From positions 1,376,001 to 1,440,000 of the forward strand of contig CAWGMQ010000006.1 of assembly GCA_963823665.1 (NCBI GenBank): a DNA stretch of 64,000 nucleotides, in the 5' to 3' direction. This DNA is from an uncultured Planctomycetota bacterium. Lineage in GTDB: Bacteria; Planctomycetota; Planctomycetia; Isosphaerales; Isosphaeraceae. The notes beneath the pieces were generated by a model, which saw only the letters and a program-made list of their open reading frames with translations, had not been told where the DNA came from and did no database searches. The position numbers were made by a program, and so were the translations under genes. Positions 1-64,000 of the stretch are shown here, piece after piece; the first letter of the stretch is position 1; the number at the start of each line of letters is the position of its first letter.

Positions 1-38
1 CACACGGAAGAAACCCCAGCGCACTAACCGGCATTGTC

Positions 39-85
39 CTCGTCCCGACGCTCCGCGTCGGAACGGTGTTTGTGCCGCTCTGCGG
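39..85. repeat. REP-like palindrome
   Basis: CGTCCCGACGC-TCC-GCGTCGGAACG hairpin (41-65) followed by GCCGCTCTGCGG. Resembles the CTCGTTCCCACGCTCTGCGTGGGAACG REP class. Confidence 0.55.
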
Positions 86-183
86 TGCGCTTGACGTAAA
101 TCGCAGGAAGTTCTTTCCGGCTTTTTCTTCAGTCAACAGATCGTAATTGGCCGTGCAAATCAGAACAAAAAAACTCTTTGGGC

Positions 184-332
184 CTGCGCCACCTATCATC
201 TGCGCCATCCCCTTGCGGTGCTTGGACTTAACGGTGGCGCAGGCAAAAACCGGAATACAGGCAGAATCGCAGTAACTCACTGCTGCAAATCGAGTTGTGA
301 GGTGGCGCAGAGGTGGCGCAGACGTGGCGCAG
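184..332. repeat. Iteron-like GTGGCGCAG repeat cluster
   Basis: Direct copies at 233-242, 301-310, 312-321 and 324-332 (the last three at 11-bp period). Inverted copies at 184-193 and 200-208. Confidence 0.7.
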
Positions 333-340
333 AGGAAACG

Positions 341-1823
341 TCAGAGCTGCTCCGCACCGATCGTGATCAAGCGGCTCGCGTTCGTCTTCCCGAATGCCAC
401 CGATATCCCGCGCGTCCGAAGCGCCGGAGCGATCCGCCGCAGTTCGTCGCTGAACGCCCGCACGGTCTTCGGCCACTGCGCCGAGATCCGCACCCGCCGC
501 GGCACCTCCCTGGTCAACTCGTCCAGCATCTCGGTCGGCGAGAGTTTCCAATCCGTCCTCAACCCCCCAAGTTCCGCGCTCTCAATCAAGGCCCGAGCCA
601 GCGGCGAATCCTCGATCGATGCGCTCGCGGCCGCCCGCCGGTTGTCGCCGTAAATCGACAGAAATGTCTCTGCCGGCCAGCCCAGCCCCCGGCCGACGGC
701 CTCTCCAAATCGCGCAAAGTCCGCCATTCGTGGAAGCTTGAGCGGGTTCACCGACGGAAGCCCTCTCAGCCCGCCCACGACCGCATCGAGCAACCCTCCG
801 AAAATCGACGCATATTCCGCCCGGAATGCTTGCCAGAATTCCGACTCCGCGCGGCGGCTCGTCTGACTGATCGGCGGCGGTTGCAAGAATGCACAACGGT
901 CCGCCAGGTCTTCCCGGCGGACAAATTCATCAACACCATTTAATATAACCGGCCGCTCGGCATGGATCGTCCTCCGCTCGTCGTCTGAATAAACCGCTGC
1001 GCCCGGAAAATCCACCGCCGGTCGCCAGCCGGCAAAAGCTATCGGAAAGCCAGTTTGGCAACACGCTGATGTTGTCATACACGAGCAGCCACCCGCCGAA
1101 GGCCGTGACCATCAGGTCGCGGGTGCTGCCCGGCTGCGCCAGCACCGGCGAGGCCTGCGGATCAATCAGCATCCGCACAACTTTCGCCAGAGTGCTCTTC
1201 GCCGAGCCTTGCTCGCCGTGGATCGCCAGCACCGGATAAGGCCCCTCGGGCAATAGTCGCCGCCGCCAGCCAGCCGACCAGGAGTCGAAAATCCGGCTCG
1301 GTCAGGTTCACATAGGCTTGCAGCCGCTCGATCGAGCCCTCGCGCTTCGGAACCGGCAGCGGCACCTGTCCGTCAGGGCGCCGGAATTTCACCACCGGTT
1401 TGTCGACCACGAGCCACCCGCGCGCGTTGATTTTCACGGCCCGGCCGCTCGAGTCGCCGAGGTCGATGTAGAAATCCCCGGCTCCCGCTTCGCCTTCGCG
1501 GCCCACTCGCACGTGCACAGCCGGCATGCTGCGCTCAAACCTCGCACGGGCCACCAGCGACGTGACCACGCTCCTCACCGCGCCCGCCGGCGGAAGCTCG
1601 CCTCGCTCGCATCGGTAGCTTTCGATCAGCCAGTCGCCGAATGCCGTCGACTTCAGCCCGTAAATCTCCTGCCGGTCGCCAATCGGCACCTGCGGCATGA
1701 AACCGCCCGTCCGCCGACCGGAAAAATCGAGCCCTCGACGCGATCCGCAAAAGCGCCTCGACCGTGCCTCCGGACTGCTGTGATTCGTCCGCCGCGCCCG
1801 TCACCAATCGTTTCAACCGACAT
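341..1823 (-). pseudogene. Mobile-element P-loop ATPase (primase/helicase-associated type), frameshifted
   Basis: Consecutive fragments 1535-1816, 1162-1698, 930-1253 and 341-1078. Walker A GEQGSAKST, plus LVYDNIS, CRLATGGGF, RPVILNG and PRMADF motifs. ATG at 1823 with a GGGAG RBS. At least 3 indels, possibly sequencing errors. Confidence 0.75.
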
Positions 1824-1867
1824 GCCGTTGCTCCCGTTTCGTCGAAGCCCGCTGGTTTACCTCATAC

Positions 1868-2936
1868 TCATACTCGTTGGCTCTTTCTACTGCCCCCGCC
1901 CGTCTTTCCCGCGCTCCTACCCCGACGCGTCCGCCGTGGGTCTCCGACCCCGCCCGTCTTTCCCACGCCCCCTCCCGACTCACTCGCTTCAGCCGAGCAA
2001 TCACGTCGCTCCTCCAGCAGGAACTTGACGCTTCGACTCGCCGACCTGATCCACAGCATCTCCTCGCGCTCGAGTTTCGCTGCCAGCGGCGACGAATCGA
2101 ATTCCCGCCCAGCAGCCTCTCGCGCGTCGTCGCTTGCTGGCACGCCGTCGATGCTCCTCGGCGCGCTCGCTCAGCCGATTCATCGCGCGCTTCCACGATG
2201 CCGACGATCGTCGCACGCCCCTGCTCCGATTCCCCAGATCAAGCACTCCTGGTTGACGCAAGCTCTCTGACACGGCTCAGGAAGTCCTTGGCACGCGCAA
2301 AGCCCATCTCCTTTTCAGCGCCAGGAACGCGTTGTCGTGGCCACGATCGATCGCATCGGCCGCCATGAAAACAACAGCAACTTCCGGATCGTCCATCGCC
2401 TCCAGCGGCCGTTTCCCGATCAGTCGGATGATGTCGAAGACATTGTTACAAATCCAGTTGCACATCCCACGGAAGCAATCGTAAATATGTGCCCAGTTTT
2501 CGAGAAGCCACCGGCATCCGGCCTCGGTCGACTCGAGTTGCTCCACGAGTGGGCCAGGTGGTGGGTACTTTATACTTCGGCCCTGATTCCACTACCGGCG
2601 TCACTTCCCTGGGCTGGCAGGCTTATGTCCAGCCCGTACAAGGTCCAGCAAGCCGAAGGGAGTAGCTGGTGTCCAAGATCGAGGGCTTCCGCGAACTCCT
2701 TGTCACGCCGCACCGCTTGCAGGATATACCGCTCTCGACTGGCCGCGGCCGCACGCCGTGCTCGCTCGACCTCAGAGATTTCAAAATTCAGGTAACCAAC
2801 GAAGTCTTCCATCGACCCCGTTGCAAGGCTGGATCCGGCTCGCTTATTCCCTCAACTCTTCAAAAGTCACGTGATCTCCTCTCTTGGGCTGTTCCACCAG
2901 AAAGCCGTCCCGCGCCAGCCCATGCCGAGCAAGCAT
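1868..2936 (-). pseudogene. Degraded planctomycete multicopy hypothetical protein
   Basis: Fragments MLARHGL (2936), QLESTEAGCRWLLENW...IRLIGKRPLEA (2277-2546) and EFDSSPLAAKLERE (1868-2143) resemble a family I recall as repeated in Isosphaeraceae. Boundaries approximate. Confidence 0.4.
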
Positions 2937-3938
2937 AGCCGCCGCGGATTTTGCACTGCTCTCACGATCGCGCCGAATACGATCGGTTCGATATCCCTAA
3001 ATCGGGAAAATGCGCGACGAGCATTTAGTTTTTTCCCGTAAACGCAGCGTGAATCTGGTCAGCCTGCTTGGGTTTGCTGGGTGCAAGCGAATCTGACGGC
3101 GCTTCCTCTGGTTCAGTGTGCCAATCCGATCCCAGGGTCGTCGCGGCGTCGACCACGGAAGCGGTCCGATTGCCGCGCCTTTCGCTCGTGGTTTCCGCAT
3201 CGAAAAAAGCGATTCAAGCATAGTGAACAACCCGGTCCGATCATTTTGGCAATTTGCCAGTGGCATTGCCATGAGTGTGGGTCAATCGTTTGGAAACGCA
3301 CTCGCAAGGTCCGATCCTTTGATTCAGATTCAACATACGGAGCGGATTTCCCCGACCCGGATGACCGCTCGAACGTTTAAAAAATGGCAATAAGTGGCAA
3401 TTATACGAGGGTCTTCAAGCATCCGTACACTAGTGTAAATTGATGGATTTCATGAGCGGCCAGAGGGTCGTCGTCTGTTGGTTGTTGACGCTCACGGAAT
3501 GAAGTTGGAATCATGGTCTCTTCCCGGTAGAAATGGATTTGGATGAAGGTGCGCGGTCAAGCATCCCAAGTAGGTCAGGCTTCAGCCTGACGATTCGCAG
3601 ATCAGCAACGGCGGCCGATGGAATAGGTCGTTTTTGCCACTGCCGATCCGAGACGTCATGGCAGTACGCCTTCTCTGCGAAAACGGTCGATCACCCTGAC
3701 GCCCCAGCACGAACCACAGTGCCAAACAGCGCAGCGCCCTCGATGATCCATCGTAACCCCGAATTCTAGCACGCGAATCCCGAAAGTGCAAGTAGTATCC
3801 TGTTTAGAGTATTCTTCCCCCCGCCGTTGGGGAGGTGCCGCCCCCGGCGGCCGTGGGGGGGAGTGCAGGCGGATGGCTTGGGGAGCCCAGCGGTATTCTC
3901 GTGGCCGCAGTCGCCGGTGCTGGACCTCTTCCCGCTCT

Positions 3939-3968
3939 TAATCGTAATCCTATTCTTAATCCTAATCT
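3939..3968. repeat. Hexamer tandem repeat (TAATC-like x5)
   Basis: TAATCG TAATCC TATTCT TAATCC TAATCT. Confidence 0.7.
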
Positions 3969-3986
3969 TGCTCCCGCCCTCCGTCC

Positions 3987-4121
3987 TGGTACAGGTTCAG
4001 GACATAGGTGACACTTTAGGTTCAGGACATATGTGACACTTTGAGGCACGATTGGTCCGAATGGGGGGACCAAGCGATGCCTTGGAAAGTGATCAATCCT
4101 ATGGATGGCAGTACCGAGTTC
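3987..4121 (+). mobile_element. IS481-family left-end remnant with transposase N-terminal stub
   Basis: Two tandem 25-bp repeats AGGTTCAGGACATA(G/T)GTGACACTTT (3993-4017, 4018-4042). Then a GGGGGA RBS and ATG at 4077 giving MPWKVINPMDGSTEF, matching the MPWK...MD...EF start of IS481 transposases. The frame stops after 30 aa. Confidence 0.75.
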
Positions 4122-4184
4122 GACCTTCAGCCGAGCGGATCTCGTGCCTGTGGACGGGTTGCCGATTGAATCAAACCGTCGTCA

Positions 4185-4277
4185 GCTAACTGGAACGGTT
4201 TTATCGGAGCGATTTGGCACACACGAAGCAAGTGCGCATGCGTCCGTACCACGATTTGAGACAACGCGTCTAATCCC
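4185..4277 (+). repeat. Dispersed ~93-bp repeat, copy 1
   Basis: Colinear similarity to 17163-17256: GCT.ACTGG.A.GGTTTT...GAAGCA...ATGCGTC...CACGATTTGA.AC.AC. Confidence 0.55.
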
Positions 4278-7200
4278 TGCGGGGAGGAACTTCACCCGCG
4301 GTTGGCCGGTCAGGCGCAGCGGGTGCGACTTCGGTCTCCGGCCAGTCCGGACCCAAGGGCGATGGATCGCCTTGGCAGATAAAGGCGCCCCAGTAGAAGG
4401 GATCGGGGTATTTGGCCTTCATTGCGAGCTGTGCGTGGCGCAACGCCTCGGCGCGGCCTTGGCCGTTCATGAGACGTCGGTAATAGTCGACCATCAACTC
4501 CTGTGTCTGCTCGTCGGGCACTTTCCACAGGCTCATGACCAGGGTCTTAGCCCCTGCCAGGACGAACGCGCGGCGCAGCCCGAAGACGCCTTCGCCGGCG
4601 TGGACCTCGCCGAGGCCCGTATCGCAGGCCGAGAGCACGACTAGCTCGGTGTCCAAGAGGTTCACCCCCGTGACATCCTCTGCGGTCAGCAGGCCGTCCT
4701 CGGCCTCCTCGGGCGCAGTGCCGGCCTTGAGGAAAGTGTTGGCGCCAGCCAGCGCCAGGCCGGAGCGGAGCATCGGGTTCTCCATCTGCGGGCCGGAGAG
4801 CCGACCTGGTGCGAATCCCTCAGCGGCGAACCCGACTGGGTCGACTTCAAGGCTCGGCGCCGCCTGCCGTAGCTCGGCCTGCTGGTCGGGCAGGAAGAAC
4901 CCGTGGGTAGCCAGGTGGAGAATGCGGGGCGAGCGGCATTCGGCCTTCAGCCGGCCCTCCGTCGCCGCGGTGCCCAGTACGGGCCGAATGCCGAGCAGCG
5001 TGGCGACTCGCTGGCCCTCGGCCCGTGTGCCCGGCAGGCGGTGGAAGTATTGTCCGACGTGCTGGCGGTCCATGTCGCGCGAATGGCGGCCGATCGCGCG
5101 AGCTGCCCCGCCGAGGTCGGGCACGGATCGGACGTTCGCCTCGAGGTCGAAGTCCGGATCGGCGAACAAGAGGGGCGAGGCGGGAGCGCCGCTGGCCGCG
5201 ATCCCGAGCCGGAGCGCGTCGCGGCCGCAGCTCAAGTAGCTGATCTGATATCCGTCGATCAGGCGGCTGCCGTTATCGGTGGGCAACACCTCGAATGGAA
5301 GCAGCGACAGGCCGCCGTCGGGGGCGATCAGGAGGCTTGTGCGGCCGGACAGCGCCGACAGCAGCCGGTCAAAAACGGCAGCGCGGAGCTGGCTGCCGAG
5401 CCGCTCCGCCGATGCAGGTGAGGGCTCCTCACACGATTTGGTCATGTCCCGGCAGGCGCGGTCCTCATCCGTACCGGTGACGCCGGCGCGGAAGTCGGCA
5501 ATCATGCGGTCGATCGGCTCGGCATGGCCAAGGTCGATCATCCGCACGTCGTCCGAGTTGCCCGCGCAGGACGAAAGCCACGTAGCGTTCCGGCTGCCAC
5601 AACTTCTCGCCGCGCGCCGGCCTCGCACGGAAGTCGTATACGGGGAACCGGACGAACTCGACGAGGGCGGCGCCCTCGGGCAAGGCCAGAGCCACGGCTT
5701 GGCGGTCGGCGGCGCGGAGCTGCCGCTCGAGGTTCATCTCGGGGACATGCCGGGCCAGCTCGGCTTCCTGTCGTTCCCGCTCGGCCGACCACTCGGCGAG
5801 CCGCCGCCCGTGGGCCTCGCGCCCCTCCGGCCCGGGCCCCGCCAGCGTCGCGCGGGCGACCTGCATCCGCAGGGCGCCCAGCTCCTCGAGCTTCGGTCGA
5901 AGGGCGGGGTACTTGCCTCCCAAGACGGCGTCGCGCTGCGTGGCTGTCGCCTCGGCGCCGATCGCTTTGCGGCTCAGGACGAGGTCGAGAACCATTCGGA
6001 TCGCGGCAGGCGAGTCACCCAGGTGCTTGAGGACGAGGGATAAGGTTTCGTACAGCTTGCTCAGCTTGGTCAGCAGGAACGCGATCCTCTGCCGTTCGGA
6101 GCCGATGCAAAGGATCTGCCCGATCATCCGGTCGTCAATTGCCGCGACCTCTTGAAGCGCGGTCAGTGCCGCCGCGGCTCGGTCGGTGGCTGACAGTATC
6201 AACGCAAGGTTGGTCAGCGCGGCGGCGTAGTTGCGGTGCGTCGCGCCGAGGGCGGTGCGGGTGAGCTCGACGCCCTTTCGGCACAAGGGCAGCGCGGCGG
6301 CGTAGTCCCCTATCCCCTGGTACACGCTCGCCAGGTTGTGCAGGCAGCGGGCGTAGTCGGGATGGGCCTCGCCGAGTGCGGCGTGGGTGATCTCGCGGCC
6401 CGCTCGAGCAGAGGCAGCGCGGCGGCGTAGTCACCCATGCCCTGGTGCACCGACGCTAGGTCATGCAGGCTGGCGGCATAGTCGGGGTGGCCCTCGCCCA
6501 GGGCGGCACGGGTGAGCTCGGCGGCCTCGCGGCACAGTGGCATCGCCGCGGCATAGTCCCCGATCCCTTGGTAGACCGAAGCCAGACTACGAAGGCTTCG
6601 GGCGTAGCCAGGGTGGATCCCGCCCTGAGCGGTGCGGGTAAGCTCGGCGGCCTTGCGGCACAGCGGCAGCGCGGCGGCGTAGTCCCCGATCTCATGGTAC
6701 ACCGCCGCCAAGGTACCCAAGCTCCAGGCGTAGTCGGGGTGGGCCTCGCCTAGGGCGGCGCGGGTGCACTCGGCAGCCCGCTCAAGCAGGGGCCGTGCGG
6801 CGGCGTAGTTGCCAATCGCCCAATGCACCGTCCCCAGGTTATGGAGGCACCGGGCGTAGTCGCTGTGGGCGTCGCCCAAGGCGGCGCGGGTGAGCTCAGC
6901 GGCCCGCTCGCGCAGGGGCAGCGCGGTGGCGTAGTCACCCATCCCCTGGTGCACCGACGCCAGGTCGTGCAGGCTGGCCGCATGGCAGGGGTGGCCCTCT
7001 CCCAGGGCGGCGCTGGTGAGCTCGCTAACCTTGCGGCATATCGGCAGCGCGCCGGCGTAGTTCCCAATCGCCCGGTGCGCTGCGCCAGGCTGTGCAGTGT
7101 CTCGGTGAACCAGGGGTGGCGCTCGCCCCAGCCGGCGAGGATGAGCTCGGCGGCCTGCTCGAGCAGCGGCAGCGCGGCGGCGTGGTCCCCCATCGCGCGG

Positions 7201-7496
7201 TGCACCTGCGCCAGGCTGTGCAGGCTACGTGCATATTCCGAGATTGAGAACAAGTATGCGAGCTCGCTAGAGCCGAATCGCTCTCGGCAGCGAACTATCC
7301 GGGGGTAGTCGGGGCCGTCGCCTCCGAATTGGAAGTGCGCCAGGTCCGCGGCCTGTTGAGCCAGCGGCAACGCCTCTGCCCATCGGCCCTGCGCCGATAA
7401 CGTCGCGACTGATCGTTTAAGCTCGAGCAGGAGCGACTCGGTCCTCTCCCCCGACGCCCCTCCCGCTCTGTTGGTGAAGGAATCGAACGGCGCCAT
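4270..7496 (-). pseudogene. TPR-repeat CHAT-domain (caspase-like) protease, frameshifted
   Basis: Fragments 6750-7496, 6310-6954, 5465-6325 and 4270-5628. 42-aa TPR repeats (HPDYA.SL..LA..Y...GDYAAALPL). CHAT motifs LHLATHGFF, LVVLSACDTGLG and PFYWGAFI with catalytic His/Cys present. Shifts may be sequencing errors. Confidence 0.85.
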
Positions 7497-7676
7497 GGCA
7501 ATCGACTCCCGGTCTCCGGCTCACAGAAAACGTGGTGGTCCGGTAGGCCTGCGGTGTCCTGGAGCAGCCGACTCTCGGGCATGCCTGATCGGATAACTGG
7601 GATTATACGTTGGCTCCCGGACCGACTTCACGTATTAGACCCCCAACTTTCGGAAGGGGATAAGGTGTCAAAGGGG

Positions 7677-7858
7677 AAAAGCTGTCAGGAACCCAATTTG
7701 CCCGAAGGGGAAAAGAAGGGGCAAAGGTGGGAAGGCGCAAAGGTGTCAGGAACCAATTTGTCCGAACTCGAAGCGCGAGCGGGAATAATTCAACGAACCA
7801 CGAAATGCGCGAAACCACACGGAAACGCGTTTGTGGTCAGGTCTCCTCGGGGTCGAAT
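7677..7858 (+). repeat. Dispersed AAGGTGTCAGGAACCAATTTG element, copy 1 (with partial head upstream)
   Basis: 7739-7858 aligns with 21576-21696 and 24244-24313. A degenerate extra head lies at 7677-7706. Confidence 0.85.
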
Positions 7859-8314
7859 GCCGCATGACATCCATTCTGATCAAATCTCGCTCGGTCTTCG
7901 CTCCACACTCGACGAGGTAAGACGCCTCCTCGCCGATCGTGCGCACCGCAACGCGCGCCGGAGGTTCTTCGTCGAGGGCGCGAGAATCGTCGTCCATGCC
8001 CTCGAGACCGGCTTCCACATCGATGCGCTCATCTACAGCGAGAAGCTGTTGATCGCTTGATCGGTGCCTCGCCAGACGGGTCGGCCGATCTCCACCGCTT
8101 CGCCTATCCTCGCCCGACAATCCTCGTCCTCGGCGAGGAGCGCGGAGGGCTCTCGCCGCTCCAGCGTGATCTCTGCTCGGACCTCGTTCGCATTCCGATG
8201 CTCGGTGTCGCTGACTCCCTGAATCTCGCCGTGGCCGGAAGCCTGCTGCTGTACGAGGTCTATCGGGCCAGGTCGGCTCACGACACGAGTGTTCGCCGAT
8301 CCGGCGCACGTTAG
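7857..8314 (+). pseudogene. TrmH/SpoU RNA methyltransferase, internally deleted copy 1
   Basis: N-terminal FFVEG.R.V..AL segment and C-terminal LVLGEERGGLS...VRIPMLGVADSLNLAVAGSLLLYE. The central SpoU motif is missing and the frame is broken at ~8060. Confidence 0.8.
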
Positions 8315-8337
8315 ATATCGCGAAGGATACCACCCCC

Positions 8338-8460
8338 GTGCCACGGGACTCGTTGGCTTGTCGAGTTCTGGACTCACATTTCGGACACTTGAACGGCTGG
8401 CGCGAACACTCGGAGAATTACGGGGTGTCTTTTCGGCAGTTGGCGAGCTTTCTGATGCAG
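8338..8460 (+). repeat. Partial duplicate of 12708-12830
   Basis: Near-identical sequence encoding PR.SLA.R.LDSHFGHL.GWRE.SEN.G.SFR.LASFLMQ in both places. Confidence 0.85.
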
Positions 8461-8702
8461 CAATCCGCCCGTCTGGGCCAAAGGGATAGTTGCCACACAT
8501 CCTTTCGTGGGGCGCAGCGTAGCACGAGCCCGGGCCCGACGGTGTGGATTTCCAATGCTTACGCAGCGCGCCCGCATTCAAGCGCCTCGGAAACGCGCGT
8601 GACGAGCACCGTAGCGCCAATTTTCGCAAGACACGTTCGCGGTCGTACCGCGGAGTAAGGATAATTGATTAAAGGCCCGCGATTGTTTGGACCGAAGCGC
8701 TT

Positions 8703-8818
8703 ATGGTAAATAAACTGACGGATGTCACCGGGTTCCGCGGAGAGAAGATTCTCGAACTCTGCTTGACCGACTATCAGAACTTTCCGCAGCCCTTGTTCCG
8801 TCCTGGATTCCTGGGGGG
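8703..8818 (+). pseudogene. DUF4365-like N-terminal fragment
   Basis: MVNKLTDVTGFRGEKILELCLTDYQNFPQPLFRPGFLG shares G.RG...FRP.FLG with the 11655-11790 fragment. Ends at the 8816 repeat. Confidence 0.5.
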
Positions 8819-8874
8819 ACTACAAGACACCCACCGTCCGCGAGTGGCGGGTGCATGGCTGAAACCCGAAAGGT
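8816..8874 (+). repeat. 59-bp hairpin-rich repeat, copy 1
   Basis: GGGACTACAAG.CACCCACC.TCCGCGAG.G.CGGGTGCATGGCTG.A.C.CGAAAGGT, also at 11867-11925. Confidence 0.8.
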
Positions 8875-9141
8875 AGGCGTCGGGCTTTCCCGTGCTCTCG
8901 TCGCCGCCGCCGCCGGTCGCGCGCCTGTACAAAGCGGGGGCCGCCCATGTCAGCTCTGTGCCCTTCGCGGGAACGACGGACTGGATTCAGGAGCGATGCA
9001 ACGAGCGTCGCGGACTGCTATCGTTAGGACGATGGAGCGTGCCGGGACCTGGTTCAACAGTCCGTCACGCAGCGGGATCTCGTGCGATTGTCCCGGCAAT
9101 CCGGAGTGACTTTGCCATCGGGCCTATCAGAGGCAACCGCC

Positions 9142-10203
9142 ATGACCAAACCGGCCCCGACCTTGATCAGCCAGATCTCCAAGAAGCAACGGGACGTCGT
9201 CCAGAAGATATTTGAGCACGAGGGGGCGAACCTCTCTCGGGATGAGTTCTTCCACTGGACTGAGGCCCAACGGACAACCAACACCCGCCAGGCCAAACAA
9301 GCTGCTTGGTCGCACAACGGCCTGCGAATCCATTTGAAGAATCGGTTCGGATGCACGGACGAAGAGGCCGAGGCAATGCTGGTGCGGAGCACCTACGAAA
9401 CCGGCCTGGTGGCTCGCGGCGTCGCCCGGCGGATCCTGACCGGAAACCCGGAAGAACTGGAAGCCGCGCTCAGCCTCAGTGCTCGCCTCGATTGGGTAGG
9501 AACCTGCTACCCGGGTCGACCATGGGGCGCGTCCTACCCCGACGTCTGGACGGCACTTGGCGGGCTCGCGGCGGGGGACCTCGAGGTTGCCCAGGCCATA
9601 TTCCGGGTGCCGTGCCACGACCGCGGCCACAGGGCCACCGTGCTGATTTACGACGGCGTCGAGGCCATCGTCATGCAAGACCGACCGGCGCAGGCTCGGC
9701 TCGCCCCCAAAATCGCCGATTGCCGCGTGTCGGGTTGCTACCGAGCCATTCTCGAGACACTTCACGGCATGATCGAAGCCGACGCGCCCTCGGTCGCCAG
9801 GGGGCTAGAAAGGGTCCTGGCCACGTTCCGACGTCAGGAACCGCTCCATCATGAGACGATCATCTCCTTCCACGCTCATGCTCTTGCCGAGCTAGCCTAC
9901 TGGGTCTCACCGAAACTGCTTGCGGATTTCGATGTGGACCGGCCGCTTCCCTGGGATCGCGAGTACTTTCACTGGCTGCGCCGGACGCCACGGTCCACGG
10001 CATACCGAGACCTGTCTGCCTATTCCAGTCTGCTCAACCGCTGGGTTCATGATCTGAACGAGCCCGATTGGTGGCAGCTCCAGCGAGCATCGGCCGAAGA
10101 GGGGCAATCGACGTCCGATTCTCGTGGGATACCTGAGGAAGCTCGCAGTGAGGAATCCGAGGAAGTCCGCTTGCCTGCCGATTGCGCCCGGCTTGTCTCT
10201 TGA
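9142..10203 (+). CDS. Hypothetical protein, Imm49-like immunity candidate
   Basis: Intact ORF (track 9082-10203, ATG at 9142 after GAGG). Helical pattern ARGLERVLATFRR...ISFHAHALAELAY...LPWDREY is reminiscent of Imm49 proteins. Family call is tentative. Confidence 0.55.
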   Translation: MTKPAPTLISQISKKQRDVVQKIFEHEGANLSRDEFFHWTEAQRTTNTRQAKQAAWSHNGLRIHLKNRFGCTDEEAEAMLVRSTYETGLVARGVARRILTGNPEELEAALSLSARLDWVGTCYPGRPWGASYPDVWTALGGLAAGDLEVAQAIFRVPCHDRGHRATVLIYDGVEAIVMQDRPAQARLAPKIADCRVSGCYRAILETLHGMIEADAPSVARGLERVLATFRRQEPLHHETIISFHAHALAELAYWVSPKLLADFDVDRPLPWDREYFHWLRRTPRSTAYRDLSAYSSLLNRWVHDLNEPDWWQLQRASAEEGQSTSDSRGIPEEARSEESEEVRLPADCARLVS

Positions 10204-10277
10204 TCCGGCACGCAGTCCCAGCCAGGAGGAAGCACGCCGGGGACGCGGTCCACTTCCTCGACATCGGTCGGACCAGA

Positions 10278-11504
10278 ATGTCCGGTTATGGACCGGACAG
10301 CGCGGCAGAGATGGCTCCGTGGCTCAAGTGTTCCGGTTGGTTAGCCAAGCGGCCCTGGCTCTTTCTCGCCCGGTTCAAGGGCGAGAGCTGGATTCATTGC
10401 ATCGCATCGAAGCCGGGGCTTGTTTCGCTCGAAACGCTCGGGCGCAGCAAACACTTGCAGATCCTCAATGCCGGGTTCGATCTGGGCGAAAATCGGACAC
10501 ACGCTCAGTATCACAACAAGGGAAACATCGCGGCCGAGCTCACGGCTGCCGGAAAAGCGAAAGATCCGCTCGGGGTGCACTCGTTCAAGTCATCGGTCCG
10601 AGTCAAGGCGTTTCTCAAGCAATGCAAAACGGTTCGACACGCGGTCGACGGCTTCTTCGCGGCGCAAGACGCAGTGCTACGCGTGTTATCAGTCATCGAA
10701 GTGAACGGACTTCTTGAGCTGCGGGACGGCCTTGGGCGAGCTGTGAGCGCGGGCGAGCTAGCCGAGATCGGAATTCGATACTTTGTACCGATCACGGCCG
10801 AGGAGGATCCGGCTGGAGTGCGGCTGCAAGCGGCGATCAACACGGGCGACGTGGAGGCGGCTCGCCAGGCGATCGCGTCGGGCGCAAGCCTTGAGTTCAT
10901 TCCTGACGAATTCCGCAGCCCCTTGAGCATTGCCTTCGATGATACGCACCCAGGAGACTGGCGCGGCGTTGCGAAGCTGCTCATCGAGGCCGGTGCACCC
11001 ATCGATGGCTATGATTGGGAGGAGTCGCTGATCTGTTCTCCGATCAAAAACTTGGGGAAGTACGAAGACTCGGTCATCAAACGCATGGAGGCGATGCTCT
11101 CGCTGGGGGCATCCATCGATTCTCGGGGACGGTTGCCTGCTGTAGGGTTCACACCGTTACATCTCGCCGTCGAGAAGAATCAATTGCAGGTCGTGCAGTT
11201 CTTGATCGACGAGGGGGCCGACCTCGACGCACGCGATGTGCACGGTCGCACGCCGCTGGAACTGGCGGAAGATCAGGCAAGTGATGATCTGGAGAAAGAA
11301 GCTGCTGGTGGTGCGAATGACGAGGCTTCCTCTAGCGAGGGAGTCAGCCCTGAATTGACGCCACTCGAACTCTTCGTCAGCAAGTATTCGAGAACGCCAA
11401 GGGAGAGCGCGAGACGACGAATTCAAATCGTGAAGCTGCTGCGAGAAGTCTACGCGCACCGCCAGGCCGACTCACACGGCCCGCCGGCTAAAGTGAAGAG
11501 GTAA
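10278..11504 (+). CDS. Ankyrin-repeat protein
   Basis: GFTPLHLAVEKNQLQVVQFLIDEGADLDARDVHGRTPLELA plus degenerate repeats. Start uncertain (ATG at 10278). Confidence 0.85.
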   Translation: MSGYGPDSAAEMAPWLKCSGWLAKRPWLFLARFKGESWIHCIASKPGLVSLETLGRSKHLQILNAGFDLGENRTHAQYHNKGNIAAELTAAGKAKDPLGVHSFKSSVRVKAFLKQCKTVRHAVDGFFAAQDAVLRVLSVIEVNGLLELRDGLGRAVSAGELAEIGIRYFVPITAEEDPAGVRLQAAINTGDVEAARQAIASGASLEFIPDEFRSPLSIAFDDTHPGDWRGVAKLLIEAGAPIDGYDWEESLICSPIKNLGKYEDSVIKRMEAMLSLGASIDSRGRLPAVGFTPLHLAVEKNQLQVVQFLIDEGADLDARDVHGRTPLELAEDQASDDLEKEAAGGANDEASSSEGVSPELTPLELFVSKYSRTPRESARRRIQIVKLLREVYAHRQADSHGPPAKVKR

Positions 11505-11647
11505 GGACTCAAAGAAGCCACAACGAAGTCTACGCCATCATCTTGCGGGTTCTTGCTTCGCACACTCAGGTCGATACGAGATGTGAGGATGAGGGAAGCC
11601 AATGCCTCGCTCCTCTCAGTGATGAACCAATTGCGGTCTTCCGACAT
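11500..11647 (-). pseudogene. DUF4365-like fragment (second of a tandem pair)
   Basis: MSEDRNWFITERSEALASLILTSRIDLSVRSKNPQDDGVDFVV with a GGAGG RBS. The D.GVD motif is present, then the sequence is truncated against the ankyrin gene end. Confidence 0.55.
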
Positions 11648-11654
11648 TGCGTGC

Positions 11655-11790
11655 CTCCCAGACAGTCGAATGTCGGAAATTTGTCCCCGAGAAATCGCGG
11701 ACGAAAGTACGGCTCATTCCTTCCGCTCAGTTCTGTCACGATGATGACAAAAAATCGCCTGTCCGCGCTCGCCAATGCCGTCTTTGCTCA
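11655..11790 (-). pseudogene. DUF4365-like fragment (first of a tandem pair)
   Basis: LSKDGIGERGQAIF/VIIVTELSGRNEPYFRPRFLGDKFPTFD, with a frameshift in a T run. Truncated. Confidence 0.55.
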
Positions 11791-11866
11791 AGTTCGTACC
11801 CCCGCCAGCACGTTACCCAATCTTTGCACATTGATCATAACGTCCCGGGGCCAAAGAGCACATCCA

Positions 11867-11925
11867 GGGACTACAAGCCACCCACCTTCCGCGAGCGACG
11901 GGTGCATGGCTGCACCTCGAAAGGT
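11867..11925 (+). repeat. 59-bp hairpin-rich repeat, copy 2
   Basis: Matches 8816-8874. Confidence 0.8.
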
Positions 11926-12081
11926 GGTTTCTGGCCTCGCCCCCTCGCCACATCCCTCCCTGACACGTTATCCTTCAAAGGTGGTCCGGCCCTTCAAACC
12001 GAATCCGCTCGCGAACGGTCGCGCACGGGCGTCCCCCACTCCTTGTTCCACGTACCGAGCCCCAGGCTCCCCAAAAGGAGA

Positions 12082-12480
12082 ATGCCGCATGACATCCATT
12101 CTGATCAAATCTTGCTCGATCTTCGCTCCACACTCGACGAGGTAAGACGCCTCCTCGCCGATCGTGCGCACCGCGACGCGCGCCGGAGGTTCTTCGTCGA
12201 GGGCGCGAGAAACGTCGTCCATGCCCTCGAGACCGGCTTCCACATTGATGCGCTCATCTACAGCTTCGCCTATCCTCGCCCGACAATCCTCGTCCTGGGC
12301 GAGGAGCGCGGAGGGCTCTCGCCGCTCCAGCGTGATCTCTGCTCGGACCTCGTTCGCATTCCAATGCTCGGTGTCGCTGACTCCCTGAATCTCGCCGTGG
12401 CCGGAAGCCTGCTGCTGTACGAGGTCTATCGGGCCAGGTCGGCCCACGACACGAGTGTTCGCCGATCCGAAGTACGTTAG
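12082..12480 (+). pseudogene. TrmH/SpoU RNA methyltransferase, internally deleted copy 2 (in-frame, 132 aa)
   Basis: AAAAGGAG RBS. DALIYS is fused directly to FAYPRPTILVLGEE, so the central region is absent. Near-identical to 7857-8314. Confidence 0.8.
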
Positions 12481-12500
12481 ATATCGCAGTGGGGTTGAGC

Positions 12501-12959
12501 ATGGGAAACGCTGTGAAGATCAGGGCGCTGACCGCTCCACCGGCTCCATTCGCCACATTTGACCCGGGCGAATACATGAGCGGATTGGACTTCTACGAAA
12601 CAGACAGCGCAATCAACGACCAGGATCGTGACGGCCTGGCGCAGTTCACACACTTCATTGCCTTCATTGCCCTCCAGGCAAACTCGAGCAAGTGGGCTGC
12701 GTCAATCGTGCCGCGGGGCTCGTTGGCTTATCGAGCTCTGGATTCACATTTCGGACACTTGAGCGGCTGGCGCGAACTCTCGGAGAATCACGGGTTGTCT
12801 TTTCGGCATTTGGCGAGCTTCCTGATGCAGGACTACCCCCCGCGTGCGCCAAAAGGTAAGCCGCCGAACCAGCCGGTGCAGCAAACGGCGACCACAATGC
12901 TGCTTCCCGGTCTCTCTCACGGTCCTCCTGACCCATCGACTCGTTTGGAAGTTCGCTGA
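12501..12959 (+). CDS. Hypothetical protein (cassette-like; 3' end reads into a degenerate attC half)
   Basis: ATG at 12501. Part of it is duplicated at 8338-8460. Confidence 0.5.
   Translation: MGNAVKIRALTAPPAPFATFDPGEYMSGLDFYETDSAINDQDRDGLAQFTHFIAFIALQANSSKWAASIVPRGSLAYRALDSHFGHLSGWRELSENHGLSFRHLASFLMQDYPPRAPKGKPPNQPVQQTATTMLLPGLSHGPPDPSTRLEVR
12863..12919 (+). mobile_element. Truncated attC-like left half
   Basis: GCCGAAC-CAGCC-GGTGCAGC has the same R''-5nt-L'' geometry as 13434. No matching right arm. Confidence 0.55.
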
Positions 12960-13044
12960 TTGACCGGCCGACTTTGGCCCGTCATGATCAATGCGTTCGC
13001 GTGAGAGAATCACAAGTTCGGAGGCGCGAAGAAAAGGGGTTTGT

Positions 13045-13424
13045 ATGGAGCAGGTAGTTGGAATTGGCGGTGTATTCTTCAAAGCTCGCGATCCCAAGGC
13101 GCTCGCCGCCTGGTATCGCGAGCACTTGGGCGTGCCCGTCGAACCAGAGCAAACCTACGGGGCTTTCACGTCTGCCACGGCTGGAGAGCAGGCGGTTTGG
13201 TCTGCCTTCCCTGCCGACACCTCCTACTTTGGTTCGGGCACACAACCGTTCATGGTCAATTATCGCGTCCGGAACCTCGACGCCATGTTGGCCCAGCTCC
13301 GAGCTGCCGGGCGCAAGTAGACGACCGAGTCGAGGACTACGACTTTGGCCGGTTCGGCTGGGCGACCGACCCCGAGGGCAACCGATTCGAGCTATGGGAG
13401 CCGCGCCCACCCGGACAGGGGTAA
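13045..13424 (+). CDS. VOC/glyoxalase family protein (one frameshift near 13310)
   Basis: MEQVVGIGGVFFKARDPKALAAWYREHLG...FMVNYRVRNLDAML and GRFGWATDPEGNRFELWEP. Confidence 0.9.
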
Positions 13425-13433
13425 GCGCACCGC

Positions 13434-13531
13434 GCCGAACCAATGGCTGAAGCTGACCGGGGCCGCCATCCTGGTTTTTCGAGCTTCAAAGTTCTTGCAG
13501 GCGGCCCCGGCAGCTTAGCCGAGCGTTCCGG
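13434..13531 (+). mobile_element. Integron attC recombination site
   Basis: R'' GCCGAAC, 5-nt spacer, L'' GCTGAAGC, stem TG-A-CCGGGGCCGCC/GGCGGCCCCGG-CA, L' GCTTAGC, 5-nt spacer, R' GTTCCGG. Two extrahelical bases; 98 bp. Confidence 0.85.
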
Positions 13532-13591
13532 AGGCGCGCGTGAGAATTGCATGCAACCCGCTGCGAGACGATTCAGCGGTTCTCAATCGCG

Positions 13592-13939
13592 CTACGGGAT
13601 CTCCACGCCTCGGGGCGCCGTGGTAAGGTGCTTGCGGCCGGGCTCGAGGGCGGCGACGAAGACCGAAAGCGCGGCCTTCGAATCGCCACCTCCGCAGGAG
13701 AAAATATCGAGAGCGATATATCGGTGCTCGGGGTAAGTGTGGAACGCGATGTGAGACTCCGAGAGGAGGAGGTAGCCCGTGAGGCCACCCCCTTCGAAGC
13801 GGTGCAGCACCGGAGGGCCGATCGGCTTCATCCCACCCCGACGCGCCGCTAGGTCGAGACAATCGGCCAGCAGCCCGCCATCGACCAGACGGTCGGAGGC
13901 GACGTCGTAAAGGTCGGCAAGCAAGTGTTGACCGATCAT
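13592..13939 (-). CDS. speD: S-adenosylmethionine decarboxylase proenzyme (short pyruvoyl-dependent class)
   Basis: G.HLLADLY, HRFEGGGLTG, LLSESHIAFHTYPE (E|S self-cleavage site) and DIFSCG. GAGGAAAGGA RBS. Confidence 0.93.
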   Translation of the reverse strand: MIGQHLLADLYDVASDRLVDGGLLADCLDLAARRGGMKPIGPPVLHRFEGGGLTGYLLLSESHIAFHTYPEHRYIALDIFSCGGGDSKAALSVFVAALEPGRKHLTTAPRGVEIP

Positions 13940-14022
13940 CGACGATTCCGTCCTTTCCTCTTCCGGTCAGGAAATGCTCCAGGCAACCATCAGGCCGGCG
14001 GCAACGAATCTCGTGTGCAGCA

Positions 14023-15081
14023 TCACGGAGCGAGCCGACTGGTGGGTCCCTCCTCGACTGCCAGGTGCTGCAGGAAGGGAAGCATCGCATTGGCGATCCG
14101 GTCGTAGCTGTACAGGTCGTGTGCACCGGCGTAGACCCGGTTCGCGCCTCCAAATCGCCGCTTGAACTGCGAGAGCCGGCGGTACCTGTGGTCGGCCCGG
14201 TCGCCATGGGCGTCGATCCCATAAAGGTCGTACGTGGCGCAGCCGCGATCGATCGCCGAGGCCATGATGGCGGACTGAAGGGCGGAGGGCGCCATCACTT
14301 CGCGGTGTTCCCGGCGGCTGCCGCCGTAAAGGTACGTGGCGCGGGGGCCGAAGAAGACCGCGATGGCAGCGGCCAGGGTCTCGCCCCGGTACGTCGCGAA
14401 GAAGGCCGCGGCCATCCGGGCGGGGAATAGGATTGCCGCCAGGTCCATCAGGTAGCAAAGCGGCTCCGCGGCGAACCCCTGACGAGCAGCCGTCTCGACG
14501 AGCAGCGGATGGAACCGCGCGGCCGAGGCCGGGTCGGTCGTCACCTCGATTTCGACCCCGTGCCGCCTGGCGAGCCCGACATTGTACCTGCCTTTTGACG
14601 TCATCCGGATGAGGACGCCGGCCATCCCACCCGACAGGTCCACTTCGTTCGTCTCGAACGGGTCGAAATCGACGGGTGCGCGGACGAACCCACGCAGATA
14701 AGGCGGCAGTGGAGGAGCGAGACGGGGCTCGATCCGCCAGAGGATGCTGTCCGTCCGCCGACGCAGCCGGCACGCCTCGCGCCGGATCGCGGCGAAGAGT
14801 ACGGCGGCACGCTCCGGGTCATGCCAGGGCACGAGCGGACCTCCGGGCGTGACCAGGATGCCCGGCCCGTCGAGCGAGCGGGCGGCCTGGAAGATCGCCC
14901 CGCCCTCGATCCGGCCGTCGCGAAACCAGAGCCGCGGATAGACCTCGACCCCCTGGCGCGCCTGGAGCTCGGCCCAGGTCAGCGATTGCATGAACCCGCA
15001 TGCGGGGTTCTCACGCACCGCCCTTTCCCAGGCGTCACGGTACTCGTCGCTGAACTTGGTGCATTGGAGCGGGCCGGACAT
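14023..15081 (-). CDS. FemABX-family (double GNAT) aminoacyl-tRNA-dependent transferase-like protein
   Basis: FMQSLTWAEL, MTSKGRYNVGLARRHGVEI, ATYLYGGS, APSALQ, YDLYGI and FKRRFGG motifs. Confidence 0.85.
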   Translation of the reverse strand: MSGPLQCTKFSDEYRDAWERAVRENPACGFMQSLTWAELQARQGVEVYPRLWFRDGRIEGGAIFQAARSLDGPGILVTPGGPLVPWHDPERAAVLFAAIRREACRLRRRTDSILWRIEPRLAPPLPPYLRGFVRAPVDFDPFETNEVDLSGGMAGVLIRMTSKGRYNVGLARRHGVEIEVTTDPASAARFHPLLVETAARQGFAAEPLCYLMDLAAILFPARMAAAFFATYRGETLAAAIAVFFGPRATYLYGGSRREHREVMAPSALQSAIMASAIDRGCATYDLYGIDAHGDRADHRYRRLSQFKRRFGGANRVYAGAHDLYSYDRIANAMLPFLQHLAVEEGPTSRLAP

Positions 15082-15093
15082 GGGACATCACCC

Positions 15094-16569
15094 CTACCGC
15101 GGCGTGCGGTAGTAGTAGTAGCGGCCGTTGTAGTAGCAATAGTAGTAGTGGTAATACGGATCGGAATACCAGTAGTAGTAGGGAGTGGTCACGGTCCCCG
15201 CACCTCCGGACACGTACCCGCCGCGCTGCTGCATCGGATACGCGCCACCTCCGAAATAGGTTCTACTTCCTGGGGGACTTCCGTGCCCCCCCTTGGCGTA
15301 GGCGGCCGTGGGCATGGCGGTCTGCGCGAGGACGAGTACGAGCATCAATACGCTAAAGAATCGCCAACCCCAGGTCGTGAAGTTGGCCACGGGATCCTCA
15401 CCTCGCGACAGGAACTCGCGGAACCGCTTCAGTTCGGCCACGAGCCGCCCGGGCAAGGCGGCGGCGCGGCGGAGCAAAGCCGAGATCAACCGCCCTAGAT
15501 CGAGCGTGCTTGCGGCCTGAACCAGGTGGCCCGCCCACTCCATGACCAGCTCGCGGGTGACGATCCGGTGACCCAGCGGCACGCACATCAAGAGATCGTC
15601 GATCCCGGTACCGGGCTGGCGATCGAGCCACCCTTTCAGCTTCAGGCTCGGGACGGTCGCGGTGGCCGGCTCAGGCGGCGGGAACGGGTCGTCGAACCCG
15701 AGGAAGCAAACCGTCTCCTCGGCTTCTCCCGGCGCGATCGTGGTCGCATCGAGCAGATACTCATAAAGCGTCCGCCCCGCGTCCGATGCGGGTCGGATCG
15801 TCGTCCGCTGGTCGGCCTGTTGCCGGGGGAATTCGAAGCAGTCCACGAGCCCGGGCCCGTCAAGAGTTCGCACGCCCTCTGGAATGGGTACCGAACGCAT
15901 CTCAACAGGTGTGATGGCTCGATCCGAGGCGAGGAAGAACCCCCAGACGCCATACCCCAGCTCGGCGAAGCTGGGGACGCGCGACCGGCCCGGGAGCGCG
16001 GCGAGGCCGGCCGAGCGGAGGCTCTGGTAGACGCACCAGTACGCCGCGGGGGTCTGGTCCGGCGAGAGCCCATTGAGGGCAAGGATGCCCCCGGGCTCCA
16101 GGTGCGCGCGCAGCTTCTGGAACCAGTCGCGTGTGAACAGACCGCAGTCGGCCAGGGTGCTGGGACAGGTCAGGTCCGAGAAGATCGCGTGGAACGAGCC
16201 GGCCTTCGCGAGCGCCTCCCGGACGTCGGCGACCTCCACGGCGACCCGGTTATCGGCGAGGCTCGACCCGTTCCAGGGGGCGAGCTCGGTGCCCGCAAGG
16301 GCCAGGACCTCCGGGTTGTAGTCGATCACGCGGACCGACGCGACTCCCTCATGCCGAAGCAGCTCGCGGACGAGCAGGCCGTCGCCGCCGCCGAGCACGA
16401 GCAGGTTAAGCGGCCCCTCGAACCTCGCCCGCGCGGCGAGCAGGGCGGGATTGGCGAGCCGCTCGTGGTAAATCGCTTCGTCGTCGGTGTCGAATTGAAG
16501 GTCGCCGCCAAGGTAAAGCCGCAGCCCTCCAGCGCGTCGCTCCAGGACGAGCGTTATGTGCAAGAACAT
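15094..16569 (-). CDS. Polyamine aminopropyltransferase-like enzyme with C-terminal helical, TM and Gly/Tyr-rich extension
   Basis: LYLGGDLQF, DEAIYHE, LVLGGGDGL, IFSDLTCP, LEPGG and PSF...WGF motifs. GGAGGAG RBS. About 230 extra C-terminal residues. Confidence 0.88.
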   Translation of the reverse strand: MFLHITLVLERRAGGLRLYLGGDLQFDTDDEAIYHERLANPALLAARARFEGPLNLLVLGGGDGLLVRELLRHEGVASVRVIDYNPEVLALAGTELAPWNGSSLADNRVAVEVADVREALAKAGSFHAIFSDLTCPSTLADCGLFTRDWFQKLRAHLEPGGILALNGLSPDQTPAAYWCVYQSLRSAGLAALPGRSRVPSFAELGYGVWGFFLASDRAITPVEMRSVPIPEGVRTLDGPGLVDCFEFPRQQADQRTTIRPASDAGRTLYEYLLDATTIAPGEAEETVCFLGFDDPFPPPEPATATVPSLKLKGWLDRQPGTGIDDLLMCVPLGHRIVTRELVMEWAGHLVQAASTLDLGRLISALLRRAAALPGRLVAELKRFREFLSRGEDPVANFTTWGWRFFSVLMLVLVLAQTAMPTAAYAKGGHGSPPGSRTYFGGGAYPMQQRGGYVSGGAGTVTTPYYYWYSDPYYHYYYCYYNGRYYYYRTPR

Positions 16570-16999
16570 ACATCTCCTCCTTCCGCGTTAGTTCCGATCA
16601 AACCCAATCCAATTACTGTGCGTTGCGAAAACAACTGATGTGGCCTCCTCGGCCTCCTCGGCGGAGACGAAGAGCGGTCCCCGATCGAGGATGGCCGTCG
16701 CGCAGGAGGCAGAGCCGGCGTGTCCCCCGGAACAGCACAACCCAACCCCCGGGGGTGGAGTAACGAAGGCGGGTCGAGGAGCAAGAGGAAGAACAGGATC
16801 ATCGGAGGGACGCCGGGTTCGCCAGGCTGATCACCCTCCCTACAACCAGTTCGTCCCGCGTCGGTGTTTTGTGCGAGTGTTTCGCGAGATTTTCATTCTC
16901 AAGGCTTAAGTTCCGGGGACACCAGACGTAATTCTCACAGCCAGCATGAATGAGCTTCGCCGAGGTGGCGGCGGCCGCGCTGGCATACGACACGAACGG

Positions 17000-17113
17000 T
17001 TAGCCTCTGCCCCGCACCAATTGCATGATCGCCGCCCTGACATCCGGCGTCACGTAGTGCCATTTCGCGACCAGTTCCTGCAGTGCCTCCTCACTGCAGA
17101 CATCGTGATTCAT
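17000..17113 (-). CDS. Small 37-aa protein or remnant (L..L...W......R.AI..LV motif)
   Basis: MNHDVCSEEALQELVAKWHYVTPDVRAAIMQLVRGRG. Below the ORF track cutoff. Confidence 0.35.
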   Translation of the reverse strand: MNHDVCSEEALQELVAKWHYVTPDVRAAIMQLVRGRG

Positions 17114-17162
17114 CGGATTGGCTCGGAGAGTTGCCCTTGGTCGAGTCAGGCGCGAATGGCAC

Positions 17163-17256
17163 GCTCACTGGCATGGTTTTGTCCAGAGCTATTCGGCTCG
17201 CATGAAGCATGCATTTATGCGTCTCTCTCACGATTTGAAACGACAGATCCAACCCC
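17163..17256 (+). repeat. Dispersed ~93-bp repeat, copy 2
   Basis: Colinear with 4185-4277. Confidence 0.55.
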
Positions 17257-17703
17257 CGATTTCGTGCGTCGTTGATAGCAGTACGCGCAGCCGCTGCCCG
17301 ATCCCACGCATGTCGATTTCAGTGGTGAATTCCCGAAGGGCGTTTTTCCCGAGCAATTCGTCGCTCACCCTCCAAACGACCGCGCCGTCGCGCGGCCCGC
17401 TGCGTCGATCTGGGCAAAAAATGCACCCTCCTCGCTTTGTTTGCCCGTATCCCCGACGCGCGTCCGTGTCCGTGCCGAGCAACGCAAGCTCTGCCGGAGT
17501 CCAACGAAGGAAAAACGCGGGAACCCCGATCCGCTCTCGCTTGGCGTGAACGCAGGATGGAGTCCTTCCGAAGTTGAGTTTAGCGCCTGCGACCCCCCTG
17601 TGCCGATTCGATGGGCGTCGTGCATCGGCATTTCGCAGATTTGCGCCTGCGCATGAGCCCGAATTCCGAGGAGACCATTCGCCTCACACTCAAATTCCAT
17701 CGC

Positions 17704-20700
17704 CTATCTCACGACCGTGGAGAACGGTTTTTCGCTCGACTTGCCGTCGGCGGCGACGATGCCCGCTTCCACCACGACGTCCACGGCACCCTTGAAGGGT
17801 TTTTTGAGGTTGATCGTCACCGATTCCGCGTGGATGTTGTAGGTGACGAGACTGAACTTGACCGGTTTGGTATAGACCGTCTTGTGATGCTTCTTCACCC
17901 CCGAGAACAGGCGGTAGAAGGCCATGTTGGTCGCGGAGCCGAAGTCGAGCGGCTCGTTGAATCCGACGGTGATCGAGGTCAGCCCCTTACTGGAATGGCT
18001 CACTTTGACGCTCCCTGTGACTTGCGGGGGCGGCTGGTTGGGGGGAGGCGGCGGAGGGGGCGGCGGCGGTCCCAGCACGGTAATCGAAGTCGGAGTCGAC
18101 GACACTCCTCCTTCGTCTGCGGAAGCCGTGATCATGTAGTTGCCCGGATTGTTCGTTGACGCGCCAGGGCGCTCGATCAACAGGCCGGAGAAGTCGGCCA
18201 CGCCGTTATGGGCCATCATCGAGACAACGCCTGTGTTGGAGCTCCCCAGTCTGGCGCCGTTCATGTTGCCTGTCAGTGACAAGGATACAATGCCGTCGAA
18301 CGCGGTATCGACTTTCCCCTGAGTTTCGACGGCCACGTCGATGCTGAAGGTCGCACTCGTGGAAAGCGGGCCCGTCGGAGACTCGATGATTGCGAGCTGC
18401 ACGGTCTGCTGGGTGCTGCTCCCGAAGGTAACCGGCCCGCTGGTTGGGCCGGCCGATCCGGGGCCAGGGCTGGCGCCGGGAAGGCCGGCAGCGCCGGCCG
18501 TGGCAGGGCTGCCGGCCGGCCCGGCATCGCCATTACCCGCCTGTCCGCCTTCTCCGGTGCCGCCGGCACCGCCGGCGCCGCCAGCGCCGGGTCCGCCGGC
18601 ACCGCCGATCGGGCCGGCTCCGCCGCCACCACCCCCGGCGCCGCCCACGCCGCCGATGAGGGTGCCGCCTGTCTGCGAGGGGCTGCCCGGCGGGCCCGTG
18701 CCGACTATTACGCTGACGCTGAGAAGTGTGAGCTGGCCGCCCGTCACATAAAAGTCGCCACCTTCGGCAGCCCCTCCCGCGCCCCCGGTACCGCCGGCGC
18801 CGCCATTCCCTGAGGCGCCTGCGATTCCGCCTGCGCCGCCGCGGCCGCCATTGCCGCCGGCGCCACCGGTCTCGCCGTTGCCGCCAGCCCCGCCGATCCC
18901 GCCCTTGCCGCCCCGAGCAAGTCCCGTGACTGCGCCATACCCCGCACCGCCGGAGGCACCGGTCAAGCCTTGGCCGCCGGCCCCGCCCTGGGCGGTCTCG
19001 CTGGTGAAGTTGAAGTTGTCGAGGGTCAGTGTGACCGAACCGCCGGAGACCGCGACTCCGCCGCCGGCGCCCGTTCCGCCCGCACCCCCCGCGCCGGCGG
19101 GGCCTCCGCTGCCCCCGGCTCCGGCGGCGGCCGCAAATCCGCCGTTGCCGCCACTGCCGCCGTTGCCGGCGGGCCCGGTCGCACCGGCGCTCCCAGGTGT
19201 ATGACCGGGGCCGCCCGCTCCGCCGGCCCCGCCGCTGCCGCCATGTTGGCCGAAGGGCCCGCCGTTACCGCCGGCGCCCTGGCGACGACCACCGCCGCCC
19301 TTGCCCGCGTCCCCGCCCCGAGCGTGGTCACCCATGAGGAGCGAGGTGTTCAGGTTCAGCGTGCCACCGGCCACGAAGACGGCCCCCCCGGCTGCCATTC
19401 CGCCGTTGGCGCCTGCGCCGCCACCGCCGGCGTTGCCGCCGTTGCCGCCTCGACCGGCCGCGCCGCCGGCCGCGCCTGCGCCACCGTTACCGCGGTAGCC
19501 GCCAGTGCCGCCAGCGCCGCCTGGGCCGCCGCTGCCGCCGGCGCCGCCGGCGCCGCCCGAGCCAGGCACTCCACCGTTGCTGCCGTGACGGATGTATGAG
19601 CGCGAGCCGGAGCCAGGGCCGCCCGCGGCCGAATTATCCTGGAATTCGGCCTCGCTCTCGCTGACGGCGACCTGCAGGGCGAGAGTCCCGGCCCCAACAT
19701 AAAGTCCACCGCCTTGGGCGGAACCGCCGTTGCCGTTTCGGCCCCCGTTGTTACCCACACCGCCACCGCCGCCGGCACCGCCGGCGCCACCGCCGCCGCC
19801 CTTGCCGCCAGTGCCGTTGGTCGCAGCCGCGCCGGCACCGCCGGCGCCACCGTTGCCGCCGTTGCCCGCAGTTCCGCCGCCGCCGCCAGCGCCGCCGCCA
19901 CCGGCGGTCCCAGCTTCTGCGCTATTGGCGATGATGCCGCCGCCCGCGATCGTGAGCTCGCCCCCCGCGATGTAGACGCCCCCTCCCCACGCATTCGCAC
20001 CATTCCCCCCCTCGCCGGCCTTGCCGCCGTTGCCGCCGTTCACTCCGTTGCCGCCGATTCCGCCCATACCACCCGGCCTGGCCCCAGACGCGGCGTTGCT
20101 GCCGTTGCCTCCATTTCCGCCGTTGCCGCCCCCGCCGCCATCTCCGCCAGCCCCGCCTGCGAATCCAAGCGCACCATTCCCAATGATCGTCGAGTTTGTC
20201 AGGATGAGCCGGCCGGCCGCCTGATAGATGCCACCGCCGGCACCCGACCCTCCGGCACCACCGTTGCCGCCGGCACCACCCGTGGCGCCGGGCTCTCCGG
20301 GTCCGCCATTCATCCCGTCGCCGCCGCCGCCGCCGTACCCGCCGGTACCTCCATTAGCCCGGTTCTCTTTAACCAACGAGCCCGTCAAGGTCAGTTGGCC
20401 GGCCGCCTGGTAAATGCCACCGCCAGCAGCCGATCCTCCGGCGCCGCCGGCGCCACCTGACTCCACAGGCTTGCCCACACCGCTGCTCGTCCCGCCGCCG
20501 CCGCCGCCGCCGTTACCTCCTTTGGCCAAGTTAAAACTAACGGCTGAGCTGACCAGGCTCAGTTGGCCGGCCGCCAGGTAGATGCCGCCCCCTTCCGCGT
20601 TGCCGCCGTCACCGCCGCGACCTCCGGGTTGACCGCTATCTCCCAGCGCGCCCTTGGCGCCGGCGGCTCCCGACGCCCCGTTCGAACCAAGATTTGCATT

Positions 20701-21225
20701 GCTGAGCGTCACTTGCCCGCCATCGATCAAGATCCCGCCCCCGAGCGCCGCAGTGCCGCCGAGCACGCCGCCGTCATGCGCAGCGCCATCCGTGATTGTC
20801 ATGTCTTTGAGCACGACTGCCGTGGTCGCCGAACCGGTCCCGACGATCTCGAAGATCCGCGTGTTGAGCGCGGCCGAGCCCGATATGACTGTGCTCAAAG
20901 GCGACGTCCCCTGGCCCTCGATCGTCAATGTCTTCGGAGTGCTCGTCGCGTTGGTGATCTCCAGTTGGCCGGCCGCCGTGTCGGTGAGTGTGATCGAAGC
21001 CGACAGCTCGATGATGTTATTGGTGAAGCTGTTGGTGTCCGCCGCGGCGATGTCGGCGCGCAGGGCGCTCTCGGTCGCAACGTTCGCGAAGATGTTCGGG
21101 TTCAACACCGTGCGCGTCTCCAGACTCTCGGGCATCAGCCGGAGTGATCGCCGGCGCCGTTCATCGAGGTGTCGAGAGGATCGTTTCGCCGTGAACAATG
21201 CGAGCCGCCGCGTCTTGTTCAACAT
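17704..21225 (-). CDS. Secreted Gly-rich (PGRS-like) beta-helix protein with Pro linker and C-terminal Ig-like domains
   Basis: R-rich leader ending PESLETRTVL, long GGxGGxGG tracts, a poly-Pro linker and C-terminal VKKHHKTVYTK. ATG at 21225 preferred; the track ORF starts at 21282. Confidence 0.85.
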   Translation of the reverse strand: MLNKTRRLALFTAKRSSRHLDERRRRSLRLMPESLETRTVLNPNIFANVATESALRADIAAADTNSFTNNIIELSASITLTDTAAGQLEITNATSTPKTLTIEGQGTSPLSTVISGSAALNTRIFEIVGTGSATTAVVLKDMTITDGAAHDGGVLGGTAALGGGILIDGGQVTLSNANLGSNGASGAAGAKGALGDSGQPGGRGGDGGNAEGGGIYLAAGQLSLVSSAVSFNLAKGGNGGGGGGGTSSGVGKPVESGGAGGAGGSAAGGGIYQAAGQLTLTGSLVKENRANGGTGGYGGGGGDGMNGGPGEPGATGGAGGNGGAGGSGAGGGIYQAAGRLILTNSTIIGNGALGFAGGAGGDGGGGGNGGNGGNGSNAASGARPGGMGGIGGNGVNGGNGGKAGEGGNGANAWGGGVYIAGGELTIAGGGIIANSAEAGTAGGGGAGGGGGTAGNGGNGGAGGAGAAATNGTGGKGGGGGAGGAGGGGGVGNNGGRNGNGGSAQGGGLYVGAGTLALQVAVSESEAEFQDNSAAGGPGSGSRSYIRHGSNGGVPGSGGAGGAGGSGGPGGAGGTGGYRGNGGAGAAGGAAGRGGNGGNAGGGGAGANGGMAAGGAVFVAGGTLNLNTSLLMGDHARGGDAGKGGGGRRQGAGGNGGPFGQHGGSGGAGGAGGPGHTPGSAGATGPAGNGGSGGNGGFAAAAGAGGSGGPAGAGGAGGTGAGGGVAVSGGSVTLTLDNFNFTSETAQGGAGGQGLTGASGGAGYGAVTGLARGGKGGIGGAGGNGETGGAGGNGGRGGAGGIAGASGNGGAGGTGGAGGAAEGGDFYVTGGQLTLLSVSVIVGTGPPGSPSQTGGTLIGGVGGAGGGGGGAGPIGGAGGPGAGGAGGAGGTGEGGQAGNGDAGPAGSPATAGAAGLPGASPGPGSAGPTSGPVTFGSSTQQTVQLAIIESPTGPLSTSATFSIDVAVETQGKVDTAFDGIVSLSLTGNMNGARLGSSNTGVVSMMAHNGVADFSGLLIERPGASTNNPGNYMITASADEGGVSSTPTSITVLGPPPPPPPPPPNQPPPQVTGSVKVSHSSKGLTSITVGFNEPLDFGSATNMAFYRLFSGVKKHHKTVYTKPVKFSLVTYNIHAESVTINLKKPFKGAVDVVVEAGIVAADGKSSEKPFSTVVR

Positions 21226-21240
21226 CCCGGTAATCCTGTG

Positions 21241-21402
21241 AATGAGGGGCGCCAACCGGCTGTCGAGCCGGGCGGCGACCATCCCAAGTAGCCGGTTGCG
21301 GTGCCGCGCCAGAAGTAGCTCTAGCTCCGGCCCGCGGCCGCCAGCCTTGCAGAGTAGTTCCTCGGTTTCCGGATCGTCCAGCGCCTCAACACGATCAACC
21401 CG
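21241..21402 (-). pseudogene. N-terminal remnant of a Planctomycetaceae-type sigma-70/ECF factor
   Basis: DPETEELLCKAGG...LELLLARHRNRLLGMVAARLDSRLA matches the ETEELL..A...LL.RHR.RL..MV..RLD.RL start of TIGR02984-like sigmas. In-frame TAG at 21403-21405. Confidence 0.65.
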
Positions 21403-21575
21403 CTATGCCAGATCCTGCGAAATCATCGGCTTGGTTACATCTAACCATGATTTGCCCAAGAAACTCGAAGGCGCCCTGTAACGATCGGCCAGCAATCGCA
21501 GGAGTAGATCCTGGAGGGACCGACGATCGTAGGCCGTGTTCTCGCTTCGCGGCGCCGCCGGTCTTCTGGCCCGGG

Positions 21576-21736
21576 AAAAGGTGTCAGGAACCAATTTGCC
21601 CGAACTTGAAGCGCGAGCGGGGATAATTCACCGAGACACGGAACGCGCCAAACCACACGGAAACGCGTTTGTGGCCAGGTTTCCTCGGCGTCGAATCGCT
21701 GGTCGATTTCCGTGTCCTTCCGCGCGTTCCGTGGTT
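21576..21736 (+). repeat. Dispersed AAGGTGTCAGGAACCAATTTG element, copy 2 (longest)
   Basis: Aligns with 7739-7858. Also has arms ACACGGAACGCGCCAAACCACACGGAAA and TTTCCGTGTCCTTCCGCGCGTTCCGTGGTT that can pair. Confidence 0.85.
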
Positions 21737-21765
21737 AAGGAATTCGTCATGAATCACTTGTGCCC

Positions 21766-21867
21766 GACGCGTAGGCGTTGACTTTCCAGATGGCGGAGGT
21801 GGCGATGCCGCGTGCGTTGTTCGGTGCGATCCTGGAGCGGATCGACCGGCCAAGACGCGGTCCGTAA
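21766..21867 (+). mobile_element. IS1380-family transposase C-terminal remnant
   Basis: ALTFQMAEVAMPRALFGAILERIDR matches the TFQ(M/L)AEVAVPR.LF..IL..I C-terminus of IS1380 transposases. Confidence 0.7.
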
Positions 21868-22232
21868 CGCGTGTAAACGGATCGAGCATAGTGGCGTCGA
21901 TCCCGTGAAGACGAAGGCGGAGATGGTGCGCCATTGGGGCGATCAAAACGCGTGGAATGGTGGTTGATTGAGCGGACGGAAGTGCCGTGAAAGCAGAAAG
22001 ACGCCGGCCCGTGAGTCGTTCTAGGCAAGGGGCCGATCTTTACAGAACAGAAGCTTGGATTGATCCGCAACCTGAACGATACCAATGTGTTAGAAAAGCG
22101 AGGACAGAATCCGCGTTTTCAGGCTCGAGACGGCCTACTCACGGGCCGGCGCGTGATAGGTTGGTTCTCGCTGGAGAAGCAAAAAAACCCCGTCATGTCT
22201 GGTCGCCATTCCCCAAGAACGCCGGAGCCCCT

Positions 22233-24371
22233 ATGTTCACCTTCAAGCGCTCGCCTCGCGTTCGTCGTGCCGTCCGTCGTCCACAGTCCCTTAAAGCCGG
22301 CATGGAGGTGTTGGAAGATCGAATGGTGCTGAGCTCGTGGCAGGTCGTGACGACGCCCCCCGCTCTGGGCAGTCCGCAGGCGACGGTGCTCCTTTCCAAC
22401 GGCCGATTGCTGGTGAACGAATTCGGCACCGTTCATTGGTTCCTCGTCTCGCCCAATGCCAAAGGAAACTACGCCGACCCGACGATCGTACCCGCGCATG
22501 ACTCGCTCTATATTCATGAATATGCGGGAATCGCGTTGTTGAACGATGGCGAGGTGTTCATCTCGGGGGCCGAATATCCGCAGCCGGGTGACGCGGATTA
22601 CAATCCCGCCACCACGGGTCAAAATCATATCGAAATCTACAACCCGGCGACGAATTCCTGGCGGCCGGTCGCGCCTCCCTCATTCTTTGGCACCGAAGTG
22701 ATTGTGGACAACTCTGTGAAAGTGATGCCTGACGGCCGCGTCCTCGCGGGAACGGGGGGGTCGGGCGTGATGGGGTTGTACAACCCATCGAATGACACCT
22801 GGCAGCAGACGGGGTCATTTCCAACGAATTGGATGAACGAGGTGACGCTGACGATGTTACCCAGTGGCCGCGTTCTGGGCGTGGCTACGTACCCCGATGG
22901 AAGCCAGTCATGGGAATATGATGAAACGACAGGCATGTGGACCGCGGTCGGGTCGACGCCTGTGCCGCTAAACACGACCGAGGGGGGGCCGATGGTGGGG
23001 CTTCCCGACGGAGACGTTTTTGCCCTCGGCGCGGTGGCGCACTGGCAGGCGCAGACGGCCATTTATTCGCCGACAACGCAGACCTGGCAAATGGGGCCGT
23101 CGGTGCCGGATCTCTCCGACGGTATGCCTTTGACGACGACGGCTACGACCCTGGATCAAGTCGATAATGCCACCTATCGACTGGTTCCACGTCTGGCTCC
23201 TGACCTCGCGCTGGAGGCTCCCAACGCGTCCACAGATGCTCAAGAGGCGACGGATGTCGGTGTCTGGAATCAATCCGACGCGCAGATATGGGACATTGTG
23301 TCCGACCCGAACGGTCTGTACGGCTTGCGACCGATCAACGCGACGGCGACGCGGTTGGAGGCCGAGAGCGCAGGGTCGTCCGCCGTCGCGCCCGTCGACA
23401 CCAATTTCGTGAATGACGGCAATCCCGCGCAAGCATGGTCTGTGACTCTGAACAAGGACGGCTATTTCACGCTCTCTCCGGCCTCCGCACCTGGGTACGC
23501 GCTTCAGGTCAGCCAGGGCGGGGCCACGACGGAGTTGGATCCCCTCAATGGGTCTCCCGCACAGGAGTGGCAACTCGTACAAAACGCGAACGGTTCCTAC
23601 GGCGATGAGCCGCTCGCGGCGCTGCCGAATGGGCATGTGCTCATAGCTATCAATCAGATCGCTCCCGATCCCACGAATTCGTCTCAGCTCGCCGACACGT
23701 CCCAATTCTATGAATACAACCCCGGCGCGAACGGTTTCAGCCTGGTTCCTTCCGTGCCGGTCGCGCTGGCTTCTTACTCAACGACGAACACACTGAACAT
23801 GACCGTGCTTCCCAGTGGTCAGGTCTTCGTAACGGGAGGCGCGGACCATCATTTGTATATCTATACCCCGAACGGTGGGTCGCAAGAGACTTGGAAGCCG
23901 GCGATCTTGGGCATTCTTCCGGCGCCGGCCGGTTCGTCGACGCATTGGGTCGTGGGCTGGGGTTTGAACGGCTGGAGTGAAGGGGGCGTGTATGGAGACG
24001 ACAATTCCACGGGGAGCAATTATCCGCTCGTTCAGCTTGTCAATCGCTTTGGACATGTGACCTACGCCTCGACCGCCAATTGGACGACTACCCAGGTGGG
24101 AGATCAGTTTGAAGGCGTCCAATTCACGACACCGGCCAGTATGCCGTCGGGCACGTACAAACTCCGCGTGATTGCCAGCGGAGTGGCATCCAATCCGGTC
24201 ATCTACCACTACGTGCGGGATTTTGGGGGGAGGAAAGGGGGAGAAAAGGTGTCAGGAACCAATTTGCCCGAACTTGGAGCGCGAGTGGAAATGATTCACC
24301 GAACGACGAAACCGACCCGTGGCGCGGCGGGGTCGGACGGGAATGGGAGTGGGCCGCGCGGGCGTTCGTGA
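22233..24371 (+). CDS. Secreted Kelch-type beta-propeller protein with inserted ricin-B lectin domain
   Basis: GGAG RBS and leader EVLEDRMVLS. Kelch repeats (LLNDGEVFISG, EIYNPATNSW, LPSGRVL), three QxW ricin subdomains and C-terminal NYPLVQL...LRVIASGVASNPV. The 3' end runs through a repeat. Confidence 0.85.
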   Translation: MFTFKRSPRVRRAVRRPQSLKAGMEVLEDRMVLSSWQVVTTPPALGSPQATVLLSNGRLLVNEFGTVHWFLVSPNAKGNYADPTIVPAHDSLYIHEYAGIALLNDGEVFISGAEYPQPGDADYNPATTGQNHIEIYNPATNSWRPVAPPSFFGTEVIVDNSVKVMPDGRVLAGTGGSGVMGLYNPSNDTWQQTGSFPTNWMNEVTLTMLPSGRVLGVATYPDGSQSWEYDETTGMWTAVGSTPVPLNTTEGGPMVGLPDGDVFALGAVAHWQAQTAIYSPTTQTWQMGPSVPDLSDGMPLTTTATTLDQVDNATYRLVPRLAPDLALEAPNASTDAQEATDVGVWNQSDAQIWDIVSDPNGLYGLRPINATATRLEAESAGSSAVAPVDTNFVNDGNPAQAWSVTLNKDGYFTLSPASAPGYALQVSQGGATTELDPLNGSPAQEWQLVQNANGSYGDEPLAALPNGHVLIAINQIAPDPTNSSQLADTSQFYEYNPGANGFSLVPSVPVALASYSTTNTLNMTVLPSGQVFVTGGADHHLYIYTPNGGSQETWKPAILGILPAPAGSSTHWVVGWGLNGWSEGGVYGDDNSTGSNYPLVQLVNRFGHVTYASTANWTTTQVGDQFEGVQFTTPASMPSGTYKLRVIASGVASNPVIYHYVRDFGGRKGGEKVSGTNLPELGARVEMIHRTTKPTRGAAGSDGNGSGPRGRS
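24244..24313 (+). repeat. Dispersed AAGGTGTCAGGAACCAATTTG element, copy 3 (partial)
   Basis: AAAAGGTGTCAGGAACCAATTTGCCCGAACTTGGAGCGCGAG. Confidence 0.85.
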
Positions 24372-24414
24372 AGACGTGACAGAGGTACTTCATCACCAGA
24401 GGAGCGACAGAATC

Positions 24415-25269
24415 ATGATTGACAACAGAGCGAGCGATCAGAGAAGAAGCGGGCGGGGAACGGTCGAGAGACGGAAATAGCGTGGGATGCAGCCGACGGT
24501 GCTGTTGCTGGAGCAACGCGCGCTGCTGTCTACGTTCACCGTGAACAATCCGCCGACACGCCCGTCGTGGGCGAGACCGACCTGCGCCAGGCGATCGGCG
24601 AGGCGAATGCGGCCACGAGCGCCAGCACGATCGATTTCAACCTTACAAATTTAGCACTGGTGTCGATCGCGGTCTCCCCCGGCAAGCCGGACCTGGCCTT
24701 GAACGTCACGGGCCAGTTCAGCGCCACGGGCAGCTTCTCAGACGGCTCGACCGCGGACTTCACCGGTCTCGTGACCTGGGCGCCGTCGGCGCCGATCGGC
24801 GCCACGGGTCTGGCCTCGGGCCTGGCCTTGGGGCAAAGCGCGATCACCGCATCACTGGCGGGAGTAACGAGCCCGGCCGACACGTTGACGGTGGTAGCCC
24901 CCCGTTTCGTGGTCAACACCACCGCCGATGCATTCGGTTTCTATAGCGACACGACCAGCCTTCGCGAAGCGATCGCGGGCGCCAACGTGGTCCCAGGCCA
25001 AACGATCACTTTTGCCCCGACCTTTTTCGGGAGCGCCCAGACCATCAGTTTGACGTCGGGCCAGCTCGAGCTGAGCGACACGACCGGGACGGTGGCGATC
25101 AAGGGCCCGGCGGCGGGCGTGACGGTGAACGCTGGCGGGGCGAGCCGCGTGTTCCAGATCGACAGCGGTGTCACGGCGTCGATCTCGGGAATGACGATCA
25201 GTGGAGGCAGCGCCTACCGCTACGGCGGCGTGGCCAACTACGGCGGCAATCTCACGCTGACTCACTGCA
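24415..25269 (+). pseudogene. Truncated secreted beta-helix/Ig protein
   Basis: MIDNRASDQRRSGRGTVERRK*RGMQPTVLLLEQRALLSTFTVN has a nonsense codon and a frameshift. Contains TSLREAI and GQLELSDTTG modules and breaks off at ~25269. Confidence 0.8.
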
Positions 25270-25493
25270 AGAGCGCCAGCCACGACCGGGAAGAGCCCAA
25301 GTATGTTCCAGGCGGCCGGGCCGTGCTCGGTCCATCCGAGGCGGGGCGTCAAGAGCGAGAGAAGCCACGGCAGCACGCCGAACGTAAACGGATACACAAC
25401 CGATACAACGAAGACGCCGAACATGAAGAGCATCCGGCGCGAAATGCGGGTTCGGTGCGAACGCTTACTGGCGGGGACTTCGGGCGTACTCAT
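25270..25493 (-). pseudogene. Truncated ICMT/PEMT-like membrane methyltransferase
   Basis: GVLPWLLSLLTPRLGW...WNILGLFP is paralogous to 42017-42565. The catalytic C-terminal half is missing. Confidence 0.75.
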
Positions 25494-25607
25494 GGGGCTG
25501 CCTTGATCTGGTTCAGAGTTAGGGGGTTGCTGGCGGCCGGCGTGCGCTCACCGGCCGCTTCTTTTCCTGTGGCACTGACGGCTACGACTTTTCATGATGC
25601 GCAGCGC

Positions 25608-27461
25608 TCAAGTCATGGTGTAGACGCCGAAGATGTCGTCATCGCTCGTCGACGCAAAGTTGAAACGGACCTTGCTCGACTTGCTGAGAGTCACGCCGGC
25701 ACCTGTGTCGATGTAGAGGCCGCCGCCTGACCCCTGGCCGCTCGAGCCGCCTGAGCCGGAGGCGCCGCCGATCGCAGCGTCGAAAGTGATGAGCGTGGCA
25801 TCGATCGACGCGGTCGTGGTGCCGAGCACGTAGAGGCCGCCTCCTGAGCCGTTGCCGCCGTTGCTCCCGGACCCACCGGCGCCCCCCTGGGCCACGTTGA
25901 AGATCAGGGTGCTGCCGGCGAGGGATACGCTCGAGGTGTCCGTACCGAGACCCAGGAAAGCCAATTCGAATGCGCCGATGCCGCCTCCATTGGCGATCCC
26001 GCCTCCTGCGCCGACGCCGCCCGCGGCCCCCGGTCCGCCAGAGCCACCCTTGGCCAGGTTACCGCTGGAGAGGACGTCCGAGACGTTGGCGGTCGAGTCG
26101 ACCCCGTTGTAGAAGCCGCCGCCGAACCCGCTGCCGCCCGTGCCTGCATATCCGCGGCTGCTGCTGCCACCGTTGCCGCCAATCGCATCGTTGCCGAAGA
26201 AACTCACGCCGGTGATGGTCGTGTCAGCAAAGATTTCCGCGGCGAGGCCGCCGCCAGCGGCCGGAGCTCCGGGGCCGGTGGCGGAGTTGCCGCCGATGGC
26301 CTGGTTGCCACTAAAGGTGGTGTCGGTTATCGAAAGCACGCTGGCAAAGTTGACCAGGCCGCCGCCCCATGCCTCGCCAAGGACCGGGTTGGGGTCAAGG
26401 CCGCCGACGTTTTCGCCCTGGTCTCCTCCCTTGGCCTCGTTGTCGGTAAACGTGCTGCCCGCGATCGTTAGCGGGCCGGCATTGGCGACAGCGCCGCCCA
26501 GAGCCTCACCGCCGAACAGCGCGGCGGAGTTGTTGGCTCCGCTCGCGCCGACAGCCTCGTTGGCAGTGAACGTGCAGTTGCTGATGGCGAGCGAAGGCGC
26601 GGCGAAGGTTTCGTTCTCGCCCGTGCTCAGGGCGCCGCCGTTGGTGGTCCTGCCGAGCGCCTCGTTGCCATTGAACGTGGAGTAGGTAATGGTCGCGGGG
26701 GAACTGCTGTTAATGGCGCCGCCATTGCCTTCACCAGTGCCCGTCGAAGGGCCAACGGCTTCATTGCGAGTGAATTCACTGTCGCTTACCGTCAGCAAAG
26801 AACCCTGGCTGTCGACGGCTCCGCCGGCAGAACCCTCAGTGACGGGGCCGGTGATGGGGGCGGCGTATTCGCCACCGGAGGCCACGTTGTTCGCGAAGAG
26901 GGATTCGGTGACAGTGAGGCTGCCGTCATTCTCGACGGCGCCGCCGTTGCCGTAGTTGCCTGCGGAGTCGGCGTAGGCAGTGTTACCGGTCACGACGACC
27001 TCGTCAAGGTTCAGGGTAGCGCCCGCGTCCACGAGAATGCCACCCCCGTTGCCGGCGACTTCCTCGCCATCGGTGATCGTCAGGCCGGAGATGGCCACCT
27101 GGCCCGCCGCCACCTCGAAGACGCGGCCCGAGTTGTTGCCGCTGACAGACAGCTCGTCCGCGCCGGGGCCATTGATCGTCACACTGCCGGTGATCGGCAA
27201 TGCGCTCTTCAGCGTGATGGTGCCGTGCAGCCCCGGCGCGAACGCAATGGTCGCGTCGCCGGACTGGATGCCCGCCCGCAGCGAGTAGGCACCGCTGTCG
27301 TTCAGGTTCATGACCATGAAGGTGCTGAGCAGCCTCCGGTCCTCCAATCCTTCCAAGCGCGGCAGGACCGAGCGCCGCGAGAGGGTGCGTCTTGAGCCGG
27401 GGCGCCGCGACCGAGTCGGAGAGCCCGTTGTCAACCGTCTGAACCAGGATGCAGACAACAT
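25608..27461 (-). CDS. Secreted Gly-rich beta-helix protein
   Basis: Leader LEGLEDRRLLS, DSGAYSLR, GGAI/N.A.GG repeats and C-terminus NFASTSDDDIFGVYTMT. Confidence 0.9.
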   Translation of the reverse strand: MLSASWFRRLTTGSPTRSRRPGSRRTLSRRSVLPRLEGLEDRRLLSTFMVMNLNDSGAYSLRAGIQSGDATIAFAPGLHGTITLKSALPITGSVTINGPGADELSVSGNNSGRVFEVAAGQVAISGLTITDGEEVAGNGGGILVDAGATLNLDEVVVTGNTAYADSAGNYGNGGAVENDGSLTVTESLFANNVASGGEYAAPITGPVTEGSAGGAVDSQGSLLTVSDSEFTRNEAVGPSTGTGEGNGGAINSSSPATITYSTFNGNEALGRTTNGGALSTGENETFAAPSLAISNCTFTANEAVGASGANNSAALFGGEALGGAVANAGPLTIAGSTFTDNEAKGGDQGENVGGLDPNPVLGEAWGGGLVNFASVLSITDTTFSGNQAIGGNSATGPGAPAAGGGLAAEIFADTTITGVSFFGNDAIGGNGGSSSRGYAGTGGSGFGGGFYNGVDSTANVSDVLSSGNLAKGGSGGPGAAGGVGAGGGIANGGGIGAFELAFLGLGTDTSSVSLAGSTLIFNVAQGGAGGSGSNGGNGSGGGLYVLGTTTASIDATLITFDAAIGGASGSGGSSGQGSGGGLYIDTGAGVTLSKSSKVRFNFASTSDDDIFGVYTMT

Positions 27462-27567
27462 GATGCAGGCCTTTCTTGCAGAAAACCGATCCGCGTGAAA
27501 AAACCAGCTTGGCCCGGCGCGGATCCACCGCCGGAACTGGCTGTCTGGAACTCATCCACGGTTCACG

Positions 27568-27654
27568 CCCCCGGCGCGCAGACTGAGCGCCGTGTTTTGC
27601 CGGGTCGATGAGACCCGGGCAGCCGCGAAGCGGGTCGTGGCAGCGAGACTCACC
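27568..27654 (-). promoter_or_regulatory. Conserved leader motif (GGTGAG box plus GGCGCTC.GTCTGCGCGCCGGGG hairpin)
   Basis: Shared with 29096-29167, 44597-44663 and 45824-45894. Confidence 0.5.
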
Positions 27655-27692
27655 TGCCGCTTTTTTTCAGGGGTCGGTCCTGGGCTGCGTAG

Positions 27693-29047
27693 CTACGTCA
27701 GGATGTACGTCCCATCGACGTTCGCTGTGCTGCCGTTGGTACCGGACGAATCCGTGTTGTTGATCGCGTTGGCGAAGGTGTCGGGATCCAGGTACACGAT
27801 GGCACCCGAAACAGTGTAGACGCCGGTATCGGATGCGTTAGGCACAGTCACTGTGCCGATATACAGACCGCCGCCATACGTAGCCGTATTGGATTGCACC
27901 GTGCAGTTGGTGAGGGTCACTGTGCCGGCCGCGACGCACAGGCCGCCGCCGTACGTAGCGGTATTGGATTCGACCGTATCGTTGGTAAGAGCGACCGTGC
28001 CGCCGGCAGCGAACAAAGCGCCGCCGTAACCGGTAATAGCACCCGCAAAACTCGATGTTGTATTGGAATTCAGAGTGCAATTGGCAACTGTCACTATGCC
28101 GCCAGCGACGAACACGCCGGCTCCGAAGGATACGCCGCTGAACGAAGTAATAGCCTGATTACCATTGATGCTGGTCGTGGTCATAACGACCTGTCCGCCG
28201 GCGACGTAAAGGGCGCCCCCGAAGCCGGGGCCGCCAGCGCCGTCATAGTTGAATCCGCCCTCAGCGTAATTCCCTGTGAACGAGGTGTCGCTGATGTTCG
28301 CAGTGCCACCGGCGATATACACCGCCCCGCCGTAAGCATTGCCAGGCGGTGATCCGGTGTCATAAGGATTGTGGATAGGCGGTATGGTGCCAGCCGGCGC
28401 ATCGCCGGTTCCACCAATGGTGTGGTTGCTCGAAAAGAGCGTGCCGTTTTCCAAGATCAGCGACCCGCTGGACCAGATGCCACCGCCCATGGCCGGTACG
28501 TCAGCACCGACGAGAGGTTTGTTCAGCGAGTTCTCATATAGGGTCGCGCCGCTCAGTGTCAGGGCGCCTTGGTTGTAGATTGCCCCACCCCCCCACTGGG
28601 AGGAATCCACCAGTGAACCCCCTTCCAGCGTCAGGTTCTGCAGCGCGAGCGAGGCACCCGCACTCACATCGAAGAAGCGGATGCTCGCATGACGGGGGGC
28701 CGGCTGGAGGGTGTCACCGTTGCCGACAATGGTCAGGTTGTCGTTGGCGGCGATGACCGGCAGGAAGTTCTCGCCGTTGGTGCCATTGTTGGCCGCCGTG
28801 AACAGATACGGTGATGTGGTCGGGGCTGTCAGGGTGATCGTGTTCGCCCCGCCGGCCGCGTTGGCGGACCCGATGTCGGCGATCAGGGCCGAAACGGTGG
28901 GCGCAGTGTAGCTCGCGAGCAGCGCCCGGCCTTCGAGATGGTCGAGGAGCAAGTGTGCCTTTTTGCGGCGCGACGCCGAGTTGCGAGGTTGGCCGCGCAG
29001 GGTGTAGCCGCGCAAAAAGTCCAGGGAGGCCAGGAGGAAATCGACAT
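27693..29047 (-). CDS. Secreted beta-helix protein (frameshift in T homopolymer near 29015)
   Basis: AAGGAG RBS and ATG at 29047. Leader LDHLEGRALL. Paralog of 44713-45774; ends NVDGTYILT. Confidence 0.85.
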
Positions 29048-29095
29048 GTCGAGCTCCTTTTGTATGCGGTCCGCGATGGAACGACTGAGCAAGTA

Positions 29096-29167
29096 CCCCC
29101 GGCGCGCAGACCGAGCGCCAGGGCTTTGCCGATACGGTCAGACTCCTGCTTGTCGGTGAGACTCACC
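29096..29167 (-). promoter_or_regulatory. Conserved leader motif
   Basis: GGTGAG-T-CTCACC palindrome at 29155-29167 plus a downstream GC hairpin. Confidence 0.5.
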
Positions 29168-29207
29168 GGCTGGTTTTGGTTGCCTTGTTCAGTTCGTCGT
29201 CAGAATG

Positions 29208-32200
29208 TTATCCCTTGGCGTCTCCTGCCTTTTTCCGCACTGTCGCCACATCGGCCCACAGTTTCCGCCACGACTCCTGCTGACCGGCCGACAGCTTCTT
29301 GAGCGCGGCCGCTTCACGCACACAGGCCAAGTTGACTTCGCGCTGCCAGTGCAGGAGCGTGGCCCGCACAGCCTGGCGATCCTCCAACGTGCCGCTTTCC
29401 ACTCGCTTCTTCCACTGCTCCAGGTCGGCCCGCAGCCAGGCGAGCGCCTGCTCGCGCAGCCGGCGTTGCTCCTGGTCGTCGAGCTTGTCGGCGTCGATCG
29501 CGGGACCCGACGAGGCGATCGTGGCGCACCAGGCGGCGTTAAAACGATGACCGGCTTTCAGCTCCTCAGCCAGTTTCGGGTCGGCGGTGAAGGCGTCGGC
29601 ATACAGCCGGGCGGCGGCGACGTACCGGCGCGTCAGCCGGCATACTTCCGCGAGGCCGAGCCGCTCGCCGTTGTCGGTGGCCGTGGCTTTCCCTGCGAGC
29701 ACGTCGGCGAGCTTTGCCTCCAACCGCGCCAGCCGTTCGGGGTTTGCGACCCGTTGGGCCGACACGAACTTCGGGTCAAGTTCGATGGCCTTCCTGTATT
29801 CGCCGATGGCCTCGTCCAACTGGTTCTTGGCCAGCAGTGCGTGGCCGAGGTAGAAGTGGTACGGTGCGAGCTTGGGGTCGAGCTCGATGGCCCTCCTGAA
29901 TTCGCCGATGGCCTCGTCCAAGTGGTACTTGGACCACAGTACGTGGCCGAGGAAGTAGTGTGCCATTCCGAGCTTGGGTTCGAGCTCGACGGCCTTCTTG
30001 AATTCGCCGATGGCCTCGTCCCAGTGGTTCTTGGACCACAGTGCCTCGCCGAGGTGAAAGTGGGCACATGCTTCCATGGGATCGAGTTCGATGGCCTTGC
30101 GGTGTAGGGCGATGGCCTCGTCCAACTGGTTCTTGGCGTGCATGCAAATGCCGAGCAACATGTAGAAAATTCCCTGCTTGGGGTCGAGCTCGATGGACTT
30201 CTTGCATTCACGGATGGCCTCTTCCAACTGGCCCTTGCCCAACAGCGAGTGGCCGAGGTTGTGGTGGGCATGTGCGAACTTGGGGTCGACTTCGATGGCC
30301 TTCCTGTATTCGGCGATGGCCTCGTCCAACTGGCCCTTGACTTGCAATTCATAGCCGAGGTTATTGTGGGCAGTTACGAACTTGGGGTCGACTTCGATGG
30401 CCTTCCTGTATTCGGCGATGGCCTCGTCCGGCTGTTTCTTGGCCACCAGCGCGTGGCCGAGGCTGTCGTGGGCGGTCGCGAGCTTGGGATCGAGCTCGAT
30501 GGCCTTCTTGTATTCGGCGATAGCCTCGTCCAACTGGCCCTTGGCTCGCAGTGCGAGGCCGAGGCTGACGTAGGCAGCGCCGGTAGCCGGACGTAGCGCC
30601 AAGGCTGTTCGACAACAGCCGATTGCTTCTTCCACGATCACCGGGGATCGATCCTTGCCATCATAGAGGACACGTCCCAGAAGAAAATGGATCCAAAAAT
30701 CCGTCACGTGACGGCCGCGCGCCCAGCGCAGCAAAGCCAAGGCTTCGTCTACGTCGCCTTGGAGAAAAAGATGCGAGGACAGCAGCACGAGACTGGAAGG
30801 TGGCAGGGACAGCCGCCGTGCTTGGCCGCTCAAGGCCCGTAGTGCCGCGGCGTCCCTGGCGAGGGCCGCGACCCGAAACTGCTGCCGCCACGGATCGTCA
30901 TCCGCCGCCGTCGCGATCGCCTCCACCATCTTCGCCAGCTCCAATTCCTGCACCATCAGGGCACTGGCGTGCCAATTGTCAAGTGCCACGATCAGGGCCT
31001 CGCGGATGGCGGGTTGTTCCGCGCGGATGCGCCGCGCCAGCTCTTCGGTTCGTCCCGGCGTCATCTCCAAACCGTAGGCAGCGCACGCCGCGGCATACTT
31101 CGTGACCGCGCCGGCATCGTCGAAATGGGTTTCGATCCAGCTCGTCGATCGCGACATGCGAGCGTCATCCAGCCAGCTCGATCGCGTCATGCGAGCGTCA
31201 TCCAGGTCGCGCAGCAGCTTTGCCGTCCGCTGGGCTTGCGACCGTTGCTGTCCGGTCTGTCGCCGTTCGTCCTGCACACGCTCTTGTAGATGGGCGTCGG
31301 CCGTTCCGGTCCTCAAGGCGGTCTCCGCCTGGTCCAGCGTCGCTTCGGCTTGGCGCCAAAGCGCCAGGGCAGCGTCCGCCTCCTGGCTCGTCGCGCTCGG
31401 CGCCTCGGCAGCCTGCTTTTTCAACTGCTCCGTCTTGATCAGTACCGCGTTCACGGTTTGTTCCGTCTCGGCCCTGCGACCGGACAGCTCGCTGCGACGC
31501 GCCGCCTGGTCCAGGAGCGCCCAGGTCGCAACGGTGCCGGCCAGCAGCAACACCAGGGCCGCCGCGGCCGTGACCCGCAGCCCCGCCTTGTGCCGGCGCG
31601 TGAACTTGCCGAAGCGATACCAGGCCGACGGCCGGCAGGCCGCAACTGGCTCGTCGTTCAAGTAGCGATCGACGTCCCGAGCCAGCTCGTTGGCCGTCTG
31701 GTAGCGGCGCGTGCGATCCTTCTCGAGCGCCTTCATGACGATCCAGTCCAGCTCGCCACGCAACAGCCGGCAGAGCCGTTTGGGATCGCTCTGCCGCTCG
31801 GCCGAGACCGTCACCGCTGAGGGGCCCAGCGTGCTCAGACGGGTGCTCGGACTGGGCGGATCCTCTTCCCGGATGATACGCCGCATCTCGTCGTAGCCCG
31901 CCGTGCGCAGCCGCTCCTTGTCAAACGGCGTAACGCCCGCCAGCAGCTCGTACAGCAGCACGCCGAGCGAGTAGATGTCGCTGCGCGTGTCGATGTCCAG
32001 ACCGCTCAACTGGGCCTGCTCGGGACTCATGTACATCGGCGTGCCGACGATCTGCGCGAAGCCGGTAAAGAGCGTCTTCTCCGTGAGCTGCTGCCCGAGT
32101 GCCTTGGCGATGCCGAAGTCGATCACCTTCACGACCGGCAAGCCGTCGTGCAGCGTCACCATGACGTTCGAGGGTTTCAAGTCCCGGTGAATGATGCCCT

Positions 32201-32795
32201 TGTGGTGCGCGTGCTGCACGGCATGGCAGACGTGTCTGAAGAGCACCAGCCGCTCCTGGGTGGGCAGGCGGTTCTGATCGCAGTAGTCGGTGATCGGCAC
32301 ACCCTTGACCAACTCCATAACGAAGTGAGGACGGTTCGAACCAGTCTCACCGGCGTCGAGCACCCTGGCGATGTTGGGATGATCCATGAGTGCCAGGGCC
32401 TGGCGCTCGGCCTCGAAGCGGGCAATCACCTGCCGGGTGTCCATGCCCGGCTTGAGGATTTTCAGGGCCACCTTGCGGCGGACCGGCTGCTGCTGCTCGG
32501 CCATGAACACCAGGCCGAAGCCCCCTTCGCCAATCTGTTCCAGGAGCTTGTAGGGACCGATGATCGTGCCGGGGCATTCGGCAATCGGCGCTTCAACGGA
32601 AGGAACGTGGCCGACCGGGGACGATTCCAGGAAGCTTCTCTCCTCTTCGTAGATTCGCAGCAGTTCCAGGAGCCGGTGCATGGCCGCTGGATCGTGGCCG
32701 CAGGCCTCTTGAAGGTAGGCGGCGCGCTCTTCCGGCGCGGCGATGTGCCGGGCACGGTTGAAAATCTCTTTTTCCTCGAGAAGCTTGTGTCCCAT
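29208..32795 (-). CDS. Hanks-type Ser/Thr kinase with TM helix and TPR repeats (kinase A)
   Basis: IGEGGFGLV, VALK, HRDLKPSN, DFG and GTPMYMSPE. TM VTAAAALVLLLAGTVATWA; TPR units LDEAIAEYRKAIELDP. Confidence 0.97.
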   Translation of the reverse strand: MGHKLLEEKEIFNRARHIAAPEERAAYLQEACGHDPAAMHRLLELLRIYEEERSFLESSPVGHVPSVEAPIAECPGTIIGPYKLLEQIGEGGFGLVFMAEQQQPVRRKVALKILKPGMDTRQVIARFEAERQALALMDHPNIARVLDAGETGSNRPHFVMELVKGVPITDYCDQNRLPTQERLVLFRHVCHAVQHAHHKGIIHRDLKPSNVMVTLHDGLPVVKVIDFGIAKALGQQLTEKTLFTGFAQIVGTPMYMSPEQAQLSGLDIDTRSDIYSLGVLLYELLAGVTPFDKERLRTAGYDEMRRIIREEDPPSPSTRLSTLGPSAVTVSAERQSDPKRLCRLLRGELDWIVMKALEKDRTRRYQTANELARDVDRYLNDEPVAACRPSAWYRFGKFTRRHKAGLRVTAAAALVLLLAGTVATWALLDQAARRSELSGRRAETEQTVNAVLIKTEQLKKQAAEAPSATSQEADAALALWRQAEATLDQAETALRTGTADAHLQERVQDERRQTGQQRSQAQRTAKLLRDLDDARMTRSSWLDDARMSRSTSWIETHFDDAGAVTKYAAACAAYGLEMTPGRTEELARRIRAEQPAIREALIVALDNWHASALMVQELELAKMVEAIATAADDDPWRQQFRVAALARDAAALRALSGQARRLSLPPSSLVLLSSHLFLQGDVDEALALLRWARGRHVTDFWIHFLLGRVLYDGKDRSPVIVEEAIGCCRTALALRPATGAAYVSLGLALRAKGQLDEAIAEYKKAIELDPKLATAHDSLGHALVAKKQPDEAIAEYRKAIEVDPKFVTAHNNLGYELQVKGQLDEAIAEYRKAIEVDPKFAHAHHNLGHSLLGKGQLEEAIRECKKSIELDPKQGIFYMLLGICMHAKNQLDEAIALHRKAIELDPMEACAHFHLGEALWSKNHWDEAIGEFKKAVELEPKLGMAHYFLGHVLWSKYHLDEAIGEFRRAIELDPKLAPYHFYLGHALLAKNQLDEAIGEYRKAIELDPKFVSAQRVANPERLARLEAKLADVLAGKATATDNGERLGLAEVCRLTRRYVAAARLYADAFTADPKLAEELKAGHRFNAAWCATIASSGPAIDADKLDDQEQRRLREQALAWLRADLEQWKKRVESGTLEDRQAVRATLLHWQREVNLACVREAAALKKLSAGQQESWRKLWADVATVRKKAGDAKG

Positions 32796-32862
32796 GGTTC
32801 ATCCCTCTATCAATCAAGGCGGAATCCGCGCCTGGCTCCCCTAAGTTTATGGGTAAAATAAC
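32796..32862 (-). promoter_or_regulatory. Conserved kinase upstream element / candidate ECF promoter
   Basis: TTAGGGGAGCCAGGC.CGGATTCCGCCTTGAT.GATAG, near-identical at 50111-50178 and 60005-60068. Confidence 0.6.
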
Positions 32863-33025
32863 TGGCGCAGGCAGCGATTTCAAATCAGCCGCCACCATGA
32901 GCCGATCTGCGATATAATGCCGGTGCAGGTTCCCCGGCGCAGGCCGAGCGCCAGGGGCCGGACAACTCGGTACCTCTTCTGTCTGGGGGGCGAGGATTTA
33001 CCGCTCGTCGCCTGACCCTCCCCGG

Positions 33026-36000
33026 TTACACCAGAGTCCGCTTCGTCAGCTCGCGCGGACGCACCATGCTGGCCAGGAAGTCGGGATCGCCGCTGTAGAC
33101 GATCACGAGCGACTGGTTCACGACCGCGTTGGGCTTGAACGTCAACGTCGCCGCACCTCCCGTGACGGCCGCAGTTCCCAGCGTCTTCACCTGGGTCTTC
33201 TTCCCGTGCTTCTTGACGAACTCGAACGTCACCTGGCCCGTTGGCACGCCCACGCCTGGGGCCACCGGCTCGACTTCCGCGGTCAGCTCGATCCCCGTCA
33301 GCGTCTTCTTCCCTTTCATGACCGGGCGCGGCACGAGTACGATCGACGTGGCTGCTTGGGCGACCGTCTCGGTGGTTGGGCTCGACGACTTGCCCAGGAA
33401 GTCGGCGGCGCCGTTGTACGTCGCCGTGATCGCGTGGGAGCCCACGACCAGGCTGGCGAGGCTGAGCGCGGCCTGACGGGAACCGTTGAGTGCAACGGTG
33501 GCCAGTGGACTGGCGCCGTCGAAGAACGTGACCGTACCGCTGGGTATCCCGACGGACGAGGTCACGGTCGCCGTGAAGGTGACGGCCTGTCCATAGACGG
33601 CGGTACTTGCTGAGGACGACAGTGCGATCGTCGCGGGGCTCGGTGAGATCACGAAGGTCGTGGGCGTGGACTGGATCGCGGCATAATCGGCGCTGCCGGG
33701 GAAGCTGGCCACCACCGTGTAGGTCCCGGCAGCGGACGGCGCCGCCGCGCCCAGTGCCGTGCCCGAAGTCTCCGATCCGACGTAATAAGTGAGCGTCGGG
33801 GCAACACCCTCCAGGCTGGCGGCCGCCGCGCCGCTCGCGCCGATCACCATCGCCTTGGCCGCGATCGACGAGCCGGTGTAGACCCTGTCCGGAGCGTTCA
33901 CGTTCAGCGTCGGCGTCGCCGGGGTGATCGTCAGGGTGCTGCCGGTGAAGTGGATCGCGTAGTTGCCGCCGGCCGTCAGAGTTCCCTGGCCGATCGCGTA
34001 GGGACTGCCCGAGACCGTCTCGCCGGCCGCCCGCGCCAGCGAGCCGGTGAGCACCGTCGCGGCCGTATCCGAGAACTGGAAGCCGCTGCAAGTATAGGCC
34101 AACGTCGGGTCCGCCGAGCCGAAGACCTTGGTCACTTGATCGGCCACGATCGTCATCGTCGCTGGGGTGATGTAGAGCGCACTGCCGGTGAAGTGAATCG
34201 TGTAGTTGCTGTTGGCCGCAAGAGTCCCCTGGGTGATCGCGTAGGGTCCGCCGGATACCGTCTCGCCGGCAGCGCGCACGAGATGTCCAGTCAGCACCGT
34301 CCCCGCCGTGTCGGCGATCGTGACGCCGTCGCCCGTCGTGTTGATCAAGCCTGTCGCGGTGTAAGTCAGGCTGGGATCGGCCGAGCCGTAGACCTTGGTC
34401 TGGGGATTGGCGGTGACGGTCAGAGATGCGGGGTTGATCGTGAGCGTGCTCGGGGTGAAATCGATTGTGTAGTTGCTGTTCGTCGCGAGCGTGCCCTGGG
34501 TGATCGCGTCATCGCCCACCTGCTCTCCGGCCAGCGAGCCTGCTTGAGCCCGGACGAGGGCCCCGCTCAGGTTCGTCGCGGCTGTGTCGTCGATCGTCAC
34601 GCCGTCCACGGTCGTGTTCACCAGACCCGTCGCGGTGACCGTCAAGGCGGGGTCGGCAGTACCGTAGACTTTGGACTGCGCATTGGCGGTGACGGTTAAC
34701 GAGGCCGGGGTGATCGTCAGCGTGCTGCCGGTGAACTGGATTGTGTAATTGCCATCGGCGGCCAGCGTGCCTTGGGCAATCGCATAGCCGCCGGCCTGTT
34801 CGCCAGCAAGGGTGCCCGCCTGGGCGCGGGCCAGGCTACCGGTCAAGACCGAGGCAGCAGTGTCGTCGATCGTCACGCCGTCGACCGTCGTGTCGACCAG
34901 CTCCGTCACGCCGTCGGTCAAGCTGGGGTCGCTCGTGCCATAGACCTTGGTCTGGGCACCGGCGGTGATGGTCAGGGTGGCTGGCGTGATGGTCAGGCTA
35001 CTGCCGGTGAAGCTCATCCTGTAGTTGCCATCGGCGGTGAGCGTACCCTGGGCGATCGTATCGCTACCGACCTGCTCTCCCACCAGGGTCCCCGCCCGCG
35101 CCGGCGAGCCGCTGAGCGCCGTCGCGACCGTATCGTCGATCGCGACGCCGTCCACGGTCGCGTCGACGAGCCCCACCGGCGTGACGGTCAGGGTGGGGTC
35201 GGCCGTACCATAGACCTTGGTCTGGGGATTGGCGTCGACGGTCAAAGTCGCCGGGTTGATCGTCAGCGTGTTGCCGGTGAAGCTGATCGAGTAGTTGCTG
35301 TCGGCGGCGAGCGTCCCCTGGGTGATGACAAAGCCGCCGGCCTGCTCGCCGGCCAGGGTGCTCGCCTGCGCCCGGACGAGCGACCCGGTCAGGACCGTCC
35401 GGGCCGTATCAGTGAACTGGAAGCCGCTGGCGGTGTAGGCCAGCGCCGGATCGGCGGTACCGTAGACCTTGGTCTCGCGGTCCGCCGTGATGGTGAGCGC
35501 CGCCGCGGTGATTGTCAGGCTGCTGCTCGTGCTGGCGGAGGCGAAGGTCCCGTCGCTGGTGTAAGCATAGTTGACCGTGTCGGGCGAGCCGGCCACGGCG
35601 AGGCCGGCGGTGTCGAAGGTGGTGGAGAAGGCGCCGCTGGACCCGATGGTGGCCGACTGCCGGACGCCGCCCAGCGTCACGGCGACGCTCTCGCCCACCG
35701 GGGCCTTTGAGCTGTTGGCCAGCGTCCCGGAGACGGTCACGCTGGCGGTGCCGTAGGTGATGCTCGGGTCGCTGATTCCGGAGAAGGTCAGCGGGATGAG
35801 GGAAGCGTCGTTGGTCAGGGCGAAGTCGGCCGTCGCGTTGTTGCCGCCGGCCGAGGCCGTGACGGTGTAGGAACCCGGCGAGGAGTTCGCCGTGGCGGTG
35901 ACCGAGGCGACCCCATCGGAGCCGATGGTCGCGGAGGTGGCGGAGAGATTCGCCGAGGGGCCGCTGGCAGGTGCCGTGAAGGTCAAAACACCGCCGGCCA

Positions 36001-39000
36001 CGGGCTCGACGGGATTGTTGGCCGTGACGGTGACAGCCAACGGATTGGCGAACGCACTACCCACCGTCGTGGACTGCACAGTGCTGCCCGGCGATGGCGT
36101 GAGCGTGAACCCCTGGCTCTGGAAGGCGCCGAAGTCAGGGTTGGGCGTGTGGAGGGGCTCGCCCCGCTGATCGGTGGTGACGCCGCTGACGGCGATGCCC
36201 GCGCCGATGGCGGCGCTGCCGGGGAGCAGGGCCATGGTTTGGGTCGGACCGCCGTAGTTGCCCAGCGGGGCCAGGCCCAGGTCGGCGAGGCTGGTCAAGA
36301 CGATGTTCCCGTCGACCCCATTGACCAGCCCCCCCGAGCCGCCGGGGCCGACCAGGTTGGCGCGGCCCGAGACGTGGGAGTCGCCGCCGATGTCGCCGGC
36401 GCCGGAGGAATTGGTGTTGCCGGCAACGATGGCGTCGGTCAGGGTGGCCGTGCCGTCATTCTCCAGGCCGCCGCCGGAGCTGGCGGAGTTGGCGCTGAGC
36501 GTGCAGACTGTCAGAGTGGCCGTGCCGTCATTCTCCAGGCCGCCGCCGTCGTCGCTGCTGGCGGAGTTGCCGCTGAGCGTGCAGTCGGTCAGAGTCAGGG
36601 TGGCCGTGTCGTCATTGTCCAGGCCGCCGCCGGAGCTCGCGGAGTTGCCGCTCACGGTGCAGTCGGTGAGCGTCGCCGTGCCGAGGTTCTCCAGACCGCC
36701 GCCATTGCCGGAGGTCGAGCCGCCGGTGATGGTCAGGCCGGAGAGCGCAGCGGTCACACCACTGTCGACCTGGAAGACGCGGCTGTTCCCGCCGCCGCTG
36801 ATGGTCACCCCCGCCGCCGGCCCGGTGATCGTCTCGGTCCCGCCGCCATTGCTGAGCTCGAGCTGGCCGCCTGTCAGCGTGATCGTCTGCGGGCTGGCGA
36901 AGACGGTGGGGTCGAAGCGGATCGAATGGGCCCCCGTCAAGACGTTGGCCAGGTTGACCGCCTGGCCCAGACTCAGGTCGCCGGCCGGCGACGCGGTGCC
37001 GTCGCTGGTGATGTTGACCACCAGCTCGGGCTGGGACTGGAAGGCGCCGATGTCGGGTTGGGGGGAGTCGAGCGGGAAGCCGCGCTGATCGGTGGTGAGG
37101 CCGCTGACGGCGATGCCCGCGCCGATGGCGGCGCTGCCGGGGAGCAGGGCCATGGTCTGCGTCGGACCGCCGTAGTTGCCCAGCGGGGCCAGCCCCAGAT
37201 CGGCGAGGCTGGTCAAGACGATGTTGCCATCGACGCCATTGGACAGACCCCCCGAGCCGCCGGTGCCGATCAGGTTATAGCTGCCCGAGACGTTACTGTC
37301 ACCGCCGATGTCGCTGGCGCCGGAGGGATTGGTGTTGCCGGCGACGATGGTGTCGATCAGGGTGGCCGTGTTGCGATTGTACACGCCGCCGCCGCCGGAG
37401 CCAGCGTAGTTGCCGCTGATCGTGCAGCCGGTCAGAGTCAGGTTGCACGGGTAAAAATTGGCAAAATTGTACACGCCGCCGCCGTTGAGCAAGGCGGAGT
37501 TGCCGCTGACGGTGCAGTCGGCCAGGCTCAAGTCCGCCATGCCGTGATTGTCCAGGCCGCCGCCGAAGTTGGCGGAGTTGCCGCTGATCGTGCAGCCGGT
37601 CAGGGTCAAGTTGGCCAACCCGTAATTATTGAACACGCCGCGATTGTATACGCCGCCGCCGTACTTGGCGGAGTTGCCGCTGACGCTGCAGTCGGCCAGG
37701 GTCACAGATGCCCTGTTGTTTTCCAGGCCGCCGCCTCCGACGTAGGCGGAGTTGCCGCTGACGGTGCAGTCGGTCAGGGTCAGGTTGGCCGTGCCGTAAT
37801 TGTACAGGCCGCCGCCGTCGGCGGCGGAGTTGCCGCTGACGGTGCAGTCGGTCAGGGTCAGGTTGGCCATGCCGTAACTGTACAGGCCGCCGCCCAGGCC
37901 GGCGGAGTTGCTGCTGATCGTGCAGCCGGTGAGCGTCGCCGTACCCAGGTTATCCACACCGCCGCCGCTCGAGCCGGCGAAGTTGCCGCTGATCGTGCAG
38001 CCGGTGATCGTCGCCGTGCCGAGGTTCTCCAGTCCGCCGCCATTCCCCGAGGTCGAGCCGCCGGAGATGGTCAGGCCGGTGAGCGCGGCGGTCACACCGC
38101 TGTCGACCTGGAAGACGCGGCTGTTGCCGCCGCCGCTGATGGTCACGCCCCCGGCCGGGCCGGCGATCGTCTCGGTCACGCCAGTATTGCTCAGCTCGAG
38201 CTGACCGCCCGTCAGCGTGATCGTCTGCGGGCTGGCGAAGACGCTGGCGTCGAAGCTGATCGACTGGGCGCCCGTCAAGACGTTGGCCAGGTTGACCGCC
38301 TGGCGCAGGCTCAAGTCGCCGGAGAGCGACTCGATGCCGTCGCTGGTCGTGTTGACGACGAGCGCGGGCTGGGTCTGGAAGGCGCCGATGTCGGGATTGG
38401 AGGCGTCGAGCGGGAAGCCGCGCTGATCGGCGGTGACGCCGCTGACGGCGATGCCCGCGCCGATGGCCGGGCTGCCGGGAAGCAGGGCCATGGTTTGGGT
38501 CGGCCCGCCAAAGTTGCCCAGCGGGGCCAGGGCCAATTCGGTGAGGCTGGTCAGGATGATGTTGCCGTCGACCCCATTGACCAGCCCCCCGGAGCCGCCG
38601 GTGCCGACCAGGTTGGCGCTGCCTGAGACGTCGCGGGCCCCGCCGATGTCGCTGGCGCCGGAGGGATTGGTGTTGCCGGCGACGATGGTGTCGGTCAGTT
38701 TGGCCTTGCCGTGATTGTACACGCCGCCGACGCTGCCGCCGGGGCCAGCGGGGTCGCCGCTGGCGGAGTTGCCGCTGACCGTGGCGGCGGTCAGCGTGGC
38801 CGTGCCGGCATTCTCGAGGCCACCGCCGGAGACAGCAGAGTTGCCGCTGATCGTGCAGTCGGTCAAGTTGGCCGTGCCGAGGGTGGCCGCGCCGGCATTC
38901 TCCAGGCCGCCGCCGAAGCTGGCGGAGTTGCCGCTGATGGTGCAGTCGGTCAGGCTCACGGTGGCCGTGCTGGAATTGTCCAGGCCGCCGCCGAAGCCGG

Positions 39001-41821
39001 CGGAGTTGCCGCTGAGGGTGCAATCGGTCAGAGTGGCCGTGCCCTGATTGTACAGGCCGCCGCCAACCGACGAGGTCGAGCCGCCGGTGATGGTCACCCC
39101 GGAGAGCGCGGCGGTCACACCACCGTCGACCTGGAAGACCCGGCTGCTTCCGCCGCCGCTGATGGTCACGCCCCCAGCCGGGCCGACGATCGTCTCGGTC
39201 CCGCCGGTATTGCTCAGCTCGAGCTGACCACCCGTCAGCGTGATCGTCTGCGGGTTGGCGAAGACGGTGGGGTCGAAGCGGATTGACTGGGCCCCCGTCA
39301 AGACGTTGGCCAGGTTGACCGCCTGGCGCAGATTCAGATCGCCGGCCGGCGACTCGATGCCGTCGCTGGTCGTGTTGACGACGAGCGCGGGCTGGGTCTG
39401 GAAGGCGCCGATGTCGGGATTAGGGGAGTCGAGCGGGAAGCCGCGCTGATCGGTGGTGACGCCGCTCGCCGCGATGCCCGCGCCGATGGCGGCGCTGCCG
39501 GGGAGCAGGGCCATGGTCTGAGTCGGCCCACCGTAATCGCCCAGCGGGGCCAGGCCCAATTCGGTGAGGCTGGTCAGGACGATGTTGCCGTCGACTCCGT
39601 TGACCAGCCCCCCCGAGCCACCGGTGCCGAGCAGGTTGTCGCTGCCCGAGACGTTGCCACCGGCGATATCGCTGGCGCCGGAGGGATCGGTGTTGCCGGC
39701 GATGATGGTATCGGTCAGGTTGGCCGCGCCCTCATTGAACAGGCCGCCGCTGGAGTACTTGCCGCTGGCGGAGTTGCCGCTGACGGTGCATGCGGTCAGG
39801 TTGGCCGTGCCGCGAATGTACATGCCGCCGGCGTCATAAGCGGAGTTGCCGCTGACCGTGCAGTCGGTCAGGGTAGCTGTACCGTAGCCGTTTAGCAGGC
39901 CGCCGCCGCCGCTGGCGGAGTTGCCGCTGACGGTGCAGTCGGTCAAGTCGGCCGTGCCCTGATTGTACACGCCGCCGCCGTGGTTGGCGGAGTTGTCGCT
40001 GAGCGTGCAGTCGGTCCCAGTCAGGTAGGCCGTGCCGTCGTTCTCCAAGCCGCCTCCGCCCAAGACGGCGGAGTTGCTGCTGACCGTGCAGCCGGTGAGA
40101 GTGGCCATGCCGGAATTCTCCAGGCCGCCGCCGCCGGAGTTCGCGTGGTAGCGGCCGCTGCCGGAGTTGGCGGAGTTACCGCTCAAGGTGCAGTCGGTGA
40201 GTGTCGCCGTACCCTGGTTATCCACCCCGCCGCCGCCGCCCGCGGAGTTGCCGCTGAGCGTACAGCCGGTGAGGGTCGCCATACCCTGGTTATCCACCCC
40301 GCCGCCGCCGGAGCTGGCAGAGTTGCCGCTCAAGGTGCAGTCGGTGAGCCTCGCCGTACCCTGGTTATCCACCCCGCCGCCGTTGCTCGCGGAGTTGCCG
40401 CTGATCGTGCAACCCGTGAGCGTCGCCGTGCCGAGGTTCTCCAGGCCGCCGCCAGACCCCGAGGTCGCGCCGCCGCTGATGGTCAGGCCGGAGAGCGCGA
40501 CGGTCACACCACTGTCGACCTGGAAGACGCGGCTGTTCCCCCCGCCGCTGATGGTCACGCCCGCGGCCGCGCCGGTAATCGTCACCGCCCTGCTGGTATC
40601 GCTCAGCTCGAGCTGCCCAGACGTCAGGGCAATCGTCTGAGCGGTCGCGAAGACGTTTGGATCGAAGGTGATGGTTTGGGGCCCGCCCAGGAAGTTGAAC
40701 AGGCCGACGGCCTGGCGCAGGCTCAGCTCGCCCGGCGGCGAGAGGATGCCGTAGCTCGAATCCACGGTCGTGTTGACCACCAGCTCGGCCTGGGACTGGA
40801 AGGCGCCGATGTCGGGTTTGGGGGAGTCGAGCGGGAAGCCGCGCTGATCGGTGCCGACGCCGATCACCACGATGCCCGCGCCTAAGGCAAGGCTGCCAGG
40901 AAGCAGGGCCATGGTCTGGGTCGGACCGCCGTAGTTGCCCAGCGGGGCCAGGCCCAATCCGGTGAGGCTGGTCAAGACGATGTTGCCCTTGACTCCAGGG
41001 ACCAGCCCGCCCGAGCCGCCGGGGCCGATGAGGTTGTTGCTGCCGAGGACGTGGTTGGGACCGCCGATTGTCGTGATGTCGCTGGCGCCGGAGGGATTGG
41101 TGTTGCCGGCGACGATGGTGTCGGTCAAGTTGGCCGTGTCGAAATCGTACAGGCCGCCGCCTTTCCCGGCGGAGTTGCCGCTGAGCGTGCAGGCGGTCAG
41201 GGTGGCCGCGTCGTGATTGAACACGCCGCCCCCGGTGCCGGCGGAGTTGCCGCTGAGCGTGCAGTCTCTCAGAGTGGCCGTGCCGGTATTGTCCAGGCCG
41301 CCGCCTCCATCGGCGGCGGAGTTGCCGCTCAGGGTGCAGTCGGACAGGAAGGCCGAACCGTAATTGAACACACCGCCGCCACTGCCCGAAGTCGAGCCGC
41401 CGGAGATGGTCAGGCCGGAGAGCGAGGCGGTCACCCCCTTGTCCACCTGGAAGACGCGGCTGTTCCCGCCGCCGCTGATGGTCACGCCCGCGGCCGGCCC
41501 TGTGATCGTCTGCGTCCCCCCGGTTTCTTGCAGCTCGAGCTGGCTGCCGCTCAGCGTGATCGTCTGGGGCGTGCCGAAGACGGTCGAATCGAAGACGATC
41601 GTATTCGCCTGGTCATTGGCGTTGGCCTGGTTGATGCAGTACCGGAGGTCGCCCGAGCCGTTTGAACCGCTCCCGGCATCCCCCAGGCTGTTGACGGTGA
41701 ACGTGGTCAGCACGACGCGGCCCTCGAGGACCTCCAGGACCGGGCGGCGGCGGAGGCGGTGATGATGAACCGCGTGGGAGGCGATTGCGAATCGATGACC
41801 AGGTCTGCGACGGCGGGCCAT
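33026..41821 (-). CDS. Giant secreted adhesin-like protein (~2930 aa): five beta-helix/choice-of-anchor-Q-like modules, MBG-like and Ig-like repeats
   Basis: ATG at 41821 after GAAAGGTG; leader LEVLEGRVVL. Five LAPLG.(Y/F)GGPTQTMALLPGS...DQRG modules, CT.SGNSA repeats, repeated (T/S)KV(Y/F)G.(A/S)DP units and C-terminal Big_3-like domains. Confidence 0.93.
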   Translation of the reverse strand: MARRRRPGHRFAIASHAVHHHRLRRRPVLEVLEGRVVLTTFTVNSLGDAGSGSNGSGDLRYCINQANANDQANTIVFDSTVFGTPQTITLSGSQLELQETGGTQTITGPAAGVTISGGGNSRVFQVDKGVTASLSGLTISGGSTSGSGGGVFNYGSAFLSDCTLSGNSAADGGGGLDNTGTATLRDCTLSGNSAGTGGGVFNHDAATLTACTLSGNSAGKGGGLYDFDTANLTDTIVAGNTNPSGASDITTIGGPNHVLGSNNLIGPGGSGGLVPGVKGNIVLTSLTGLGLAPLGNYGGPTQTMALLPGSLALGAGIVVIGVGTDQRGFPLDSPKPDIGAFQSQAELVVNTTVDSSYGILSPPGELSLRQAVGLFNFLGGPQTITFDPNVFATAQTIALTSGQLELSDTSRAVTITGAAAGVTISGGGNSRVFQVDSGVTVALSGLTISGGATSGSGGGLENLGTATLTGCTISGNSASNGGGVDNQGTARLTDCTLSGNSASSGGGGVDNQGMATLTGCTLSGNSAGGGGGVDNQGTATLTDCTLSGNSANSGSGRYHANSGGGGLENSGMATLTGCTVSSNSAVLGGGGLENDGTAYLTGTDCTLSDNSANHGGGVYNQGTADLTDCTVSGNSASGGGGLLNGYGTATLTDCTVSGNSAYDAGGMYIRGTANLTACTVSGNSASGKYSSGGLFNEGAANLTDTIIAGNTDPSGASDIAGGNVSGSDNLLGTGGSGGLVNGVDGNIVLTSLTELGLAPLGDYGGPTQTMALLPGSAAIGAGIAASGVTTDQRGFPLDSPNPDIGAFQTQPALVVNTTSDGIESPAGDLNLRQAVNLANVLTGAQSIRFDPTVFANPQTITLTGGQLELSNTGGTETIVGPAGGVTISGGGSSRVFQVDGGVTAALSGVTITGGSTSSVGGGLYNQGTATLTDCTLSGNSAGFGGGLDNSSTATVSLTDCTISGNSASFGGGLENAGAATLGTANLTDCTISGNSAVSGGGLENAGTATLTAATVSGNSASGDPAGPGGSVGGVYNHGKAKLTDTIVAGNTNPSGASDIGGARDVSGSANLVGTGGSGGLVNGVDGNIILTSLTELALAPLGNFGGPTQTMALLPGSPAIGAGIAVSGVTADQRGFPLDASNPDIGAFQTQPALVVNTTSDGIESLSGDLSLRQAVNLANVLTGAQSISFDASVFASPQTITLTGGQLELSNTGVTETIAGPAGGVTISGGGNSRVFQVDSGVTAALTGLTISGGSTSGNGGGLENLGTATITGCTISGNFAGSSGGGVDNLGTATLTGCTISSNSAGLGGGLYSYGMANLTLTDCTVSGNSAADGGGLYNYGTANLTLTDCTVSGNSAYVGGGGLENNRASVTLADCSVSGNSAKYGGGVYNRGVFNNYGLANLTLTGCTISGNSANFGGGLDNHGMADLSLADCTVSGNSALLNGGGVYNFANFYPCNLTLTGCTISGNYAGSGGGGVYNRNTATLIDTIVAGNTNPSGASDIGGDSNVSGSYNLIGTGGSGGLSNGVDGNIVLTSLADLGLAPLGNYGGPTQTMALLPGSAAIGAGIAVSGLTTDQRGFPLDSPQPDIGAFQSQPELVVNITSDGTASPAGDLSLGQAVNLANVLTGAHSIRFDPTVFASPQTITLTGGQLELSNGGGTETITGPAAGVTISGGGNSRVFQVDSGVTAALSGLTITGGSTSGNGGGLENLGTATLTDCTVSGNSASSGGGLDNDDTATLTLTDCTLSGNSASSDDGGGLENDGTATLTVCTLSANSASSGGGLENDGTATLTDAIVAGNTNSSGAGDIGGDSHVSGRANLVGPGGSGGLVNGVDGNIVLTSLADLGLAPLGNYGGPTQTMALLPGSAAIGAGIAVSGVTTDQRGEPLHTPNPDFGAFQSQGFTLTPSPGSTVQSTTVGSAFANPLAVTVTANNPVEPVAGGVLTFTAPASGPSANLSATSATIGSDGVASVTATANSSPGSYTVTASAGGNNATADFALTNDASLIPLTFSGISDPSITYGTASVTVSGTLANSSKAPVGESVAVTLGGVRQSATIGSSGAFSTTFDTAGLAVAGSPDTVNYAYTSDGTFASASTSSSLTITAAALTITADRETKVYGTADPALAYTASGFQFTDTARTVLTGSLVRAQASTLAGEQAGGFVITQGTLAADSNYSISFTGNTLTINPATLTVDANPQTKVYGTADPTLTVTPVGLVDATVDGVAIDDTVATALSGSPARAGTLVGEQVGSDTIAQGTLTADGNYRMSFTGSSLTITPATLTITAGAQTKVYGTSDPSLTDGVTELVDTTVDGVTIDDTAASVLTGSLARAQAGTLAGEQAGGYAIAQGTLAADGNYTIQFTGSTLTITPASLTVTANAQSKVYGTADPALTVTATGLVNTTVDGVTIDDTAATNLSGALVRAQAGSLAGEQVGDDAITQGTLATNSNYTIDFTPSTLTINPASLTVTANPQTKVYGSADPSLTYTATGLINTTGDGVTIADTAGTVLTGHLVRAAGETVSGGPYAITQGTLAANSNYTIHFTGSALYITPATMTIVADQVTKVFGSADPTLAYTCSGFQFSDTAATVLTGSLARAAGETVSGSPYAIGQGTLTAGGNYAIHFTGSTLTITPATPTLNVNAPDRVYTGSSIAAKAMVIGASGAAAASLEGVAPTLTYYVGSETSGTALGAAAPSAAGTYTVVASFPGSADYAAIQSTPTTFVISPSPATIALSSSASTAVYGQAVTFTATVTSSVGIPSGTVTFFDGASPLATVALNGSRQAALSLASLVVGSHAITATYNGAADFLGKSSSPTTETVAQAATSIVLVPRPVMKGKKTLTGIELTAEVEPVAPGVGVPTGQVTFEFVKKHGKKTQVKTLGTAAVTGGAATLTFKPNAVVNQSLVIVYSGDPDFLASMVRPRELTKRTLV

Positions 41822-42016
41822 GGAAGTCACCTTTCTCGAGTGAGATGCCCTGCGATACGGTATGATCTGATGCGATGCGGTGCGATTCCCGGAACGCGGG
41901 CACGCACTCCCGACGTCCCCGACCCCGAGAAGGAGCCCCCCAAAGCCTGTGTCAGCATCAAGGCGCGACGGCGTGGGCCGGCTCACAGCCCGGCGATCAC
42001 TTCGTCGCGGCGTTGA

Positions 42017-42565
42017 TCAGCGTCGAGTCCTCCTCAGCCATCGGGGGACCCTGGCCTGGTACTGGCGATAAGTCTCGCCGAATTGCTTCTCGAGCCCGCG
42101 CTCCTCCCACGGCAAGATCAGGATGATCACGACCGTCAGGACCACCAGCCCGACCACAACAGCGAGGCTGCCGAAGAGGGTCGCCCAGCCGAGCCAGAGC
42201 GCCAGCTCAGCAACATACCCCGGGTTGCGTGTGTAGGCGTAGGGTCCAGCGGTCATCAAGAAGGGTGGGCCCAGTCTCTGCAACCGCTCTGGGAGCTCTC
42301 GGATGCGCGCCAGGCCCGAGGCGAAGATCCAGATGAGCAAGGCGGTGCCGGCCGCGATGGGGATCAGCCCCAGCCAGTTCCAGGTCCCTGGGTAGCCTGC
42401 CGTCCATCCAAAGCGAGGCGCAAGCCACGAGAGGGCCCATGGCAGGACACCATGGGCCAGCGGCACGCCGACCAACCAGCCGAAGAGTGCCAGGATGACG
42501 ACGACCCACCGCGGAATTCCGCGTCCGCGCGTCGAGTTCCCGTCGGGAGTTGTTGTTGTGCCCAT
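42017..42565 (-). CDS. Isoprenylcysteine carboxyl methyltransferase / PEMT-family membrane protein
   Basis: Several TM helices. GPYAYTRNPGY and EERGLEKQFGETYRQYQARVPRW motifs. Confidence 0.9.
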   Translation of the reverse strand: MGTTTTPDGNSTRGRGIPRWVVVILALFGWLVGVPLAHGVLPWALSWLAPRFGWTAGYPGTWNWLGLIPIAAGTALLIWIFASGLARIRELPERLQRLGPPFLMTAGPYAYTRNPGYVAELALWLGWATLFGSLAVVVGLVVLTVVIILILPWEERGLEKQFGETYRQYQARVPRWLRRTRR

Positions 42566-42674
42566 GGAGTTCGCCCTTCGAGTCGCTCGGAGCTTACTTG
42601 CGGCCGGCGTGGGCTCGCCGGCCGCCTCTTTTCCTGTGACACTGACGGCCACGACTTTTCATGAAGCGCAGTGC

Positions 42675-44473
42675 TCAAGTCGTGGTGTAGACTCCGAAAA
42701 TGTCGTCGGCGCTCGTCGACGCGAAATTCAGAATCACCTTGCTCGACTTGGTGAGCGTCACGAGGGCGCCTGTGTCGATGTAGAGTCCGCCGCCTGAGCC
42801 CTGGCCGATGGCGCCGCCTATGCCGGGGGAGCCGCCCACGGCGCCGTTGGCAACGATCCATGTGGCATCGATCGTGGCGGAGCTCCCCGCCAAAACCGAG
42901 ACCCCGCCGCCTGCGCCGTCGCCACCGTTGTTCCCGGCCCCTCCGGCGCCGCCCTGGGCCAAATTGCCGATGATGGTGCTATCGGTCAGAGTCAGAGAAC
43001 AATTGTCCGGCGCACCATAGATGACGCCACTGCCGACGTCGACGCCGCCGCCAACGCCGTCGCCGCCCGCGGACCCGGCGCCACCTGCCCCGCCTATGGC
43101 CTGATTGGCCATGAGGATGGTGTTGCTGACGGTTACCGGCGAGCCAAATGCGAGGTCGATGCCACCGCTCACACCGGGGGCGCCCAGCCCGCCGCCAGCC
43201 CCGCCACTGCTGCCGCCGGCCCCGCCGCGAGCGACGTTGTCAGCGAATAAACAGCCATCCACAAGGGCCGACTCGACCGCGATGAGGGAGATACCGCCTC
43301 CTTCCCCGATACTGCCGGCGCTGCCGGCCACGCTGGCGCTGCCGGCCGCCCCGGCGCCGCCAACGGCCTGATTCCCGACGAGCGTACTGTCGGTAATGGT
43401 CGCGGTAGCGGAGGTCACGCCGAAGATGCCGGGGAGGCAGAAGATGCCGCCGCCGGCGGTCGCACTGCCGCTCGAGACAGTCTGCGATGGGACGGCACCT
43501 GGGGCCATGGGCGTGCCCAGGGCCAGGTTGTTGGTGAGCGCCGAATTGCCAACGATCAAGCTCGCGAAATTGTTGATCCCGCCGCCTTGCCCGGAGCCAA
43601 AGTTGTTTTGGCCGTCACCGCCGGCTGCACCGATCGCTGCGTTGCCGCTGAGCGTGCAGTCCGTTACGGTCATCCTCGCGCCAAAGTTGCTGGAATTGCT
43701 GAGGCGCCTCCACCGGCACTGGCGCCGGGGCTGCCGCCCTTCGCCTCGTTTCCGGTAAACGTGCTATTACTGATCGTGGCCGGGCCGGTGGCTTCATAGT
43801 TAACGTCTATGGCACCGCCGAGTGCGAGGATGTAGGTGGTACCGACGTTGGAATCATTGGCGCCGATGCCGATGGCCTTGTTGGCGCCGAAGGTGCTGCT
43901 GGTGACGTAGAGCGCTCCTGACGAGTCGTCCTCGATGGCGCCACCGAACCCACCGCCGGCCGTATCGCCGGGGGCCTGCGTAATGCCGAGGGCCTCGTTG
44001 TCGGTCAGCGTGCAATTGCTGATGCTGAGGCTAGCGCTGCCCTGCAAAAGGATGCCGCCTCCCGAGTTCGCCAGGCCTTCGGTGATGGTCAGGCCGGCGA
44101 TGCTTACGCTGGCATCGCCACTGATGTCGAAGACCTGGTAGGTGTCGTTGCCGCTGACCGACAGCTTGTTCGCCCCCGGGCCATTGATCGTGACACTGCC
44201 GGCGATCGGCAATGTGCTCTTCAGCGTGATAGTGCCGTGGAGCCCCGGAGCGAACGCAATGGTCGCGTCGCCGGACTGGATGCCCGCCCGTAGCGAGTAG
44301 GCACCGCTGTCATTGGTGTTCATGACCATGAAGGTGCTGAGCAGCCTCCGGTCCTCCAATCCTTCCAGGCGCGGCAGGATCGAGCGCCGCGAAAGGGTGT
44401 GTCTTGATCCAGGCCGCCGCGACCGATTCGCGGGGCTCGTTGCCAACCGTCTGAACCAGGATGCAGACAACAT
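42675..44473 (-). CDS. Secreted Gly-rich beta-helix protein (frameshifted near 43700), paralog of 25608-27461
   Basis: Fragments 43670-44506 and 42675-43673. Same MLSASWFRRL start and NFASTSADDIFGVYTTT end. Confidence 0.85.
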
Positions 44474-44712
44474 GATGCACGCCTTTCCGATAGAACGGGT
44501 CCGCAAAAAGTAACCCGCTCACCCAGGCTTGCGGACCGAACGCCCGGGCTAGCAACCCCGATCTGATTCACGGTTCACCACGTGCGACCGGCTCGTCCGG
44601 GCGCAGAGTGATCGCCGGGCGTCAGCCGCTCCGGCGAGCCTTCCGCTGGCGGCGAAGCTCACCGGGTGACTGTTTTTGCTCTGTTTCCCCCGTCAGTCAC
44701 GCGCGCCAAAAG

Positions 44713-45774
44713 CTACGTCAGGATGTACGTGCCGTCGATGTTCGGATCGGTCGAGGCGGTGTTGTTGACGACATGCGCCACCGTGAAGGGGTCGATATAG
44801 ACGGTGGCACTTGAAACAATGTAGATGCCGCCGCCGGCGGAGCTTGCCGAATTGGATTCGACAGTGTCGTTGGTAAGAGTTACCGTGCCGCCGGCGACAT
44901 ATAGGCCGGCTCCGTCGCTTGAGCCACCGTCAGACGAAAACTGGTTACCGTTGATGCTGGTCGTGGTAATAGCGACCCGTCCGCCGGCGACGTAAAGGGC
45001 GCCGCCGTAGGCCGCGCCGCCAGGGCCGGCACTGCTGATCCCGCCCTCAGCGATATTCCCTTCGAAGGTGGTGTCGCTGATGTTGGCAGTGCCGCCGGCA
45101 ATGTACACAGCCCCGCCGTAAGCATTGCCAGGCAGTGACCCGCAGAAACAGGGAGACCCTGAAACCCCAGTGCCTTGGCCACCGATGGCGGTGTTGTTCT
45201 CAAATAGCGTGCCGTTTTCCAAGGTCAGCGAGCCGCTGGACCAAATGGCCCCGCTCTGTCCCTGACTGCCACTGTAAAGTGCAAAGCCCGTCTTGTTGCC
45301 GCTTACCGTCACAGCGCTCAGGGTGAGAGCGCCTTGGTTATAGATTGCCCCGCCCTTTCCGCCCTCATTAGTAAACCCACGCACTTGCAAGTTGTCTAAC
45401 GTCAGCGTGGCGCCGGGCGCTACGGCGATCATGGACCAGCCTTTTTCCGGCGTGATGGTGTTGTCACTGTTGCCGACGATGGTCAAGTTGTCGGTGGCAG
45501 TGATCTCCGGCAGTGGGCTGTTCAATAATCGATAGGGTGAACTGGTCGGAGCGGTCAGCGTGATCGTGTTCGCGCCGCCGGCCTTGTTGGAGAGGTTGAT
45601 GTCGGCGATCAGGTCCGAAACGGTGAGCGCAGGGTAGCTCGCCAGCAGCGCCCGACCTTCGAGATGCTCCAAGGAAAGGAGTGCCCTTTTGCGGCGCGAT
45701 ACCGAGGTGCGACGTTGGCCGCGCCGGGCCGGGCTGCGCGAAAAAGTCCAGGGAAGGCAAGAGGAAAGGAACAT
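44713..45774 (-). CDS. Secreted beta-helix protein, paralog of 27693-29047
   Basis: AAGGAG RBS, leader LEHLEGRALL; ends NIDGTYILT. Confidence 0.9.
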   Translation of the reverse strand: MFLSSCLPWTFSRSPARRGQRRTSVSRRKRALLSLEHLEGRALLASYPALTVSDLIADINLSNKAGGANTITLTAPTSSPYRLLNSPLPEITATDNLTIVGNSDNTITPEKGWSMIAVAPGATLTLDNLQVRGFTNEGGKGGAIYNQGALTLSAVTVSGNKTGFALYSGSQGQSGAIWSSGSLTLENGTLFENNTAIGGQGTGVSGSPCFCGSLPGNAYGGAVYIAGGTANISDTTFEGNIAEGGISSAGPGGAAYGGALYVAGGRVAITTTSINGNQFSSDGGSSDGAGLYVAGGTVTLTNDTVESNSASSAGGGIYIVSSATVYIDPFTVAHVVNNTASTDPNIDGTYILT

Positions 45775-45935
45775 AGTCAAGCTCCTTTTGTGTGCGGTCC
45801 GCGGTGGAACGACTGAGCAAGTGCCCCCGTGCGCAGACCGAGCGCCAGGGCTCTGCCGATGCGCTCAGACTCCTGCTTGGCGGTGAGACTCACCGTCCGC
45901 TTTTTGGTTGTCTTGTTCAGCTCGCCGTCAGAATG

Positions 45936-48900
45936 CTATCCCTTGGCGTCTCCTGCTTTCTTCAGCAATGCCGCCACATCGGCCCAGAGCTTCCGCCATG
46001 CCTCCCGCTCAAGGGCCGCCAGCTTTTCGAGCGACGCCGGATCACGGACACTGGCCAACGCGAAGTCGCGCTGCCAGTGCTCAAGCGCGGCCCGCATGAC
46101 TTGGCGATCCGCTGGCTTGCCGGCTTCCAGTCGTTTGGCCCACTGGCCCAGCTCGGTCCGCAGCCAGGCCAAGGCCTGCTGGCGCAGCCGGCTTTGTTCC
46201 TTGCCGTCCAGTTTTTCGGCATCCGACCCTTGACCCGCCGCAGCCAGGGCGGCGTAACAGGCGGCGTGATAACAACGCCCGGTTTTCAAGTCATCCGCCA
46301 GTTTCGGGTCGGCTGTGAAAGCGTCGGCGTAGAGCCGGGCGCCGGCGACGTACCGGCGCGTGAGCTGGCACACTTCCAAAATGCCAAGGCGTTCGCCGTT
46401 GTCTGCCGGCGTGGCTTTCCCCGCGAGAGCGTCGACCAACTTCGCCTCCAACTGGACGAGCCGTTCGGCGTTGGCTACCCATTGGGCCGACGGGTAGCGC
46501 CAGTCCTGGCGCTTGCTGCCCAAGGCGTGCCCACGCTTCATGAAATCGAGAGAAGCCGATAACTGGCCCTGTGAGCGAAGAATACCGGCCAGCGCACAGT
46601 GCGCCTCGGCATACTCCGGTTGAAGATCGATGGCCTTGCGGAATTCGGTGATCGCCTCGTCCCACTGGTTCTTGGCCCAAAGTGCGTTCCCGAGGTTTTT
46701 GCGGGCTTCTGCGCACTTGGGGTCGAGCTCGATCGCCTTCCTGTATTCGGCGATCGCCTCGTCCAACTGGTTTTTGACGTGCAGGCAATTGCCGAGCATG
46801 CTGTAGGCCAATGCGAGCTTGGGGTCGAGCTCGATGGCCTTCTTGCATTCGCCGATGGCCTCTTCCAACTGGCCCTTGCCCAGCAGTGCGCGGGCGAGGT
46901 TGTGGTGGGCCGGCGCGAGCTTGGGATCGAGGTCGATAGCCTTCTTGTATTCCGCGATGGCCTCTTCCACCTGGTTCTTGCGGTAGAGAGCGGTGCCGAG
47001 GTTTTGGTGGGGCAGCGCAGCCCGGGATCGAGGTCGATGGCCTTCTTGTATTCGTCGATGGCCTCGTCGACCTGATTATTGCTGCTCAGAGCGGCGCCGA
47101 GTTCGTTGTGGGCCGGCGCGAGCCTGGGGTCGATGTCGATGGCCTTCTTGTATTCGGCGATAGCCTCCGCCACCTGGTTCCTGCTGCGCAGAGTGATGCC
47201 GAGGTTAAGGTGGGCCATCGCGTCCTTGGGATCGAGATCGATGGCCTTCTTGTATTCGGCGATAGCCTCCTCCACCTGGTTCTTGCGGCGCAGAGCGGTG
47301 CCGAGGTTGTGGTGGACCGGCGCGAGCTTGGGATCGAGGTCGATGGCCTTCTTGAATTCCGCGATGGCCCCCTCCACCTGGTTCTTGCGGAAGAGAGCGG
47401 TGCCGAGGTTGTGGTGGGCCAGCACGAGCGTGGGATCGAGGTCGATGGCCTTCTTGTATTCGGCGATAGCCTCCTCCATCTGGTTCTTGTCGCTCAAAGC
47501 GGCGCCGAGGTCGTTGTGGGGCGGCGCGAGCCTGGGATCGAGGTCGATGGCTTTCTTGAATTCGGCGATGGCCTCCTCCACCTGGTTCTTGCGGCGTAGC
47601 GCGGTGCCGAGGTTGCTGTGGGCCGGCGCGAACTTGGGATCGAGGTCGATGGCCTTGCGGTGTTCGGCGATGGCCTCCTCCAGGTGGTTCCTGGCCAGAA
47701 GAACGATGCCGAGGCTATCGTGGGCCTCCGCGTACCTGGGGTCGAGATCTATGGCCTTGCTGTATTCGGCGATGGCTTCGTCCCACTGCCTCTTGGCCGC
47801 CAGTGCGAGTCCGAGGTCGTTGTGGCCGTGCGCATACTTGGGGTCGAGGTCGATGGCCTTGCGAAGAGAGAGGATGGCCTCGTCCAACCGCTTGCGGCGG
47901 TACAGGACAACGCCGAGGTTATGGTGGGCAGCGACGGCAGCCGGATGCAGCGCCAGGGCTGTTCGGAAACAACCGATTGCTTCTTCCAGGATTGCGGGGG
48001 AATTATCCTCGCTCTTTATCAGGCAAGACCCCAGGTCAAAATGGATCCAAAAATCCGTAAGGTGGCGGCCGCGCGCCCAGCGGAGCAGGTCCACGGCTTC
48101 CTCGCGGTCTCCTTGCGAAAACAGTCTCCCGGCCAGCAGATTGAGACTGGACGATGGCAGGGACAGCCGCCGTGCTTGGCCGCTCAAGGCCCGCAGTGCC
48201 GTGGCGTCCTTGCCAGCGGCCGCGGCGCGAAACTGCCGCCGCCACGGATCGTCATCCGCCGTGGCCGCGATCACCCGCATCGGGTTGGGCGACTTCACTA
48301 TCATGCCCAGGTTGAGTTGCCACCAATCTTCAAGCGCCACGATCAGGGCCTCGCGGATGGCGGGTTGTTCAGCGCGGATGCGCCGCGCCAGCTCTTCGGT
48401 TCGACCGGACGTCACTTCCAGACCGTAGGCCGCGAACGCCGCGGCATATTTCGCGGGCGAGTCTGAAACGTCCAAATTGTTTCGGATCGACATCTGTCGC
48501 GCCATGCGGGCGTCATCCAGGCCGTGGAACAGGTTTGCCGTCCGCCGCGCCTGCGCCAATTGTTTTTCGATCTGTTGTTGTACGTCCAGCACCCGCTGAC
48601 GCAGACGCTCATCGGCCATTCCGGTCTTCAAGGCGGCCTCCGCCTGGGCCAGCGACGCTTCCGCCTGTCGCCAGAGTGCCAGGACGGCGTCCGCCTCCTG
48701 GCTCGTCGCGCTCGGCACTTCACCAGCCTGCTTGCGCCACTGGTCCGTCTGAACTAACGCCGCGTTCACGGTTTGTTCCGTTTCGGCCATGCGCGTTGAC
48801 AGCTCGGTGCGACGCGCTGCCCGGTCCAAAAGCGCCCAGGTGACGCCGCCGACTGCCAGGAGCAACACCAGGGCAGCCGCCGCGGCGATCTGTAGCCCCG

Positions 48901-50110
48901 CCTTGTGCCGCCGCGTGAACTTGCCGAAGCGATACCAGGCCGACGGCGGGCAGGCAGCCACCGGCTCGTCGTGCAAGTAGCGCTCGACGTCCCGAGCCAG
49001 CTCGTTGGCCGTCTGGTAGCGGCGCGTGCGGTCCTTGTCGAGCGCCTTCATCACGATCCAGTCGAGCTCGCCGCGCAAGAGCCGGCAGAGCCGCTTTGGA
49101 TCGCTCTGCCGCTCGGCCGAGACCGTCACCGCTGAGGGGCCCAGGCTGCTCAGACGGGTGCTCGGGGTGGGGGGATCCTCTTCCCGGATGATCCGCCGCA
49201 TCTCGTCGTAGCCCGCCGTGCGCAGCCGCTCCTTGTCAAACGGCGTAATCCCCGCGAGCAGCTCATACAGCAGCACGCCCAGCGAATAGATGTCGCTGCG
49301 CGTGTCGATGTCCAGACCGCTCAACTGGGCCTGCTCGGGACTCATGTACATCGGTGTGCCGACCATCTGCGCGAAGCCCGTGAAGAGCGTCTTGTCCGTG
49401 AGCTGCTGCCCCAGTGCCTTGGCGATGCCGAAGTCGATCACCTTGACGACCGGCACGCCGTCGTGCAGCGTCACCATGACGTTCGAGGGTTTTAAGTCCC
49501 GGTGAATGATGCCCTTGTGGTGCGCGTGCTGCACGGCATGGCAGACGTGTGTGAACAGCACCAACCGCTCTTGCGTGGTCAGGCGGTTCTGATCGCAGTA
49601 GTCGGTGATCGGCACGCCCTTGACCAGCTCCATGACGAAGTGAGGGCGGCCCGAGCCAGTCTCACCGGCTTCGAGCACCCTGGCAATGTTGGGATGGTCC
49701 ATGAGTGCCAGCGCCTGGCGCTCGGCCTCGAAGCGGGCGATCACTTGCCGGGTGTCCATGCCGGGCTTGAGGATCTTGAGGGCCACCTTCCGTCGGACCG
49801 GCTGGTGCTGCTCGGCCATGAACACCAGGCCAAAGCCCCCCTCGCCGATCTGTTCCAGGAGCTTGTAGGGACCGATGATCGCGCCGGGACATTCGGTGAT
49901 CGGCGCGTCAATTGTTGCAGTGTGGCCAACCGGGGACGATTCCAGGAAGCTTCTCTCCTCTTCGTAAACCCGTAGCAGCTCCCCGAGCCGGTGCATGGCC
50001 GCTGGATGATCGCCGCAGGCCTCTTGAAGGTAGGCGGCGCGCTCTTCCGGCGCGGCGATGAGGCGGGCACGGTTGAAGATCTCTTTTTCCTCGAAAAGCT
50101 CGGCTGCCAT
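45936..50110 (-). CDS. Ser/Thr kinase-TM-TPR protein (kinase B; frameshift near 47015)
   Basis: 46538-50110 plus 45936-46970. Kinase motifs intact and C-terminal domain homologous to kinase A. Confidence 0.93.
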
Positions 50111-50178
50111 GGTTCGTTCCTCTATCTATCAAGGCGGAATCCGAGCCTGGCTCCCCTAAGGTTATGGGCAAAATAACT
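50111..50178 (-). promoter_or_regulatory. Conserved kinase upstream element
   Basis: Matches 32796-32862 and 60005-60068. Confidence 0.6.
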
Positions 50179-50235
50179 AAGGCGCGGAGATCGGATCCGG
50201 TGCATGTTCTTCAATGGGAAAGGTCGCGGTGACAC

Positions 50236-53200
50236 TCAGAGGTAGATCACGGTGCCATCGAAGTTGCCGTTGCTGGTCGAGGCGACATTAGCGGCGACCG
50301 TCGTTTTCTTGAGGGTGACGAGCGCGCCGGTGAAGACATAGAGGCCACCGGCTGCGCCATCGCCGTTGCTCCCACCGACGCCGGCCAGACCGCCCATGGC
50401 CATGTTCCGGGTGAGATCCATCTGGACGAGGGTCGCGGAGCCGCCAGCGCCGACGAAGGCACCGCCGCCGGAGCCGTTGCCGCCGTCGGCTCCCGAGCCG
50501 CCGCGGCCGCCTTGAGCCCCGTTGCCGATGAGCGTGCTGTTCGTGAGGACGATCGACGACGTGTCCGAAGAAGTACCGAACGCGATGCTACCGATGGCCA
50601 CGGCGATGCCGCCACCGATGCCGTCGCCGCCGTTGGCCCCCAAGTCGCCGGCACCGCCTTGGGCCAGGTTGACCGCGAACGTGGTCGTTGTGACGGTCGC
50701 GGTCGAGTTATCGGAAAGAGCCAGGCCGCCGCCGATGCCCGCTCCGCCGTTGCCGCCCGCGTAACCGGCACCGCCTGTTGCCCGGTTCGCTCCGAAGGCG
50801 CTGCTGGTGATGGTTGCGGTCGAGTTATTCTCGAGATCGACACCGCCCCCGATGCCATCGCCGCCGGCGCCGCCCTCTGCCGTGTTATCGAACAATGTGC
50901 TGCTGGTGAGCGCGAGACTCCCGTCGCTGCTAAAGATGCCGCCGCCTTCTGCGAAGCTGCCGCCGCTGGCCTGGTTCGTGATGATACTGCACGAGGAAAT
51001 GATCAGTGTGCCGTGGTTGAAAAGGCCGCCGCCATCAACGGCGGTGTTGCCGCTGACGGTGCACTTGGTCAGCGTGGTCGTGCTGCCGCCGTACCCGTTA
51101 GCCACGCCGCCGCCGTTGTTGCCGGCAGAGTTTCCGCTGATCGTGCAGTTGGTCAGCGTGGCTATCGGGCCATAGGTTGCCATGCCGCCGCCATTGTAGC
51201 CGGCCGTGTTGCCGCTGACGGTGGAGCTCAAGAGCATGATCGGGCCCGCGTTGAAGAGGCCGCCGCCGCTGTTGAAGGCGAAGTTGCCGCTAACGGTGCA
51301 GCTCGTCAGCGTGGCGCTCGCTCCTTGAACACTTGCCAGCCCGCCGCCGTTCGCGCCCGCCGAGTTGCCGCTGACGGTGCACTTTGAGAGCGTGATCGCC
51401 CCCGTGTTGAAGAGCCCGCCGCCGTCGGAGGAGGCGTAGTTGCGGTTGACCGTGCAGTTGGTCAGCGTCGCGAAGCCGTAGTTGTAAATGCCTCCGCCGG
51501 ACCCTTCGTAGAGGTACGGCAACCGGACTTCGGAGCTGGCTGTGTTGCCGCTGATGGTGCAGTTGGTCAGTGTGATCGCGCCGCTGTTCTCCAGGCCGCC
51601 GCCGCCGTATCGACCGTTGCCGCCGGTGATCGTCAGGCCCGAGATTGCCGCCGTGACGGGCCCGTCGATCTGGAACACCCGGCTCAGCCCGCCGCCGCTG
51701 ACCGTCACGCCTGCTGCTGGGCCGATGATCGTCTCCGTCCCGCTCGGGTCGCTCAACTCGAGCTGGAGACCCGCCAGAGTGATCGTCTGGACGGTGGCGA
51801 AAACGGTCGGGTCGAACGTGATCGTGTGGCCGGGAAGCGCGTTGGCGCTGGCGATCGCCTCGCGAAGGCTGGTCTTGCCGTCGGTGGGATCGGAGTAGTC
51901 GGCGGTCGTGTTGACGACAAAACTCGGAACGATGACAACCTGCAGCTCATAGGCGCCGATGTCGACACTGCCGTTGAAGAACCGTGGTGAGCCCCGCTGG
52001 TCGGTCGTGACTCCGGCAGGCACGAGCGCGGTGCTGCCGGCGCCGATTGCCGGGCTGCCGTAAAGCAGGGGCATGGTCTCTGTTGGCCCGCCGTAGTCGC
52101 CCAGCGGGGCCAGCTCGGCATTGAGCGGTAACGCGTCGGTGCCGGTCTGGTCGGAGCCCACCCAGCCCGAGCTGGCGTCGGCGGCGCCGATCAAGTTGTT
52201 GCCGTCGGATATGAAGATTCCATTGACGTCAGGCCCGCCTATGCCGATATTCCCGGCGACGATCGTGTTGCCCAACGTGGTCGAGCCGTAGATGTTCTCG
52301 ATGCCACCGCCGCTGGGGGCGGTGTTGCCGCTGATCGTGCAGTTCAAGACCGTGGCCGTGCCGCGGTAGTTTTCCAGGCCCCCGCCGTCGCCGGATAGTG
52401 AAGAGTTGCCGCTGATGGTGCAATTGGTCAGTGTTGCCGAGCCGAAGAGGTCATCCAGGCCGCCACCGTAGTGGGCGGAGTTGCCACTGACCGTGCAGTT
52501 CATCAGTGTGGTCGTGCCGCTGCTCGCGAATAACAGCAAGCCGCCACCGTTGCCGTTGCCGGCGGAGTTGCCGCTGACCGTGCAGTTGGTCAGCGTCACG
52601 GTGCCTGAGGCGTTCTCCAGGCCGCCGCCGTAAGCGGACGAGTTGCCGCTCAAGGTGCAGTTGGTCAGGGTCGTCGTGCCGAAGTCGTTCGCCAGGCCCC
52701 CGCCCTCGCCCGCCTGGTTGCCGCTGACCGTGCAGTTGGTCAGCATGGCCGCGCCGGAGGCGATCGCCAAGCCCCCGCCCGCGTTGGCCGAGTTGCCGCT
52801 GAGGGTGCAGTTGGTCAGCGTCGTGACGCCCCCATCGGTGTCCAGGCCCCCGCCGTAGCCGGCCGAGTTGCCGCTGAAGGTGCAGTCGGTCAGCGTGGGC
52901 GCACCGCCCGAGCTGTACAGGCCTCCGCCGAAGCCGGCCGAGTTGCCGCTCAACGTGCAGTCGGTCAGGGTGATCGTGCCGTAAACCACCAGGCCCCCGC
53001 CGGAGCCGTAGTAGCCGGCGTTGCCGCCGGTGATCGTCAATCCCGAGATTGACGCCGCGACGAGCCCGTCGACTTGAAACACTCGGCTCAGCCCGCCACC
53101 GCTGACAGTCAAGCCCGCCGCCGGGCCCTTGATCGTCTCCGTCCCGCTCGTGTTGCTCAGCTCGATCTGCGTGCCGTTCAAAGTGATCGTCTGCGGCGTC

Positions 53201-55960
53201 TCGAAAAGCGGGTTGTCAAAAAGAATCGTCTGGGCGCCGGGCAGGACGTTGGCCAGGTTGACCGCCTGGGGGAGTGTGAGCTGGCCGGGACTCGAAAGTT
53301 CACCACCCGCGGTGGTGTTAACGAGCTCCACTGCCTACCTCGAACGCGCCGATGTCAACGGCGCCCTGGCGGCTGAAGCCACGCTGATCCGTGGTCGGGA
53401 TGCCAGCGCCCTTGGCGCCCGTACCTATGGCCGCACTCCCAGTCAGCAGGGCCATCGTCTGAGTCGGCCCGCCGTAGTCGCCCAGCGGGGCGAGCCCTGG
53501 GTTGAGCACGCCGACGATGTTGCCGGCGACCCCGTTCATCAGCCCGCCCGAGCCGCCCGTGCCGATCAAGTTAAACGAGCCCAAGACAGCGCCTGAGACG
53601 TCGCCTCCCGTTGTCTGGCCGGCGACGATCGTGTTGGTCAGCGTGGTCGCGCCCCCCTCGCTGAACAGGCCACCCCCACTCACGGACGCGGAGTTGCCAC
53701 TGACGGTCACGTTGGTCAGCTTGGTCGTGCCGCCAGAGGCGTAGAGGCCGCCGCCGCTTTCGGAGGCGGAGTTGCCACTGACGGTCACGTTGGTCAGCGT
53801 GGTCGTGCCGCCAGAGCCGTAGAGGCCGCCGCCGCTTTCGGAGGCGGAGTTGCCACTGATGGTCACGTTGGTCAACGTGGTCGTGCCACCCCGGCTCGAG
53901 AGGCCGCCGCCGTCTGCGCCGCTGGAGTTTCCGCTCACGGTCACGTCGGTCAGCGTGATCGTACCCCCCTGGCTGAACAGACCGCCGCCGTTCGTGCCGG
54001 CGGTGTTGCCGCTGACGGTCACGTTGTTCAGCGTGGTCGTGCCCCCCTGGCTCAAGAGCCCGCCGCCGTTTGTGCCGGCGGTGTTGCCGCTTAAGGTCAC
54101 GTTCGTCAACGTGGTTGTGCCGCCATCGTTGTACAGACCGCCGCCGCTCGCGGCACTACCACCGGTGATTGTCAATCCGGACAGAGACGCGGTGACGCCC
54201 GCGTCGACCTGAAGCACCCGGCTCAGCCCTCCGCCGCTGAGCGTCAGCCCCGCCGCCGGGGCCATGATCGTCTCGGTCCCGCTCGTGTCGCTCAGATCGA
54301 GCTGGAGACCTGCCAGAGTGATGGTCTGGGCGGTCGCGAAGACGGTCGGATCAAACGTGATCGTGTGGACGGGAAGCGCGTTGGCGCTGGCGATCGCCTC
54401 GCGAAGGCTGGTATTGCCGTCGGTTGGATCGGAGTAGTCGGCGGTGATGTTGACCACGAAGCTCGGAACGATGACGACCTGCAGCTCATACGCGCCGATG
54501 TCGACATTGCCGTTGAAGAACCGGGGCGAGCCCGTCTGGTCGGTCGTGATGCCGGCAGGCACGAGAGCGTCGCTGCCGGCGGCGATCGCCGGGCTGCCGT
54601 AAAGAAGTGGCATGGTCTGGGTCGGCCCGCCGTAGTTGCCCAAAGGCGCCAGACCGGGATTGGCGACGCCGACAATGTTGCCGCCGACCCCGTTCAACAG
54701 TCCGCCCGATCCGCCGGTGCCAATCAGGTTAAACGAGCCTGAAACAACGCCTGAGATGTCGCCTCCCGCCTTCTGGCCGGCGACGATCGTGTTGTTAAGC
54801 GTGGCCGTGCCGCTCGTGATGTCCAGCCCGCCGCCGCTAGAGGTCGCGGAGTTGCCGCTGACGGTCACATCGTTCAGCGCTATCACGCCGCCTGAGGTAT
54901 ACAGGCCGCCGCCGTCTGTACCCGCAGAGTTTTCGCTGACGGTCACGTTGGTCAGCGTCGCCGTGCCGCCCTGGTTGTCGAGGCCGCCGCCGCTAGAAGT
55001 CGCGGAGTTGCCGCTGACGGTCACGTCAATCAGCGTGGTCATGACACCAAAGGTGTACAGGCCGCCGCCGCTGGATGAGGCGGAGTTGCCGCTGACGGCC
55101 GAGTTGGTCAGCGTGGTCGTGCCCCCCTGGTCCAGCAGTCCGCCGCCGTTTGTATCGGCGGTGTTGCCGCTGACGGTTACGTTCGTCAACGTGGTCGTGC
55201 CGCCGAAGCTGGCAACGCCACCGCCACTTTTAAGAGCGGAGTTTCCGCGGATGGTGGAGTAGGTCAGCGTCGTGGTGGCGTCAGTAGAGTACAGGCCGCC
55301 GCCGCTGCTGGAGGCGGAGTTGCCGCTCACCGTACAGCTCGTCAGCGTGGTCGTGCCGTTCGCAGTGTAGACGCCGCCCCCGTTTGTGCCGGCGGAGTTT
55401 CCGCTCAAGATGGTGCTGTTCAGCGTCGTCGTGCCCCCGTGGTTCAAAACGCCGCCGCCGATTGCGCTGGCGGAGTTTCCGCTGATCGTGCAAACGCTCA
55501 GCGTGGCCGTTCCCCCATCGTCGTACAGACCGCCGCCGCCGGCGGCTTTGCCATCCGCAATCGTGAGTCCCGTGATTACTGCCGTGACACCCGCGTCGAC
55601 CTGAAACACCCGGCTCAGCCCTCCGCCGCTGACCGTGACACGCGCCGACGGGCCTCTGATCGTCTGCGTCCCGCTCGTGTTGCTCAGCTCGAGCTGGGTG
55701 CCCTTGAGGGTGATCGTCCTCGGCGACCTGAAATCGAGACTGCTAAAAGTGATGGTGTTGGCACCAGCACTCGAATTTGCCAGGCCAATCTCATAGGGCA
55801 GCGAGCCCGTGCCGCTGTCGGCGGTGTTGGTCACGGTGAATGTCGCCAGCAGCGTGCGATCCTCCAAGGCCAGCAACGTCGGCTGGATCCGCCTCTGTTT
55901 TCGGCCCTGGACCGTTTCCCGCCAATCCTTGCGCTCTACGCTCGGTGACTTGCGGCTCAT
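50236..55960 (-). CDS. Large secreted beta-helix protein (~1900 aa), probably one gene split by a frameshift near 53335
   Basis: 53318-55975 (leader LLALEDRTLL, ATG at 55960) ends DIGAFE. 50236-53331 begins LVNTT...LPQAVNLAN, the same module junction seen in-frame in 33026-41821. Confidence 0.85.
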
Positions 55961-56038
55961 GATTTTCTCGCTCACGTGGAGTTGAATTTGGCCTGGGAAG
56001 AAAAAAGCACCTCACGCGTTCACGATTGCGCAAAGAAG

Positions 56039-59000
56039 TCAATTCGTTTTCCCTTCCACACCCAGCAACTGCGCGGCTTCGGCTCGAACGGCGAGAACTT
56101 CCTGATCGTCGACCTTGTTTTTCTCCATCCACTTCATGGCCCCCTCTTGCCATTTCCGAGCCTGCTCCTTGTCACCGGCTTGCCAGTGGGCCATGGCCAG
56201 GAAGAACCAATCGGAGCTGGCGCCGCCGCCGCTCAGCTCGACGGACTTCTGCAAAGCGATCGACGCAGCTTTCCAGTGGCCGGCGCGGTACTGAGCCACG
56301 CCGAGGATTCTCCAGAGGCCTGCATTGGCCGGCGCCAGGTCAACTGCTTTGGTGGCGAGCTCGACCGCCTGGGCCGGCTCACGAAGTTTGGCGTCGGGGC
56401 AGGTTGCCAAGAGCCAGGCAAGTCCCCGGCATGCCTCGACCAGACCGGGCTTCAATTGCACGGACTTTTTGAAATGTGCAAGCGACTCTTCCCATCGGCG
56501 CTTCTGGCTCAATGCCACGGCGAGCCCACAATGCGCCAGCGCGTCTTGCGGATCAACGCGCAGAGCCTGTTGGAAGGCGGCGACGGCGCCGTCGTAGTCG
56601 TGCTTTCTGTCGCACAACAGAGCACCGAGCTCGCGGTGCGCGCCCGGAAAATCGGGCTGGAGCCGGACGACCTCGTTGAAAGCGGCCACGGCCTCGTCCG
56701 CCTTGCCGCGCATTCGGAGCGCCGTGCCCAGGTTGAAACGGACGCCGGGCACATTCCCGTCCAGGCGAATGCCGTCCTTGAAAGCATCGATGGCCAAGTC
56801 CAGCAAACCCTTGTTGCCGAGTGCGATTCCAAGGTTGGCATGGGCGACTGCCATCTTGGGCCGCAGGCGAATGGCTTCCCGGAACTCGGCAATCGCCCGA
56901 TCGTAGTCGTGACGGATGTCGCAGTAATAGGAACCCAGATTGACGTGCGGATTGGGATCGTCCGGTTTCAGCTTCAGCGTTTTTTCGAACTCTGCCGCAG
57001 CTTCGTCGGGACGACCCGTCTCGCGCAACAACACGCCCAGCGAGTTGTGCGCGTTCGAGTCCGGCTTGATGCCGATGGCCCGGCGGTAGGCATTGATGGC
57101 GTCGTTCAGGAGGCCTTTGCCGCGGTAGGCCTGGCCAAGGTTGAAGCAAGCGTCGAAGCGGTTGCCGTCGAGCTCGAGAGCGGCCCGGAACTCGGCGATG
57201 GCCCGGTCATAATCATGCCGCACATCGCACCAGATGACACCTAGACCAACGTGGGCGTCGGCGCTCTTGAGATCGAGTCGCAGAGCTGATTCATACGCCG
57301 CCAGCGCGAGAGCGGTCTGGCCATTGGCCGATAGGGCGTCGGCCAGATCGACGTGCAGGCGCGGCTCGTCCGGCCTCAAGCTCACGGCTTTCTGTGCTTC
57401 GGCGATGCTCTGGTCAAGCAAGCCCTTTTCGCGGAGCAGCGCTGCCAGATTGGCGTGGGCCTCGAACAAATCAGGCTTCAAGGCAATGGCGTACTCGTAG
57501 GCGGCGACAGCCTGTTCCAGCCGGCCTTTACGCCACAGCGCCGTGCCGAGGTGGACGTGTGCCTCGGCGTGGCCAGGCTCCAGCCGAACAGCTTGCTCCT
57601 GGTCGGCCAGGGCCTGATCCAGCTTGCCCATGTAGCGATAGACATTGCCGCGCTGGGTGAAAGCCTCGGTATCGGGCGGACCAAGCTCAATGGCTTTGGA
57701 ATAATCAAGAATCGCGTCTTCATAGCGGCGCAGCTTCCGGTAAGCCCAGCCGCGCAGCGTAAAGGCCATGCCGTCACTCGGCCGTTGCATGATACAACCG
57801 GTGTACACTCGGGCCGCTTCGCGCCAGTCGTTCTCGTCGCCGAGATCGAGCAAGCAAGTTCCGAGCCAGACCATTGACCAGTAATGCGCGGGCTCGACTC
57901 GCAGGGCCGATTCGAACTGTCGGATTGCCTCTTGCTTGTTTTTGTCCTTGAAGGCCCTCAGTCCAAGAAGGTTGTGATCTACCGCGAGCGTAGCCGGCGC
58001 CTGCCGGGCACGCCGTTCGTCGCTCTGTGCGGCCTCTTTCTGCTGGAGAAGTGCTCGGCAGCGGGCACGCATCGAGAAGAATGCGGGTGTGGGAGGGCGT
58101 GCCGTTTCGGCTCTTTCCAGATAGTGCAAAGCCAACTGGCCCGCAGACTCCGGAGATAACTTCGCACCCGAGACGGGATCTCGCAACCCGTCGACTACGC
58201 TATCTGCCAGCCACACCAGGTCTTCATAGACCTCTTCTTGAAGCCGCTTGGTTAGCTCGGCGCCCACACCGGAGCGAACGAGGGTGGAAGTCCAATCGGC
58301 CCGCTCCATCACCTCGCAAATGGACAGGGCCTTGAGAAGGTAAGTCTCCGGTGGGTCTGGCGGTGCGTCCGCGCGATTGTCCACCGATACGGAGAGTCCG
58401 CCTGAGGGAGCGCGGGCTTCGGCCGACGTGCTGCGGAAGATGAGTGCCTCGGCCGACCGAGGGGTGAGCGCTCGGTGTGCGAGATCGACCCAGTGGAAAA
58501 AAGATTCCAGCTTGCCGACTTGCGAATCCAGGGCCAGGAGGTCGTCCGCCAGCGATCTCGCGGCGGCGGGATCGAGGTCCAGATGTCCCCGGGCTTCGGT
58601 CAGCTTCTGACGAGCGGCGCTCAAGCGGCCCTGCTCGAGCAGCGTTCTGGCGACGGCTACGGATTGACGAGCCTTGGCAGCGACGCTGGCCTGGCGCGCG
58701 GCACGTTCCCGCGCAACCCAGCCGATGCTGCCGGCGACCACGGCGATCACCACGACCAACATCACCGTGCCTGCAAATGCGGTCACGAGCGCCGCGCGGT
58801 GGCGGCGGATGAACTTCCGGCAGAGGTAAGAGCGCGACGGCGGGCAGGCCAGAATCGCTTCGTCGTGGATGTACCGTTCGATGTCGGCCGCCAGTGCGCT
58901 GGCGGTCTCGTAGCGGCGGTTGCGGTCCTTCTCGAGCGCCTTCATCACGATCCAGTCCAGCTCGCCACGCAAAAGCCGGCAGAGCTGCTTCGGATCGCTC

Positions 59001-60004
59001 TGCCGCTCGGCCGAAACCGTCACCGCTGCAGGGCCCAGCGTGCTCAGGCGCGTGCTCGGGCTGGGGGGATCCTCTTCCCGGATGATCCGCCGCATTTCGT
59101 CGTAGCCCGCCGTGCGCATCCGTTCCCTGTCAAACGGCGTAACCCCCGCGAGCAGTTCGTACAGAAGCACGCCCAGGGAGTAGATGTCGCTGCGCGTGTC
59201 GATGTCCAGGCCACTCAATTGGGCCTGCTCGGGACTCATGTACATCGGCGTGCCGACCATCTGCGCAAAGCCGGTAAAGAGCGTCTTGTCCGTGAGCTGC
59301 TGCCCCAGGGCTTTGGCGATGCCGAAGTCGATCACCTTGACGACCGGCACGTCGTCGTGAAGCGTCACCATGACGTTCGAGGGTTTCAAGTCCCGGTGGA
59401 TGATCCCCTTCTGGTGCGCGTGCTGCACGGCATGGCAGACGTGCGTGAACAGCGCCAGCCGCTCTCGGGTGGGCAGACGGTTCTGATCGCAGTAGTCGGT
59501 GATCGGCACGCCCCTGACCAGCTCCATGACGAAGTAGGGCCGGCCCGAGGGCGTGGCGCCGCCGTCGTGCACCTTGGCGATGTTGGGATGATCCATGATC
59601 GCCAGCGCCTGTCGCTCGGCCTCGAAGCGGGCGACCACTTGCCGGGTGTCCATGCCGGGCTTGAGGATCTTGAGGGCCACCTTGCGGCGCACCGGCTGCT
59701 GCTGCTCAGCCATGAACACCAGGCCGAAGCCCCCCTCGCCGATCTGTTCCAGCAGCTTGTAGGGACCGATGATCGTGCCGGCGGATTCGGCAATCGGTCT
59801 GTCAATGGTCGTAGGGTCGGGAACCGGGGATGCTTCGAGGAAGCTTCTCTCCTCTTCATAAACCCGCAGCAGCTCCTCGAGCCGGTGCATGGCCGCTGGA
59901 TGATGGCCGCAGGCCTCTTGAAGGTAGGCGGCGCGCTCTTCCGGCGCGGCGATCTGGCGGGCACGGTTGAAGATCTCTTTTTCCTCGAAAAGCTCGGCTG
60001 CCAT
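56039..60004 (-). CDS. Ser/Thr kinase-TM-TPR protein (kinase C)
   Basis: Kinase domain highly similar to A and B. TM ALVTAFAGTVMLVVVIAVVAGSIGWV; divergent TPR region ending LAWLLATCPD...DWFFLAMAHWQ. Confidence 0.97.
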   Translation of the reverse strand: MAAELFEEKEIFNRARQIAAPEERAAYLQEACGHHPAAMHRLEELLRVYEEERSFLEASPVPDPTTIDRPIAESAGTIIGPYKLLEQIGEGGFGLVFMAEQQQPVRRKVALKILKPGMDTRQVVARFEAERQALAIMDHPNIAKVHDGGATPSGRPYFVMELVRGVPITDYCDQNRLPTRERLALFTHVCHAVQHAHQKGIIHRDLKPSNVMVTLHDDVPVVKVIDFGIAKALGQQLTDKTLFTGFAQMVGTPMYMSPEQAQLSGLDIDTRSDIYSLGVLLYELLAGVTPFDRERMRTAGYDEMRRIIREEDPPSPSTRLSTLGPAAVTVSAERQSDPKQLCRLLRGELDWIVMKALEKDRNRRYETASALAADIERYIHDEAILACPPSRSYLCRKFIRRHRAALVTAFAGTVMLVVVIAVVAGSIGWVARERAARQASVAAKARQSVAVARTLLEQGRLSAARQKLTEARGHLDLDPAAARSLADDLLALDSQVGKLESFFHWVDLAHRALTPRSAEALIFRSTSAEARAPSGGLSVSVDNRADAPPDPPETYLLKALSICEVMERADWTSTLVRSGVGAELTKRLQEEVYEDLVWLADSVVDGLRDPVSGAKLSPESAGQLALHYLERAETARPPTPAFFSMRARCRALLQQKEAAQSDERRARQAPATLAVDHNLLGLRAFKDKNKQEAIRQFESALRVEPAHYWSMVWLGTCLLDLGDENDWREAARVYTGCIMQRPSDGMAFTLRGWAYRKLRRYEDAILDYSKAIELGPPDTEAFTQRGNVYRYMGKLDQALADQEQAVRLEPGHAEAHVHLGTALWRKGRLEQAVAAYEYAIALKPDLFEAHANLAALLREKGLLDQSIAEAQKAVSLRPDEPRLHVDLADALSANGQTALALAAYESALRLDLKSADAHVGLGVIWCDVRHDYDRAIAEFRAALELDGNRFDACFNLGQAYRGKGLLNDAINAYRRAIGIKPDSNAHNSLGVLLRETGRPDEAAAEFEKTLKLKPDDPNPHVNLGSYYCDIRHDYDRAIAEFREAIRLRPKMAVAHANLGIALGNKGLLDLAIDAFKDGIRLDGNVPGVRFNLGTALRMRGKADEAVAAFNEVVRLQPDFPGAHRELGALLCDRKHDYDGAVAAFQQALRVDPQDALAHCGLAVALSQKRRWEESLAHFKKSVQLKPGLVEACRGLAWLLATCPDAKLREPAQAVELATKAVDLAPANAGLWRILGVAQYRAGHWKAASIALQKSVELSGGGASSDWFFLAMAHWQAGDKEQARKWQEGAMKWMEKNKVDDQEVLAVRAEAAQLLGVEGKTN

Positions 60005-60068
60005 GGTTCGTTCCCCTATCAATCAAGGCGGAATCCGAGCCTGGCTCCCCTAACGTTATGCGCAAAAA
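60005..60068 (-). promoter_or_regulatory. Conserved kinase upstream element between sigma and kinase C
   Basis: Third copy of the ~65-bp element. Confidence 0.6.
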
Positions 60069-60089
60069 AACCGGCGCGGGCAGCGGGTT

Positions 60090-60660
60090 TTAGAGGCGGC
60101 TGTCGGGTTCGGCGATCTGAAGCCGCAGATAGCACTTGGCGTAAGCCCAGTCGTTTTCAGCGGTTGCCAGAGAGACAGAAAGCGCGTCGGCGGCCTCCTG
60201 GGTTGTGGAGACCGGCAAAAAATCGCAGCTTGACGACCGCGGCCGCTCGGGGATCGGTCTTTTCGAGTTGCTCCAGGGCCTCGTTGAGGGCCAGCATATC
60301 GAGCTGGGGACCCGGCAATGCCGGCTCGATCTCAGAGAAGTCGAGTCGCCTGAGTTTGCCGCCTGCCTTGAAACTGGCTTTGTGCCGGGCTTGATCAATC
60401 AGAATCCAGCGTATGGCCTCCGCAGCGGCCGCGAAGAAGTGGCCGCGGCCACGCCATTGCCGCGTCTCGGCGCCGTCCACCAGCCGCACATAGGCTTCAT
60501 GCACCAGCGCCGTTGCATCGAGCGTCTGACCGGGTTTTTCCTGGGCCAGCTTTGCCGCCGCCAATTCACGCAGTTCCTTGTACACCAGCGGCAATAGCTC
60601 GGCAGCGGCGTGCGGATCGCCTTGTTCGACGGCGGACATTATGCGGCTGACTTCGCTCAT
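60090..60660 (-). CDS. ECF sigma factor, TIGR02999/ECF43 type (frameshift near 60210)
   Basis: MSEVSRI...ELLPLVYKELRELAA...PGQTLDATALVHEAYVRL, HFFAAAAEA and VVKLRFFAGL. Region 4 (QEAADALSVSLATAENDWAYAK) is in a shifted frame. Confidence 0.93.
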
Positions 60661-60870
60661 GGCCCGCACCAAGCGCCTCGAGGGAGAAGTGCCAGAACGG
60701 AGTGTACATGCGCGGCAAGCTCATCGCCAGGGGCTTCGATGGCGTGGGCTTGCACTCCTTTGAACGCGTCCCCAGCCCGCGCCGGGTTTGATCCATCCTC
60801 GGCGCCCAAATGGTTCAGCGGCCCTCAGGCATGGTCGCTCCGATCCCATCCGGCCGCTTTGACCTCCTCT

Positions 60871-61170
60871 TCAGCAATGCGTTGCGGCCAGCCTAATCAA
60901 GCCGCTCGTCCGCCTGCGGAAACAAAGTGTCGAGCCGTAGATAGGGTATTCAACGAAATGTGGGGGAGCAAAAACTTCGCTACGCAAATGGTTTAGCGCT
61001 TGCTCCGCAGCCCGGTAGCGATCGATCGGCGAGCCTTCCCGCACCGCGCCGTAGAGCTCGTCTGCGAACTCTGGAGTACCAAATTCGAGCGCCATACGCA
61101 CGTCGCAAAAAGTGATATTGATCCAGGGAAAGAGAGGTCCCTTGTAATGCGATGGTCCATTCGAGGCCAT
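60871..61170 (-). CDS. Hypothetical protein (99 aa)
   Basis: GAGGAGG RBS; ATG lies 1 nt after the upstream stop. Confidence 0.55.
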   Translation of the reverse strand: MASNGPSHYKGPLFPWINITFCDVRMALEFGTPEFADELYGAVREGSPIDRYRAAEQALNHLRSEVFAPPHFVEYPIYGSTLCFRRRTSGLIRLAATHC

Positions 61171-61171
61171 T

Positions 61172-61936
61172 TCACGCCTCCTCGTGTCGGAGCGAGATTT
61201 GAACAACGTGGTATCCGGCGGACCAGTGCGCGCCGTTGCCTATCCCGGAGTCGTCAGGACTGAAGTCCACGTCCTCCATGCTCATTATCAACTCATCCCG
61301 ATCTTTCAAGTGTAGAATCCTCTCGTAGACGGAGGGAAAATCGGCGTAGCTGAACTTATAGCTTCCATCTGCCCCTCCGCCGGGCTTGATCGCCCAGTGC
61401 ACTTGCATCAGCCATCCATTGATTTCGCGACCGGGCACGACGTGCCGCTTCAAGAGATTCGACGATGACTCCTGCGACGTGTTCGGAGGAATATCGAATG
61501 CCTCGTTAGACCGCCATAACGCCTCCCCGCCTCGCGCCTCGGCCGCGCTCATTTCCACGGCGAGGCTGACCTCGGACGCTGGCATTCCCTTACTCCGGAC
61601 CGAGGGCGGCGTGCCAGCGAACAGCGGCCTCAGAACCGACGGCTGCGGTGTTGGATCGGGCGGATCGGCTTCGGATCGCTGTGAAGCTTCGGCGTTGTTC
61701 GACCGGCGGGCAGTTGGATGGCGCGAAAGCTCCGCTCCAAGGAAAAAGTGGAACGAGACTGCGCCCCACATCAAGCTCATGATCGCGACGCCGCCAAGCA
61801 GCCAGGTCACACGCCTCACGGGAGCCTTTGTCGGTTTCAGGTCCCAACGACCGTCGATGACCGGATCGTAATCGTAGACATTTCGGAGGTAAGCTCCCAC
61901 GGCACGGCACTCCTCGGGCTTGACCGTCAGACCCAC
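61172..61936 (-). CDS. Hypothetical single-pass membrane protein
   Basis: 254-aa ORF with TM WLLGGVAIMSLMWGAVSFHFFLG and a Pro-rich linker. Starts 6 nt after the DUF4058 stop. Confidence 0.6.
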   Translation of the reverse strand: MGLTVKPEECRAVGAYLRNVYDYDPVIDGRWDLKPTKAPVRRVTWLLGGVAIMSLMWGAVSFHFFLGAELSRHPTARRSNNAEASQRSEADPPDPTPQPSVLRPLFAGTPPSVRSKGMPASEVSLAVEMSAAEARGGEALWRSNEAFDIPPNTSQESSSNLLKRHVVPGREINGWLMQVHWAIKPGGGADGSYKFSYADFPSVYERILHLKDRDELIMSMEDVDFSPDDSGIGNGAHWSAGYHVVQISLRHEEA

Positions 61937-61942
61937 CCCCCT

Positions 61943-62713
61943 CTAAGCCGACGCCGAATTCTCGTCCGGCGGTGCGCCATGCTCGACAAAGTACTGAAAA
62001 TCCGCCGGGCATACGTCCCATGCCGCCATGTACGTTCTTTCGAGCGGCACGTTGACGTACAACTTCGGGTCCAACCAGGCGGGCATGTCCCGTAGCGATG
62101 CGCCGACACGCAGCGGTTCAATGAATGCCTCCGGCGTGAATTCAACGAGCGGCGCGGCCGCGCGGTAGGAGACGAGAAGGAGCGGTTCGTCGGCGGGTAG
62201 CGCAAAGGGTACGTCTTCGTCAAACTCATCCCAGATGAGCTTGTGCAGGCTCTGCGGGTCTTGCGGGCCCGGCGGGAATGGATCGACGATGAGAAGATTG
62301 ATTCCGCTTCTCAGGAACTCGACCGCTTTGGAAACGAACTCTCGGACGGCGAGTTTGCCGTTCTTATTTCCCGGCGAGACGACCTCTATCAACGAGACGA
62401 CTTCGCCGAGGTGATGGCGGATCGTGACCCGGTTGGCTCGCTCGTGGAACCTGCCCTCGCGCGGTTGGACGACCATCCGCGTGCGTGGGGGCGCGAGCGC
62501 CACAATCTCCGTTCGTGAGCGAGTGGACTTCGTGCTCGGACGTTGCACGGTCAACACGTCGGGATAAAGTCCGGACGAGTACTGCCCCACAAGCGCGGAG
62601 TATCCTTCGGGCAACATCCCGGCATTGAGCGCGTCGCAGATTGCGATCGTCCACCGTTGGTGGAAGTGGTGGTATATCGTGGCCGGAACGCGTTTCCAAT
62701 TGTGCATCGGCAC
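61943..62713 (-). CDS. DUF4058 family protein
   Basis: MPMHNW...HHFHQRW, YPDVL, IEVVSPGNK, GINLLIVD and VPLERTYMAAW. GGAGG RBS. Confidence 0.9.
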   Translation of the reverse strand: MPMHNWKRVPATIYHHFHQRWTIAICDALNAGMLPEGYSALVGQYSSGLYPDVLTVQRPSTKSTRSRTEIVALAPPRTRMVVQPREGRFHERANRVTIRHHLGEVVSLIEVVSPGNKNGKLAVREFVSKAVEFLRSGINLLIVDPFPPGPQDPQSLHKLIWDEFDEDVPFALPADEPLLLVSYRAAAPLVEFTPEAFIEPLRVGASLRDMPAWLDPKLYVNVPLERTYMAAWDVCPADFQYFVEHGAPPDENSASA

Positions 62714-62932
62714 GGCGAAGCCTCCAAATGGATCTTACCACGATATTTGTTTCCGTAAAAACTGGGATTCAGACGAGAATGGTCCGAGAGCGATCACGAT
62801 AATCGACGGCACTCTAACGCGATAATCCATGATTTGTCTCTCATCGGACGTTGCGCGAGCTCCGGTGGCCCCTCGTTTGCGTCTGTGCGTCCCTTTGCCT
62901 GTCTCGGCGGAATCTCGACTCGGAGCCAACTC

Positions 62933-64000
62933 ATGACCACGAGAACGTTCCTCAAGCTGTCCACCGCGATCATGCGCCGATGGTCCAAAATTCGGTTCTT
63001 CGGCCAGGCGCCCGGCCAGACCGCATCCGCCGCCAAGCTCACCAACTGGGCCGGCAACTTTACATACAGCACCGCGAACGTGCATCGCCTCGCGTCGATC
63101 GAACAGGTCCGCACGTTCGTCAAGCAGCACGATGCGCTCAGGGTGCTCGGCACGCGCCATTGCTTTAACGGCATCGCCGACAGTCCCCACGCCCTCATCT
63201 CCCTCGAACCGATGAGTGAGGTGGTCGCGCTGGACGCGAAGGCACGCAGGGTGATCGTCGAGGCGGGGATGACCTACGGCCGCTTGTGCCCCTTGCTCCA
63301 TGAGAAGGGCTTCGCGCTGCACAACCTCGCCTCGCTGCCTCACATCTGCATCGCCGGCGCCTGCGCCACCGCGACGCATGGTTCCGGCATCAAGAACGGA
63401 AACCTGGCGACGGCGGTCTCGGCCCTGGAGCTCGTCACGGCCAATGGAGATCTTCTGACGCTCTCTCGCGAAAAGAACGGCGACACATTCCTCGGGGCCG
63501 TCGTCAATCTGGGAGCCCTCGGCGTGATCACCAAAATCACGCTGGAAGTCCAGCCGACGTTCCAGATGCGGCAACTTGTCTACGTGGATCTCCCCCTGGC
63601 GCAACTGGCCAGCCATTTCGAGGCGATCATGTCGAGCGGCTACAGCGTCAGCCTCTTCACCGACTGGCAGAACCAGCGGATCAACCAGGTGTGGATCAAG
63701 CGCCGCGTCGACGACGGGGGAACGACAGCCGCCGATCCGGAGTTTCACGGGGCCAGGCTCGCGACCCGGAACCTCCACCCGATCACCGCGCTCTCGGCCG
63801 AGAACTGCACGGAGCAGATGGGGCTGCCCGGCCCCTGGTACGAGCGATTGCCCCACTTCCGCATGGGGTTCACCCCGAGCAGCGGCAAGGAGCTGCAATC
63901 GGAATACTTCGTCCCCCGCAAGGATGCCGTCGAGGCCATCCTGGCGATCGAGCGCCTGCGCGATCGAGTCGGCCCCCACCTGCTCATCTCGGAGCTGCGC
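62933..64000 (+). CDS. FAD-linked alditol/xylitol oxidase-like protein (runs off window end)
   Basis: LTNWAGNFTY, VLGTRHCFNGIAD (flavin-linked His position), LHNLASLPHI..AGACATATHGSG and GPWYERLPHFR...ELQSEYFV. Confidence 0.92.
   Translation, partial: MTTRTFLKLSTAIMRRWSKIRFFGQAPGQTASAAKLTNWAGNFTYSTANVHRLASIEQVRTFVKQHDALRVLGTRHCFNGIADSPHALISLEPMSEVVALDAKARRVIVEAGMTYGRLCPLLHEKGFALHNLASLPHICIAGACATATHGSGIKNGNLATAVSALELVTANGDLLTLSREKNGDTFLGAVVNLGALGVITKITLEVQPTFQMRQLVYVDLPLAQLASHFEAIMSSGYSVSLFTDWQNQRINQVWIKRRVDDGGTTAADPEFHGARLATRNLHPITALSAENCTEQMGLPGPWYERLPHFRMGFTPSSGKELQSEYFVPRKDAVEAILAIERLRDRVGPHLLISELR

Follow-up and report, generated by a model that had tools for sequence, protein, structure and literature searches.

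An aminopropyltransferase and a FemABX-like ligase form a conserved gene pair that may modify a lysine of the aminopropyltransferase itself

The window is a stretch of 64,000 nucleotides from an uncultured planctomycete, and contains a locus encoding an aminopropyltransferase (APT), a FemABX-like ligase (Fem) and a SpeD homologue. Comparison of related loci indicates that the conserved core is not this trio but the APT and Fem pair, which lies inside the DUF350/DUF4178-type operon family. It is likely that the pair is a two-enzyme module of this operon family, which equips a lysine that is invariant in the APT with a cationic aminoacyl-aminopropyl group. The specific proposal that we favor, namely that the APT aminopropylates its own Lys426 and the Fem-like ligase aminoacylates the site, is plausible but tentative.

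All three genes are on the minus strand. The first encodes P0001 (491 aa, 15094..16569), which consists of an aminopropyltransferase domain, a helical linker, a signal-like helix, a Lys-Gly motif and a Gly/Ser/Tyr tail. The second encodes P0002 (352 aa, 14023..15081), a FemABX-like aminoacyl-tRNA-dependent transferase matching PF02388/PF13480, and the third P0003 (115 aa, 13592..13939), a class 1b SpeD homologue. The preliminary description had pictured three intact co-oriented genes set among decayed DNA. This is what is found: the reading frames are intact, the intergenic gaps are 12 nt (APT/Fem) and 83 nt (Fem/SpeD), and the flanks contain broken fragments of SpoU-methylase, glyoxalase and TPR/CHAT genes. 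The ribosome-binding sites described there are also present, as Shine-Dalgarno-like runs ahead of the APT and SpeD genes and a weaker run ahead of the Fem gene. The frame is broken or merged somewhere in the trio in 6/8 copies from kin, through decay or long-read error. In four RNA libraries from two studies, contigs belonging to relatives span 13.5–16.8 kb, coverage that is not proof of transcription. The stretch upstream of the APT gene (16570..16907, minus strand) is non-coding and conserved in three kin genomes, and is likely to be a leader/promoter or the edge of an island; no Rfam family was matched at 11.5–18.5 kb, which includes it.

The Fem gene directly follows the APT gene in 49/49 family loci with downstream DNA, and these loci are spread over seven or more further lineages. 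Of the same 49 loci, only 30 have SpeD near the pair, 31 have DUF350 and 23 have DUF4178. In a sample of 351 genomes from one phylum, the profile of the APT C-terminus and the Fem profile pick out the same 13 genomes. The genes are conserved together most strictly as the APT and Fem pair, with SpeD as a less constant neighbor. Among 144 loci of the sister family there is a single Fem match, which is weak and non-adjacent. The distribution of the pair is patchy, and a tblastn search of plasmids gave only eight distant partial matches. Fusions of APT and Fem were considered as Rosetta-stone evidence and rejected: the single frame in G030 is probably a tail frameshift, and P0102 comes from one contig.

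The aminopropyltransferase domain of P0001 (PF01564; about residues 6–270, 15760..16554, minus strand) retains Q25, Y34, H35, GGGDG at residues 60–64 (including D63) and the catalytic D132. By sequence comparison it has the acidic residue of GxG(D/E)G, the catalytic Asp and the Tyr that mark the aminopropyltransferase superfamily, and the dcSAM-binding and catalytic residues D63, D132 and Y34 are present in 34/34 proteins of the clade; the roles of these residues are those described in the available parts of PMC13619349 and PMC10349129. In the alignment, DLTCP at residues 132–136 lies against DCTDP of E. coli SpeE, in agreement with the earlier observation that GGGDG is kept and the second Asp of DCTDP is replaced. 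P0001 therefore lacks the Asp that binds the distal amine (it has C135 there), and also the N-terminal 30 or so residues of SpeE. It is the loss of Asp that is general, with Asp in 0/43 motifs; the Cys is incidental, because the position is occupied by C, A, F, Y, V, H, S, L, W or T within the family. A special catalytic role for Cys135 is ruled out, the residue being C or A even among kin. The distal Asp is present in 35/35 of the sister membrane-fused proteins, for which a terminal Lys has been proposed as the target; this is a point against self-modification of Lys426, and one that it leaves unaccounted for.

In a quick IQ-TREE phylogeny, the APT falls in an unnamed clade (support 97) whose sister is the clade of membrane-fused spermidine synthase-like enzymes of DUF350/DUF4178 operons (support 96; joint support 98), apart from E. 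coli SpeE. It is concluded from the sequences that the APT is a member of this unnamed sister clade. The match to PRK03612 covers only positions 257–513 of the profile (181.8 against a cut-off of 472), and there is no N-terminal multi-TM domain.

These results bear on whether the APT is an ordinary polyamine synthase, making spermidine, spermine or thermospermine, while Fem acts independently or acylates free polyamine. The genome contains only one match to PF02675, which is the adjacent SpeD; its five PF01564 matches include no classical SpeE of about 300 aa; and the best PDB matches of the APT are polyamine synthases. However, the APT scores far below all NCBIfam SpeE cut-offs (for TIGR00417, 80 against 249.55), and it has lost the distal-amine Asp across a clade that is separate from SpeE, in line with the earlier view that this is not ordinary spermidine synthesis. 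Its motif is GGGDGL, with L65 invariant in 47/47, and does not match the patterns hhhhGGGD(G/C)G or hhhhGGGEGA given for spermine and thermospermine synthases in the available text of PMC11107197. The strict linkage to Fem argues against Fem being independent, and ordinary polyamine synthesis is highly improbable. As for the SpeD, P0003 scores 91.3 with TIGR03330 (cut-off 75.65), matches PF02675, and has the Ser/His/Cys processing triad S62, H67 and C82. True AdoMetDC is distinguished by a Pro from SpeDA, which decarboxylates arginine; P0003 keeps Pro70, but does not have the Pro that other SpeDs of these clusters show behind the His-x-Phe strand.

P0002 is a double-GNAT homologue of FemABX (profile E values 8e-39 to 2e-16), and its nearest solved relatives are FemX and FemA. 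Its K307 corresponds to the catalytic K305 of FemX and is invariant in the linked proteins. The 44 APT-linked Fem proteins form one clade (support 99), with subgroups similar to those of the APT. When 201 genomes of one phylum were searched for the neighborhood of the sister Fem clade that is not linked to an APT, one weak match was obtained.

The FemX residues that bind the peptidoglycan precursor are Lys36, Arg211 and Tyr215, according to the available text of PMC8280954. At the Arg211 position P0002 has E206, a reversal of charge that is seen in 43/43 linked proteins, compared with K/R in 25/26 of the nearest unlinked homologues. The Tyr215 position is Tyr in only 6/43, being mostly Phe or His, although it is Tyr in P0002 (Y210); the Lys36 position is Lys in 40/44, but Gln in P0002 (Q40) and its clade. 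The three residues that characterize peptidoglycan Fem/MurM transferases are thus not found together in P0002 or its clade, and the FemX NCBIfam score is 52.9 against a cut-off of 500. Modification of a peptidoglycan precursor by the pair would fit the solved relatives, the retention of Lys36 in most linked proteins and of Tyr256, and the fact that P0002 is the only PF02388 match in its genome. The residue changes argue against it, as do the patchy distribution and the gene neighborhoods, since no cell-wall gene recurs in at least two of the 15 clustered neighborhoods. A cell-wall precursor, one of the acceptors proposed in the preliminary description, is disfavored by the Glu in place of Arg211, and we regard this use of the pair as very unlikely.

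Outside the catalytic site, the motif that is best conserved in the family is in the C-terminal module of the APT, which has about 220 residues and is not mentioned in the preliminary description. The module starts with a family-specific helical linker (about residues 300–395, 15385..15672, minus strand) that has no Pfam or Atlas match. It is followed by an Arg, a 12-residue hydrophobic core and the motif N/Q-x3-P-x3-[YF]-[AG]-K-G (15289..15381, minus strand; Lys426 codon 15292–15294), and then by a variable Gly/Ser-rich tail (15097..15288, minus strand), which here ends in a Tyr-rich three-strand hairpin. By column count, the Lys of the Pro-x4-Ala/Gly-Lys-Gly motif is present in 229/231 sequences and the following Gly in 218/231, and the Lys426 position is Lys in 88/88 representatives under 60% identity. 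Beyond this the tail is not conserved: other lineages have a second hydrophobic helix or a domain of 270–450 aa after the Lys, and several short forms have basic residues after the second helix. ESM Atlas searches with the linker and with the long forms' C-terminal domain gave no usable match. The structure model has low confidence at residues 417–462, and in it the Lys is not positioned within the active site.

The region fits the pattern of a signal peptide, with a basic n-region, a hydrophobic core of about 12 residues, a Pro near −6 and small residues at −3 and −1. The motif around Lys426 is predicted to be an acceptor and/or a signal peptidase-type site, and because it fits the −3/−1 pattern, its conservation could come from processing alone. 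The signal peptide-like helix, together with the basic residues after the second helix, also leads to the prediction that the final location of Lys426 is outside the cytoplasm, away from dcSAM and aminoacyl-tRNA.

A possible, though rather doubtful, alternative is that the product of APT and Fem is a small molecule of the aminoacyl-aminopropyl type, or a modified membrane lipid or monoamine, and that Pro-x4-Ala-Lys-Gly is only a membrane anchor or a signal peptidase site, serving to export a tail or domain that has another function. This removes the topology problem, as both enzymes would be cytoplasmic, with the APT tethered to the membrane. It also fits the small residues at −3/−1 with Pro at −6, and the long forms, in which the sequence past the Lys resembles a secreted domain. 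FemX-like enzymes acylate small amines in natural-product pathways, as described in the available text of PMC12945691. Against it, the near-invariant Lys and Gly are unlike the usual +1 position of signal peptidase. To our knowledge, the +1 residue is not normally fixed at such sites.

A further observation is that a separate open reading frame ending in [G/H/A]K is present in 90/112 sister operon loci (2/112 on the opposite strand) and in 4/44 family loci, where a wider window was used and the cases look like chance, by a counting rule that was set after the data had been seen. It is concluded from these sequences that the family has no separate Lys-ended anchored peptide, and has the internal Lys motif instead. 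The absence of the peptide in exactly this APT clade is left unaccounted for by a small molecule or lipid product.

In our preferred reading, self-modification of Lys426, SpeD would make dcSAM, and the N-terminal APT domain, held by the linker beside the hydrophobic helix, would aminopropylate the ε-amine of Lys426, on its own chain or on that of another subunit. The loss of the distal-amine Asp is in keeping with such an acceptor, because a Lys within a chain lacks a second amine. The FemABX-like enzyme would then transfer an amino acid from aminoacyl-tRNA to the new primary amine, and the Glu for Arg replacement in its acceptor pocket fits a cationic acceptor. Because dcSAM and aminoacyl-tRNA are cytoplasmic, both steps would precede export. 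The helix would insert in the membrane with the modified Lys-Gly tail outside, possibly as a new N-terminus generated by signal peptidase I, and DUF350 and DUF4178, where present, may assist handling or export. Counting against self-modification are the outside-facing Lys426, the low-confidence model, the broken frames of kin, and the genome of the window (91.9% complete), in which searches for DUF350 and DUF4178 gave no match.

The order of the two modifications could be reversed. Lys426 might be acylated by Fem first, on its ε-amine or on the α-amine of an N-terminal Lys exposed by cleavage, with the APT then aminopropylating the residue that Fem has attached. Alternatively, Lys might be acted on by just one of the enzymes. 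FemX natively acylates the ε-amine of a peptide Lys, Leu/Phe-transferase is a precedent for acylation of the α-amine of an N-terminal Lys, and a bulky monoamine acceptor would suit an enzyme that has lost both the distal Asp and the N-terminal segment of SpeE. The data give no order of steps, but the acidic residue in place of Arg211 of FemX is slightly easier to reconcile with a more cationic acceptor that has been aminopropylated beforehand, and we consider these variants unlikely.

A broader proposal is possible but speculative, namely that the protein is a self-modifying membrane precursor: the APT would aminopropylate a Lys of its C-terminal cargo, the tRNA-dependent ligase would cap it with an amino acid, and signal peptidase would release a surface peptide or protein whose N-terminus resembles a polyamine. 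DUF350 operons would then have three interchangeable ways to provide an anchored, Gly-rich peptide with a terminal group like spermidine, these being Gly-Gly with a spermidine ligase, Gly-Gly-Lys with a membrane APT, and Lys-Gly with a fused APT and Fem.

DUF350/DUF4178 operons with a spermidine synthase-like enzyme are widespread and linked to the phage-shock envelope-stress system, and no substrate is given for them in the available text of PMC11237479. In the clade described here, the N-terminal enzyme domain is soluble, a 7TM fusion is absent and the candidate acceptor lies on the same chain, so that modification of a peptide lysine is easily tested. If true, the coupling of aminopropyl transfer to a protein lysine with tRNA-dependent aminoacylation would be a new protein modification, with a direct bearing on the role of these membrane operons. 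In the open-access literature (subscription papers were mostly outside the search), no paper was found that joins an aminopropyltransferase with a FemABX-like ligase.

The most similar known systems are the operons of 7TM/MFS-fused spermidine synthase-like enzymes (PRK03612 type), which contain DUF350 (YjfL), DUF4178, a lipoprotein, AdoMetDC and a flavin oxidase, and for which "aminopropylation of other substrates" has been suggested (available parts of Ravi et al., 2024, PMC11237479; Li et al., 2019, PMID 31467246). Their APTs form the sister clade, and DUF350, DUF4178 and SpeD neighbors are common to both. They have an N-terminal 7TM and a separate Lys-ended peptide, whereas the family described here has a C-terminal module of linker, helix and Lys, has lost the second Asp, and always has the FemABX-like ligase. 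Its DUF350 is a tandem form of about 285 aa, and no flavin oxidase or band-7 gene recurs in the 15 clustered neighborhoods.

E. coli yjfIJKLMC/ygiBC combines DUF350 and a DUF1190 lipoprotein with an ATP-grasp peptide-spermidine ligase (Pederick et al., 2023, as reported in the available text of PMC11762307). It is alike in being a DUF350 operon with a Gly-rich membrane-anchored partner (YjfM ends in Gly-Gly) and a ligase that forms amides and has a link to polyamine chemistry, but its ligase uses free spermidine and is not a tRNA-dependent GNAT, and there is no aminopropyltransferase in the operon. The FemABX transferases (Weissella viridescens FemX, S. aureus FemX/FemA and MurM) share the double GNAT and the Lys305 equivalent, and differ in the residues at 211 and 215 and in belonging to cell-wall operons rather than having an APT neighbor. 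Spermidine, spermine and thermospermine synthases (E. coli SpeE, T. thermophilus SpeE and the PA4774 type) share the fold, GGGDG and the catalytic Asp and Tyr with the APT, which differs in lacking the distal-amine Asp, the N-terminal segment and Gln33, in its separate clade, and in its fused membrane module. Finally, the fungal 7TM N-terminal histidine methyltransferase NHMT, which is annotated as SpdS, is membrane-attached and modifies the end of a secreted protein (available text of PMC10349129). It is a precedent for the logic of a membrane-attached SpdS-like enzyme acting on a protein end, although it transfers methyl groups and has Ile at the acidic position of GxG(D/E)G, where the APT family keeps Asp in 34/34.

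The three open reading frames of the preliminary description, with their gaps and motifs, were borne out on re-reading of the sequence. The aminopropyltransferase fusion protein (APT; 491 residues, 15094..16569, minus strand), the FemABX-like aminoacyl-tRNA-dependent transferase (Fem; 14023..15081, minus strand) and SpeD (13592..13939, minus strand) match Spermine_synth, FemAB/Acetyltransf_6 and AdoMet_dc respectively; of the three, SpeD alone scores above an NCBIfam equivalog cut-off. APT scores 181.8 against PRK03612 (cut-off 472), covering only the C-terminal half of the model. The 16.5 Mb genome carries a single copy of each gene, with one PF02675 match, one PF02388 match and four other PF01564 frames of 780-899 residues. 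These four (genome G000, on C4, C7 (two) and C3; loci L164 and L166-L168) lie on long branches outside both APT clades described below, and may share the single SpeD.

Compared with the closely related genome G012, synonymous and non-synonymous codon differences number 24 and 19 in the APT catalytic domain, 23 and 21 in Fem, and 6 and 12 in SpeD. The counts indicate purifying selection on the APT catalytic domain and Fem. Frame breaks occur in 6 of 8 copies from close relatives, and are either decay or long-read error. Contigs of relatives from four RNA-library runs (two studies) cover the three genes, coverage not being itself a sign of transcription.

Elsewhere in the window, a SpoU/TrmH methylase fragment with a downstream ORF occurs as two decayed copies (7554-8658 and 11647-12959), which flank an unknown 373-residue ORF and an ankyrin protein (9082-11504). 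A glyoxalase/VOC gene (12991-13450) has a one-base frameshift near 13308, where contigs of relatives from two runs carry an extra base. A short intergenic repeat at about 7690, 21580 and 24290, giving the same translated motif in three ORFs, is probably REP-like. Three Ser/Thr kinase-TPR genes (29208-32795, 46538-50110 and 56039-60022) alternate with large β-helix, PMP-repeat and MBG/Ig-repeat surface proteins.

Full-length relatives of APT (32-41% identity) were found in cyanobacteria, Sericytochromatia, Elusimicrobia and Herpetosiphonaceae, and its C-terminal 268 residues alone matched 102 proteins in a library clustered at 50%. Pattern scans covering 4 of 64 parts of the genomes and 5 of 64 of the metagenomes gave at least 16 loci of this APT-Fem family and at least 144 with a membrane-fused spermidine-synthase-like APT, the sister family of DUF350/DUF4178 operons; the 144 among the matches listed served as controls. 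Phylum, class, order and family samples were searched with a profile built from the C-terminal part that is specific to the family. With seeds counted in, it matched 14 of 351 genomes of the cyanobacterial phylum sample (one of them falsely), 5 of the 201 from Armatimonadota, 2 of the 151 from Elusimicrobiota, 1 of the 101 from the Geomonas order, 8 of the 151 from the Herpetosiphon class, 5 of the 121 from Methylomirabilota and 9 of the 121 belonging to the window's own family. The distribution is rare, patchy and wide.

Fifty-four loci were examined, of which 49 were counted after leaving out one false match and four that end before the next gene; many are close relatives, so that they represent about 8 independent lineages. 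A FemABX-like frame lies directly 3′ of APT in all 49, in one case in the same frame, compared with one weak, non-adjacent match in the 144 listed control loci. A reverse search with the Fem profile returned the identical set of 13 genomes out of 351. Of the 49 loci, 31 have DUF350, 30 have SpeD and 23 have DUF4178 on the DNA that was fetched. The order is [SpeD]-DUF4178-APT-Fem-DUF350 in cyanobacteria, Geomonas, Elusimicrobiota and Methylomirabilota, APT-Fem-DUF350-SpeD in the Herpetosiphon class, and APT-Fem with or without SpeD in Armatimonadota, Melainabacteria and the window's clade. DUF350 and DUF4178 have no match in the window's genome. No DUF350 was found in four of five other genomes tested that have a DUF350-less operon, and three of five close relatives have one elsewhere in the genome. 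Because Fem is present in all 49 loci, while DUF350, DUF4178 and SpeD were each seen in only part of them, the APT-Fem pair is the core. Of the trio first described, the APT-Fem adjacency is conserved throughout and SpeD only partly. In two cyanobacterial family operons a DUF1611 gene lies directly upstream of speD (L004:4468-5520 and L085:4303-5355).

A quick IQ-TREE analysis of 83 APT catalytic domains placed 34 family rows in one clade (support 97). Its sister group is made up of 35 membrane-fused rows (96; joint support 98), and both lie apart from E. coli SpeE. To judge by the related rows in this tree, the host is probably a planctomycete. Equivalents of E. coli Q54, Y63, H64, D88 and D158 are kept in both clades (33-35 rows each), and the Y226 position is Phe in both. 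Equivalents of D161 (35/35) and Q33 are found in the sister clade only. The replacement of the second Asp noticed in the window's APT proves to be clade-wide, Asp being absent from all 43 family motifs read. In human spermidine synthase Asp173 acts in catalysis, whereas Asp176 holds the distal amine of putrescine (excerpt of PMC13619349); the acid of GxG(D/E)G marks use of the aminopropyl donor dcSAM (excerpt of PMC10349129). The predicted APT structure (pTM 0.77) resembles SpeE in fold and includes a helical linker as well as a helix spanning 397-418, with pLDDT below 50 at 417-462.

The 44 linked Fem proteins all group into a single FastTree clade (99). Its internal grouping is similar to that of the APT tree, which is no proof of co-evolution since close relatives share both. 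K307, equivalent to the catalytic Lys305 of FemX (excerpt of PMC12945691), is invariant. FemX binds its precursor through Lys36, Arg211 and Tyr215 (excerpt of PMC8280954). The Arg211 position (E206 in the window's Fem) is Glu in all 43 linked proteins covering the site, whereas 25 of the 26 nearest unlinked homologues have Lys/Arg. At the Tyr215 position 6 of the 43 have Tyr, compared with 25 of 26. The Lys36 position still has Lys in 40 of 44, and has Gln in the window's clade. This pattern suggests that the Fem acceptor may have moved from anionic to cationic. A sister FemABX clade from soil bacteria (P0240-P0335) keeps the peptidoglycan-type Lys/Arg/Tyr residues. SpeD retains its processing triad. 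SpeD homologues can, however, be arginine or ornithine decarboxylases, discriminated by a Pro (section 7 of PMC10407285), so that its supply of dcSAM is no more than likely.

Motif columns in the C-terminal domain were read in 231 of 235 sequences, four being truncated or short of the helix. Pro420 is present in 231, Tyr/Phe424 in 228, Ala/Gly/Ser425 in 230, Lys426 in 229 and Gly427 in 218, with a slight bias possible as the collecting profile contains the motif. The two sequences lacking Lys426 look frameshifted, and every one of the 88 representatives sharing less than 60% identity has it. The motif is preceded by Arg/Lys and a 12-residue hydrophobic core, and followed by a Gly/Ser-rich stretch and then, in short forms, a second weakly hydrophobic helix, or, in long forms, 270-450 residues. 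This unannotated long-form domain (P0097, P0068, P0059 and others, from about residue 470 to the end) has no Pfam or Atlas match, and the longest forms have no adjacent DUF4178.

The sister operons encode a separate Lys-ended peptide. A plus-strand ORF ending in Gly-Lys was found in 73 of the 144 listed loci (8 on the other strand). A later rule, set after seeing the data ([G/H/A]K end, rich tail, 0.6-1.7 kb upstream), gave 90 of 112 (2 on the other strand). Family loci, read over 8 kb, had one in 4 of 44, all Ala-Lys and chance-looking. The GGK form tested has no Pfam match, and a second, His-Lys form makes up 26 of the 90, in alphaproteobacterial, Bacteroidota and other loci (e.g. L059:5838-6077, L013, L039 and L074). 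In one Nitrospinota sister operon (L061:4212-5600) a flavin oxidoreductase and SpeD share a reading frame. Li et al. (2019) reportedly found no spermidine-synthase activity for the membrane fusions.

On balance Lys426 is slightly more likely than not the acceptor, whatever the order of the steps. The simplest account, which we put forward tentatively, is that an aminopropyl group would be placed on Lys426 and an amino acid then added to it. Modification would have to precede export, since by prediction the motif passes through the membrane and both donors are cytoplasmic; topology is the chief difficulty here. A small-molecule or lipid product, which seems less likely, would avoid it but would account neither for the invariant Lys nor for the absence of the peptide.

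A parallel is seen in E. coli, where the DUF350 gene yjfL is followed by yjfM, whose product ends in Gly-Gly, and yjfC, annotated as a peptide-spermidine ligase. YjfM (L254:5388-6026) is an obvious candidate for the physiological substrate of YjfC; that of its paralogue YgiC is described as unknown in a review (excerpt of PMC11762307). The GGGDGL of APT fits neither the spermine-synthase nor the thermospermine-synthase motif (excerpt of PMC11107197). No paper on an APT-FemABX pair was found among the open-access papers searched. The excerpted text of PMC11237479 describes the parent operon family without a substrate and does not mention a FemABX partner, although its supplements might list such neighbourhoods.

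Follow-up and report, generated by a model that had tools for sequence, protein, structure and literature searches.

An aminopropyltransferase-like protein with an internal signal-like segment and an invariant junction lysine: a candidate enzyme-substrate fusion in an uncultured planctomycete

Why should a protein with an enzyme domain of the spermidine synthase fold carry, in the same chain, what looks like an internal signal peptide and a tail rich in glycine and tyrosine? The question is raised by a locus in a 64,000-nt stretch of DNA from an uncultured member of the Isosphaeraceae (Planctomycetota), which is called the window below. Here a 491-aa open reading frame (16569-15094, minus strand) contains the region 15372-15094 (minus strand) as its in-frame 3' part (Table 1). 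The translation of this part given in a preliminary description is exact, and the hydrophobic helix, the A-Y-A motif and the lysine-led, glycine-rich tail are all present. A-Y-A corresponds to residues 423-425, the tail from Lys426 onward is 66 aa long with 18 Tyr and 13 Gly, and Tyr makes up 15 of the final 29 residues (binomial P about 7e-16 at 3% Tyr). The hydrophobic core spans 12 residues (404-415), the most hydrophobic 15-mer of the whole protein begins at residue 404 (mean KD 2.26), and the AlphaFold2 model places a single helix at 397-418. The linker domain preceding this segment (aa 272-396) matched no Pfam family.

Table 1. Features of the fusion gene and its neighbours (positions in the window).
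Feature	Position	Strand	Basis or remark
S-adenosylmethionine decarboxylase (SpeD), 115 aa, E-S-H self-cleavage motif; source of decarboxylated S-adenosylmethionine (dcSAM)	13592..13939	-	TIGR03330, PF02675
FemAB/FemX-like putative aminoacyl-tRNA-dependent transferase, 352 aa	14023..15081	-	PF02388; starts 12 nt past the fusion stop
Tyr-rich end, aa 463-491 plus stop codon; beta-hairpin predicted weakly, one Cys in most cases	15094..15183	-	clade-specific
Gly-rich part of the tail, aa 426-462, predicted disordered	15184..15294	-	AlphaFold2; length varies widely in relatives
Lys426, +1 after the predicted cut; proposed acceptor residue	15292..15294	-	alignment columns
Internal signal-peptide-like segment, aa 397-425	15295..15381	-	Arg403, Gln/Asn(-10), Pro(-6), A-Y-A at -3..-1
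Conserved helical linker domain, aa 272-396; Arg-rich helices ahead of the membrane segment	15382..15756	-	
Spermidine-synthase-fold aminopropyltransferase-like domain, aa 1-271	15757..16569	-	PF01564, PRK03612, 6bq2/1uir alignments, AlphaFold2 and Foldseek
Upstream stretch accompanying the cassette in relatives: GGAGG Shine-Dalgarno-like sequence ahead of the start codon and decayed di-haem oxidoreductase remnant	16570..16907	-	

The fusion presumed in the preliminary description is real, since homologs that share the junction exclude an artefact: a search with residues 270-491 gave 53 relatives, the linker-junction occurs in 8 of 120 other genomes of the window's family, and the junction is kept in all 63 distant full-length homologs of our alignment. 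Two overlapping contigs (X2 records) cover the junction at 15289-15484 and 14831-15318, neither of them with 31 or more letters on both sides of Lys426, and they are not counted as proof. The protein family is widespread and, apart from its junction, much diverged; the genome counts that follow come from samples and do not show absence. A linker-tail profile had no match in genome samples of 251, of 251 plus 201 from one phylum, of 201 and of 201; it does recover genome G421, a member of its own alignment and the only match among 201 sampled genomes of that phylum, and in the window's own phylum the window's genome alone among 301 sampled matched into the linker. A GTDB-wide scan by catalytic-domain patterns contained at least one fused locus among the 80 kept, and a metagenome search yielded five, while no fused locus was found in viral contigs and none of 150 plasmid records spanned 80% of the query. 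The literature that we searched, which leaves out most subscription papers, contained no paper on the fusion and none pairing FemAB with a spermidine synthase.

The catalytic domain belongs to the spermine/spermidine synthase domain family (PF01564, 62.4 bits against a cut-off of 22.9) and its AlphaFold2 model has the spermidine synthase fold (Foldseek E 1.5e-17), the best PDB matches being thermospermine and triamine synthases (6bq2 and 1uir among those aligned). The best NCBIfam match is PRK03612, at 181.8 bits under a cut-off of 472 and limited to profile positions 257-513, and the SpeE equivalogs stay below their cut-offs (TIGR00417, 80.4 against 249.55 bits; PRK00811, 85.1 against 260 bits). 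Asp63 and the catalytic Asp132 occur in 74 of 74 aligned homologs, as does the GGGDG-type dcSAM motif, with Ala for the third Gly in one of them. According to two sources (bioRxiv 2022.10.03.510680; PMC11107197), users of dcSAM are distinguished by the acidic residue in GxG(D/E)G; the domain has this residue, and its catalytic Asp follows strand 4. At the second Asp of D-x-x-D-P the window has Cys135 and none of the 74 homologs has Asp, whereas this Asp is present in the aligned 6bq2 and 1uir sequences and in all 79 listed seven-helix relatives described below. This second Asp binds the far amine of putrescine. Compared with spermidine, spermine and thermospermine synthases (PF01564; SpeE TIGR00417/PRK00811; 1uir, 6bq2), the fusion protein thus shares the fold, the dcSAM-type GxGDG motif and the catalytic Asp, but it lacks the second Asp, scores far under the equivalog cut-offs and bears a 220-aa extension with a membrane segment. 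Judged from these motifs, the N-terminal domain probably has an aminopropyl acceptor other than a polyamine. No N-terminal hydrophobic segment was seen in the first 35 aa of any of the 74 homologs, and without such a membrane domain the catalytic domain should face into the cytoplasm rather than outward.

The strongest conservation of the protein lies at its junction. The alignment comprises 74 full-length homologs, 63 of them at 29-40% identity, and has 17 invariant columns; outside the catalytic domain, which holds 15 of them, only Pro420 (-6) and Lys426 (+1) are invariant. As a block the junction is the best-conserved part of the protein, with a top-residue share of 0.66 compared with 0.55 for the catalytic domain. 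The Lys426 column holds Lys in 74 rows and Arg in none, while Arg dominates all 12 other columns with a basic majority; in the window Lys426 is the sole Lys of the tail, and to our knowledge signal peptidase I has no requirement for lysine. This conservation is not a selection effect, because searches confined to the linker gave the same result: a profile ending before the hydrophobic segment returned 32 distant matches, 30 with the motif and its Lys and two that are fragments stopping short, and in the cyanobacterial-type clade the junction Lys was present in 22 of 22. The surrounding residues follow the layout of signal peptidase I substrates by pattern counts, with a basic n-region, a hydrophobic core, a polar c-region with a helix breaker and small residues at -3 and -1. 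Position -1 is A, G or S and position -3 is A, V, L, I or G in all 74 homologs (Leu or Ile at -3 in 10), the core hydrophobicity is 3.0, and Lys plus Arg are more numerous before the core than after it in 57 of the 74. Tat and lipoprotein signals were not found in this alignment, the window having Trp-Arg at 402-403 and +1 being Lys throughout. An aromatic residue (Tyr/Phe) stands at -2 in 74 of 74, and together with Gln/Asn at -10 and Asp/Thr at -5 it is conserved beyond what the peptidase needs; the unvarying aromatic and Lys might be there for a different recognition step. The comparison of homologs proposed in the preliminary description thus bore out its expectation, in that the hydrophobic segment, the small -3/-1 residues and Lys(+1) are kept while the tail varies. 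We consider it very likely that segment 397-425 inserts N-in/C-out; cleavage after A-Y-A is reasonably likely, and the term signal peptide denotes here a sequence pattern and its conservation.

Among homologs the tails are 38 to 496 aa long; some are Tyr-rich, others are closed by a second membrane helix or hold a folded domain of roughly 390 aa. The preliminary description had put its emphasis on tyrosine, and this does not hold for the family at large: Tyr-rich ends occur in 29 of 37 close homologs, all in one subclade; the sister subclade, the cyanobacterial-type clade and most of the long forms have none. Tails that finish in a second membrane helix number 7 among the 37 close homologs and 21 among 22 cyanobacterial-type proteins. 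Since the tails vary in this way, the Tyr richness is clade-specific and the conserved element is the junction lysine. Within the 29 Tyr-type tails, whose rows are related, one further Lys occurs in 2575 residues against 134 Arg, compared with 151 Lys and 976 Arg in the first 400 residues of the same proteins; 27 of the 29 have a Cys near the end and 18 end in Pro-Arg. Atlas look-alikes of the short tail are small unnamed proteins and DUF6515 at 0.82-0.87, all under 0.9, and serve as leads only. The long tails combine a folded domain with a coiled-coil hairpin; the exported domain had no Foldseek match at E 0.001 and no atlas entry, and its VIA matches (Z up to 10.8) span only the hairpin, which is a common shape. 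Twenty short proteins matching the last 102 aa were considered as stand-alone tail genes and rejected, as the 10 inspected all retain some of the junction and resemble fragments or re-starts.

The fusion is accompanied by two further genes. The FemAB protein belongs to PF02388 (94.6 bits against a cut-off of 24) and matches FemX structures at E 3.5e-9, its C-terminal domain aligning with FemX (Weissella FemX, 4ii9 and 1ne9). FemX aminoacylates a lysine side chain, as the name of the equivalog NF047883 states; the cassette protein is far under the cut-off of that equivalog (52.9 against 500 bits) and also differs from FemX in being patchy and tied to the fusion cassette. It follows the fusion in 13 of the 13 loci having downstream sequence, where a SAM decarboxylase comes next; these 13 represent one family and one Omnitrophota record (36% identity), with no cyanobacterial-type or long-tail members. 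One copy was found in the window's genome. Exactly 3 of 60 family genomes searched have the gene, and they are the three with the fusion; its absence from the other 57 argues that it is not a housekeeping wall enzyme. SpeD scores 91.3 bits on TIGR03330 (cut-off 75.65), and all 11 fused loci whose length would reveal an AdoMet decarboxylase have one. The three-gene shared cassette has no oxidase, P450 or radical-SAM gene; lacking a cross-linking enzyme, it lends no backing to the earlier idea of a cross-linkable peptide. Upstream, a longer remnant in a related locus (L097) matches the di-haem oxidoreductase family PF06537 (E 9.4e-11), a match not found for the window's own remnant ORF. Rfam returned nothing at 11500-18000, the upstream stretch folds no better than shuffled sequences (z -1.34), and a sigma-70-type promoter was not found there. 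Apparent frameshifts in the cassette occur in 6 of 8 family relatives, three of them in the tail, and may be assembly indels or decay. Contigs from two metatranscriptome studies lie over 30 of 30 and 29 of 30 bins; having no silent stretch for comparison, these counts are not read as evidence of transcription.

What the acceptor might be is suggested by the closest relatives of the catalytic domain. In Ravi et al. (2024, PMC11237479), seven-helix operons combine PRK03612 with DUF350/YjfL, DUF4178, DUF4247 or the Ctha_1186 lipoprotein, and AdoMet decarboxylase; PMC12803844, citing Li et al. (2019), states that bacterial membrane-fused relatives make neither spermidine nor spermine. Our set comprises 79 seven-helix loci among the matches listed in the GTDB-wide scan. 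In these, 48 of 1188 closed same-strand ORFs ending just upstream of the enzyme gene terminate in Gly-Lys, against 12 of 6192 elsewhere, and they are spread at one per locus over 48 of the 79 loci, the other 31 having none. Most of these proteins either have 50-70 aa and a hydrophobic segment at the N-terminus or belong to DUF4247. In the listed loci, GGK outnumbers GGR 36 to 2 upstream, compared with 1 to 8 elsewhere, and a Gly-Lys-ended ORF is also found in 23 of 29 shorter seven-helix loci from the window's own phylum. The two types have DUF4178, DUF350 and SpeD neighbours in common, DUF350 and DUF4178 occurring in fused locus L085 and DUF4178 in fused locus L002; neither DUF was found in the window's cassette or in its genome (92% complete). 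In the tree the fused rows form one branch (support 89/93) neighbouring the seven-helix type, which is the fusion's closest catalytic-domain family and likewise has GGGDG, SpeD and an exported Gly-rich polypeptide with a terminal lysine. The fusion differs in having no N-terminal seven-helix domain, in falling under the PRK03612 equivalog cut-off, in carrying its polypeptide fused behind an internal signal with Lys first rather than last, in the lost second Asp, and in its FemAB partner (13 of 13 loci against 0 of the 79 listed). The correspondence between Lys-led tails and Gly-Lys peptides is offered as an analogy of arrangement, sequence homology between them not having been shown.

Taken together, we propose with even confidence that the protein is an enzyme-substrate fusion in which the lysine at the junction, still in the cytoplasm, receives an aminopropyl and/or aminoacyl group and the tail is then exported and cut. 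SpeD, by its family membership, would make dcSAM in the cytoplasm, where the N-terminal domain stays and would move the aminopropyl group onto an acceptor other than putrescine. Segment 397-425 would insert into the membrane in the well-supported orientation, and signal peptidase I may cut after A-Y-A, leaving Lys-Gly as the new N-terminus of a tail that would be free in the window's subclade and elsewhere membrane-anchored or joined to a folded domain. The side-chain amine of Lys426 would be the acceptor, aminopropylated and/or aminoacylated by the FemAB protein; that one or both cassette enzymes modify it seems to us an evenly balanced proposition. Modification would most simply take place in cis while the chain is still cytoplasmic, which would be the point of the fusion, and the fusion would be the cytoplasm-facing counterpart of the seven-helix operons, where the enzyme and a small exported Gly-Lys protein are two genes. 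The product might be a peptide that leaves the cell interior with a lengthened amine arm and serves, perhaps, in envelope tethering or cross-linking, although this is speculative. A fixed order of aminopropylation, then aminoacylation, before export is a tentative suggestion, and so is the fullest version, a self-modifying precursor in which the lysine of the protein's own nascent tail is aminopropylated and the FemAB protein adds an amino acid from a tRNA to the new amine; signal peptidase would then release an envelope peptide or protein whose N-terminal aminoacyl-aminopropyl-lysine arm mimics a peptidoglycan cross-bridge. The caveat of the preliminary description on topology stands, since the two enzymes are in the cytoplasm and the lysine finishes on the outer side; we know of no citable precedent for modification before translocation. 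Against the fusion model, the closeness of Lys(+1) to the hydrophobic core may leave it hidden by the export machinery, and one turnover per protein molecule is a costly use of an enzyme. The frameshifted relatives, the fixed aromatic at -2, the 31 seven-helix loci with no Gly-Lys ORF, the narrow range of fused loci with context and the failure to find DUF350 and DUF4178 in the window's genome also count against it.

A possible alternative, to which we give a minor share of our confidence, is an enzyme anchored in the membrane whose acceptor is another molecule: together with the FemAB protein it would decorate a metabolite at the cytoplasmic face (a wall precursor, lipid or small amine), the tail being a scaffold whose lysine is used outside, as in Braun's lipoprotein, where the terminal lysine is a transpeptidation acceptor. 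The topology problem then disappears, the choice of Lys over Arg is still explained, the DUF350 membrane protein in L085 could move the product, and the long tails resemble a structural envelope protein; FemX-type enzymes, the closest solved relatives, normally act on peptidoglycan precursors. Yet FemAB is missing from most family genomes searched, and this explanation accounts neither for the lasting fusion of enzyme and lysine-led polypeptide in every clade nor for the pairing of seven-helix enzymes with a terminal-lysine peptide on the membrane side faced by the catalytic domain. It is unlikely that the segment is a permanent, uncleaved anchor, with P-x-x-x-(Y/F)-(A/G)-K-G as a recognition or packing site on the outer face and the hairpin forms anchoring the enzyme twice. 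The second membrane helices, the less favourable Leu/Ile at -3 and the surplus conservation at -10, -5 and -2 speak for such an anchor, but the core of about 12 residues, the polar stretch with Pro(-6) and Asp/Thr(-5) and the small residue at -1 in every homolog form the layout of a cleaved signal.

That the protein is an ordinary polyamine synthase, for example of the spermine type, working with SpeD, and that in the window's subclade its tail is an accessory or a decaying add-on, appears very unlikely. SpeD and an intact GGGDG aminopropyltransferase are the usual polyamine pair, the best PDB matches and the public names of cyanobacterial members point the same way, and the frameshifts among relatives would suit decay; against this stand the low SpeE scores, the universal loss of the second Asp, the exceptional conservation of the junction and the FemAB linkage, which has no place in polyamine synthesis. 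Least probable of all, and hardly to be credited, is a system that exists for the sake of its Tyr-rich peptide, taken as a RiPP core or as a coat peptide that self-assembles and is cross-linked through dityrosine. Its steady Tyr pattern, the Cys and Pro-Arg ends, the weakly predicted beta-hairpin and the atlas leads agree with this, but whole clades lack the Tyr end and the shared cassette lacks enzymes of the oxidase, P450 or radical-SAM kind. Such a reading may fit the role of the tail after export in the window's subclade, not the role of the enzymes.

Borosins also join an enzyme and its peptide substrate in one chain with a variable C-terminal core; their enzyme is an N-methyltransferase of the tetrapyrrole-methylase type, many backbone sites are modified and release is by a dedicated protease. 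The fusion is like them in pairing enzyme and proposed substrate ahead of a variable C-terminal end, and unlike them in fold and chemistry, in release by an export signal and in its single fixed lysine. The earlier idea of a fused substrate is independently strengthened by comparison with the related operons and their Gly-Lys-ended peptides. Borosin identity is rejected: the fold is that of spermidine synthase, and no borosin-type family, including the methyltransferase domain, appeared among Pfam hits to E 0.1. A partial precedent is the fungal NHMT, a seven-helix, spermidine-synthase-like enzyme described as methylating the His that becomes N-terminal in secreted LPMOs once their signal peptide has been cut off (bioRxiv 10.1101/2022.10.03.510680). 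As described there, it also targets a residue exposed by such cleavage, as is proposed here, but it transfers methyl groups, lacks the acidic motif residue, works in trans after cleavage and has an N-terminal membrane domain. AdoMetDC-linked membrane aminopropyltransferase operons are widespread, and the fusion adds to this system another branch of different build, with the lysine at the opposite end of the exported Gly-rich polypeptide. As two architectures both point to a terminal lysine, the acceptor question becomes testable, and Lys(+1) is a directly testable candidate for the acceptor of a bacterial amine-modifying system. If the proposal is true, it would mean a new protein modification, namely lysine aminopropylation of proteins in bacteria, a Fem enzyme acting outside peptidoglycan synthesis and a polyprotein of enzyme plus exported substrate, and it would name the acceptor class, a terminal lysine beside glycine, for the whole DUF350/DUF4178 aminopropyltransferase system. 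The fusion is also found in the named cyanobacteria Anabaena sphaerica FACHB-251, Kovacikia minuta CCNUW1 and Stenomitos frigidus ULC029, and cyanobacterial members are publicly named 'spermine synthase'.

The fusion protein appears to be a novel form of a known yet unexplained aminopropyltransferase system. The preliminary description of its end was exact in the translation, the A-Y-A motif (residues 423–425) and the composition of the 66-residue tail, which starts at Lys426 and holds 18 Tyr and 13 Gly. Tyr makes up 15 of the final 29 residues (binomial P ~7e-16), and hydrophobicity along the protein peaks in a segment that begins at residue 404. Residues 10–271 match spermidine-synthase-like families (PF01564, 62.4 bits), and the top NCBIfam model is PRK03612, the seven-helix membrane aminopropyltransferases (181.8 bits), with every equivalog under its cut-off. 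In the AlphaFold2 model, built on a 74-row alignment (pTM 0.75), the synthase fold is followed by a helical linker, a single helix (397–418), a Gly-rich disordered segment and a pair of weak strands (475–488); Foldseek ranks aminopropyltransferases first. The protein belongs to PF01564, has the aminopropyltransferase motif and lies outside SpeE, PRK03612 and the borosins.

Genes of the cassette and their positions in the window
Feature	Position	Strand	Remarks
Fusion ORF, 491 aa	16569–15094	−	In-frame end at 15372–15094
FemAB-family gene	15081–14023	−	PF02388, 94.6 bits; FemX structures, E 3.5e-9
AdoMet decarboxylase gene (SpeD)	13939–13592	−	TIGR03330 over cut-off; next after FemAB

Fifty-three close relatives match residues 270–491, and a profile search over 1.84 billion representatives gave 109 proteins. 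The 74-row full-length alignment comprises the window's protein, 10 close relatives, one Omnitrophota record and 62 proteins from the profile search; the 63 distant rows have 29–40% identity across residues 1–427. Seventeen columns are invariant, 15 of them in the catalytic domain, and the remaining two are Pro420 (−6) and Lys426 (+1). Position −1 is Ala, Gly or Ser, −2 is Tyr or Phe and −3 is Ala, Val, Leu, Ile or Gly in all 74 rows, and +2 is Gly in 72; homologs thus keep the junction and vary in the tail, as the check set in the preliminary description asked. Their tails span 38–496 aa (commonest ~390), a few of the short ones perhaps being cut off at contig ends. A search with the linker alone, taken from a short-tailed member, found 22 proteins, several with cyanobacterial names, all with the junction and 21 with a second membrane helix at the end, and a profile ending before the hydrophobic segment found 32 distant proteins, 30 with the Lys-bearing motif and two fragments stopping short of it. 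Since both searches still recover the motif, junction conservation is not a product of search selection. The +1 residue is Lys in 74 rows and Arg in none, and Arg dominates all 12 other basic-majority columns. The 29 Tyr-type tails contain one additional Lys against 134 Arg in 2575 residues, and the enzyme parts of the same proteins 151 Lys against 976 Arg, in related rows that make this no formal test. Signal peptidase I requires small residues at −3 and −1 and is not known to need a lysine. A lysine so fixed and solitary points to side-chain amine chemistry.

Among 37 aligned close full-length rows, 29 have a Tyr-rich end (tails 66–142 aa), seven instead close with another hydrophobic helix and basic residues after it, and one looks frameshifted. 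A Tyr-rich end characterizes a single subclade, and the former emphasis on tyrosine is not supported: other members end in a second membrane helix or a long folded tail. In the model of one long-tailed member, the tail begins Gly-rich and disordered and continues with a beta-rich domain and a coiled-coil hairpin; no specific structural match to this tail model was found. One homolog of 157 aa (P0151) has a DUF4178-type start followed by linker, junction and a second helix at the end, and looks like a deletion fusing the upstream gene to the tail.

Asp63 (GGGDG) and Asp132 are retained in all 74 rows. According to passages of two reports (bioRxiv 10.1101/2022.10.03.510680; PMC11107197), an acidic motif residue separates aminopropyltransferases from methyltransferases. 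None of the 74 fused rows keeps the second Asp of D-x-x-D-P, which gives way for the most part to Val, Phe, Tyr or Cys; the aligned solved synthases and all 79 listed seven-helix relatives have it. Because this Asp binds the far amine of putrescine, its replacement suggests that the acceptor probably has a single amine, as would a lysine still internal to the uncleaved chain.

The FemAB gene starts 12 bases past the fusion stop, and a single copy of each of these two genes was found in the window's genome. The linker-junction is present in eight of 120 other genomes of the same family; in all eight the order fusion-FemAB-SpeD is identical and likeness to the window ends near 13550 and 16907, the sequence beyond being unrelated, so that the three genes are a portable cassette. 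A FemAB protein search of 60 family genomes gave three positives, all with the fusion. In each of 13 fused loci (12 probably one lineage) the next gene is FemAB, and SpeD is present in all 11 whose sequence reaches far enough. Apparent frameshifts occur in the cassette of six of the eight relatives, three in the tail; assembly indels are plausible because unrelated genes of the window show similar breaks, and decay may also be the cause. In the fused locus L099 (~7300–8530; 433-aa tail) and the protein P0045, tail frameshifts carry the fusion protein into the FemAB frame, which is either an assembly indel or a genuine triple fusion. A decayed di-haem oxidoreductase remnant (PF06537) directly upstream travels with the cassette (window 16570–16907; L097 5378–5893) and is more complete in the relatives L097, L098 and L100 than in the window. 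The Omnitrophota fused locus L002 has, immediately after SpeD, an ORF (6956–8383) that we take, by motif, to be reverse-transcriptase-like.

Among 80 loci listed from a GTDB scan, one is fused (L002) and 79 are of the PRK03612 type. DUF4178, DUF350 and SpeD neighbors are common to both types (DUF4178, fusion, FemAB, SpeD in L002; DUF4178, fusion, FemAB, DUF350, SpeD in the fused locus L085), and FemAB was found in none of the 79 listed seven-helix loci. In a catalytic-domain tree of 65 rows, the 31 fused rows form one branch (support 89/93; recovered in 90% of 200 bootstrap trees), adjacent to the seven-helix rows; long outgroups leave the root unsure. Of these 79 loci, 48 (within L004–L081) have a same-strand ORF ending in Gly-Lys a short way upstream of the enzyme gene (~0.2–1.5 kb); such ends occur in 48 of 1188 closed upstream ORFs against 12 of 6192 elsewhere, and GGK ends number 36 against two GGR. 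Most of the proteins have 50–70 aa, a basic-hydrophobic start, a Gly/Tyr/Ser/His-rich end and no Pfam family, and others are DUF4247 members ending in Gly-x-Gly-Lys. No such ORF is seen in 31 of the 79, in some because the locus ends too early, and the Gly-Lys end recurs in 23 of 29 shorter seven-helix loci of the window's phylum (L106–L134). Proteobacterial operons without it are L005, L006, L009, L023, L037, L066, L068, L077 and L080, several of which encode a DUF4178-type protein with an acidic stretch at its end and, upstream, a protein whose end is presumably SHOCT-like.

Because Lys/Arg is concentrated past helices 2, 4 and 6 (62 rows), the seven-helix catalytic domain would lie outside, where the lysine of the Gly-Lys peptide is placed too. 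In the fused type, no N-terminal hydrophobic segment is present in any of 74 rows and basic residues before the core outnumber those after it in 57, which argues strongly for a catalytic domain inside and a tail outside. Starting from the direct results (sequence, conservation, gene linkage and family matches), we propose that SpeD would supply dcSAM, that the fusion would be inserted N-in/C-out, and that a cut after A-Y-A would fairly probably yield a product starting Lys-Gly. Whether Lys426 is modified by a cassette enzyme, by aminopropyl transfer and/or FemAB aminoacylation, we judge an even call; modification might most simply precede export, and the tether would let the already folded enzyme reach the lysine within the short time available. 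Any purpose of the modified product is tentative. If the mechanism is right, the fusion works as an inverted PRK03612 system, with the inside and outside of the membrane exchanged.

The main objection to modification before export, raised in the preliminary description, is that both enzymes and their donors are inside and the lysine finally outside. A separate acceptor on the cytoplasmic face, with Lys426 used only outside, would avoid this objection and is the less likely reading. That the segment is an uncleaved anchor is unlikely beside the small −1 residue of every row. Ordinary polyamine synthesis with a spare tail, to which the synthase fold and the SpeD neighbor could be referred, is very unlikely beside the lost Asp and the fixed lysine, and a tyrosine cross-linked product as the system's purpose, suggested by the Tyr-rich ends of one subclade, is most improbable.

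The invariant lysine is of more value than the tyrosines, as it offers a candidate for the acceptor of a widespread type of operon. Comparable cases are Braun's lipoprotein, borosins and internal cleaved signals in bacterial polyproteins. A search of open-access literature found neither a paper on the last of these nor a description of the fusion. Passages of Ravi et al. 2024 (PMC11237479) describe operons of a seven-helix synthase, DUF350, a lipoprotein and DUF4178 and mention other substrates being aminopropylated, and "FemAB" has no occurrence in one of the supplement files. A passage of PMC12803844, citing Li et al. 2019, states that the membrane-fused proteins of bacteria have been shown to play no part in making spermidine or spermine. 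Fungal NHMT (bioRxiv 10.1101/2022.10.03.510680) sets a precedent in that an enzyme of the synthase fold modifies a residue bared by signal cleavage, although unlike the proposed fusion it methylates and acts in trans.

Elsewhere in the window, a duplicated block (7855–8470 / 12080–12840) has pieces 89–97% identical ~4.2 kb apart and encloses a truncated SpoU/TrmH methylase fragment; further repeated pieces lie at 7739/21577 and 8816/11867. A glyoxalase-like gene (12991–13424) is broken near 13310 by an apparent frameshift, and a TPR-CHAT protein (4270–7496, −; CHAT E 3e-70, TPR repeats) in several overlapping frames is apparently one frameshift-broken gene. A 1192-aa protein (17704–21282, −) has a long Gly-Ala/Gly-Gly-Asn repeat region, which we take to resemble PE-PGRS-type repeats, and an Ig-like domain at its end. 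At 29208–60022 (−), three Ser/Thr-kinase-TPR-like genes that resemble one another occur in alternation with large surface proteins of the beta-helix or polymorphic-repeat type.
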